Origin: a virus
Taxonomy: Duplodnaviria; Caudoviricetes
Direction: 5' to 3' (one strand)
DNA: 43,314 nucleotides
Virus record (IMG/VR): IMGVR_UViG_3300031519_000055
Coordinates: 1 to 43,314 of that record
Shown: piece by piece, positions 1-43,314 of the stretch
Layout: the number at the start of each line of letters is the position of its first letter
Position numbering within the stretch: position 1 is the stretch's first letter
The notes under the pieces: model-generated
Seen by the model: the letters and a program-made list of their open reading frames with translations, nothing else
The model's database searches: none
Told to the model about the DNA's origin: nothing
Position numbers and translations under genes: made by a program

Positions 1-568
1 GTATTGATTTTGCTTTGTTCCAACATTCTACTTTACCATATCCATATTCTGCATGTATAAAATCTACACCCGATGCATCTGCACATTCTTTGTCTACTAT
101 CATGTCGCCAATATAGACTGCATCACGGGGACTTGTATTACAATGTGCAAGGGTATATAGTAGTTGGTCGGGTGAGGGTTTACCTCTTAGTCCTTCAGTA
201 GGACAACAGATGAAATCAAACTCAACGTCCAACTTAGATAAGATGTCATGTGTTCTATCTACATGTTTAGATGTAACAATTGCAAGTTTCTTACCTTGAG
301 ACTTAAGTAGTTTCAGATGGTCTTCGACACCATCATAGAACTTAATCATTTTACTATTCTTTGAAGAGAATGCATTGTACTCTTTCATAAGTTTATCTTG
401 GTCAGTAAGTATACCAATCTCAGTTAGTATGTCTTTGAATGGTTTACCAATAAGTTTAAAGTAGTCTTCAAATGGTCTACCAGTTTTTAAAGAGTTAAAC
501 GACTTCTCCATATTTTTTTTAGAGTCTATTAAAACCCCGTCTAAGTCAAACACATATAGTTTTTTCAT
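1..568 (-). CDS. HAD-superfamily hydrolase (phosphoglycolate phosphatase-like), truncated by the window edge
   Basis: Not in the ORF track because it runs off the edge. Manual translation from ATG at 568 gives MKKLYVFDLDGVLIDS (HAD motif I DxDGxL), GKPSPD, and YIGDMIVDKECA (motif IV). Confidence 0.85.
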   Translation of the reverse strand, partial: MKKLYVFDLDGVLIDSKKNMEKSFNSLKTGRPFEDYFKLIGKPFKDILTEIGILTDQDKLMKEYNAFSSKNSKMIKFYDGVEDHLKLLKSQGKKLAIVTSKHVDRTHDILSKLDVEFDFICCPTEGLRGKPSPDQLLYTLAHCNTSPRDAVYIGDMIVDKECADASGVDFIHAEYGYGKVECWNKAKSI

Positions 569-570
569 AT

Positions 571-1011
571 CTAAGTTAGGTGGTCTTCTGTTAATATTCT
601 GAAGTTCAATCTTCTATCTTTACAATACTCTTCTGCAGCTTTAAACTTTGCTTGGTTTACAGCATATGTTGCAATCTCGTTTAGATATCGTTTAGTTCTT
701 CTTACAGGTTCCTTTGGAGGTTGTGTCTGTTTCTTAGGTTTAACTTCTATAATTTCTCTTATGGATTGACCCTTATCATTAACGTATTTGATATAGAAGT
801 CAGGAAAGTATCTATGGGGTCTTTTGTCTAGTGGAGAGATATACGGAATAACCACTTCTTCACTACCCCACTCTATAATACTCGGGTTATTATCGCAGTA
901 AACCATGAATCTTCTTTCCCAAAGTGACCTGTAAAAAATTTTAGTGGGGTCTCCTCTGTATTTTTTGTAGTTCTTTGGTTTAAACTTGCCGCTATACGAT
1001 TTTCTTGACAT
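571..1011 (-). CDS. gp4: Head completion nuclease, T4 gp4-like (TnsA-type endonuclease fold)
   Basis: Motifs YSGKFKPKNYKKY, YRSLWE, WGSEE, RYFPDF, IEVKP; divergent from gp48/gp53 as in T4-like phages. Confidence 0.92.
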   Translation of the reverse strand: MSRKSYSGKFKPKNYKKYRGDPTKIFYRSLWERRFMVYCDNNPSIIEWGSEEVVIPYISPLDKRPHRYFPDFYIKYVNDKGQSIREIIEVKPKKQTQPPKEPVRRTKRYLNEIATYAVNQAKFKAAEEYCKDRRLNFRILTEDHLT

Positions 1012-1016
1012 AAATA
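1009..1016 (+). promoter_or_regulatory. Probable T4-type late promoter (CATAAATA) for the gp48 operon
   Basis: One mismatch to TATAAATA, 32 nt upstream of the gp48 ATG; overlaps the gp4 start codon on the other strand. Confidence 0.5.
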
Positions 1017-1039
1017 GATAATATAAAGTTATTCATAGG

Positions 1040-1047
1040 TATTTATA
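1040..1047 (-). promoter_or_regulatory. T4-type late promoter (TATAAATA) for gp4 and the HAD gene
   Basis: TATTTATA on + strand is an exact TATAAATA on the - strand, 28 nt upstream of the gp4 ATG. Confidence 0.7.
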
Positions 1048-1048
1048 C

Positions 1049-2080
1049 ATGGCAAATGTAAACAAAATTCTCTCAAAGTTAAACGAAGCAACAACTGCAA
1101 TCTCATCTGTAAAAGGAATAGCGAGTAAGATATTTGGAACAGGGTATAATGTAAATGTTTCAGAATATGAAAAGGAATCTGAACTCGAACGGGAACGAAT
1201 GGCTATTCGTTCTAAAGAACTTAAAAGTAGAAATGTTGGTTTAAATATGATTCCTAGAAATTTGGCTAAAGAAAACCCAACTGGGGTTTCTGCTGAATTG
1301 GTATATCCTAGGGATACTCTTTTAGATAACTATATACACTTCAGTATTCTTCCTAGAAAAAAAAGAAAGGGAAAGAACAACTTATTAAGTGAAAAAAAGA
1401 CAGAAATATACATCTATGTTCCTAACGTTGCAAACAACTCACCGACTGTTAGTTACAAAACTCAAGACTTTGGTAATGTCGCAAGGAGTTTGATAGATGG
1501 TGGCGGACTTTTTTCGGGTGATGTTCTAAAAGGTTTAGGAGCAGAAGTTTCTGAAGGTCTCCAAAAAATGGTAAACGCTGTTGCATTATCAACCATTAAT
1601 TTTAAAAACCAACAAATTTTTAACCCACAACAGGAAATCATGTTTGACGGAATGTCCTTCAGAACATTTGATATGTCTTTTCAGTTTAGACCAAATTCAA
1701 AAGAAGAGGCACAAGTTATTAATGATATGATATGGACATTCAAAACTGCAATGTTGCCAGATACATTTTCAGGTGAAAAAGGCGGAACCGATTTTTCTGA
1801 AAACTATTTTAATGTCCCTAATGGTGTGGAGATAAGTTGGGAGGGTGATATTGCAAAAAAACTTGATGGGTTCCTACCTTCTTTCATAACTGGTTGCAAT
1901 GTTAAGTACAACAATGGTGGTAAAATGGAAACCTTTGAAGACGGTCAACCATTAATTATTGATATGGATTTATCATTCCAAGAAGGTGTTCTATTAACAC
2001 AAGGAAATTATCAATCAATATCACCTATTGGAACTGGAAAGGCTAAGATTAGTAATCCATCTTTAGAGGACGGTGAATAA
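1049..2080 (+). CDS. gp48: Baseplate tail-tube cap, gp48-like
   Basis: IFNPQQEIMFDGMSFRTFDMSFQFRPNSKEEA and the downstream ITGCNVKY...DLSFQE motifs; position before gp53. Confidence 0.8.
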   Translation: MANVNKILSKLNEATTAISSVKGIASKIFGTGYNVNVSEYEKESELERERMAIRSKELKSRNVGLNMIPRNLAKENPTGVSAELVYPRDTLLDNYIHFSILPRKKRKGKNNLLSEKKTEIYIYVPNVANNSPTVSYKTQDFGNVARSLIDGGGLFSGDVLKGLGAEVSEGLQKMVNAVALSTINFKNQQIFNPQQEIMFDGMSFRTFDMSFQFRPNSKEEAQVINDMIWTFKTAMLPDTFSGEKGGTDFSENYFNVPNGVEISWEGDIAKKLDGFLPSFITGCNVKYNNGGKMETFEDGQPLIIDMDLSFQEGVLLTQGNYQSISPIGTGKAKISNPSLEDGE

Positions 2081-2081
2081 A

Positions 2082-2819
2082 ATGTCAAATAAGTTATATG
2101 AGAATTTTCCAACAATACAATATCGTTTATCAAATGGTAAACTAGTTACAATAAAAGATTTTTTTAGAAAGGCTAGAGTTAAGTCTTTCAATATGAACAC
2201 TATTGTTGATTATCAATACTATGAATTAGAAGAAGGGGAAAGACCCGATGTAGTTGCAACTAAACTATATGGAGATGGAGACTTACATTGGATTTTATTT
2301 CTAATCAATGATATAGAAAACTATTATGATTGGCACATGAGTTCTGAAGTTTTTGAAAACCATATAGATACATATTATAAAGGTCAATACTTAACTTTTG
2401 CAACAAGTGATGATGTTGTTCAATATCCAAACTATGATAGTCAAGGCAATCTATTGAATCTTAGAAAATATCTTTTGGGTGAAAAGGTTTCAACACCAAA
2501 GGGGACTGGACATATCTTAGAAGTAGACCCCCTAAATAAAAGAGTGAGAGTTGAAAGAGGACAATGGGAAGCAGGTGAAACTTTAGTCGGGTCGACCAAG
2601 ACTTCACAAATAATAAGTGTCATTGAACCTAGAGATGTTATAGACCATTATATAAATGCAGAAGGAATAAAATCTAATGTAAGCGCATCAGGATTTACTT
2701 CCGTATCTCTCTGGCAGAATGAATACAATCTAAATGAAGTTAAACGAAAAATCAAAATTATACAACCAAAATTTATCGGAGAAGTTGTAAGAGAATTTGA
2801 AAGACTAATGAGTACTTAA
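2082..2819 (+). CDS. gp53: Baseplate wedge protein, gp53-like
   Basis: YENFPTIQY; YELEEGERPDVVATKLYGDGDLHWILFLIND (LysM-like); NEVKRKIKII. Start moved from GTG 2073 to ATG 2082, just after the gp48 stop. Confidence 0.88.
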   Translation: MSNKLYENFPTIQYRLSNGKLVTIKDFFRKARVKSFNMNTIVDYQYYELEEGERPDVVATKLYGDGDLHWILFLINDIENYYDWHMSSEVFENHIDTYYKGQYLTFATSDDVVQYPNYDSQGNLLNLRKYLLGEKVSTPKGTGHILEVDPLNKRVRVERGQWEAGETLVGSTKTSQIISVIEPRDVIDHYINAEGIKSNVSASGFTSVSLWQNEYNLNEVKRKIKIIQPKFIGEVVREFERLMST

Positions 2820-2823
2820 TAAT

Positions 2824-4251
2824 ATGGAGACTTCAACTGAAACTGTTTCTTCTTCTTCAACTTCTGATAATTCTCAACAGGGTAAGATATCCATTGAAAA
2901 GATTGAGATTATAAGCCCTTATCATAGTAACCCATGGGACATTACCAATTTAGCAAGTCGTATGGGTCTTTATGAAAGTATTTACAGTAAACATACTACT
3001 GGAGATATTTCATTTATTGACGGACGAAACTTAATTAAAAACTTATCTCTAACAGGTCAAGAAAAACTAAGAGTAGTACTTCAACCATTTGAAACAGACG
3101 AAGTTCAAAGAATAGATAGAACATTTAGAATCTATAAACTCTCTAATGTATCTAAAGTAGATGATATTGTTCAAACATATAACATACATTTTTGTGAGCA
3201 GTTAATGTTTACTTCTAAAGAGACTAGACTTAGTAAAACCTTACGTGGTTCCCATAAGAAAATGTTGTTAGATGTACTTTCAACAATAGTAGAAAGTGAA
3301 TACGGTGGTGAAGGCATATCAATGGAGTCTGTAGGAACAATAGATAATACCGAAGGAGATAATCATCAATTTTTGATTCCCAATTGGTCAGTAAATAAAA
3401 CCTTTGACTGGATAGTTAACAATTCAAATCCATCTGAAAACGAAGTGGGTTATAAGAATAGTATGTTCTTCTATCAGACATTAACAGGACAGTATAATTT
3501 TAAATCTTTAGACAGTATGTTAAAAGAACAGTTCTCAGAAGTTTTTACATTTTATCCTACTATAGGGAATCTTACATCAAGTGCTAGTGAAAAAAATAAA
3601 ACTATATTGGCCTCTCTAAAACCACAAGAGTTTGATACACTTCGTGGAACATCTGTTGGTGCATATGCATCTACATTAAAAGTTTACGACCCTATAAGAA
3701 AGATTGAAGAGATTAATACATTTGATATTGAGACACTATATGAAAAAAGAAAAGAAAAGGGAGAGTATCCTCTTGTAAATTATGATAACAAGGTTAGTGA
3801 TATAAGTAAGAAACATAATTCATTGGTTATAAATGATTATACAACTACACATGTTTTTAGTAATAAGAAAACTATAACAGATGATGAAGAGTATATGGGA
3901 ATTAAGAGTTCTGATAATTCTAAACTTGAACGACAAGCACTTATAGAGAATTTAGCACAAAACACTGTTGAGGTTTCATTGCCTGCTAGAACTGATGTGT
4001 CTGTAGGACAAAAAGTAAAATTTATATTACAAACAGGAGAAGCGGTCATTAATGAAAATCTTTTAGAATTGAGTGCTGATGATGTATATCTAATTACGGG
4101 GTTATCTCTTCAGATAAATGTAATAGAAAGTAATGGAACTTTGAACTTAGAGTGTTCAAAAGAAAGTAGATTTAAATCATATGATTCAGAACAAACTATT
4201 ACACAAAGAATTGAAAGATTATTAGGGACTGAAAGGACTAAAAAGAAATGA
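2824..4251 (+). CDS. Baseplate hub-like protein (gp27-like position)
   Basis: LYESIY...GDISFID...LTGQE, IPNW and FFYQTLTGQYNFKSLDSML motifs typical of the hub protein between gp53 and gp5 in marine T4-likes. Confidence 0.6.
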   Translation: METSTETVSSSSTSDNSQQGKISIEKIEIISPYHSNPWDITNLASRMGLYESIYSKHTTGDISFIDGRNLIKNLSLTGQEKLRVVLQPFETDEVQRIDRTFRIYKLSNVSKVDDIVQTYNIHFCEQLMFTSKETRLSKTLRGSHKKMLLDVLSTIVESEYGGEGISMESVGTIDNTEGDNHQFLIPNWSVNKTFDWIVNNSNPSENEVGYKNSMFFYQTLTGQYNFKSLDSMLKEQFSEVFTFYPTIGNLTSSASEKNKTILASLKPQEFDTLRGTSVGAYASTLKVYDPIRKIEEINTFDIETLYEKRKEKGEYPLVNYDNKVSDISKKHNSLVINDYTTTHVFSNKKTITDDEEYMGIKSSDNSKLERQALIENLAQNTVEVSLPARTDVSVGQKVKFILQTGEAVINENLLELSADDVYLITGLSLQINVIESNGTLNLECSKESRFKSYDSEQTITQRIERLLGTERTKKK

Positions 4252-5228
4252 ACCATTATTACGGAATAGTAGAAGATAGAAACGACCCTTTAGCAATAGG
4301 AAGAGTAAGAGTTCGTGTACATGGTGTTCACACTGATAACAAAAGTGATATTGCAACACCCGACCTTCCATGGTCACAAGTAATTTTACCGACCACAAGT
4401 GCAGGACTATCAGGATTTGGAACACAACATGGATTGGTTGAGGGGTCAACTGTTGTAGGTTTCTTTAGAGACGAAACCGATATGCAAGACTTTATTATTT
4501 TAGGGTCTATTGCTGGTATACCTGCAGATGGTTATCTAGAAAAAGAAAACGATGAACTTGAACCAAGAAGTGCCTCTAAAGGTTTTAATGACCCAAGAAG
4601 ATTAACAGTTGCAGACTATAAAGGAACACCCGATGGTGCAAATTCCCCCGAAGCTCCTAACAGAAGTTTTGGATTAGAACATGCATTAGATACTGCACCA
4701 ACTAAACCCGAAAAACTTGAAATCAAGTATGATGGAACGGAGAATAAAACTACAAACCCAACAGTTACTAAACTTCCGAAATATCCATTATACATAGACG
4801 AGTCAGACCTATCTAAGTTTGCAAGAGGTGAGGGTGATTACACTTTAAGAGACACTAGTAGTGCAAATGGTATTCCATCAAAAGCAAAACCTGTTTATCC
4901 TTACAACAAAGTTTTAGAATCCGAATCAGGTCATGTATTGGAGATTGATGATACACTAGATGCAGAAAGAATTGCAGTAGAACACCGTTCAGGCACATTC
5001 CATGAAATACATCCTGATGGCAGTCAGGTAACTAGAATAGTAAACGACAATTACACTGTAGTGTGTAAAGACGATGAAGTTTGGGTTGGTGGGAAAGTAA
5101 ACATTACAGTTGGTGGAGATGCTAAGATTACAGTCGGTGGTAAAACTGATATTGAATCTACAGGTAATCTATCAGTCGTTGCACCTGAAGTAAGTATCAA
5201 TGGTGGCACAATTAAGTTGAACTCATAA
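4248..5228 (+). CDS. gp5: Baseplate central spike, gp5-like (OB fold plus short beta-helix, no lysozyme domain)
   Basis: GIVEDRNDPLAIGRVRVRVHG, LPW, YPYNKVLESESGHVLEIDDT, HRSGTFHEIHPDG, and C-terminal VGG repeats. Confidence 0.9.
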   Translation: MNHYYGIVEDRNDPLAIGRVRVRVHGVHTDNKSDIATPDLPWSQVILPTTSAGLSGFGTQHGLVEGSTVVGFFRDETDMQDFIILGSIAGIPADGYLEKENDELEPRSASKGFNDPRRLTVADYKGTPDGANSPEAPNRSFGLEHALDTAPTKPEKLEIKYDGTENKTTNPTVTKLPKYPLYIDESDLSKFARGEGDYTLRDTSSANGIPSKAKPVYPYNKVLESESGHVLEIDDTLDAERIAVEHRSGTFHEIHPDGSQVTRIVNDNYTVVCKDDEVWVGGKVNITVGGDAKITVGGKTDIESTGNLSVVAPEVSINGGTIKLNS

Positions 5229-6310
5229 TGGCAATGACACTTCCAATAATCCCTTCGGCATTCCCATGTCCCGATGGAACTATAATCAATCTACCAACTA
5301 AGGCAGACTTAACTAATGCACTTGCAAAGATTGGTGATATTCCTAGTCAACTAAAAGTCTATCTTGTAACAAATGCAAAAAATATAACTGCAGAGGCAAG
5401 AGAAGAGATTGAAAAAGTTATTAAAGATGTAGAAGACTTTATGGACAAGCTTGCAGATATAGCTTCTCCTTATTGGGAGAAAGGAACAATTCGTAATTGG
5501 GGTAAGGAAGCAAGAGACGCTGTAGAAGAAATGTTACAAGAGTTTCACATTTATGTCCCAGTAAAAATTATGGAACTAATATCTAAAATCATTCCAGTAT
5601 CTTTTAAGGTAAATCTTTTAGGAATAGAAATAGATGTTCTTAAAATTTTAACTAAAGAAGAACAAACAAATATCAAAACTCAGATTGGTAATAAAATTGA
5701 TAAGTTTTATGCATTACTTCCCGATTCATACAAAGTCTTTGACGGGGACTTTGGTATAGAGTGTAATGAATGGAAAGCGAAAGCTATATGGAAATATCTT
5801 AAGAGTGAGATTATGGATTGGGTAACTAATTCAATATTCAAGTTGGGGGAGAAACTCATAGGTAAGTTTAAGGAGATATGGGATTCATTAGGACTTCCAA
5901 AGTTGCCAACTGCATTTGAATTTGATTTAGAGTCATTGATAGCAGGATGGAAGGCAATTGCAAAAGCAAAGTATGGAGAAAAGACAAAGGAGTATAGAGA
6001 CTATATCAAAAATAAACTTGATAGTTTAACGATAGCAGGGATTGACCTTGCAACTATTATAGGTGGAAAGATAGCACTATCTGTACAATCTATAGAAGAT
6101 GAAATTAACAGTTTGATTTCAGACTTTAGAGATTTTAAGATTAATTGGAAAAAGAAACTACTATTCATGTGGGTTGAGACTGTAGAAAAGTTCTTTAAAG
6201 CGATAGGACTTGGTAAGATATTTGATTTTATCAACCTAACATTCTGTGATTTACTAAAACTTATAGGCTTTCCACAAACAATCGACATTACAGTTCCCAA
6301 GAGCGTATAA
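5228..6310 (+). CDS. Hypothetical protein, helical/amphipathic, coupled to gp5
   Basis: 360-aa ORF with TAATG overlap to gp5; no family recognised. Confidence 0.75.
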   Translation: MAMTLPIIPSAFPCPDGTIINLPTKADLTNALAKIGDIPSQLKVYLVTNAKNITAEAREEIEKVIKDVEDFMDKLADIASPYWEKGTIRNWGKEARDAVEEMLQEFHIYVPVKIMELISKIIPVSFKVNLLGIEIDVLKILTKEEQTNIKTQIGNKIDKFYALLPDSYKVFDGDFGIECNEWKAKAIWKYLKSEIMDWVTNSIFKLGEKLIGKFKEIWDSLGLPKLPTAFEFDLESLIAGWKAIAKAKYGEKTKEYRDYIKNKLDSLTIAGIDLATIIGGKIALSVQSIEDEINSLISDFRDFKINWKKKLLFMWVETVEKFFKAIGLGKIFDFINLTFCDLLKLIGFPQTIDITVPKSV

Positions 6311-6313
6311 ATA
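6306..6313 (+). promoter_or_regulatory. T4-type late promoter TATAAATA
   Basis: Exact consensus 5 nt before the gp25 ATG. Confidence 0.75.
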
Positions 6314-6318
6314 GAAGT

Positions 6319-6738
6319 ATGGCTGAATATGTTAACAAAGGAAAAACGGTTGTAACTGAAAATAACTATTCAGATATAAACCTTTCATTTACTCCACACC
6401 CTATAACAGGAGATATCACTAGGAAGACAGATGTCGAAGCAGTTAAAAGGTCAGTAAAAAATATTGTTTCCACAAATGCATATGAAAGACCATTTAAACC
6501 TAACTTTGGTGCAAACATAAGAACCATGTTATTTGAATTAGATACTACCATGTTTGGTAGTAAACGTGTTGGTACACAAATTGCCAGTATAATTGAGGCA
6601 TATGAGCCTAGAGTTAATAACGTCCAAGTCAAATTAGAAGACGTAAACAGAAACGAGTTAAATATGACAATATTTTTCAATGTAATAAATAGTATTGAAC
6701 CACAAGAGATGCAATACTTACTAACAAGGACACGATAA
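6319..6738 (+). CDS. gp25: Baseplate wedge subunit gp25
   Basis: YSDINLSF, AVKRSVKNIV, ERPFKPNFG, YEPRV motifs. Confidence 0.92.
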   Translation: MAEYVNKGKTVVTENNYSDINLSFTPHPITGDITRKTDVEAVKRSVKNIVSTNAYERPFKPNFGANIRTMLFELDTTMFGSKRVGTQIASIIEAYEPRVNNVQVKLEDVNRNELNMTIFFNVINSIEPQEMQYLLTRTR

Positions 6739-8609
6739 TGGCAGTAAACAGTTCACAATTAAATATTACTGATTTAGATTTTGATGATATTTCAATCAAC
6801 CTTAAAAACTACCTAAAAGGACAAGAACAATTTAAAGACTATGACTTTGAAGGTTCTTCAATGTCTGTATTAGTTGACCTACTTGCATATGCATCACATA
6901 TTAGTGCAGTCAATACTAACATCGCAGCTTCAGAACTATTTTTAGATTCTGCACAAATTAGAAAGAATGTAGTATCTCGTGCAAAGGATTTAGGATTTAT
7001 TCCCCAATCAGAAACAGGTGCAACTGCAATTATTGATATGACACTATCGGGTGTAAAAAATGCAGATGATACATATCCTACAACTTCAGAAATGTCTATC
7101 TCTAGGGGAACAGTATTTAATACAACCTTTGATGGAACAACATATAAGTTTATAGTTCCAACTACATTAAAACCAACTCAAAGTGGAGATTCATATATCT
7201 ACAATAATGTATCATTAGTGCAAGGAACTTACGCAACAGATACATTCGTATATGATTCACAACTTTCAAATCCTAAGTTTGTATTATCTAATAAGAGAGT
7301 CGATAAATCAAGAATACAAATCAATGTAAACTCAAATGGTATTATAACAACCTATTCATTGTCCACTAATATATCTAACATAACAACAACTTCTAAAGTT
7401 TTTTATGAACAAGAAAATGAAGATGGACATAGAGAGATATATTTTGGAGATGGTGTATTAGGACAAAAACTATTAGATGGTGATATTATAACTGTTACCT
7501 ACATTATAGTAGATAGTGTACATGCAAATGGTGCTAAGACATTCTCAATGGTAAACTCTATTAATGGGTTTTCAAATACGTCCATTACGTCTTCACAAGT
7601 TGCACAAGGTGGTGCAGAGAAAGAGTCTATAGATTCTATCAAGTTTAAAGCAACGAAGTTCTATACTTCTCAAAACAGACTGGTGACACTGAATGACTAC
7701 AAAGCAAAAGTCAGTGAGTATTACCCGAACGCAGATGCAGTTGCAGTGTGGGGTGGTGAAGATAACAATCCACCTGAGTATGGAAAAGTATTCGTTGCAC
7801 TCAAACCTAAGAACTCTGATTACTTATCTGATACTGAAAAAAGTGATGTTGTCAAAAAGTTAAACGCTTTGAATATGTTAACAGTTAGACCAACTATAGT
7901 TAATCCCGAAATCATTAAGATATTAATTTCTACTGTATTTAAATATAACCCAAATGCAACTTCATTGTCAGAGGGTGAGTTGGAGACTGTAGTAACAAAT
8001 GCAATTAACACATTCGATAATCAAAACTTAAGTAATTTTGATTCAATCTTTAGACACTCTAATCTTATAAAAGATATAGACGGTTCAAATAATTCAATTC
8101 TTTCTAACACAACAAATATTAGATTGAAAAAATCTCAAAAAGTTTTTACAGACACTACAAGAGGTGTGGTTGTTGAGTTCGGTAACGGACTTTTTAATCC
8201 ACATGTAGGTCATGCAAAGGCTAGTGGTGGTATATTGACCACTACTGGTTTTAAAGTTTCAGGTGATTCAGTAAATACTCAGTATTTCGATGATGACGGT
8301 GAAAGGAATCTAAGAAGATACTACCTTTCAGGGTCAACAAGAATCTATCAAGATAGTTCTGCAGGTACTGTAGACTATGCAACTGGAAAAATATCAATCA
8401 ATACCATCTTCTTCACATCAGTTGTGAATGTAGATAGTACGATTGACTTTACCGTTATCCCTAATAGTTTGGATGTGGTTGCAACTAGAGGTAATCTAGT
8501 TGATATCGACCAACAATCTATTGTGGTTAAAGGTGAAATAGACACCATCGCAAGTGGTGAATCAAGTGCTGGAGTTGGTTATACATCAACCTCTTCCAGT
8601 AGTTATTAA
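6738..8609 (+). CDS. gp6: Baseplate wedge subunit gp6
   Basis: LDFDDI...FKDYDFEGS, FLDSAQIR, YFGDGVLG, QNRLVTLNDY, WGGEDNNPPEYGKVF. Confidence 0.93.
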   Translation: MAVNSSQLNITDLDFDDISINLKNYLKGQEQFKDYDFEGSSMSVLVDLLAYASHISAVNTNIAASELFLDSAQIRKNVVSRAKDLGFIPQSETGATAIIDMTLSGVKNADDTYPTTSEMSISRGTVFNTTFDGTTYKFIVPTTLKPTQSGDSYIYNNVSLVQGTYATDTFVYDSQLSNPKFVLSNKRVDKSRIQINVNSNGIITTYSLSTNISNITTTSKVFYEQENEDGHREIYFGDGVLGQKLLDGDIITVTYIIVDSVHANGAKTFSMVNSINGFSNTSITSSQVAQGGAEKESIDSIKFKATKFYTSQNRLVTLNDYKAKVSEYYPNADAVAVWGGEDNNPPEYGKVFVALKPKNSDYLSDTEKSDVVKKLNALNMLTVRPTIVNPEIIKILISTVFKYNPNATSLSEGELETVVTNAINTFDNQNLSNFDSIFRHSNLIKDIDGSNNSILSNTTNIRLKKSQKVFTDTTRGVVVEFGNGLFNPHVGHAKASGGILTTTGFKVSGDSVNTQYFDDDGERNLRRYYLSGSTRIYQDSSAGTVDYATGKISINTIFFTSVVNVDSTIDFTVIPNSLDVVATRGNLVDIDQQSIVVKGEIDTIASGESSAGVGYTSTSSSSY

Positions 8610-8627
8610 TCGTTATGTAGAAAGTGG

Positions 8628-8642
8628 TCGGGAGTCCCCCGA
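8628..8642 (+). other. Intergenic GC-rich hairpin TCGGG-AGTCC-CCCGA
   Basis: 5-bp stem in the 75-nt gap after gp6; no directly adjacent U-tract. Confidence 0.4.
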
Positions 8643-8684
8643 GTAGTTTCCCATTAATTTGGATTTTATAGGAGTAAAATTAAA

Positions 8685-9158
8685 ATGGCAGATAAAAAAA
8701 TAAGTGCTTTAACAGCAGTCGCAGATTCAGAAATCGGTGCTGATGATTTATTGCATATTGTAGACAATCCTGGCGGAACACCAGTAAATAAGAAAATGAC
8801 AATTGGTCAATTGTTTGAGAACATCCCTACGCATTTAGCAGTAGATGATATCACAACTTTGACTGCAACAGCGTCAAACCTTGCATCATCATTCGCAACA
8901 GCGATTGACTTGTCGGGTGCTGGAGCTTCAGTTGCATTTACTTTAGATGACGGTACAGACGTTGGTCAGTTAAAAGTAATCTATGCAAAAACTGAACCTG
9001 CATCTACTTACAGTGCAAACATTGAAGTATCAAGTTGGGGTTATTCTTCAACTGCTGGTACTGAAATAGTATTGGACTCACAAGGTGAAGCAGTAATATG
9101 TTTTTGGGACGGTTCAAACTGGTACCCAATTTCTGTTTTCGGTGCAACAGTACAGTAA
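8685..9158 (+). CDS. Small virion structural/adaptor protein (MADKKISALT-type N-terminus)
   Basis: AGGAG RBS; KISxLT motif common in phage structural proteins; located between gp6 and gp7. Confidence 0.7.
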   Translation: MADKKISALTAVADSEIGADDLLHIVDNPGGTPVNKKMTIGQLFENIPTHLAVDDITTLTATASNLASSFATAIDLSGAGASVAFTLDDGTDVGQLKVIYAKTEPASTYSANIEVSSWGYSSTAGTEIVLDSQGEAVICFWDGSNWYPISVFGATVQ

Positions 9159-9166
9159 GATAGAAT

Positions 9167-12100
9167 ATGAAGGAATATGCAACAGATAGTCTAAGTTCAA
9201 GACTTCCAAATCTCTTACCTGAATTTGTAAGAGAGGAAAGTCCTGCACTTGAGGCCTTTCTGAAATCATATTTCGAATACTTAGAAGCAGAGATAATTAC
9301 ATTATCTTCGCAATCAGTTCTTGATAATTTAAGTTTGGAAGATGGTATCGGAGACCTATTATTGGAATCCGATACCAGTTTTTCACCGACTTCAGAGTCG
9401 TCCAAAATTATTACAGAACAATCAATTTTAAATCCAACACTAAATGCCTCCCCTTTTACAAAAGGTGAGTTCATAGTTGGTACTAAATCTAAATCAGTTG
9501 CAAAGATTGATATTGTAATTGGTGATAAGATTTATGTAGATACTATATCAGGTAATGGGTTTCTAAAAGGAGAAACAATTACTGGTAGAGAATCCAAACA
9601 AACAGGTGTAATCGGAAGTTTTAAACAGAACTCAGTTCTTGCAAACAATAAGTTATTAGACTATTCCGATGTCGATAGAACCTCTGAAGAATTTTTACAA
9701 TACTTCCAAAATGATTTTATACCTGCATTAGATATAGGTTCCACTGTTGACCGAAGGTTAACAATCAAACACATTAAAGATTTATATCAGACAAAAGGGA
9801 CTGCAGAATCTGTACAGTTCTTAATGAGACTCTTGTATGGACAAGACGCAACAATTAGATATCCCGACAACGAAACAATCTATCTAAACGAATCAGATTA
9901 TAGTCAAGTAAGAAGAATGAGAGTGCAAGTTCAATCTGCACCTCCAACTGCAACAGATAGAATTATTCAGTATACAACTGGAACATCTATAATAGAGGCT
10001 GAGTCCGTAATAGAAAATGTATTTGTAGATTCTGTTGAAGATAAAAAATATTCTATAGAGATTACAGACAATCACATAGGAACATTTACACAAGGTTCTA
10101 CAGTTGTATTCATAGACCGAGATGGGTTAACCGAATACACTGGAACTGTTATAGGTGTCGTGAATGGTGTATCAGACGAATCATCATCAACGTATATATC
10201 CCACAATGATAGTGGAGACATCTTATTAGAAACAGGTGGTGGTCTACTATTAGAAGAATCATCTATAGGTTCATTGTATACTTTAAATGATAAAGTATTT
10301 TTTGCAGGTAGTAAGAATAACACGAATGCATCAGAATGTCAAGCAAGAGTTGACGGGTTATCAAAAGGTGGTGTTACACATATTTACATTGAAACTGGTG
10401 GAACGAACTACGAAGGTGGAGACCTAATCGTATTTGAAAATGCAGGAACACAAGGTAGTGGTGCAGAAGCAGTTATTGGTTCTGTAGGGGATGAAGTATT
10501 ACTAGAAGGTGGTTCAGTATTTGGACACTATGAGTATACTGCAACTGGTGGAGAAAATCAAGTTGGCGGGCCTGGAGTTAGAGATGACAATGGTAATCTA
10601 ATCATATTTAATGATAACACACTTAAAGTTTTTGTTGATGATGTTCTTCAAACACCAAACACTTCATACACTACAAAAGACTATTCACACAAAAACGATA
10701 GAGTTGTATTTACAAACTCACTAACAAACGGTCAAAGAGTCGACTTATATACAGAGTTCAACCAATTAGTATATGAAGATGGTGAAGAGATAAACTTAGA
10801 AACCACTGTTGGTAATATAAGAAGTGTAAAAATATTAAGTGGTGGTGCAGGTTATCAAACTGTTCCAACTGCATTCCCAGGCGGATACATTTACATGGAC
10901 GACTTAACAGGATTCCAAGTTAATGAAGTTGTTACTGGTGGAACTTCAGGTGCAACTGCAACTGTAATAAGAATAGAACCTAACAACAAAAGATTAGTTG
11001 TTAAAAGATTATCAACTGATACAGGGGAATTCTCAAATGGAGAAACCATTAATGGTGGAACATCTCTTACTGCACGTGCAAACACACAAACAAATGTATC
11101 AAGTGGAACAGGTGGTAAAATATTCTGTTTCTCAGACGAGATTGGTGGAATCAAATCATTAAACATTATTGAACAGGGAAGAGACTATATAAACGATTCA
11201 GTAGTATCAAACAAATCTGTATTCCCTATGTTGATTACTACACCAACAAACACACTGAACAAAGGTGTTACTATTACAGGTCAATCATCAGGAACAACTG
11301 CAGAGGTTGTAAGTTATGACGCAGATAGACACATATTAAAATACACAAATTTAGATGGTCATTTCCTAATAGATGAGGTTGTAATATATCAAAACACCGA
11401 CCAGTTTGAGGTAATGAAATCCAATCCATACAATGCAAGAGGTAAGTTTGGTGGTGAAGGTATAATACAAGAACAGTTTTTAACAGACAAGGGACATGTA
11501 AACGCATCTGCATCCAACATACAAGACAGTAAATATTATCAAACACATTCATACGTAATTAAGGTTGGTGAAAGTATAAACAAATATAGGTCTACAGTTA
11601 AAGACCTACTTCATCCTGCTGGACATGTATTCTTTGGTGAAGTTGCATTAGAAAATTCTATTGGTGGAAATATCGCCTCTTCGAGATTCCAACCTACTAT
11701 TATAATGGTGATGGAACCTGTACTATCGGTATCAAACGCATTTGCAAATTCATTAAGAACATATCTATTACATGCAGATATGTCTGCAACGGGCCCCGAA
11801 GGTGGTATTGGTCTATTAACGCTTGACGAAGCAGGACAACCTGTATATAATACAGACCCTAGAACTGGTGGTTCAATAACAGAACCCAATACAGAATATG
11901 GTGACTCTAAAATGAGAAACCGTCATATGAACATTCTCAAGATTGTAAACAAATCAATTCCTTCAGTAAGGACAGACAATGTAAGAGGTGTTATTCGTTC
12001 TGTAGGTTCAATCAATTTAATGGATAATCAGATTACATTAGACTACCAAAACAGAAAGTTTGTCGCAGCCGACCAAGGAAAGATACAAGACTTGTATCAA

Positions 12101-12694
12101 CCTTCAGAAGAAACCCTAGTAATGGAAGATGGAAATAGAATTGAACTTGAAGAACAAGTAAGTCTTATGAGATTTGAAGAAAGGGAGTTTGCAGAAGTTA
12201 AAGGAGAGTTTGGAGATAGAATAATATCAGAAGATGGTGAGACATTATTAAGATTAGAGACTGCAACAACAACAAAAGAGATACAATATTTTGTATCAGA
12301 ACGAAATCCCGACTTAAATGACAAATTTACATTGTTTGAAGATGGTGATAGAATAGTTTTTGAAGACAATGGTGCAATGATTGATGAACAATCATCTGAT
12401 TCCTCAGTACCTTCTACAACGTTTGCATCATTTGGGACAAACTTTAAATCCCTAAATACAATCACAGGACAGAGAACTTATAGAATATCGTACTACTTAA
12501 AGGATGAAACCGATGAAGACGATATTATGTTAGAAAATGGTTATGGAAATATCTTAAGTGAAGAATCCGTACCCGAAGGTTTGAGACTTAATGACTTAAA
12601 TGACTATTATCCAAACCTATTCATTCCCGAATTTGAAAAACGGGAGTTAAAAAGAACAAATATTACATATAGTGCATACATAAAGTCTGCATAA
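9167..12694 (+). CDS. gp7: Baseplate wedge initiator, gp7-like, with inserted domains
   Basis: LLPEFVREE...FLKSYFEYLE, IKHIKDLYQTKGT..S..FLMRLLYG, IQDSKYYQTHSYVIK, LLHPAG; between gp6 and gp8. Confidence 0.8.
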   Translation: MKEYATDSLSSRLPNLLPEFVREESPALEAFLKSYFEYLEAEIITLSSQSVLDNLSLEDGIGDLLLESDTSFSPTSESSKIITEQSILNPTLNASPFTKGEFIVGTKSKSVAKIDIVIGDKIYVDTISGNGFLKGETITGRESKQTGVIGSFKQNSVLANNKLLDYSDVDRTSEEFLQYFQNDFIPALDIGSTVDRRLTIKHIKDLYQTKGTAESVQFLMRLLYGQDATIRYPDNETIYLNESDYSQVRRMRVQVQSAPPTATDRIIQYTTGTSIIEAESVIENVFVDSVEDKKYSIEITDNHIGTFTQGSTVVFIDRDGLTEYTGTVIGVVNGVSDESSSTYISHNDSGDILLETGGGLLLEESSIGSLYTLNDKVFFAGSKNNTNASECQARVDGLSKGGVTHIYIETGGTNYEGGDLIVFENAGTQGSGAEAVIGSVGDEVLLEGGSVFGHYEYTATGGENQVGGPGVRDDNGNLIIFNDNTLKVFVDDVLQTPNTSYTTKDYSHKNDRVVFTNSLTNGQRVDLYTEFNQLVYEDGEEINLETTVGNIRSVKILSGGAGYQTVPTAFPGGYIYMDDLTGFQVNEVVTGGTSGATATVIRIEPNNKRLVVKRLSTDTGEFSNGETINGGTSLTARANTQTNVSSGTGGKIFCFSDEIGGIKSLNIIEQGRDYINDSVVSNKSVFPMLITTPTNTLNKGVTITGQSSGTTAEVVSYDADRHILKYTNLDGHFLIDEVVIYQNTDQFEVMKSNPYNARGKFGGEGIIQEQFLTDKGHVNASASNIQDSKYYQTHSYVIKVGESINKYRSTVKDLLHPAGHVFFGEVALENSIGGNIASSRFQPTIIMVMEPVLSVSNAFANSLRTYLLHADMSATGPEGGIGLLTLDEAGQPVYNTDPRTGGSITEPNTEYGDSKMRNRHMNILKIVNKSIPSVRTDNVRGVIRSVGSINLMDNQITLDYQNRKFVAADQGKIQDLYQPSEETLVMEDGNRIELEEQVSLMRFEEREFAEVKGEFGDRIISEDGETLLRLETATTTKEIQYFVSERNPDLNDKFTLFEDGDRIVFEDNGAMIDEQSSDSSVPSTTFASFGTNFKSLNTITGQRTYRISYYLKDETDEDDIMLENGYGNILSEESVPEGLRLNDLNDYYPNLFIPEFEKRELKRTNITYSAYIKSA

Positions 12695-12697
12695 TGT

Positions 12698-12716
12698 TAT
12701 AAATAGTATATAAATA
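12698..12716 (+). promoter_or_regulatory. Tandem T4-type late promoters
   Basis: Exact TATAAATA at 12698-12705 and 12709-12716, followed by AGGAG and the gp8 ATG. Confidence 0.75.
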
Positions 12717-12734
12717 TCGTAGGAGATTTTTAAA

Positions 12735-14204
12735 ATGGCAGCAATTATAACAGAAAAGTTTCGCACCCATAATGCAAAACAATTCAAAGAGGATTTTGGT
12801 GAATCAGCTTCATCAACATATATTTTTATAGGTCGTTCCCACCCGTGGACGGACGACACTTCACCACCTGTTCCAATAAACGGAACTAGTGAGGAAATGG
12901 ATTCATTTTCAGATATGCTTTCTATGAAGAAAGTGTCTACTGCTGATGTATCACACGCATTAACAAGATACGACTGGACAACAGGAACTAATTATGATGA
13001 GTATGCACATGACTATAGTTCATCAAACACTTCGCCAGGTACAACTGCAAACAATTTGTTTAGTGCTAAGTTTTTTGTTTTAACAGATGACTATAATGTA
13101 TACAAATGTATCAGAACTGGAAGAAATTCTTCAGGTGTCGTTGTTGCATCAACTGTTAAACCAACTGGAACTAGTGCAACAGCCTTAGTTTATACTTCAG
13201 ACACTGGTGCTTCTGAAGGTTATATTTGGAAATACATGTATACTGTATCAGCTGCCGATACAATCAAGTATGTGACTTCAGACTTTATCCCAGTTAAAAC
13301 ATTAGGTGCAAAAACTGCTGTTTCAGGTACTGGAACAAATGGACAATTAGGTTCAAGTGCAGATAACGATTCTTCATCATTATGGGATGTTGAAAACTCT
13401 GCAACTGCTGGTGCAATTTATCACGTAAGAGTAGACAATGGTGGTTCAGGTTATACACCTGGCACATATACTTCAGTACCGATTGATGGTGACGGTTCAA
13501 GTGCTACTTGTTCAGTGACTGTTGGTGCTGGTGGTGCGATTACTTCTGTTGGAGTGACTACATCTGCATACGGTTCAGGTTATAACCGTGCTTCTATTGA
13601 AGTTTCTAATAGTAATATATCAGGTATCGGTTCAGGAAGTAGTGCAGTATTAACACCAATTATATCACCAATGAACGGACATGGTGCAGACCCAGTTGAA
13701 GAACTAGGTGGAAACTATGTAATCGTTAACTCAAGATTTGAGTTCAATGAAGGTTCGGGTGACTTCCCAACAGACAATGACTTTAGAAGAATCGGTCTTT
13801 TACAAGACCCATTTAGTGCTGGAACGACTACAGTTGCAACTGCAACTACATTAGGTGCATATTATAAAATGACTCTATCAAGTGTCTCAGGTTTATCAGT
13901 AGATGATACTATTTTAAGTGCATCTGCAGACGGAGACGGAGTTGCAGTATCAAGAATTATATCAATCACTGGTTCAGTAGTATCACATCAACCTATTGCA
14001 AACAGTGGTGGTGGGTATGTAAATTTTGCACAAAACGATACAGTTTACAAAGGTGGTGCAACCATTGGTAACGCAGATACAATAGATTCTACATTCCCCG
14101 AAGTTGAAAGATTTACAGGAAATATTCTGTATGTTGAGAACAGGGGTGCTGTAACTAGGGCTGCAGACCAAATTGAAGATATTAAACTAATTATAGAAAT
14201 GTAA
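12735..14204 (+). CDS. gp8: Baseplate wedge subunit gp8
   Basis: MAAIITEKFR, YIFIGR, RYDW, YNVYKC, GYIWKYMY, GHGADPVEELG, NDFRRIGL, EDIKLIIE. Confidence 0.9.
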   Translation: MAAIITEKFRTHNAKQFKEDFGESASSTYIFIGRSHPWTDDTSPPVPINGTSEEMDSFSDMLSMKKVSTADVSHALTRYDWTTGTNYDEYAHDYSSSNTSPGTTANNLFSAKFFVLTDDYNVYKCIRTGRNSSGVVVASTVKPTGTSATALVYTSDTGASEGYIWKYMYTVSAADTIKYVTSDFIPVKTLGAKTAVSGTGTNGQLGSSADNDSSSLWDVENSATAGAIYHVRVDNGGSGYTPGTYTSVPIDGDGSSATCSVTVGAGGAITSVGVTTSAYGSGYNRASIEVSNSNISGIGSGSSAVLTPIISPMNGHGADPVEELGGNYVIVNSRFEFNEGSGDFPTDNDFRRIGLLQDPFSAGTTTVATATTLGAYYKMTLSSVSGLSVDDTILSASADGDGVAVSRIISITGSVVSHQPIANSGGGYVNFAQNDTVYKGGATIGNADTIDSTFPEVERFTGNILYVENRGAVTRAADQIEDIKLIIEM

Positions 14205-14208
14205 TTTC

Positions 14209-14225
14209 GGGGACGCCATGTCCCC
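14209..14225 (+). terminator. Hairpin GGGGAC-GCCAT-GTCCCC (weak terminator or processing/stability stem)
   Basis: 6-bp GC-rich stem right after the gp8 stop; no strong U-tract. Confidence 0.45.
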
Positions 14226-14243
14226 ATTAACAGGTTAAGGAAT

Positions 14244-17200
14244 ATGCCAGAGAAAACTGATTTAAATATAGCACCGTATTACGATGATTTTGCTGAAGAT
14301 AAGAAATTCAATAAAGTTCTTTTTAAAGCGGGTCGTCCATTACAGTCAAGAGAATTAACCCAAACTCAATCTATTTTACAGAATCAAATTGAAAGATTTG
14401 GTTCTCATATGTTTGAAGAAGGTTCTTTAGTTACTGGTGCAGAATCAGATGTCGATTTAGAAGTATTCTATGTTAAAGTAAACTCTGCAAATCCCAATTC
14501 ACTTGGTGATGCAAATGTTGAAGATTATAGAAAACTTTTTCATGGTAAATTTTTAAGAGGTAAATCTTCGGGTGTTGTTGGTAAAGTTTTTGAATCAAGT
14601 GCAGAAACATCTGCTGATGCAATTACATTATTCGTAAAATTTCATTCACAAGGTACTGATGCAAATAACTCAATAGTTTTTTACTCGGGTGAAGAACTGC
14701 AAGAGTGTACACTTGGTGAAGATGGAACAGTTACGGTAAACTCTGCAAACGCAAACGAATTTACAATAAAACCAAAAACAGATAACCCAGTTGGTCGTGC
14801 TTCTATTGCAAGTATATCAGAAGGTATCATATTTGCAAGAGGATTCTTTTGTAAGGTTGATGCACAAACATTAATTTTAGAAAAGTATTCAGGTAAACCA
14901 ACATATAGAGTAGGTCTAACAATTGCAGAAAGTCTTTTATCTTCTGCAGACGACACAAGTCTTTTAGACAACTCTTCAGGTACAACAAACGAAAATGCAG
15001 CTGGTGCTGATAGACTTAAAATAGATTTTACATTATCTAAGTATACACTTGATACTGTAAATGACGTGGACTTTGTAGAACTTGTCAGGGTCAATCAGGG
15101 TATCATAGAATTAAAAATTACTAGACCGATATACAATGAGATTGAAAACTCAATGGCACGAAGAACATTCGATGCAAATGGTGATTTCGTTGTAAGACAA
15201 TTCACACATAGTTTAAGAGAACATTTAGACGATACTACAAATAGAGGTTACTACACTTCAACAAATGGTGGAGATGTAAATAAATTTATAATGCAAGTAT
15301 CGCCTGGTAAGGCATATGTAAAAGGATATGAGATAGACAAAATTGGAACAACACCAATACCTTTCAATAAGGCAAGGTCTACAGTTACATTAAACAATAC
15401 AAACACTCCAGTAAGAATTGGAAACAAATTAAGAATTACAAACGTTCACTCTTTACCCGAGTTTGGTAACGAAAGTGGAGATGCAAATATATCACCATTT
15501 AAAGAAGTCACACTTTGGGATACTACAATAACAAGTGATGGAACAGAACCTGCAAGTGGAAAGATTGGTTTTGCAAGATTAAGAAACATAGATTTACAAA
15601 GTGGTACTGCATCATCACAAGAATATGATGCAACTTCTACTTGGAACTTATACTTATTTGATATTAAGATGTTAACAAAACTTAGTGGTACACTAAGTGG
15701 AACATTTACGGAAGGAGACCAAGTAGTTGGTGGAACTTCAGCTGCAACAGGTATTGTTTCATATACTGCAAGTGGGCAATTATATGTTCATGATGTAGTT
15801 GGTACATTCGTAGTTGGAGATGCAATCACAACTAACGGTACAACTTCGGGAACAACTACAGTTACTGCAGTAAGAAATTACAACATTGACCGTGCAAGGG
15901 GTGTATCACAAGACCCAGTAGATGCAGGTTCAACTATATTTACTGCAAATGTAGAAGTAGATGCAAGTAAAACATTATTAGGAACCGTAACATTCACAAA
16001 CAGTTCTACATCAGTCACTGGTTTTGCAACAAAATTTACAACAGAATTAAAAGAGGGTGATATAGTTATCAATCCTTCAAACTCTAACGAAGAATTAATA
16101 GTTTCAAGTATCACTGATGATACTACACTTACACTTGCAGGTAATGCTGGTGGTTCGTATACTGGTAATGTCACAAGAAAACGTGCAAAAATATATGACC
16201 AAGACCAAACTTCTTCGGTCTTTGCATGGCCAAGAGACTGGGTAAAAACACATTCATGTGATTCTATTCAAGTAAGAAGACAACAAGTTGTTGATGTATC
16301 AGGTGGTTCATTCACAATATCAACAGGGTCAAACGCAACATTCGGTGCATTAAACACTGATAATTTTACAATTGCAGTAGTAGATGAATCAGCAGACGGA
16401 AGTGCGTATGGTTTAGGAGACCTATTAAATATAGAAGACTTTACAGGAACTGCAGCTTCAGATGGTGGTTCAGGTCAAACACTTACTAAATCAATTGCAG
16501 ACAATGACGGTGCAAAACTTAAAATTACATTTACAGTAAATAGAACAAATCCAGCTTCTAGAAATAAAACATTAAGACAATCAAGATTACTTGGAGTCGA
16601 GAGTGCAAGAAGTGCTGGTGGATACTATGGTACTGCATATGATGATAAAGAAATCACATTGGGTGTTGCAGATGTTCACAAGATTCATGCAATATATGAA
16701 GGAGTAGGAGGAACAACACCTCTATCACCTTCATCATACTTCTCAGTAGATAGTGGAACATTCCAAGTATACGAAACAATCGTAGGTCAAACTTCAGATG
16801 CACGTGCAGTGTTAATCACATATAGTGGTTCACTTGCAACTTCATATTATAGAATGGTATCAGGTACCTTTACAGAAAGCGAAAGTATTGTTGGTCAAAC
16901 TTCAAAAGCAGTCGCAACAATTACTAGTGTATCACAAGGTTCGCCAGATATTAAAAATAGATTCTTCTTTGACAACGGACAAAGAGACGGATTCTATGAC
17001 CTTGCAAAACTTACAAGAAAAGTTGGAGAACCAACTCCTTCAGGAAAAATATTAGTAGTGTTTGATTACTTCACTTCAGATAGTGGAGATTTCTTTGATG
17101 TTGAGTCATATACTTCAATACCATATCAAGATATTCCAGTATACTCTCCAAGTAGAGTAGACTTAGGTGGTTTAGAACCCGATGGAACGTTTGAACTTTC

Positions 17201-20200
17201 GGACGCAGTTGACTTTAGACCAGTTGTAGGACAAATTATTGGTACCTCAACATTCGGAACAACAAATACACAAGACCCAACTAACCCAGTAAACTTATCA
17301 AATAGTACAGAGGGTGCTGTCTTTGCACCATTCGGATATGATACAGGTAGAGATTTTGGCTCATCAAGAGTTGGTATATCATCTACTGGTGCAAGTGCAA
17401 ACGATACTCCTGTTTCAGGTTCAAGTGTTGTTGGTGACATATCTTTCTATGTTGGTAGAATTGATAAAGTATTCTTACATAAGTCAGGTGCATTCCAAAC
17501 TTCTGCAGGTATACCTTCACTATCACCGACTAAACCTAAGGCTATAGATGATGCGATAGAACTATTTGAAGTTCAAATTCCTGCATACACTAAAAACTTA
17601 AAGAACATAAGAGTTAGAACACAAGACCATAGACGATATACTATGAAAGATATCGGTAAGATTAATAACCGTGTGACTAACTTAGAAAGACTTACTGCAT
17701 TATCTTTATTAGAAAGAGATACACAAACAAAACAAATTTTAGATGCAGATGGATTTGATAGATTTAAATCAGGGTTCCTTGTAGATAATTTCAGAGGACA
17801 TAGAGTTGGTGATGTAAACCATCCCGACTATCAAGTAGGTGTAGATACAAAACTTGGTGCAATGAGACCTAAGTCTTACTCACAATTTTTTGATATTGAA
17901 TTCAATAGTACATTGTCATCAAACTTTCAAAAGACTGGAGATTTGATTACATTACCTTATACACCTGCAACATATGTAAATCAAGATAAGGCCTCAAGAA
18001 CAATTAATGTTAACCCGTATCATGTATTCAATTTCTTCGGTACGGTTAAGTTATCACCCGAAACAGATATTTGGAATGATACTGAACAACTACCCGAAGT
18101 AAGAATTAATAGAGAAGGAAACTTTGATGCTGTTCTTGCAGAAAATACAAATTCACTAGGAACAGTTTGGAACTCATGGCAGACAACATGGGTCGGTGAA
18201 CCTAACGTAGTATCTACAGAAGTTCAGGCAACTTCTAATGGTTCATGGAGTGGAGACCCAGCACAAGGTGGTGAATGGGTTGCAGGATTACAAGTATCAA
18301 GAGAAGTTACTGAAACTGTTGAAACACAAACAAGAACAGGTGTAACAACAAGTGTTGTAGAAGACTTCGTAGAATCAAGAAACGATAGAGTTGTAAGTAT
18401 ATCAATAGTACCTTTCATGAGGTCTAGAACAATTGAAGTTGATGCAACAAATTTAAAACCAAATTCAAATCATTACTTCTTCTTTGATGGAATTAGAGTT
18501 GATGGGTTTGTAAGACCATTTAGTACAACATATTCGCAAGACGGTGGAACAACTATTTCATCAAATTGTAAGTCAGATGGTAACGGTAGACTTCGTGCAT
18601 ACTTTGAATTACCTAATAGTAATAAACAAAGATTCCCAACAGGACAGAGAGAACTTAGATTAACATCAAGTTTCTATGATTTATCAAACCCAGGCTCACA
18701 AGCAAGTGGTATCTATCAGGCACAAGGTTTACTACAATCTAACCAAACAGAGATTACATCTACAAGAAATGGTAGGGTAATATTAGAAAGAACAAATAGT
18801 TCTAGACAAATTACTAGAAGTGGTGAGAGATTGAATGCACAAGTATTCGATTCAGTTTCACCTCCTATACCTCCAGTGCCAGAATTGCCTGTTATACCTA
18901 CAATTATACAAGACCCTGTAGAAATACCAATTCCGCCACCAATACTACCACCCCAGTTACCACCTTTAGATGAGGAGCCACCATTTATAGCACCTCCTGC
19001 ATTTATTCCTACATCAAGGGGATTAGATATAATAGATGTGCCTGATAGAAGGTTCTTTGATTTCCCATTAGAAAGAGGTTGGGGAGACCCACTTGCACAA
19101 TCATTCTTGGTTGAAAAATCAGGTGGTATGTTCGTAACATCTATAGATTTATATTTTGAGAAGAAGGACACAACACTACCAGTTTCTGTAGAAATTAGAA
19201 ACATGGTAAACGGTTATCCAGGCCAGACTGTAATACCTTTCTCAACAGTGACTAAGAATCCAGGCAATGTAAATACTTCAACTGATGGTTCAACTGCAAC
19301 AACATTTACTTTTGAATCACCAGTTTACTTAGAAGAAGATTTTGAATACTCATTCGTTGTGTATTCTAACTCAAATGAGTATACTACATTCATATCTAGA
19401 ATGGGTGAGAAAGACCTTGCAACAAGTCAGACAATTTCAGGACAACCATATGCAGGTTCATTGTTTGTATCTCAAAATGCATCAACATGGACTGCAACAC
19501 AAGAAGACGACCTTAAATTCCATATGAAGATTGCATCATTTGATACATCAAAGAATCCTGTATTGAAATTTGAGAATAAGACATTACCAGTTTCTACATT
19601 ACAGTCAAATCCTGTTGAGACATTTAGTGGTCAACAGTATGTAAAAGTTTATAACTATACACATGGTATGTACACAACAAATTCAAATGTAATCCTTGCA
19701 GGTATAACAGGAGATAAAGAAAACGGAGTTCTAAATATCGCAACTCCTTCAGTGAGTGGGACACCTAGTAATGGAACATACACTGTATCCTTAACTGGTG
19801 GGACTGGAACAGGTGCAAGTGCAGAATTTACAGTTTCAGGTAATGCAATAACTACTTCGTATATTACAGACCCAGGCACTGGATATGCAACAACAGATAC
19901 ATTAAGTGCAGTAAACTTTGACGGTGGAACTGCAGACTTAACAGTGGGTGTAGATGTGGTCGGAGATACACTAGGTGGTGTTCCAGTGGCTGCAATCAAC
20001 CAATCATTTACTGCAATTGCAAATATTGGAATAGATTCATTTACAGTAATCCCCGATATTTCAAGTTATGATGTTAAAACAACTTATTCTGCAAATGACT
20101 CAACAGTCGGTGGTGGAGAAGTTGCAACTTCAACAAGAAACTATTACTACGACACCCTACACACATTGATACCAAGTTTAAATTATTCTATGACTAGAAT

Positions 20201-20897
20201 AGTTGCAAGTGTATTGAGAACCCCTATGGATTCACCCGAAGGGTATAGTAATGGAACTGCATATACTAAGAAAACATCAAGTGACTTTATCACTTTAAAT
20301 GATAATGTATTCTTTGATTCTCCAAGTGTTATTGCATCTCCATTAAACGAAACAAATGAAATGTCTTCAGAGAAATCATTTACATGTACACTTCAATTAC
20401 AATCTGTAAACGGAAACGTTTCACCAGTAATTGACGTTGGTACAATTGGTGCAATCGGTATATCTAATAGAATTAATAATATCAATAGTTCTTCAGATGT
20501 TCCTACTGGAACTACATATACTGCATCAACAGACCCCGATGGAGATAACAATGCAATGGTATATTGCACAAGAAAAGTTAATCTAAAAACACCTGCAACT
20601 ACACTTAAAGTAATTGCAGATGTATTCAGACCACCAACAACGGGTGTTCAAGTATTATATAAAATTCTTAAGAACGATGAGTCAACACCGTTTGATGATT
20701 TAAATTGGGAATACTTTAACACATTAGGAACGCCTGATGTAACTACAGAGGCTGATGCAAGAAACTTTAAAGAATATGAGTGGACTGTTGATGACTTGCC
20801 AGAGTTCAGTGCATTTGCAGTTAAAGTTGTAGGTAAAGGAAGTAACACTTCAGTAGTTCCTATGGTATCAGCATTAAGGTGCTTAGGACTTGCATAA
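14244..20897 (+). CDS. Large virion structural protein, VrlC/DUF4815-like
   Basis: N-terminal NIAPYYDDF...VLFKAGRPLQSRELTQTQSILQNQ, GADRLK, PGKAYVKGYE, YTMKDIGKI..R..NLE, RFKSGFLVDNF, DPLAQSF. Confidence 0.85.
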   Translation: MPEKTDLNIAPYYDDFAEDKKFNKVLFKAGRPLQSRELTQTQSILQNQIERFGSHMFEEGSLVTGAESDVDLEVFYVKVNSANPNSLGDANVEDYRKLFHGKFLRGKSSGVVGKVFESSAETSADAITLFVKFHSQGTDANNSIVFYSGEELQECTLGEDGTVTVNSANANEFTIKPKTDNPVGRASIASISEGIIFARGFFCKVDAQTLILEKYSGKPTYRVGLTIAESLLSSADDTSLLDNSSGTTNENAAGADRLKIDFTLSKYTLDTVNDVDFVELVRVNQGIIELKITRPIYNEIENSMARRTFDANGDFVVRQFTHSLREHLDDTTNRGYYTSTNGGDVNKFIMQVSPGKAYVKGYEIDKIGTTPIPFNKARSTVTLNNTNTPVRIGNKLRITNVHSLPEFGNESGDANISPFKEVTLWDTTITSDGTEPASGKIGFARLRNIDLQSGTASSQEYDATSTWNLYLFDIKMLTKLSGTLSGTFTEGDQVVGGTSAATGIVSYTASGQLYVHDVVGTFVVGDAITTNGTTSGTTTVTAVRNYNIDRARGVSQDPVDAGSTIFTANVEVDASKTLLGTVTFTNSSTSVTGFATKFTTELKEGDIVINPSNSNEELIVSSITDDTTLTLAGNAGGSYTGNVTRKRAKIYDQDQTSSVFAWPRDWVKTHSCDSIQVRRQQVVDVSGGSFTISTGSNATFGALNTDNFTIAVVDESADGSAYGLGDLLNIEDFTGTAASDGGSGQTLTKSIADNDGAKLKITFTVNRTNPASRNKTLRQSRLLGVESARSAGGYYGTAYDDKEITLGVADVHKIHAIYEGVGGTTPLSPSSYFSVDSGTFQVYETIVGQTSDARAVLITYSGSLATSYYRMVSGTFTESESIVGQTSKAVATITSVSQGSPDIKNRFFFDNGQRDGFYDLAKLTRKVGEPTPSGKILVVFDYFTSDSGDFFDVESYTSIPYQDIPVYSPSRVDLGGLEPDGTFELSDAVDFRPVVGQIIGTSTFGTTNTQDPTNPVNLSNSTEGAVFAPFGYDTGRDFGSSRVGISSTGASANDTPVSGSSVVGDISFYVGRIDKVFLHKSGAFQTSAGIPSLSPTKPKAIDDAIELFEVQIPAYTKNLKNIRVRTQDHRRYTMKDIGKINNRVTNLERLTALSLLERDTQTKQILDADGFDRFKSGFLVDNFRGHRVGDVNHPDYQVGVDTKLGAMRPKSYSQFFDIEFNSTLSSNFQKTGDLITLPYTPATYVNQDKASRTINVNPYHVFNFFGTVKLSPETDIWNDTEQLPEVRINREGNFDAVLAENTNSLGTVWNSWQTTWVGEPNVVSTEVQATSNGSWSGDPAQGGEWVAGLQVSREVTETVETQTRTGVTTSVVEDFVESRNDRVVSISIVPFMRSRTIEVDATNLKPNSNHYFFFDGIRVDGFVRPFSTTYSQDGGTTISSNCKSDGNGRLRAYFELPNSNKQRFPTGQRELRLTSSFYDLSNPGSQASGIYQAQGLLQSNQTEITSTRNGRVILERTNSSRQITRSGERLNAQVFDSVSPPIPPVPELPVIPTIIQDPVEIPIPPPILPPQLPPLDEEPPFIAPPAFIPTSRGLDIIDVPDRRFFDFPLERGWGDPLAQSFLVEKSGGMFVTSIDLYFEKKDTTLPVSVEIRNMVNGYPGQTVIPFSTVTKNPGNVNTSTDGSTATTFTFESPVYLEEDFEYSFVVYSNSNEYTTFISRMGEKDLATSQTISGQPYAGSLFVSQNASTWTATQEDDLKFHMKIASFDTSKNPVLKFENKTLPVSTLQSNPVETFSGQQYVKVYNYTHGMYTTNSNVILAGITGDKENGVLNIATPSVSGTPSNGTYTVSLTGGTGTGASAEFTVSGNAITTSYITDPGTGYATTDTLSAVNFDGGTADLTVGVDVVGDTLGGVPVAAINQSFTAIANIGIDSFTVIPDISSYDVKTTYSANDSTVGGGEVATSTRNYYYDTLHTLIPSLNYSMTRIVASVLRTPMDSPEGYSNGTAYTKKTSSDFITLNDNVFFDSPSVIASPLNETNEMSSEKSFTCTLQLQSVNGNVSPVIDVGTIGAIGISNRINNINSSSDVPTGTTYTASTDPDGDNNAMVYCTRKVNLKTPATTLKVIADVFRPPTTGVQVLYKILKNDESTPFDDLNWEYFNTLGTPDVTTEADARNFKEYEWTVDDLPEFSAFAVKVVGKGSNTSVVPMVSALRCLGLA

Positions 20898-21109
20898 TGT
20901 CTGAGTATGTCAAAGTAGAAGGACACACGTCTCTTGCAAGAGATGAACAGTCTTCTGCTATTGTCAATACAGATATTACTGCATGGAGATTGCAAAAACT
21001 TAGAAAAGAAAATTATAAAAAACAGGCAGAAGAAATAAATAATATTAAGAGTGATATGACAGAAATCAAAAACATTCTTAATCAAATAGTGGAAAAGATA
21101 AATGGCTAA
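20897..21109 (+). CDS. Small conserved hypothetical protein (coiled-coil C-terminus)
   Basis: More likely start is ATG 20897 (TAATG overlap). KVEGH..LARD..S.AIVN motif usually follows VrlC-like genes. Confidence 0.7.
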   Translation: MSEYVKVEGHTSLARDEQSSAIVNTDITAWRLQKLRKENYKKQAEEINNIKSDMTEIKNILNQIVEKING

Positions 21110-22895
21110 ACAAGTAGACCAATTCAGTACTTTAGAAAATTTTAGAACAACTTTTAATGAAGTGTCCACAAACGTGGGCGATATTACGGGACTTAGAACT
21201 ACAAGTCAAGGTACTATTGTAGACGCAGTAAACAGTATTGAAGATAAGTCATTCTTTTTCCAAGAGTTTATTTTTATTGCAACTGCAGGACAAACTACAT
21301 TTTCAGGAACAGATAGTTTTGGTAACACACTAGAGTTTAAAAAAGATAGACTACAAGTTTATGCAGAAAGAGACCATCAAATAAAAGATGATGATTATAC
21401 AATCGGTGGATTTGGTGTATTAAGTGGAAACACTTATAGTCAGATTACACTTGCTACTGGTGCGACTGTTGGTGATAAGATTACTGTATATTCATACACT
21501 GGTTCATACTTAGGAGTCGCAGACTCAGGTGTTGCAACAGGGTTCTTTAACCAAACTGCAGAAAATGTAATATACAATAACAACGACAGTGGTATCATAT
21601 TTAATGAAACTTCTATCAATGCAACAACTACACTTTCAACAAGTGCAAAGATTGAATTTGATGGAAATGTATATCACCAAGATAATGTAACACTTGCAAG
21701 TGGAAAAACATTATCTGCACCAACACTTACAGACGGAACTATGTCTATTAATAGTGGTGCAATAACTAGTGCAACAACTGGTTCATTTAGTAGTAATGTT
21801 GGAGTTGGGTCACTTACTTCTGCAGGAGATGTCGCAGGAACAACTGGTACATTCTCTTCAAGTATATCTGCAACTTCAGCTGTACTTTCTTCAGATTTAA
21901 CCGTTACTGGGAATACTGTACTAAACGGTAATATTGACTTGGGTAATGCTAGTGGTGATACGATTAGCTTGACAGGTTCAGTAGATTCTGATATAATATC
22001 AGATACGAATAATACTCGTGCCTTAGGGTCTAGTAGTAAAAGGTGGTCAACTGTATACTCAACAGATTTAAATGCAACAGGCACCTCCACATTGACTACA
22101 GTGGACATTAATGGTGGTAATATAGACGGTACAGTAATCGGTAGTTCAACTGCAGCTGCAATTACTGGTACAGTAATTACTGCAAGTACAAATTTTGTTG
22201 GAGACTTAACTGGTGATGTCACTGGTACAGTTTCAGATATATCAAATCATAATACAGGAGACTTGACAGAAGGGTCTAATTTGTATTATACTGATACAAG
22301 AGCAAACTCTGCTTTTGATACAAGACTTGCAACTAAAAATACAGCAAACTTGACAGAAGGCAGTAATCTATACTATACTGATGCAAGAGTATCAACAAGA
22401 ACAGACACTATATTAAATCACTCTAATCATACTAACATTACCGTAAGTAAAGTTGGTGATGAGTTGAGATTATCTGCAACAGAAGACAACCTTTCAAATA
22501 ATACTGCAAATGATTTAAGTGATATTAATTATACTTCATCTCCTACTGCAGGTCAAATACTTGCATGGGATGCTAGTGCTGGATATTGGGAACCTGTAGA
22601 CCCAAGTAATACTACAGATAATGTTTCTGAAGGTTCAAACAATAAGTATTTCTCAGACGATAGAATGAATGCAATTATAGATGTTGCAGGTTCTAAAGGT
22701 CTTGTAAAAACATACGTGGACAATGCGAATGGTGGTGCAGATGACCCGTTAGACGGGACAATCACAATCGACCTAAATACCTCGAACGGATTAACCGTTA
22801 GTAGTAATTCTGTTCAGTTAGATTACGAGACTACAAGTACTGCACCTACCCAAGTAGGTAGTACGTCAACTGGACACTTATGGTTTGTGATATGA
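21102..22895 (+). CDS. Fibre/structural protein (module A base)
   Basis: TLENFRTTFN N-terminus, an ATAGQTTF adaptor domain, T/S/G-rich beta repeats, LTEGSNLYYTD repeats, C-terminal TAPT...GHLWFV motif. Confidence 0.7.
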   Translation: MAKQVDQFSTLENFRTTFNEVSTNVGDITGLRTTSQGTIVDAVNSIEDKSFFFQEFIFIATAGQTTFSGTDSFGNTLEFKKDRLQVYAERDHQIKDDDYTIGGFGVLSGNTYSQITLATGATVGDKITVYSYTGSYLGVADSGVATGFFNQTAENVIYNNNDSGIIFNETSINATTTLSTSAKIEFDGNVYHQDNVTLASGKTLSAPTLTDGTMSINSGAITSATTGSFSSNVGVGSLTSAGDVAGTTGTFSSSISATSAVLSSDLTVTGNTVLNGNIDLGNASGDTISLTGSVDSDIISDTNNTRALGSSSKRWSTVYSTDLNATGTSTLTTVDINGGNIDGTVIGSSTAAAITGTVITASTNFVGDLTGDVTGTVSDISNHNTGDLTEGSNLYYTDTRANSAFDTRLATKNTANLTEGSNLYYTDARVSTRTDTILNHSNHTNITVSKVGDELRLSATEDNLSNNTANDLSDINYTSSPTAGQILAWDASAGYWEPVDPSNTTDNVSEGSNNKYFSDDRMNAIIDVAGSKGLVKTYVDNANGGADDPLDGTITIDLNTSNGLTVSSNSVQLDYETTSTAPTQVGSTSTGHLWFVI

Positions 22896-22896
22896 T

Positions 22897-24141
22897 ATGT
22901 CTGACGAAATTTATGTAAATATTGGAACTTCGTTCCAACAACCCTACCAAGGACAGGGACTTGCACAAGGTCGTACACCTGTTATAGCACAATATATTGC
23001 AAGAAAACCTGCAAATGCACAAACACCTTTTACGTATCAGAGTAGACAGCCTGCAAATGCAAGACAACCTGCATCTGCACAAACTCCTTATATTGCAAAT
23101 AGACAAAATCCTTCTATAGTTCAGGCAAATGCTAACTACCCATATAATGCATCTGCACAACAGGCATATCCATACATTGCATCTGCACAAACTTCTACTG
23201 ATAATACAGGAAGACTACCTCTAATTTATAGTAATCAAGGACGAACACCTTTTACTTATGCAAGACAAGGACAAACACCATATAGTGCAACTGGAAGATT
23301 ACCTTCTACATATGAAACACAAGGTCAAACACCTTACAGTTTTCAACAGAGTTATCAACAAACATATACAAGACAGGGACAACAACCATATTCATTTAAT
23401 GATACTGGTCAACAACCCAGTACATATGCAAGACAAGGTAGAGAACCATATAGTTTTCAACAAACTTATCAAGTTCCTACAATATACACTGCACAAGTTA
23501 GTACTAATAGTCAAGCAATATATCAACACCCGACTACATATCAACATCAGGCGCAGATAACTTACAGACACCCTACTAATTCTCAGAGTACATTTCAAAC
23601 ACCTGTTATTCGCCAACAAAGTTATCAACACCCTTATACAGCCACGTACTCTGCAACTGCAATTGGAAGACAGCCTGCAACATACACTTATCCCGACCCT
23701 GCAATTTGGGGCCCGTATCCAGTAACAGGTGGTAATTTAACAAACTATGCATACTTTTATTCAGGGTTTAGGACTACAGGCGGTGGGCCTGCCCAAGTTG
23801 CTACTGGTTTTGGTTCAAGTCCATGGGGTTCTTTGCCAGATTCTAGTCCGTATATACAACATAAATGGTGTTTTCAGAAGATTCCAGTAACTAATGGTAC
23901 TGGCACTTTACAATTTTCATGGTTTAATAAAACACCAACAACTGCATATCTTGGGTCAGAGTTTTCATATATACAAGTAGTGACACCTGCTGGAACTACA
24001 AATATACCAGTAGCTTCATTATCATCCATTTCGCCAACACCAGTACCAAGCTCAACGAGTTTTCAGATGACTATACCATCTCCAAGTTTCCTTACTTATT
24101 GTTTGGCCAATAATCAAGCTGGTTCAATAGCGTTATTTTAA
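22897..24141 (+). CDS. Pro/Gln/Tyr repeat protein A1 (stalk plus C-terminal tip domain)
   Basis: About 255 aa of Pro-delimited repeats, then a 147-aa domain nearly identical to the end of 32193-33668. Confidence 0.85.
   Translation: MSDEIYVNIGTSFQQPYQGQGLAQGRTPVIAQYIARKPANAQTPFTYQSRQPANARQPASAQTPYIANRQNPSIVQANANYPYNASAQQAYPYIASAQTSTDNTGRLPLIYSNQGRTPFTYARQGQTPYSATGRLPSTYETQGQTPYSFQQSYQQTYTRQGQQPYSFNDTGQQPSTYARQGREPYSFQQTYQVPTIYTAQVSTNSQAIYQHPTTYQHQAQITYRHPTNSQSTFQTPVIRQQSYQHPYTATYSATAIGRQPATYTYPDPAIWGPYPVTGGNLTNYAYFYSGFRTTGGGPAQVATGFGSSPWGSLPDSSPYIQHKWCFQKIPVTNGTGTLQFSWFNKTPTTAYLGSEFSYIQVVTPAGTTNIPVASLSSISPTPVPSSTSFQMTIPSPSFLTYCLANNQAGSIALF
23680..24141 (+). repeat. Direct repeat copy 1 (462 nt, tip domain)
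   Basis: Aligns without gaps to 33207-33668; 20 mismatches by manual count. Confidence 0.95.
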
Positions 24142-24154
24142 TGGAGGATAAGAA

Positions 24155-25063
24155 ATGGCAATAGGAAATACTCAACAACCGTATATTTTTCAATATCAGA
24201 CTCCGTATACAAGACAGGTTAGTTCTCAACAACCTTATTCAGTTCAGCAACCTGCAAGACAACCATTAAATGTTCAGAATATTAGTCAACAACCATATTC
24301 GTTTACTGCAAACAGACAAAACACTGCAAGATATCCTGCAATTGTTCAAGTATCATATCAAGCAAATAAACAAACAGCTGGAACAAGACCTATTGCATCT
24401 GCACAAAGACCTTATCCTTATATTGCAAATAGACAAAATCCGTATCCATTTGTTAATAGTGGTCAGATAACATATCCGTACACTGCAAGAAAACCTGCAA
24501 CTACACCAATTGCAGAAGCACAACAACCTTATCCGTATATTGCTGATGCACAAACGCCATATCCGTATATTGCACAGGCAACATATCCATACATTGCATC
24601 TGCTCAACAACCTTATCCGTATGATGCAAATGCACAACAACCTTATCCGTACATATCTCAAACTCCAAGTACATATGCACGTCAAGGTAGAACACCTTTT
24701 ACATATCAACATCAGGCACCTTACAGTTTTTCAACTCCTGCAAGAACACCTAGTGAATATAGTAATAGACAACCTAGTATTTACCAAAACCCTGTAATAT
24801 ATCAAAACCCATATATTGCAAATGCTAGACAACCTTCAACATATCAACTTGCATATCAATCACCGTATAGTTTACAGCAAAATTATGTGTATCAACAACC
24901 CTACACAACAACTAGAACGGTTGGCCCGATTGCAAAAGTAAAAGGTGTGTATAGAAATAATGCTGGAACGGTAGAGAAGGTAGACAAGATTTATGTCAAT
25001 GATAGTGGAACTTTGGAAAAAATACACCAATCAGTTCCAACTGCTCAATTCAATAAGGGTTAA
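24155..25063 (+). CDS. Pro/Gln/Tyr repeat protein A2 (mirror partner of A1)
   Basis: GGAGG RBS; starts MAIGNTQQP like 33987-34919; C-terminal KVDKIYVN module. Confidence 0.85.
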   Translation: MAIGNTQQPYIFQYQTPYTRQVSSQQPYSVQQPARQPLNVQNISQQPYSFTANRQNTARYPAIVQVSYQANKQTAGTRPIASAQRPYPYIANRQNPYPFVNSGQITYPYTARKPATTPIAEAQQPYPYIADAQTPYPYIAQATYPYIASAQQPYPYDANAQQPYPYISQTPSTYARQGRTPFTYQHQAPYSFSTPARTPSEYSNRQPSIYQNPVIYQNPYIANARQPSTYQLAYQSPYSLQQNYVYQQPYTTTRTVGPIAKVKGVYRNNAGTVEKVDKIYVNDSGTLEKIHQSVPTAQFNKG

Positions 25064-25068
25064 AGGAG

Positions 25069-25076
25069 TATAAATA
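25069..25076 (+). promoter_or_regulatory. T4-type late promoter TATAAATA
   Basis: Exact consensus 6 nt before ATG 25083. Confidence 0.75.
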
Positions 25077-25082
25077 GTATAT

Positions 25083-25412
25083 ATGGCTATACTTGCAAAC
25101 ATTTTTATCGACCAAGGTGCTGACTTTTCAATCACTGTAGATGTCACAGACTCTTCAGGTGATATTTTGAATATGTCAGGGTACACTGCAGCTGCACAAA
25201 TAAGAAAAACTTATAGTTCTTCAACTATATCTGCAACCTTTACATGTACCGTACAAGAGGCGAGTGGTCAAGTAACCATAGCATTAACAGATACACAAAC
25301 AACAGCACTAGAAGCTGGTAGATATGTATACGATATGACAGTTACCAGTGGTAGTACTACAACTAGAGTTGTTGAAGGACAGGCAATTGTAACGCCAGGA
25401 GTGACAAGATGA
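25083..25412 (+). CDS. Small Ig-like virion protein (BppU-N-like)
   Basis: NIFIDQGADF, GYTAAAQIRK, LTDTQT..LEAGRYVYD, RVVEG...VTPGVT; common in marine T4-likes. Confidence 0.7.
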   Translation: MAILANIFIDQGADFSITVDVTDSSGDILNMSGYTAAAQIRKTYSSSTISATFTCTVQEASGQVTIALTDTQTTALEAGRYVYDMTVTSGSTTTRVVEGQAIVTPGVTR

Positions 25413-25654
25413 GCAACATAAAAGGAACATTAAGTAGAGTTGCAACTATTGGGGGAAGAATACAGGGACAAGGTAATCTTCGTGCTAAACAAGTTGCGAT
25501 AGGAAATGCTTCAACAGTTACAGACATATCAACTAAAAATTTAAACGAACTTGCAGATGTAAATGCAACAGAAACAGATGACGGACTTCTTTCATATGAT
25601 GCCTCTTCTGATAAATGGACAACTACTACAACTTTAGACGGTGGAACATTCTAG
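25409..25654 (+). CDS. Small structural protein ending in DGGTF
   Basis: ATGA overlap; LNELADV...DGLLSYD...KW motif and LDGGTF terminus. Confidence 0.7.
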   Translation: MSNIKGTLSRVATIGGRIQGQGNLRAKQVAIGNASTVTDISTKNLNELADVNATETDDGLLSYDASSDKWTTTTTLDGGTF

Positions 25655-25658
25655 TTGT

Positions 25659-25665
25659 CTAAATA
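25659..25665 (+). promoter_or_regulatory. Probable late promoter variant CTAAATA
   Basis: TAAATA core at the start of a 149-nt intergenic region; the same variant occurs at 29562, 34923 and 39401. Confidence 0.5.
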
Positions 25666-25680
25666 CTAGTACAAATCAAG

Positions 25681-25767
25681 GATACCAACCAGTGAAGGTA
25701 TCGACCCACATAGTGAGTGGACAGGTTTTAAATATTATGTAATCAACGACCCCGAAAGTGACGGGTC
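25681..25767 (+). ncRNA. Putative structured 5' leader: three hairpins with AGUGA loops
   Basis: GATACC-aaccAGTGAa-GGTATC; CCAC-atAGTGA-GTGG; GAC(C)CCG-aaAGTGA-CGGGTC. Confidence 0.55.
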
Positions 25768-25803
25768 ATTTTAAAAACAATTAATTTTTATAGGAAAATA
25801 AAA

Positions 25804-27432
25804 ATGGCAACAGTAATTCAAATTAAAAGAAGTACAGGCGCAGCTGCACCAACAGTCTCAGACTTAAGTGAAGGCGAATTAGCGTACGTACAAGATAGGT
25901 CGAATTCAGGTGCTAGTGCAAAACTTTATATCGAATCTGTAGACTCTTTAGGTGCAGCTGCGATACACGAAGTCGGTGGTAAATATTACACTGATATCGT
26001 AGATGGTTCATCTGCAACTCCTGCTGACTTTAAAGTCGGTAACGGAGCAACTTCAGGTGGTTCATTAAAGTTATTAGAAGATTCAGACAACGGAACTAAT
26101 TTCGTTGCTTTGAAAGCTGCTGATACACTTTCATCAGACGTGACCTTTACATTACCTTCAGCAGACGGTAGTGCAAACCAAGTAATTGGTACAGACGGAA
26201 GTGGAACACTTTCATTCTTATCAACAACATCTACAATAGCAGGTGCAACGGATTCAGATATCTCAGCTCCATCATCAGGACAATTACTTGTTCATGACGG
26301 AAGTGATTCATTTGATAACGTATCACTAAGTGGTGACGTTACTATGGCATCTTCAGGTGCAGTAACAATCGCAAACGACGCTGTAGAAACAGCAATGATT
26401 GCAGACAGTAATGTAACAGTAGGAAAAATCGACTTCTTAGTAGACGAAGACAATATGGCTTCAGACTCTGCAGTTAAAGTTCCTTCTCAGCAATCTGTTA
26501 AAGCATATGTAGATTCACAAGTAACAGCACAGGATTTAGACCTTGCTGGTGATTCAGGAACTGGTGCAGTCGACTTAGACTCTCAGTCAATCACATTTAC
26601 TGGTGGAACTGGTGTAACAACTTCTGTTTCAGGACAAGCAGCGACTTTCGCTATTGGTCAGGCAGTAGGTACAACATCTAACGTAACTTTCAACAACGTA
26701 GACGTTGATGGAACACTTACATCGGATGATATTACATCTACAAACATTAGTGTTGCAGGTAATGCTACAATCACTGGAAACTTAACTGTACAAGGCACAA
26801 CAACAACTGTAGACTCAACAACAGTTTCAATTGCAGACCCAGTGTTTGAAATTGGTTCTGATGCTTCAGATGATAACTTAGATAGAGGTATTAAATTCAA
26901 ATATAACGATGGAACTGCTAAACTCGGTTTCTTCGGTATGGACGAAAATAATCAAAAATTTGTTGCTCTTAAAGCTGCAACAGATTCTTCTTCAGTATTC
27001 AGTGGTACAGCAATGGACGCTGTATTCGGTGGATTAACAGTATCAAGTCTATCAACAACTGGTGATTTATCAGGTGCTGACCTTTCATTAAGTGGTGCAA
27101 TTACAGGTTATGCTGGTTCAGCTCTTACTGCTGGTGAGTTATTCATTGCGAATGGTTCTACTGGTGAAATGGAAGCTGCAGTTTTAACTGCTGGAGAAGG
27201 TGTAGATATTACTAATGCTGATGGTGCTATCACTATCGCTGGTGAAGACGCATCAACATCTAATAAAGGTATTGCAAGTTTTGCTTCTGCCATATTTGAT
27301 GTTACTTCAGGTGCTGTATCTATTAAAGATGCAACAGCTTCAGTAAAAGGTATTGCTTCATTTGCTTCTGATAATTTCACACTCACTTCAGGTGCAGTTG
27401 CAATTACAGCTATTGATGGTGGAACATTTTAA
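25804..27432 (+). CDS. Tail fibre-like protein
   Basis: N-terminal IQIKRS...LSEGELA (Mtd_N/hyaluronidase-N-like), FTLPSADG, GNLTVQGTTTTVDST, KGIASF repeats, IDGGTF terminus. Confidence 0.75.
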   Translation: MATVIQIKRSTGAAAPTVSDLSEGELAYVQDRSNSGASAKLYIESVDSLGAAAIHEVGGKYYTDIVDGSSATPADFKVGNGATSGGSLKLLEDSDNGTNFVALKAADTLSSDVTFTLPSADGSANQVIGTDGSGTLSFLSTTSTIAGATDSDISAPSSGQLLVHDGSDSFDNVSLSGDVTMASSGAVTIANDAVETAMIADSNVTVGKIDFLVDEDNMASDSAVKVPSQQSVKAYVDSQVTAQDLDLAGDSGTGAVDLDSQSITFTGGTGVTTSVSGQAATFAIGQAVGTTSNVTFNNVDVDGTLTSDDITSTNISVAGNATITGNLTVQGTTTTVDSTTVSIADPVFEIGSDASDDNLDRGIKFKYNDGTAKLGFFGMDENNQKFVALKAATDSSSVFSGTAMDAVFGGLTVSSLSTTGDLSGADLSLSGAITGYAGSALTAGELFIANGSTGEMEAAVLTAGEGVDITNADGAITIAGEDASTSNKGIASFASAIFDVTSGAVSIKDATASVKGIASFASDNFTLTSGAVAITAIDGGTF

Positions 27433-27471
27433 TTAAAATAGTTCAATTAACCAATTCAATAGGAGAGTAAA

Positions 27472-28296
27472 ATGGCAACAGTAATCCAATTTAAAAGAAG
27501 TTCGACTCAGAACCAAGTTCCTGCGACTAGTGATTTATCACTAGGGGAACTTGCTGTAAATACTTACCACGGTAGGTTTTACACTGAAAAGAATGATGGG
27601 TCTGCTGCTGTAGTAGAAGTCGGGTCAAACCCTTCTACTCTTACTATAAATGATGCAATAGCATTTCCAACTAGTGATGGTACAAGCGGTCAGTTGTTAT
27701 CAACTGATGGTAGTGGAACTATAGGTTTCACTGATGCACCTTCTAGTGGTGTTACTACATTTACTTATAGTGTGACAACTAACCAAACGGTCTTTACAGG
27801 TAATGACGATAACGGAGCATCCTTATCGTATACACTTGGTTTAGAACAGGTTTACTTGAATGGTATTAAACTTATAGTTGGAGACGACTATGCAAGGACA
27901 AATACCAGTTCAATCACATTACAAGCGAATGCAGTATCAGGAGATGTTTTAGAGGTGGTCGCTCAGACCTCAATATCAAACTTAGTACAGGGGTTTTTCA
28001 CAACAACTGCACTAACTGCTACAACAGCAGACCAAGTATTGAGTTCTAATCCAACAGGTAATAAAGCAGTGAAATATGTCATAATGGCATCTCACGCTAC
28101 TGCTGGAACACATGCGGCTGAAGTATTATTAATTAACGATGGTTCAAATGCGTATTTTGTTCAGTACGGTGATGCTTTCTCAGCGTCTTCACTATTTACT
28201 TTATCTTCGGATATAAGTGGTGGAAACATGAGATTGTTAACTACACCTGCTAACACAACTACAACATTTAAAACCTTCCAAATTAGACTTTCATAA
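27472..28296 (+). CDS. Fibre-associated structural protein
   Basis: Paralogous IQFKRS...LGELA N-terminus, VYLNG adaptor domain, C-terminal AVKY...HAAEV...QYG domain. Confidence 0.7.
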   Translation: MATVIQFKRSSTQNQVPATSDLSLGELAVNTYHGRFYTEKNDGSAAVVEVGSNPSTLTINDAIAFPTSDGTSGQLLSTDGSGTIGFTDAPSSGVTTFTYSVTTNQTVFTGNDDNGASLSYTLGLEQVYLNGIKLIVGDDYARTNTSSITLQANAVSGDVLEVVAQTSISNLVQGFFTTTALTATTADQVLSSNPTGNKAVKYVIMASHATAGTHAAEVLLINDGSNAYFVQYGDAFSASSLFTLSSDISGGNMRLLTTPANTTTTFKTFQIRLS

Positions 28297-28306
28297 GGAG
28301 TAAAAC

Positions 28307-28717
28307 ATGGCGAAAACTAACGCATTTAAAATCGCTGAGTTAATTCGTGGTATACAATTCGATGTAGACAACGATGAAATTACGACTTCTAAGAAAGTCA
28401 AATCTAGGGACAAGACCTCGGGAAATACAACTAAGACTGCAACTACAGAATTTGCACTGGACACTTTTGCTCACGCAGAGTTCCGAGCTGCAAGATACAT
28501 AGTTGCAATGTCAGAAGGAAGTGCTTTCCACTCTACAGAAATTGTAGTAGTTCATGATGGTTCAGATGTCACGTTAACTCAGTATGGTACTTTAAAATCT
28601 AAAACCCTTGCAACATTTGATGCAGATATTTCAGGAGATAATCTAAGATTATTAGCTACTCCTGCTTCAGTCTCATCAACAGTAATGAAGTTCGATAGAA
28701 CTACAGTAGACGCATAG
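28307..28717 (+). CDS. Structural protein (DTF...RAARY...HSTE...QYG domain)
   Basis: AGGAG RBS; paralogous to the C-termini of 27472-28296 and 28782-29528. Confidence 0.7.
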   Translation: MAKTNAFKIAELIRGIQFDVDNDEITTSKKVKSRDKTSGNTTKTATTEFALDTFAHAEFRAARYIVAMSEGSAFHSTEIVVVHDGSDVTLTQYGTLKSKTLATFDADISGDNLRLLATPASVSSTVMKFDRTTVDA

Positions 28718-28737
28718 AACTGATTTTAAAAATCTTT

Positions 28738-28767
28738 AAGGGGGACTTCATGTCCCCCTTTCTTTTT
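28738..28767 (+). terminator. Rho-independent terminator
   Basis: AAGGGGGAC-TTCAT-GTCCCCCTT stem followed by TCTTTTT. Confidence 0.85.
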
Positions 28768-28768
28768 G

Positions 28769-28776
28769 TATAAATA
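28769..28776 (+). promoter_or_regulatory. T4-type late promoter TATAAATA
   Basis: Exact consensus immediately after the terminator, 5 nt before ATG 28782. Confidence 0.75.
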
Positions 28777-28781
28777 GTATT

Positions 28782-29528
28782 ATGGCAACTAAAACTAAAT
28801 TCTTTACTGATTTAGGGTTTCAATCCTTAGATTCAAGCACTGTAGACGGGGACTTAACGGTCACTGGCAATTTTACAGTACAGGGAAGTAGTTTAACAAT
28901 TGACTCAACAACAGTTTCAGTCACTGATTCTATGTTTGAACTTGCAAGTGGAAACACTACAAGTGATATTATTGACATAGGTATATACGGAAACTATGAT
29001 GATGGTTTATCAGACGGTGGTGCAAGTGAATTTACAGGTTTATTCAGAGACGCAACCGATTCAACATGGAAGTTATTTGATGGATTAGAGATTGAGCCAG
29101 GAAATACAGTCAACATCAGTGGAACGGGTTATGCATATGCAGACTTTAAAGCTGGTGATATAGAAGCAACAGGTCAGTTAACTGCAGTTGGCCCACTTTC
29201 TCTAAGTAATTTGAGAATGGACGCAGACCAAAACCTAACTACAACTGCAACTACTGAAGTAGATTTAGATACATTTCCTCTATTGAGTTATAGAAGTGCA
29301 AAGTATCACATACAAGCATCACAAGGAACTAACTACCATGCAACAGAAGTTATGGTAATACATAATTCTACTAATGCTTATTTTTCTCAATTTGGTGATA
29401 TTTATACAAACACTTCATTGTTTAGTCTATCTGTTGATACTAATTCAGGAAATGTTAGACTAAGAGTCACTCCTGCATCATCTTCTTCTACGGCATTTAA
29501 AATAAGTCGAAATTTATTAAAAGTATAA
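28782..29528 (+). CDS. Fibre-associated structural protein
   Basis: GDLTVTGNFTVQG, DIGIYG..GLFRDATD..WKLF, C-terminal YRSAKY...HATE domain. Confidence 0.7.
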   Translation: MATKTKFFTDLGFQSLDSSTVDGDLTVTGNFTVQGSSLTIDSTTVSVTDSMFELASGNTTSDIIDIGIYGNYDDGLSDGGASEFTGLFRDATDSTWKLFDGLEIEPGNTVNISGTGYAYADFKAGDIEATGQLTAVGPLSLSNLRMDADQNLTTTATTEVDLDTFPLLSYRSAKYHIQASQGTNYHATEVMVIHNSTNAYFSQFGDIYTNTSLFSLSVDTNSGNVRLRVTPASSSSTAFKISRNLLKV

Positions 29529-29561
29529 GGTAATACCACACTTTACAAGGAACTGGTTTTA

Positions 29562-29568
29562 CTAAATA
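29562..29568 (+). promoter_or_regulatory. Probable late promoter variant CTAAATA
   Basis: Intergenic TAAATA core upstream of 29612. Confidence 0.45.
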
Positions 29569-29611
29569 AAAGTATATAATTCATTAACCATTTACGATAG
29601 GACACCAAAAA

Positions 29612-29842
29612 ATGGCAACACAAAACAAATTTGTAGTAGAATACGGAGTCAGTGTTGGAACCACTGAAGTTATAAATTCATCGGGTAAAATCGTTGCAGC
29701 TGCAATATCAGATTTAACTACTGATAATCTTGCAGAAGGTTCCGCTAAGTACTACGCAAACTCATTAGTAGACACGCATTTATCAGATGCATCTACATCT
29801 AAAACTCTGGCGAATGTTCAGATTGACGGAGGAACATTATAA
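29612..29842 (+). CDS. Small structural protein ending in DGGTL
   Basis: N-terminus paralogous to that of 29842 (F.V..G.SV...EVINSSG); TTDNLAEG repeat. Confidence 0.7.
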   Translation: MATQNKFVVEYGVSVGTTEVINSSGKIVAAAISDLTTDNLAEGSAKYYANSLVDTHLSDASTSKTLANVQIDGGTL

Positions 29843-32151
29843 TGGCTGGAGAAAAGAATTTCAATATTAAGAATGGTTTATCAGTTGCTGGTGTTGAGGT
29901 AATCAACTCATCAGGTGCATTAGTCGGTTCTTCAATAACAGAATCTATAGACGATAGAGTAAGTAGTTTACTTGTCGCAGGTACAGGTGTATCATTAGCA
30001 TATGACGATGGTGCTGGAACACTTACAATCAACGGACAACAAGGTGATATAACTGGAGTTAATGCTGGTGCTGGTTTAACTGGTACTGCAAGTTCGGGTG
30101 ATGCAACACTTAATATTGGTGCTGGAACAGGTATTACTGTAAACGCAGATGACATCGCAATCGATTTCAAAGATGAAGACGATATGTCTTCAAATAGTGC
30201 AACTCACGCTGCAACACAACAATCAATTAAAGCATATGTTGATGCAAGTATCTTAACAAAAGATAACACAGATGAAATCACAGAAGGTTCAAGCAATCTT
30301 TATTTTACAGATGCAAGAGCAAGAGGTGCTTTATCGGCAACTGGTGATTTATCTTATAACTCATCAACTGGTGTATTCAGTTTCACAAACGATGCAGGTG
30401 ACATCGAATCAGTAGTTGCTGGTTCGGGTTTAACTGGTGGTGCAACAAGTGGAGCTGCAACATTAAACATCGGTGCTGGAACTGGTATTACTGTAAACGC
30501 AGATGACATCGCAGTTAATATGTCTGCATTTGATACAGATGACCTTTCAGAAGGTTCAACGAATGAATACCATACAACTGCAAGAGCAAGAGCATCAATT
30601 AGTGCAAGTGGAGATTTGTCATATAACTCTACAACTGGTGTAATCTCATTCACTAATGATGCAGGTGATATCGAAAGTGTCACTGCTGGAGATGGTTTAT
30701 CAGGTGGTGGAACTACAGGTGCATTATCACTTGCAGTAAATGTTGATGATAGTTCAATCGAAACAAGTTCAGACACATTACAAGTAAAAGCACTTGGTAT
30801 TACAGACGCTATGTTGGCTGGTTCAATATCAAATGCAAAACTTGCTAACAGTTCAATCACAGTTAACGGAAGTGCAACTGCCTTAGGTAGTGCAGTCACA
30901 CTAGACACTGGAGACCTTTCAGAAAATGGAAATCTATTCTTTACAAACGAAAGAGTCGATGACAGAGTTAATGCATTATTGGTTGCTGGTACAAATATCA
31001 CAACAACATATGATGATGCAAATGGTACATACACAATTAATTCTTCAGGTAAAACACAAGAAGAAATAGAAGATATCGTAAACGGATTAGTAGTTGGTGG
31101 AACAAACATCACTTCTACATATGACGATACTGCTGGAACACTTACACTTGCTGGTTTATCAGATGGTGATGTTAGAGGTTTATTCTCTGCTGGTGGTGAT
31201 TTATCATACAACAGTTCAACAGGTGCATTCTCAGTCACAACTTATACAGATACAGATGCAAGAGGTGCTATATCAGTATCAGACACTGCTGGTGATGGTG
31301 CAATATCATACAACAACTCAACTGGTGTAATTACATATGCTGGTATTACAGATGCACAAGTAAGAGGTAAAGTATCAGTCACAGACGCAGGTGGAGATGG
31401 TTCACTTGCATATAATTCAACTAGTGGTGTAATCACATACACAGGCCCTAGTGCATCAGAGACCCGTGCTCATTTAAGTGCAGGTACTGGTGTTGGATTC
31501 AGTGGTGGTGCAATATCCATCGGACAGGCAGTTGCAACATCAAGTAATGTTACATTTGCTGACTTAACACTTTCTGGCAACTTGACAGTTAACGGCACAA
31601 CAACTACTGTTAACACTGCAACGCTTAATGTTTCTGATAATATTGTTGTTGTTAACAATGATGTGACTGGAACACCTACTGAAGACGCTGGTCTTGAAGT
31701 AGAAAGAGGAACTTCTGCTAACGTATCTCTATTATGGGATGAGTCAGAAGATGAATGGACATTTGGTTCATATAATGTTAAGGCAACTTCTTTTGAAGGT
31801 TCATTGACAGGAAACGCTTCTACTGCATCTAGTGCTGCTCAATTAACGAGTGCAAGAACAATCAGTTTGGGTGGAGACCTTTCAGGTTCTGCTTCATTTA
31901 ATGGTACTTCAGACATTACAATTACAGCTGCAGTTGCAGATGATTCACATAATCACACAATTGCAAACGTTGACGGATTACAGACTGCATTAAACACTAA
32001 ATATGAGAGTGGTTCTAATGCGACACTCGGTACAATAACAACGAGTAATACATCGAACTCAGGTGGATATGTGAGAAACATATATCAATCAACTTCATCT
32101 CCTACAAGTGGTGATGGTGCAGTTGGTGATTTATGGGTTTTATACTCTTAA
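29842..32151 (+). CDS. Long fibre protein (module B base)
   Basis: Repeated TDxLxEGxxNLYFTxARAR, LSYNSSTGV and GDIxxVxAGxGL units; C-terminal SPTSGDGAVGDLWV motif. Confidence 0.75.
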   Translation: MAGEKNFNIKNGLSVAGVEVINSSGALVGSSITESIDDRVSSLLVAGTGVSLAYDDGAGTLTINGQQGDITGVNAGAGLTGTASSGDATLNIGAGTGITVNADDIAIDFKDEDDMSSNSATHAATQQSIKAYVDASILTKDNTDEITEGSSNLYFTDARARGALSATGDLSYNSSTGVFSFTNDAGDIESVVAGSGLTGGATSGAATLNIGAGTGITVNADDIAVNMSAFDTDDLSEGSTNEYHTTARARASISASGDLSYNSTTGVISFTNDAGDIESVTAGDGLSGGGTTGALSLAVNVDDSSIETSSDTLQVKALGITDAMLAGSISNAKLANSSITVNGSATALGSAVTLDTGDLSENGNLFFTNERVDDRVNALLVAGTNITTTYDDANGTYTINSSGKTQEEIEDIVNGLVVGGTNITSTYDDTAGTLTLAGLSDGDVRGLFSAGGDLSYNSSTGAFSVTTYTDTDARGAISVSDTAGDGAISYNNSTGVITYAGITDAQVRGKVSVTDAGGDGSLAYNSTSGVITYTGPSASETRAHLSAGTGVGFSGGAISIGQAVATSSNVTFADLTLSGNLTVNGTTTTVNTATLNVSDNIVVVNNDVTGTPTEDAGLEVERGTSANVSLLWDESEDEWTFGSYNVKATSFEGSLTGNASTASSAAQLTSARTISLGGDLSGSASFNGTSDITITAAVADDSHNHTIANVDGLQTALNTKYESGSNATLGTITTSNTSNSGGYVRNIYQSTSSPTSGDGAVGDLWVLYS

Positions 32152-32165
32152 TTTAAGAGTATAAA
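32139..32165. repeat. Perfect inverted repeat TTTATACTCTTAA-T-TTAAGAGTATAAA
   Basis: 13-bp arms with a 1-nt spacer; overlaps the upstream stop codon and the late promoter. Confidence 0.85.
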
Positions 32166-32167
32166 TA
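32160..32167 (+). promoter_or_regulatory. T4-type late promoter TATAAATA
   Basis: Exact consensus 25 nt before ATG 32193. Confidence 0.75.
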
Positions 32168-32192
32168 GTAACTTTAAAAGGTAATATAGAAT

Positions 32193-33668
32193 ATGGCAAC
32201 AGGGTCACAAAAGGTAAAAACACCTTCGGGTTGGAGTTCAACTCAGGGTGGTTGGGTTAAATCGGGTTCTACAACATGGAAGGCTGTTGACCAAATATAT
32301 GTAAAGACACCTACAGGGTGGAATAATGCATCGGGTCAACAATCTGTTCAACAACCATACCCATACATTGCAAATAGTCAGACTCCATATATTGCTAATA
32401 GACAAAATCCTTATCCATACATTGCAAATAGTCAGACCCCATATATTGCTTCTAGACAAAATCCTTATCCGTATATTGCTAATAGTCAGACCCCATATAT
32501 CGCAGACGCACAGCAACCTTATCCGTATATTGCAAATAGTCAGACTCCGTATATTGCGAATGCAAGACAACCTGCTACGTATCAACATAGGTCTCCATTT
32601 ACATATAGAAACCCAGTAAATGCACAAACTCCATACATTGCAGCTGCACAACAGGCATATCCGTATATTGCATCTGCACAAGAACCTAACATAAGGTCAG
32701 CACAACAACCGTATCCTTATATTGCATCTGCACAAGAACCTAACATAAGGTCAGCACAACAGACATATCCTTATATTGCTAATGCTAGACAACCGAACAC
32801 ATACCAACATAGGTCTCCATTTACATACAGAAACCCTGTAAATGGTCAAACACCTTATATTGCAAATGCTAGAAGTCCAAGAGGATATAGAAACCCTGTA
32901 AATGGTCAAACACCTTATATTGCAAATGCTAGAAGTCCAAGAGGATATAGAAACCCTGTTTCTGCACAACAACCTACTATTAAGAATAGACAAACACCAT
33001 TTACATATAACGCTAGATATCCTGCGAATGCTCAGTCACCTTCTAATGGACAAACACCATTTACATATAACAATAGGTATCCTGCAAATGCTCAGTCACC
33101 TAGTAGTAAACAGAGTCCATTTACATACAATGCTAGATACCCTGCGAATGCTCAGAGTCCTAGTAGTAAACAGAGTCCATTTACATATAGTTTCAGAAGT
33201 CCGACCACATACACTTATCCCGACCCTGCAATTTGGGGCCCGTATCCAGTAACAGGTGGTAATTTATCAAACTATGCATACTTTTATTCAGGGTTTAGGA
33301 CTACAGGCGGTGGGCCTGCCCAAGTTGCTAGTGGTTTCGGTTCAAGTCCATGGTCTTCTTTGGCTGATAGTAGTCCGTATATACAACATAAATGGTGTTT
33401 TCAGAAGATTCCAGTAACTAATGGTACTGGCACTTTACAATTTTCATGGTTTAATAAAACACCAACAAGTGCATATCTTGGGTCGGAGTTTTCATATATA
33501 CAAGTAGTGACACCTGCTGGAACTACAAATATACCAGTAGGTTCATTATCATCCATTTCACCAACACCAGTACCATCATCAACGAGTTTTCAGATGACTA
33601 TACCATCTCCAACATTCCTTACTTATTGTTTGGCCAATGGTCAAGCTGGTTCAATAGCGTTATTTTAA
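32193..33668 (+). CDS. Pro/Tyr/Gln/Arg repeat protein B1 (anchor, 290-aa stalk, tip domain)
   Basis: N-terminal W-rich KAVDQIYVKTPTGW module, 31 units of 8/10/12 aa (residues 55-344), 147-aa C-terminal domain. Confidence 0.88.
   Translation: MATGSQKVKTPSGWSSTQGGWVKSGSTTWKAVDQIYVKTPTGWNNASGQQSVQQPYPYIANSQTPYIANRQNPYPYIANSQTPYIASRQNPYPYIANSQTPYIADAQQPYPYIANSQTPYIANARQPATYQHRSPFTYRNPVNAQTPYIAAAQQAYPYIASAQEPNIRSAQQPYPYIASAQEPNIRSAQQTYPYIANARQPNTYQHRSPFTYRNPVNGQTPYIANARSPRGYRNPVNGQTPYIANARSPRGYRNPVSAQQPTIKNRQTPFTYNARYPANAQSPSNGQTPFTYNNRYPANAQSPSSKQSPFTYNARYPANAQSPSSKQSPFTYSFRSPTTYTYPDPAIWGPYPVTGGNLSNYAYFYSGFRTTGGGPAQVASGFGSSPWSSLADSSPYIQHKWCFQKIPVTNGTGTLQFSWFNKTPTSAYLGSEFSYIQVVTPAGTTNIPVGSLSSISPTPVPSSTSFQMTIPSPTFLTYCLANGQAGSIALF
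33207..33668 (+). repeat. Direct repeat copy 2 (462 nt, tip domain)
   Basis: About 96% identical to 23680-24141. Confidence 0.95.
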
Positions 33669-33683
33669 TTAGAGGAAAGATAT

Positions 33684-33971
33684 ATGTCATTAATAACACA
33701 AACAATAGAAGGAAGAGAATACTATATAAGAAGTCCACTTCCAACAGTCACATGTAATGGTATAGATTATACTGTTGGTATGATGATGCCACTTACGAAT
33801 TACACTGTAGGTGGAAATGTTGATACTTCAACTGCAACAGAACACTTTGAACAACAGGAATCAGGTTTAATCAATGAAGCAATTATTATGTCATATTCAT
33901 TACCAGTAGTAGAAGATGGAAATGAAGTTTGGACTTTATTAGATGCTTGTCCACAGTTAACAGCGGTATAA
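33684..33971 (+). CDS. Small hypothetical protein between B1 and B2
   Basis: GAGGA RBS; 95 aa; fills the gap; acidic with two Cys. Confidence 0.7.
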   Translation: MSLITQTIEGREYYIRSPLPTVTCNGIDYTVGMMMPLTNYTVGGNVDTSTATEHFEQQESGLINEAIIMSYSLPVVEDGNEVWTLLDACPQLTAV

Positions 33972-33986
33972 TAGGATAATAAACAA

Positions 33987-34919
33987 ATGGCAATAGGAAA
34001 TACCCAACAACCAAATATAGGAAATGCTAGACAACCTGTAATCTATAGGAATCCCTTTACCTATAGGGTTCCGTATATTGCCAATGCAAGACAACCTGTA
34101 ATCTATAGGAATCCTTTTACATATAGGGTACCTTATATTGCTAATGCAAGACAACCTTTCACTTACAGAAACCCATTTACATATAGGGTTCCATATATTG
34201 CTAATGCTAGACAACCTAGTACGTATCAACATAGGTCTCCATTTACATACAGAAACCCTGTTGGATATCAGTTACCGTTTACTTATAATAACAGACAACC
34301 ATTTACATACAGAAACCCTGTTGGATATCAGTTACCGTTTACTTATAGTAACAGACAACCATTTACATATAGAAACCCTGTTAATGCACAACAACCTAAT
34401 ATAAGGAATAGTCAAACACCATTTACCTATGCAAGACAGGGTAGAACACCATTTACATATAATCATAGAAGTCCATTTACCTATGCAAGACAAGGACAAA
34501 CACCGTTTACCTATAATCATAGAAGTCCATTTACTTATGCAAGACAAGGTAGAACACCGTTCACTTATAGTAACAGGCAACCTAGTACATATCAAAACCC
34601 TGTTAATGCACAAGAACCTAATATTAGAAATTCACAAACTCCGTTCACTTATCAGAACAGACAGCCTGGTACATATCAAAGAACAGGTAGAACACCGTTC
34701 ACTTATAGTAACAGACAACCTGCAACATATGCTAGACAAGGACAAACTCCTACTACATATCAAAACAGACAACCTGCAACATATGCTAGACAAGGACAAA
34801 CTCCTACTACATATCAAAACAGACAGCCTGGAACATATGCTAGACAAGGTAGAACCCCTGTTATCCGTTGGGATGGTGCATTACAACAAAACTGGCCAGG
34901 AACACCTATATCCTCTTAA
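33987..34919 (+). CDS. Pro/Tyr/Thr/Arg repeat protein B2 (mirror partner of B1)
   Basis: AGGA RBS; 31 units covering residues 1-290, then a 20-aa tail; very basic. Confidence 0.88.
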   Translation: MAIGNTQQPNIGNARQPVIYRNPFTYRVPYIANARQPVIYRNPFTYRVPYIANARQPFTYRNPFTYRVPYIANARQPSTYQHRSPFTYRNPVGYQLPFTYNNRQPFTYRNPVGYQLPFTYSNRQPFTYRNPVNAQQPNIRNSQTPFTYARQGRTPFTYNHRSPFTYARQGQTPFTYNHRSPFTYARQGRTPFTYSNRQPSTYQNPVNAQEPNIRNSQTPFTYQNRQPGTYQRTGRTPFTYSNRQPATYARQGQTPTTYQNRQPATYARQGQTPTTYQNRQPGTYARQGRTPVIRWDGALQQNWPGTPISS

Positions 34920-34922
34920 ACA

Positions 34923-34929
34923 CTAAATA
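34923..34929 (+). promoter_or_regulatory. Probable late promoter variant CTAAATA
   Basis: Intergenic, followed by GAGGA RBS and ATG 34953. Confidence 0.5.
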
Positions 34930-34952
34930 AGTGTGAGAGGATATATTATATT

Positions 34953-36530
34953 ATGGACAAATTAAAAACTTTAGAGCAAACAAAAGAACTTTTAACATTC
35001 CCCGAGTCATTCAAAGATTTAGACCATAGGTCTAGAAGGGAAATAGACCAATGGCATTTAGGTGCAATAAACGACTTATCTAACATAGACGAAGAATCTG
35101 AATTTTTTAAGATTCTTGAATACATGTTTGAAAACATGCCTCCACTTAAAATATGTAAGTGGTCTGATTTAGAACAACTAAGAAGGGATGGAAAACTAAT
35201 CGGTTGGCAAGGTCTTAGATTTCAAGCAAACTCATATCATAAATTCCTACCCGAAATTTACACATCAGGTTCTATTAATGAACATGGCGCTCCTTCTACA
35301 AAATTTGCAGTATCAGAACCTATAACTGATAAAGAAGTTTACATTGGAGACTATGCAGGAGAAGAACTAGAAAACGGAGATTTTCAAGCAGAAGATTTTC
35401 CAATTGCACTAAACTCAATGTATTATCATAGTGCAAAAGCACATTGGTTAACTCAAAGTATACAAGAAGAAGGATTGTGGGCGCCCATACAAGGTCTTAC
35501 ACAAATGTGTGGTGACAGAATACAATTAATGATTCACCCAGGCTCTGTTCGTTCAGGTTGTTTTGAGGAAATGGAAGACCCGACTCATGAATTATTATTA
35601 TGGGATTCACATGATATTATACCAACAAATCCAATAACAGTCAAGCAATGCTTAGAGTATTGGCAAGACAAAGTTTGTAATGGGGTTAGAAAACCAAAAT
35701 ACAAAGGTCTTTCTGCAATATGGACAATGGGAACTATAGAGTTTCAAGCAGATTTTAGTAATGTTGATTTTAGGAAATATGTATGGGAGCATAGTGAAAA
35801 GGTCACTAAACTTGCAAAAGGAAAACCCCTTAATATTTACATTGGGTATGATAGTAGACATAATGGATTAGAACATGTATGTAAAGAATCTATTTTAAAG
35901 GGAATACAAAAATCTATTGGTGGGGGAAGACTTGTAAACTATAATAAGTTTGTTCCCGAAATTAAATTTTTAGATGTATCCAAGATACCCGAATACAAAA
36001 GACCATATGAGAATCAATCTACATGGTTTACTTACAGTAGATTCTTAATTCCTTACTTGGAAAACTATGAAGGTTTCAGTTTGTTTATAGATGATGATTT
36101 CATTTTCAATAAATCATTACTACCTATGTTTTACTATTTGAATACAGATGACGCAGTTGCATGTATTAAATATCCACAAATCAAACATGATGAAACTAAA
36201 TTTGATGGTGAAGTAAACATTGATTATCCATGTAAGTTGTGGTCTTCAATGATGTTCTTTAATAATGGACATGAAGATTGTAAAAAACTAACACCCGAAG
36301 TGGTAAACAGTTGGACTGGTTCTCAGTTACATCAATTTGAATGGACTGATAAGATTAGTCCTATACCCGAAAAATATATATTTGTTGAGGGGTATGACGA
36401 CCCTAATGTGAAGTGGGACTATAGTGGAATTCACTATACTAGAGGAGGCCCGTGGATAAATGACATGGATTCTAGTCACATAAATAACTTAGAAGATTAT
36501 AATAAAATAAAAAAATCTATTGTAATTTAA
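34953..36530 (+). CDS. Two-domain protein: unknown N-terminal domain fused to a GT-A (GT8-like) glycosyltransferase
   Basis: C-terminal half has IYIGYDSR, STWFTYSRFLIPYL, LFIDDDF (DxD), WSSMMFFN, LHQFEW, HYTRGGPW. Confidence 0.75.
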   Translation: MDKLKTLEQTKELLTFPESFKDLDHRSRREIDQWHLGAINDLSNIDEESEFFKILEYMFENMPPLKICKWSDLEQLRRDGKLIGWQGLRFQANSYHKFLPEIYTSGSINEHGAPSTKFAVSEPITDKEVYIGDYAGEELENGDFQAEDFPIALNSMYYHSAKAHWLTQSIQEEGLWAPIQGLTQMCGDRIQLMIHPGSVRSGCFEEMEDPTHELLLWDSHDIIPTNPITVKQCLEYWQDKVCNGVRKPKYKGLSAIWTMGTIEFQADFSNVDFRKYVWEHSEKVTKLAKGKPLNIYIGYDSRHNGLEHVCKESILKGIQKSIGGGRLVNYNKFVPEIKFLDVSKIPEYKRPYENQSTWFTYSRFLIPYLENYEGFSLFIDDDFIFNKSLLPMFYYLNTDDAVACIKYPQIKHDETKFDGEVNIDYPCKLWSSMMFFNNGHEDCKKLTPEVVNSWTGSQLHQFEWTDKISPIPEKYIFVEGYDDPNVKWDYSGIHYTRGGPWINDMDSSHINNLEDYNKIKKSIVI

Positions 36531-36548
36531 ACATAATTGAGGTATAAT
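36520..36548 (+). promoter_or_regulatory. Sigma70-type promoter TTGTAA-17nt-TATAAT
   Basis: -35 at 36520-36525, perfect -10 at 36543-36548, ATG 6 nt downstream. Confidence 0.65.
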
Positions 36549-36554
36549 AACAGT

Positions 36555-37112
36555 ATGAACGCACTAATTTACACAGAAGACCAAAAACTAATAATCAGAA
36601 AACCAAATGGTTTACAATATGAATTTGAAAATACAGACCAACCTGAACTTGGGTTTGATTTTGATGTATTGATATATGATGATATTGAAGTAGTAATAGA
36701 AAAATGGGAAGAAAGTAAGTGTTTTGACGACCAAGTACAAAGGCCTATTACTGGAGCTGAAAAGGAAATTATAGAAAACTATATTTCAAATTCCGAACCT
36801 CCTATAGGAGTTACATTAAACAATCAATATGTATCAGACTTAATGAATCAACTTAAAGGTAACCTAGATGATTTTATGGGAAACTATGGGTTTGAAGATT
36901 TAACAGAGGTTACTTTTGCAGGTAGAGAGGGGTCTAATCACCCATATAGGTCTAATGCAAGAAGAGTAATGGAATTTACTGATTCCCAATATGTCATATA
37001 TGACCAGTTAGTAAATGAAATATTTGCAACTCGAGAAGACCATCTAAAACCTATAGAAGATTATATCAATCAACTTCCTATAGCAAGTCTATTGCCCGAC
37101 CACGAAAGATAA
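36555..37112 (+). CDS. Hypothetical protein (weak resemblance to tail-fibre assembly proteins)
   Basis: Start placed at ATG 36555 (MNALIYTED) rather than TTG 36537, which lies inside the promoter; acidic. Confidence 0.7.
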   Translation: MNALIYTEDQKLIIRKPNGLQYEFENTDQPELGFDFDVLIYDDIEVVIEKWEESKCFDDQVQRPITGAEKEIIENYISNSEPPIGVTLNNQYVSDLMNQLKGNLDDFMGNYGFEDLTEVTFAGREGSNHPYRSNARRVMEFTDSQYVIYDQLVNEIFATREDHLKPIEDYINQLPIASLLPDHER

Positions 37113-37115
37113 GTC

Positions 37116-37835
37116 ATGTATGATGACATAAAAGTCGTCCACATAGACGAACCTTTTAAAATTAAGGATTTACCACTTAAAGATGTATATGTCATAGATG
37201 ATTATCTATGTCCCGAATTACATCATCACTTTGACGACCAAATTGTAAGAGAAAATATATGGTCTAAAACAAATCAAGTAAGTAGTGGAAGTCCAACAGG
37301 TTTACCACATCATAGTTTTTGGGGTGCAACATATTACAGAGATGATATGAAGCCCGAAAAGGATATGAATAGTCTCCATACAATGTTTCCTTATTATCTT
37401 AATAGAAGACTACAAACAGAGTTTGGGTTTAAATGGGTAAGGTTTCAGTATATGGGATTGAACTCTCAAACACAAGGATTACAAGGAACTACTCATGCAG
37501 ATTGTCAAGATGAGGACTCTTGGAATCTTTCATTCTTATATTACACTAATAAGTTTTGGAACAAAGACTGGGGTGGAACATTAAGATTGTATAATGAAAT
37601 GCAACAAGGTTTAGACGGTAGACAGGAACATATAGACAATCACCAAATTGCAGAGGTTGAGTTTAAACCAAACAGATTAATAATTTTTGATGGAAGGATA
37701 CCACATGGTGCTGATGCACCGTCTCCTTCAGCACGATATATAGATAGACGGTCTCTTGTTTTGAGAGGCGATGAAGTAAGATTAGTAGAGGAAGAAGAGT
37801 TTTTTCATGCCAACGATAGAATTTCACACATATAA
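37116..37835 (+). CDS. 2OG-Fe(II) oxygenase, prolyl-hydroxylase-like
   Basis: HxD (THADC), WGGTL, PNRLIIFDGRIPHG, distal R in RRSLV. Confidence 0.85.
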   Translation: MYDDIKVVHIDEPFKIKDLPLKDVYVIDDYLCPELHHHFDDQIVRENIWSKTNQVSSGSPTGLPHHSFWGATYYRDDMKPEKDMNSLHTMFPYYLNRRLQTEFGFKWVRFQYMGLNSQTQGLQGTTHADCQDEDSWNLSFLYYTNKFWNKDWGGTLRLYNEMQQGLDGRQEHIDNHQIAEVEFKPNRLIIFDGRIPHGADAPSPSARYIDRRSLVLRGDEVRLVEEEEFFHANDRISHI

Positions 37836-38691
37836 TAAAGAAACACTAAGAGACTTTAAACCAGTCCTTGCAAGTTCTATTCAGCCTGATTGGTGGAAGA
37901 AAGCTAAAGTTGGTGAAATAGTCAGAGGAGTGGTACAACAAACTATTCGTTCATGTCCTGCAATGGATGACTGGTTAAAGAGTGGTTGGTATTTACTTGC
38001 AAATCGAGACATTGAAGTTATAAATGGGGTAAGTAAACATGATTCAGGAAGTTCTACTACTGCAACTCATGACCCACATAATAGTGCTTATAACTCTTCA
38101 AGTCATCCAATAACACAAACACTAGATGCATTTGAATACTTGGGTAGTGGTAAACCAGTTAAAGATGCATTTAAAATGAGAAACCCGTGGAACATTAAAA
38201 CTCCTCCAGGCTATTCCTGTTTTTATCTAGACCCATTTTTATTTCAAAACGATTACTTTGCAACATGGCAAGGTGTAATAGACACCGATACATTTAATGT
38301 AGGAATGGATAATGCACAAATTATATTTTACCCTAAAGTAGACCATTCGTTTGTAATACCAAAGGGTACACCTCTTTGTCAAATTATACCATATAAAAGA
38401 GAGACTTGGAATGCATCATATATTGTTAATGACCACGAATCTTGGATAAAGAATCGTGCAACTAAGACTTCTGAATTTGAAGATAAACCTACAAATAAGT
38501 CTATGCAAGAATGGTCTCAAATAAGTAATTTTGAAGACGAAAGTATTTCAGGATTTGGTGGGTATAGAAGAGGTAAATTTTGGAAACCAAAAGGTAGATT
38601 CTATAAAGAAGAAACACCACCACCCGAATGTCCTATGCATAAAGCAGAAGATGAAGGTAAAAAAGAAATACAATTGGAGTTAGATGTATAA
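37807..38691 (+). CDS. Conserved phage protein (DUF6065-like), often found next to 2OG oxygenases
   Basis: TIRSCPAM, NPWNIKTPPGYSC, GVIDTD, IPKGTPLCQIIPYKR. Confidence 0.6.
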   Translation: MPTIEFHTYNKETLRDFKPVLASSIQPDWWKKAKVGEIVRGVVQQTIRSCPAMDDWLKSGWYLLANRDIEVINGVSKHDSGSSTTATHDPHNSAYNSSSHPITQTLDAFEYLGSGKPVKDAFKMRNPWNIKTPPGYSCFYLDPFLFQNDYFATWQGVIDTDTFNVGMDNAQIIFYPKVDHSFVIPKGTPLCQIIPYKRETWNASYIVNDHESWIKNRATKTSEFEDKPTNKSMQEWSQISNFEDESISGFGGYRRGKFWKPKGRFYKEETPPPECPMHKAEDEGKKEIQLELDV

Positions 38692-39395
38692 TGGCAGTTA
38701 GATTATTATTCCCAACCTTCGTATTTGAGAAGGATTTGTTAGACCCAAGTTTAGACGAGACTCGTGGTATTGACCAAAATTATTTAAACCTTCTTGTAGA
38801 TACAATGGATGGTATGAGAAGGAAAGACCCCGAAGGTAGAAGACTATCTAATGCATACACTGGTTGGCAATCACATGACGGTTGTGAATCAAATCCTGCA
38901 TTTCAAAAACTAATGAATAGAATACAAACTATGTTTTATGATGAGATATGGCCATTTCATGGTTTAGACCGTAATACAGCACAAATGCAAATAGGCAACT
39001 GTTGGGCAAACATAAATGATAAACTTGCATGGAACAAACCACACTTACATAATGGTTGTTGGTATAGTGGTGTGTTTTATATAAAAGCAGATGGTGACGA
39101 AGGTCATATAGAAATGATTGATACACATCCTAAAGTTGTTTCAGATTTTCCCAATTCACAAAGGACTCCTACCAGCAAAGGATATGAACCTAGGGGTGGT
39201 AAACTAATTCTGTTCCCAAGTGGTCTCATGCACATGGTAGAACCAAATCCAACTGATAAAGAAAGATATTCAGTATCATTCAACATGGAAATGAAATACA
39301 CAAAACCCGAAGGACATACTGGTAATATAAATAATTACAATCCTGATGAATTTGTTTATAATGTATCTCCAAATGGGGCTCTTACAACCGACTAA
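38691..39395 (+). CDS. Putative 2OG-Fe(II) oxygenase, TIGR02466-like
   Basis: LFPT, WANIN, PHLH...SGVFY, LILFPSGLMHMVEPN, RYSVSFN. Confidence 0.82.
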   Translation: MAVRLLFPTFVFEKDLLDPSLDETRGIDQNYLNLLVDTMDGMRRKDPEGRRLSNAYTGWQSHDGCESNPAFQKLMNRIQTMFYDEIWPFHGLDRNTAQMQIGNCWANINDKLAWNKPHLHNGCWYSGVFYIKADGDEGHIEMIDTHPKVVSDFPNSQRTPTSKGYEPRGGKLILFPSGLMHMVEPNPTDKERYSVSFNMEMKYTKPEGHTGNINNYNPDEFVYNVSPNGALTTD

Positions 39396-39400
39396 CTATT

Positions 39401-39407
39401 CTAAATA
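39401..39407 (+). promoter_or_regulatory. Probable late promoter variant CTAAATA
   Basis: 5 nt before ATG 39413. Confidence 0.5.
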
Positions 39408-39412
39408 CCTAT

Positions 39413-39673
39413 ATGGAAATAGTAGTAGACACTGGACTTTTATGGAATCTTATGATAACATTCGTGTTAGCACCACTAGGTTTTTTAATTAGAAGTCTAT
39501 TATCAGAACAAAAAAGACTGGACATACTTGTTAACAAAACAAGAGAAGAGTTAGCCAAAGAATATGTAACTAGAGAACAGATAGAGATAGACTTTGAAAG
39601 AATAATGTCTACCATGACAAGAATTGACGAAAAGATAGACCGTCTACAATCTAAAACATACTTCCAAGAATAG
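39413..39673 (+). CDS. Small membrane-anchored coiled-coil protein
   Basis: N-terminal hydrophobic helix LLWNLMITFVLAPLGFLI followed by a heptad-like charged region. Confidence 0.7.
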   Translation: MEIVVDTGLLWNLMITFVLAPLGFLIRSLLSEQKRLDILVNKTREELAKEYVTREQIEIDFERIMSTMTRIDEKIDRLQSKTYFQE

Positions 39674-39685
39674 GTTCTAAATTCA

Positions 39686-39693
39686 TATAAATA
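39686..39693 (+). promoter_or_regulatory. T4-type late promoter TATAAATA
   Basis: Exact consensus upstream of gp13. Confidence 0.75.
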
Positions 39694-39724
39694 GTAGTAG
39701 ACGCAAATTTACTACAGGATTACT

Positions 39725-40540
39725 ATGGCAGAACCAACATCAAAAAGTACCTTAAAAGAATATATAAAAAGGAAACTTGGAGCTCCAGTGTTGGAGATTA
39801 ATGTTGATGATGACCAATTAGATGATAGAATTGATGAAGCACTACAGTACTTTCATGAATATCATTACAATGGTTCTATCAAAACTTATTTAAAACACCA
39901 AATCACTCAAGCAGAAATTGATTCATTTAAGACAAATGACACACTTACTGGTTCTACCAGTGGAACACAAGCAATTGCAGGCCAGTCCTATGGAGAGAGT
40001 AGAAGTTATATAACACTACCCGAACATGTATTAAGTGTATTACAAATATTTCCATTCAACTCGGGTCAAACTTCAAGTATGTTTGATATTCAGTATCAGT
40101 TAAGACTTAATGACTTGTGGGATTTAACATCTACAAGTGTTCTTTACTATTCACAAGTACAACAACATCTTAAACTATTAAATGATATGTTAGTTGGTCA
40201 GATACCAATAAGATACAACGCACACCAAAATAGATTATACATTGATTATACCACTGCAAAGTTGACTGCAGGTGAGTATATAATTATTGAATGCTACAGA
40301 AAGATAGACCCTACAGACTTTACAGATATCTATAATGATATGTGGTTGAAGAAATATTCAACTGCATTGGTTAAATATCAATGGGGTGAAAACCTATCTA
40401 AATTTCAGGGAATTGCACTGCCAGGTGGTGTGACACTTGATGCACAACAAATAAAAACAGAAGCACAAGAAGAGATATTAAGATTAGAAGAAGAGTCAAG
40501 ACTGAACTTTGAAATGCCAGTCATGGATTTAATGGGATAA
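39725..40540 (+). CDS. gp13: Neck protein gp13
   Basis: LGAPVLEINV, RIDEALQYF, WLKKY..ALVKYQWGENLSKF, LPGGVTL. Confidence 0.93.
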   Translation: MAEPTSKSTLKEYIKRKLGAPVLEINVDDDQLDDRIDEALQYFHEYHYNGSIKTYLKHQITQAEIDSFKTNDTLTGSTSGTQAIAGQSYGESRSYITLPEHVLSVLQIFPFNSGQTSSMFDIQYQLRLNDLWDLTSTSVLYYSQVQQHLKLLNDMLVGQIPIRYNAHQNRLYIDYTTAKLTAGEYIIIECYRKIDPTDFTDIYNDMWLKKYSTALVKYQWGENLSKFQGIALPGGVTLDAQQIKTEAQEEILRLEEESRLNFEMPVMDLMG

Positions 40541-40543
40541 ATT

Positions 40544-41398
40544 ATGCCTACAAACGTATTTTTTAACCATGCAGTTTCAACTGAACAACATCTTTATGAA
40601 GATTTAGTTGTTGAATCATTGAGAATGTATGGACATGAAACATTTTACCTACCAAGAGAAATTATAGAGGAAGACTCTATTCTTGGTGAAGACGTGCAAT
40701 CAACATTCGGTGATGCATATTCTGTAGAAATGTACATAGAAAATACTGATGGATTTGAAGGAGAGGGTGACCTCTTTAGTAAGTTTGGTGTCTCGGTTAG
40801 GGATACTGCAACTTTTATAATATCTTTAAGAAGTTGGGAAAGATTCATATCATTAGACTCAAATCTTGCAACATCACTAAGACCCAACGAAGGTGATTTA
40901 ATACACTTTCCGTTAAGTGGCTCTTTATTTGAAATTAAATTCGTAGAACATGAGAATCCATTCTATCAAGTGGGTAAACTATTCGTATTCAAATTACAAT
41001 GTGAATTGTTTGAATATAGTGGAGAAGATTTTGATACTGGAACAAACGCAGACTTAGTAGAACTAGACCAAGCATATCAAATAAAAATGACAATGTTTAA
41101 TTCAGGAAGTGGTACTTATAGTGTCAATGAGAATGTCACTAAAGGTGGAGTTGTTGTTGGAGAAGTTGTTCAATGGTCTCCACAAAATCATGTGTTGTCC
41201 ATTAAAGATAACACAATAACACTTGCAGATAATGATGTTATAGTTGGTGTTACTTCAGGTGCATCGTACACAATTTCATCTATCGAGGATGTATTAACAT
41301 TCGGTAATGATGGAAACGCACAAAACAAAGACTTTGAAGATAAAGCAGATAACTATCTAGACTTCTCGGAGACAAATCCATTTGGTGAGGTTACATAA
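40544..41398 (+). CDS. gp14: Neck protein gp14
   Basis: EQHLYEDLVVES, YLPRE, SKFG, RPNEGDLI, FEIKFVEHENPFYQ, ETNPFG. Confidence 0.93.
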   Translation: MPTNVFFNHAVSTEQHLYEDLVVESLRMYGHETFYLPREIIEEDSILGEDVQSTFGDAYSVEMYIENTDGFEGEGDLFSKFGVSVRDTATFIISLRSWERFISLDSNLATSLRPNEGDLIHFPLSGSLFEIKFVEHENPFYQVGKLFVFKLQCELFEYSGEDFDTGTNADLVELDQAYQIKMTMFNSGSGTYSVNENVTKGGVVVGEVVQWSPQNHVLSIKDNTITLADNDVIVGVTSGASYTISSIEDVLTFGNDGNAQNKDFEDKADNYLDFSETNPFGEVT

Positions 41399-42450
41399 TG
41401 TTTGGAACACATTTTTATAATGAAACCACAAAACGTGCAGTATCTATATTTGGCACTTTGTTCAATAATATAACAATTAAAAAGATAAAGGAAGATGGAA
41501 CTATATTAGCACAACAGAAAGTTCCTATATCATATGGGCCTAAACAGAAATTTTTACAGAGACTTGCTGAAGAACCAAATCTAAATGATAATAATAGAAC
41601 TGCAATATCATTGCCTCGTATTGCATTTGAAGTATCGAGTTTAGAATATGATTCAACAAGACAACAGAACAAACTTATAAGACATCAGAAGACTACGCTA
41701 GACACCGCTGATTCAACTAAAAGGTCTTATCAATACCAACCTGCACCTTGGAATATAGGATTCAATCTGAGTGTTCTGGCAAAAAATATGTCAGATGCAT
41801 TACAAATCGTAGAACAAATACTACCATATTTTCAACCCGAATATACAGTAACAATGAAAATGATTGATTCTATGACGGACTATAGAGATGTACCAGTCAT
41901 ACTAAATTCTGTTAGTATGGAGGACACCTATGAGGGTGATTTTACAGAAAGAAGAGTTATAGAATATTCCCTATCCTTTACAATGAAATTAAACTACTTC
42001 GGGCCTGTTTACAGTGGTAAGGTTATTAAAAATGTTATTGAAAGAGATTATATTAATACTGCAAGTGGTCTATTTACAACAAGTCAAATAGATAGTAGTG
42101 GATTGATTAAAGAGGTTAAACACTATGAACCTGCATTTGCAGAAACAACATCTACTGCAGTATCTAGTTCCACAACAATACCTTTTGCAACTGCAATAAA
42201 TAATAGTATAAGTGTGGGCGATGAAGTATTTGGAACAAATTTAGCAACAAATCCAACAGTTTCATCAATTGCAAGTGATAAATTATCAATGGTAGTTTCA
42301 TCTGCAGTAATACTAGACGCAACAACCAATCTGAAGTTTGTAGGTTCAGTAGACCCAGGCGATACGTTCGTTGTTGCAGAAACCGTGACTTTTTATGATG
42401 ATGGCGCTCCTTCAACATTTACAGAAGATAAAGTGACCGATGCAAGTTAA
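41398..42450 (+). CDS. gp15: Tail sheath stabiliser/terminator gp15
   Basis: FGTLFNNI, VPISYGPKQKFL, LPRIAFE, QIVEQILPYFQP, YEGDFTERR. Confidence 0.93.
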   Translation: MFGTHFYNETTKRAVSIFGTLFNNITIKKIKEDGTILAQQKVPISYGPKQKFLQRLAEEPNLNDNNRTAISLPRIAFEVSSLEYDSTRQQNKLIRHQKTTLDTADSTKRSYQYQPAPWNIGFNLSVLAKNMSDALQIVEQILPYFQPEYTVTMKMIDSMTDYRDVPVILNSVSMEDTYEGDFTERRVIEYSLSFTMKLNYFGPVYSGKVIKNVIERDYINTASGLFTTSQIDSSGLIKEVKHYEPAFAETTSTAVSSSTTIPFATAINNSISVGDEVFGTNLATNPTVSSIASDKLSMVVSSAVILDATTNLKFVGSVDPGDTFVVAETVTFYDDGAPSTFTEDKVTDAS

Positions 42451-42452
42451 TT

Positions 42453-42866
42453 ATGGCAAAAGATATAGATTCAAAATTAAATGATGTTCTTGACATTTCT
42501 TCCGAAATAAAGAAAGAAGCAACTCAAGTAATCAAAAGACCACCCCAGTCAGAGAATATTCAGACCGACTATAAGTACACTAGAGAAAATCTCTATGGTC
42601 TTGTGGAACGTGGACAGGATGCCATAGAAGGCATTCTAGACGTTTGTAAGGAGACGGAGAACCCTCGTGCATACGAAGTTGCAGGTCAGTTAATTAAGAC
42701 TGTAGGCGAGACTGCAGAGAAATTGTTAGATATTCAAACTAAATTAAAAAGGTTAGAAGATGAAAATGGGGGAGCTGTGAAAACACAACACAATCACCTA
42801 TATGTCGGGTCTACTTCAGAATTACAAAAGTTTCTAAAGAAAGAAAGTAAGAAAGATGACGGTTAA
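42453..42866 (+). CDS. gp16: Terminase small subunit gp16
   Basis: DYKYTRENLY, PRAYEVAGQLIK, LYVGSTSELQKFL. Confidence 0.92.
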   Translation: MAKDIDSKLNDVLDISSEIKKEATQVIKRPPQSENIQTDYKYTRENLYGLVERGQDAIEGILDVCKETENPRAYEVAGQLIKTVGETAEKLLDIQTKLKRLEDENGGAVKTQHNHLYVGSTSELQKFLKKESKKDDG

Positions 42867-43314
42867 TAGAAATGAAGGATATCTTGGTAATAATCTTATC
42901 AAGAGAGCTGGAATTGAAACTCAGTATGCAAAAAAGGAACTAGATGAATATCTAAAATGTTCTAAAGACCCTTGTCATTTTATTGAAACCTATACACAAA
43001 TTATTTCACTTGACGAAGGTATGGTACCCTTTAAACTTCGTGGGTATCAAGACAAGTTAATTAATCACTATAACGATTCTCGCTTTAGTGTGGTTCTCGC
43101 ATCACGTCAGAGTGGTAAGTCGATTACTTCTTGTGCGTATCTACTATGGTTTTTATTATTCCATCCCGAAGTTACTGTTGCAATTCTTGCTAACAAAGGT
43201 GCAATTTCAAGAGAGATGATTGCACGTCTTGTCACTATGTTAGAGAGTGTACCATTCTTTTTACAGCCTGGAGTTAAGATTCTTAACAAAGGTTCGATTG
43301 AGTTTGCAAATGAT
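42856..43314 (+). CDS. gp17: Terminase large subunit gp17, N-terminal part (truncated by window)
   Basis: Manual translation from ATG 42856: YLGNNLIK, KCSKDP..F, PFKLRGYQ, Walker A SRQSGKS, AILANK. Confidence 0.93.
   Translation, partial: MTVNRNEGYLGNNLIKRAGIETQYAKKELDEYLKCSKDPCHFIETYTQIISLDEGMVPFKLRGYQDKLINHYNDSRFSVVLASRQSGKSITSCAYLLWFLLFHPEVTVAILANKGAISREMIARLVTMLESVPFFLQPGVKILNKGSIEFAND

Follow-up and report, generated by a model that had tools for sequence, protein, structure and literature searches.

Mirror-image repeat arrays encoded by a pair of adjacent genes in an uncultured T4-like myovirus: a candidate antiparallel two-chain fibre stalk

Two neighbouring genes, here called B1 and B2, in a 43,314-nucleotide stretch of viral DNA (IMG/VR record IMGVR_UViG_3300031519_000055, hereafter the window) encode proteins with proline-punctuated repeat arrays that are mirror images of each other. 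The mirror is specific to the cognate pair and is conserved in related viruses together with the gene order, and facing residues obey a pairing code. Judged by these patterns, B1 and B2 very likely pair antiparallel and in register. We propose, with a probability of roughly three in four, that one chain of each forms an in-register two-stranded antiparallel beta-ribbon, standing as a thin stalk of some 95-100 nm on the C-terminus of the upstream fibre protein. The antiparallel-zipper interpretation offered in an initial annotation of the sequence is supported; binding, stoichiometry, location in the virion and the length of the stalk are what we infer.

The window is a structural module of an uncultured T4-like myovirus. 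Baseplate genes are followed by a DUF4815/VrlC-like gene, several fibre-like genes, B1, ORF X, B2 and a GT8-like gene (Table 1), and then by two 2OG-Fe(II) oxygenases and the neck and terminase genes. The neck protein is 52% identical to that of Mosig/HTVC008M and 50.5% identical to that of Melnitz (Pelagibacter and Methylophilales myophages). Two MAG contigs, of unrelated taxa, were rejected as host evidence. The G+C content of the window is 35.7%. Three DNA runs, each from a different study and one of them possibly the source, have contigs that tile parts of the stretch, every piece differing at 0-9 positions; no single piece spans the whole. The runs containing the stretch are marine or brine metagenomes. 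One RNA run was discarded as evidence of expression, as its contigs, about 90-99% alike over 25 of 30 bins, represent relatives, and DNA is a possible origin. Eight sites matching the T4 late promoter consensus lie on the + strand of the window, among them the TATAAATA ahead of B1. Pelagimyophages and cyanomyophages are described as carrying a host recognition cluster with fibres and GT8 between VrlC-like and neck genes (PMC7029224). The window has this layout, with a variable region from DUF4815 to the neck gene containing fibres and a GT8-like gene; no mirror-image repeat pair is described in the passages on that cluster. Modification of the fibre by the adjacent GT8-like and 2OG-Fe(II) oxygenase products may be imagined from gene order alone and lies outside the present claim.

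Table 1. Features of the window discussed in the text
Feature	Position (nt)	Strand	Remarks
DUF4815/VrlC-like gene	14244-20897		
Fibre-like protein, 597 aa	21102..22895	+	GHLW end motif; upstream of A1; phrog_697 E 7e-07
A1, 414 aa	22897..24141	+	First chain of second, more degenerate mirror pair; tip domain as in B1
A2, 302 aa	24155..25063	+	Returning chain of second pair; two anchor-like repeats at C-terminus
Fibre-like protein, 769 aa	29842..32151	+	GD[LM]W end motif; upstream of B1; phrog_697 structural protein E 4e-30
TATAAATA	32160..32167	+	T4 late promoter consensus match, 33 nt before B1 start
B1, 491 aa	32193..33668	+	Residues 1-54 Trp-rich N-terminal domain, 55-344 array, about 345-491 variable C-terminal domain
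B1 N-terminal domain	32193..32354	+	Three short repeats ending GW/TW; nearly invariant
B1 repeat array, 290 aa	32355..33224	+	Putative outgoing strand
B1 tip domain	33225..33668	+	Hypervariable among relatives
ORF X, 95 aa	33684..33971	+	In spacer between B1 and B2
B2, 310 aa	33987..34919	+	Array 1-290 (putative returning strand), then conserved C-terminal RWD..W.P tail
GT8-like glycosyltransferase fusion	34953..36530	+	Next gene after B2; PF01501 E 0.002, below cut-off
Neck gene	at 39725		

The B1 array consists of 31 units with a sum of 290 residues. When the length series was recomputed, the exact reversal of this series in residues 1-290 of B2, as first annotated, was reproduced, coordinates included. 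In a mechanical test, which uses no hand segmentation, a B1 proline lies opposite 36 of the 38 array prolines of B2 at i+j=346, whereas the runner-up antiparallel sum in the window gives 23 matches and the best parallel offset 22. The match holds against a null of shuffled unit order: 20,000 shuffles of the Pro-to-Pro segments of B2 gave a mean of 17.5 and a maximum of 27 proline matches, and shuffles in which 6+6 blocks were kept together a mean of 18.0 and a maximum of 28. The array prolines of B1 and B2 all lie on one parity, and all unit lengths in the window are even. The mutual information of facing residues in the window peaks at i+j=344, i.e. at the proline sum minus 2, an offset that recurs over 45 well-matched pairs; the residue-level register is thus 344, and not the value close to 345 that had been anticipated.

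The symmetry had been placed at the level of the protein rather than the DNA, and this is borne out. The best minus-strand match between B1 and B2 is 12 bases (E 0.17), i.e. no inverted repeat, and around the mirror register the identity is 31-36% with the DNA reversed, complemented or reverse-complemented, no match of any of these kinds. The two partners had also been called different sequences, which is correct in that facing units differ, but B1 and B2 are nevertheless paralogues with one vocabulary of units, because they share this vocabulary as well as direct-strand DNA homology (about 240 nt at 73%, E 1e-35). Both B arrays are strongly basic (K+R 24 and 36 versus D+E 4 and 1) and contain 13-15% proline.

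Relatives were collected in two viral-contig scans, from which the best 80 of 223 and the best 80 of 262 candidates yielded 156 loci. Complete pairs were present in 137 of the 157 records including the window, representing 64 distinct pairs from related viruses, which are not independent draws, and 48 distinct B2 spacing patterns. The 20 records without a complete pair comprise 19 contig ends and one non-ATG start (L046); in another locus (L040) B2 starts at GTG, so that its apparent B1-B2 gap vanishes. All 64 distinct pairs exceed each of their own 200 shuffles (z 5.7-17.8). The array lengths range almost threefold, from 186 to 540 residues (B2 206-559 aa), and the register sum follows B2 length with a Spearman coefficient of 0.997 over the 64 pairs, while the C-terminal motif of B2 registers near B1 residue 54 throughout. 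The median fraction of matched prolines is 0.96 in cognate and 0.55 in non-cognate combinations, and in 45 of the 48 spacing patterns the best or tied partner is the B1 protein of the same pair. The surrounding gene order is equally constant, with a GD[LM]W-ending gene directly upstream of B1 and a GT8-like gene directly downstream of B2 in 64/64 pairs. A tblastn search of a collection of cultured phages found the pair in none of them, and B1 had no match; B2 matches in five Pseudomonas phage records were rejected as unrelated proline-free 9-residue repeats.

The window and three close kin alone served to train a residue-pairing table. Applied to the 60 other pairs, it gives for 57 of them a gapless antiparallel alignment that covers 91% or more of the B2 array. 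In controls, 44 of 46 cognate pairs passed, as against 0/46 in parallel orientation and 0/46 for B2 with itself; self-pairing into a homodimer, with scores far below those of the cognate pair, was rejected. Only 6 of 2070 non-cognate pairs passed, five of the six being near kin or one-sided variants. Matched arrays, as expected of homologous pairs, are seen in these 57 held-out pairs, but 5 of the 64 pairs (L069, L114, L154, L025 and L138) carry a one-sided indel of 18-44 residues. Each of the five has a 99-100% identical relative beside it, where compared, and the one-sided indels represent either mistakes in assembling the repeats or genuine intermediates. In line with antiparallel pairing, 11 of 25 hand-picked comparisons show indels of the same size and in mirrored order in both genes (e.g. 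+12, +8, +10 and +20 between the window and L004); four are one-sided, and the other ten have an equal net change that is split differently or affected by the array-end rule. A motif-walk rule for the ends of the B1 array was wrong on 6 of the 64 pairs and was not relied on.

The 33 best-matched patterns provide 1282 facing unit pairs, in which a code can be recognized. Octamers of the type PxTY stand opposite PxI octamers 565 times, and PxI opposite PxI only 3 times; 10-mers PxTYxRQGxT stand opposite PYPY 10-mers 179 times, and two 6-mer classes opposite each other 356 times. Each unit class can sit in either chain. At the residue level of the same patterns, the parity that carries the prolines has the pairs P:R, P:Q, N:T and I:Q and 0% aromatics, and the other parity has A:Y, A:F, V:Y and G:Y, with 50% aromatic:small pairs and 0.5% aromatic:aromatic pairs against 12% expected. 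In beta-sheets, successive cross-strand pairs point to opposite faces and are by turns hydrogen-bonded and non-bonded; only the non-bonded site accommodates proline, which blocks the outer edge there. By this established geometry, the face pattern fits that predicted for a two-stranded ribbon whose edges are capped. Residues that face each other at i+j=344 would be direct cross-strand neighbours; prolines opposite Arg or Gln, at positions with outward NH, would cap both edges and stop growth of the sheet; and on the other parity the pairing of Tyr and Phe with Ala, Gly, Val and Ser would give rise to an aromatic ladder. Because units of 6, 8 and 10 residues follow one another irregularly, a single register would be fixed, making the array its own ruler and address.

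A second pair of chains in the window, A1 and A2, obeys the same code; it belongs to a paralogous system that came to light in a search for longer B2 relatives. With the B-trained table, A1 and A2 reach an antiparallel score of 146 (shuffle mean 29, maximum 41), and the alignment runs end to end with 97% coverage and two one-residue gaps; cross pairings score 44-71. By prolines alone the mirror is not apparent (12 matches, z 2.3). All seven split A pairs found are aligned by the B-trained code. The tip domains of A1 and B1 are identical in 145 of 153 residues and 442 of 462 nucleotides, and the position of the two pairs is parallel, A1 lying behind a GHLW-ending and B1 behind a GDLW-ending fibre gene. 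In addition, 44 database proteins combine the start of A1 and the end of A2 in one chain, as does a fused chain within the A locus of L160/L161, and a profile search of 1.84 billion representatives identified no more than 162 relatives. The 22 fused single chains tested are all internally mirrored by the B-trained code (z 4.5-25), a hairpin-like behaviour that agrees with the antiparallel pairing first suggested. P0049 and P0055 fit the code weakly, and two divergent, proline-poor fused records (P0265 and P0275) do not fit it. None of 64 longer proteins proved to be a fused B-type chain, which is weak evidence.

At the base of the proposed stalk, the N-terminal domain of B1 shows invariant columns in 15 aligned B1 proteins, with four tryptophans in the three repeats, and is a candidate anchor on the upstream fibre; B1 as a whole has no Pfam or PHROG family above the cut-off. 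The C-terminal end of B2 registers at B1 residue 53-58 in 60/60 pairs, and its tail would complete the base beside this anchor. The Trp-rich domain would fasten the stalk to the C-terminal end of the tail fibre encoded upstream, which would make the 769-aa protein the carrier of B1 and B2. Each pair has three short anchor repeats, either all in B1 or one in A1 and two in A2. As short hairpins, these could cap a trimeric fibre end with pseudo-three-fold symmetry, so that each fibre would carry one ribbon. A comparable situation is found in S16/T2-type gp38, a separate gene after the fibre gene, of which a single product is reported to cap (gp37)3 via three conserved tryptophans (PMC6851490). 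With moderate confidence, the three anchor repeats and the analogy with a single gp38 on the gp37 trimer suggest one ribbon per trimeric fibre end. B1 resembles gp38 in being encoded directly after a fibre gene in 64/64 pairs, and in its Trp-rich N-terminus. However, gp38 has an alpha-helical attachment domain followed by a beta-helix and a polyglycine sandwich, whereas the A-type paralogue of the B1 anchor is modelled as short beta strands and the B1 array needs a second chain; no match to the gp38 family was found, and B1 of the window is without glycine-rich motifs.

The other end is variable. Among the 64 pairs, the B1 array is followed by a non-Hint domain in 16, by a Hint-like domain in 19 and by no domain in 29. 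The tip domain is thus optional, and the picture of B1 as running from its anchor out to such a domain needs qualifying, a tip domain proper occurring in only 16/64 pairs. A B1-B2 spacer of 283-529 nt is present in all 16 pairs with a non-Hint tip and in 0/48 others; ORF X, which occupies it in the window, might be a tip partner or chaperone. The 19 Hint-like domains sit directly after a glycine run following the array. Hint/intein-type Pfam matches, mostly below the curated cut-offs, were obtained for six of seven relatives scanned, the Hint domain starting at Cys; B1 of the window has no Hint domain. If Hint cleaves, the mature stalk would end bare in most relatives. The tip domain of the window gives a weak lead to MAM/CBM4-9-like beta-sandwiches (Atlas structural matches with a TM of about 0.5, below the threshold). 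The stalk would extend reach and present the variable tip domain, and in most relatives it would present only its own basic, aromatic surface and its end.

AlphaFold2 models were examined of two A-type fusions, not of B1 with B2, and pairing was read from strand limits rather than from a contact map. In P0072 (mean pLDDT 43) the only long strands are residues 13-35 and 382-404, with a sum of 417, the register given by the code. In the 164-aa P0166 (pLDDT 50), probably a collapsed form of P0068, strands 13-36 and 94-117 are followed by short anchor strands, and their sum of 130 equals the code register noted before modelling. The paired strands are of equal length, with pLDDT about 55-65 in both models, and involve only the first 23-24 residues, covering one conserved stretch; most of each model is without secondary structure. 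The models thus lend weak support to beta pairing and its register, at the base only. Foldseek searches with both low-confidence models returned nothing at E<=0.001 in PDB or BFVD, the fused-family profile had no match among PDB sequences at E<=1, and none of the ESM Atlas feature matches of B2 or the tip reached 0.9. No solved precedent was found for a bare two-stranded ribbon of 290 residues, and the arrays are strongly basic, so further packing or a counter-ion may be needed.

Antiparallel pairing could also occur in another assembly, with three B1:B2 pairs in one six-stranded 3:3 needle, as a split-gene analogue of the stem of T4 gp37. The gp37 needle is the product of one gene, an interwoven homotrimer of 20 nm in all with iron-binding His-x-His pairs. 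Its thin stem at the tail-fibre end is reported to be built of out-and-back antiparallel beta strands, six in number (PMC7291167, PMC9603124). The out-and-back idea is common to both systems, and the fused A-type proteins have the single-chain topology; in addition, the upstream fibre is presumably trimeric, and a bundle might bury the aromatic residues of that face. Unlike gp37, B1/B2 and A1/A2 are separate ORFs, with a one-chain turn-back only in the fused A-type relatives; such pairs, relatives included, would measure 60-180 nm if extended, and consist of proline-punctuated units with a pairing code, and the searches of solved structures above gave no match. We consider the 3:3 needle unlikely, since a closed barrel needs hydrogen bonds along the second edge, which a proline every 6-10 residues on the outward parity of both chains would disrupt, His-x-His does not occur in any of the four arrays, and the presence of three anchor repeats in a single pair points to one pair per trimer. 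A bundle of ribbons packed by side chains, instead of a closed barrel, may nevertheless be formed.

It is distinctly improbable that the antiparallel pair is something other than a fibre-tip stalk, with B2 acting as a full-length chaperone or ruler that is released, or with the pair forming a neck whisker, a head component or a non-virion structure. Such roles would accord with the absence of the genes from the cultured phages searched and of a tip domain from most relatives, but the fusions join both arms in one chain, which argues against a releasable partner, and both pairs keep a strict position after a fibre that ends in GD[LM]W or GHLW. There is very little likelihood that the chains pair as a polyproline-II-like extended zipper held by side chains: the proline content of the B arrays and the largely unstructured AlphaFold2 models would suit it, but not the strict two-residue parity of prolines and aromatics, the even unit lengths of the window, or the beta strands in the modelled stretches. 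Finally, a mirror produced by DNA events (inverted duplication, assembly artefact) or by a small unit alphabet, which the difficulty of assembling tandem repeats and the B1/B2 DNA homology might bring to mind, is largely refuted and hardly credible, as there is no inverted DNA match, alphabet-preserving shuffles do not reproduce the mirror, each of the 48 different spacing patterns fits its own partner, and residue-level complementarity requires selection at the protein level.

Tandem beta-zippers and antiparallel heterodimeric coiled coils also bring together two different chains, antiparallel and in register, over many modules. In a tandem beta-zipper, however, domains that are already folded gain a strand from an unfolded peptide, and coiled coils are helical with a fixed period, whereas the two aperiodic arrays described here would fold only with each other. 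Full-text searches of mainly open-access literature gave no description of this design. On balance, we lean towards a wider view of the two-stranded ribbon, in which the two separately encoded chains would be a protein duplex with a small self-complementary alphabet of units, read backwards like nucleic-acid strands. Neither would fold without the other, and the product would be one edge-capped beta-ribbon. Its length would be programmable (about 60-180 nm in nature) and would evolve by paired mirror indels via bulged intermediates, and the ribbon itself would be the fibre that contacts the host.

If true, this fibre architecture would be neither a parallel homotrimer nor a single-chain hairpin, and it would offer a natural example of two unfolded chains that recognize each other along hundreds of residues, programmed by their sequences in a code that can be read. 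As the code predicts which chains bind, it could be used to design orthogonal protein rods of defined length. The stability of an isolated two-stranded beta-ribbon at 100 nm and the evolution of paired indels in two genes would become testable, as would the way in which abundant marine myoviruses reach dilute hosts.

The tip domains of the two stalk proteins A1 and B1 in the window, each located C-terminal to the repeat array, are 96% identical at the DNA level, which suggests that the A1/A2 and B1/B2 stalks recently underwent gene conversion with each other or that the domain was recently duplicated from one to the other. The spacer of the size of ORF X (a 95-aa ORF) between B1 and B2 is restricted to the 16 pairs with non-Hint tip domains, among 64 distinct B1/B2 pairs. 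In the window, A2 follows A1 with no spacer of this size, and therefore a single ORF X may serve both identical tips.

Features of the fibre region and of related loci
Feature	Location
Second mirror pair A1/A2	window 22897-25063
ORF X	window 33684-33971
Conserved gene run after B2	window 34953-39395
Single-chain fused A-type hairpins	L160:6103-7935; L161:7001-8836; P0066-P0151

In relatives (L074:1022-2239, L054, L061, L066, L045 and L032), a Hint-like domain immediately follows the B1 array, and is characterized by GGG-CF at its start and His-Asn close to its end; the stalk tip may thus be a site of self-cleavage or of ligation. In A1-type proteins, a domain and a Hint are often both present. 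L140:7483-8787 and L046:458-1405 provide examples of a B2 with a GTG start and of a B1 with a non-standard (Ile) first codon, and B1 at L171:5727-9101 appears to be interrupted or split (an ORF of 285 aa, a gap, then B2).

The fused A-type hairpins, which combine the A1 start and the A2 end in one chain, have at their turn a central segment that is irregular but conserved, and that may act as a tip. Divergent fused proteins (P0255, P0265 and P0275) share the termini of these chains and have a large central domain, with a different, proline-poor unit vocabulary. The learned code for pairing of facing residues does not fit these three proteins, and their units may follow a separate code of their own.

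Several fibre-region proteins (ORFs at 25409, 25804 and 29612; window 25409-29842) end in a short DGG[TS]F-type motif that is kept in relatives and is possibly a shared docking tag. The conserved gene order after B2 begins with a GT8-like fusion and continues with two 2OG-Fe(II) oxygenases, the first of them prolyl-hydroxylase-like, each directly preceded by an unknown gene. On the basis of gene order only, the proline/tyrosine-rich stalk could be a target of modification by these enzymes.
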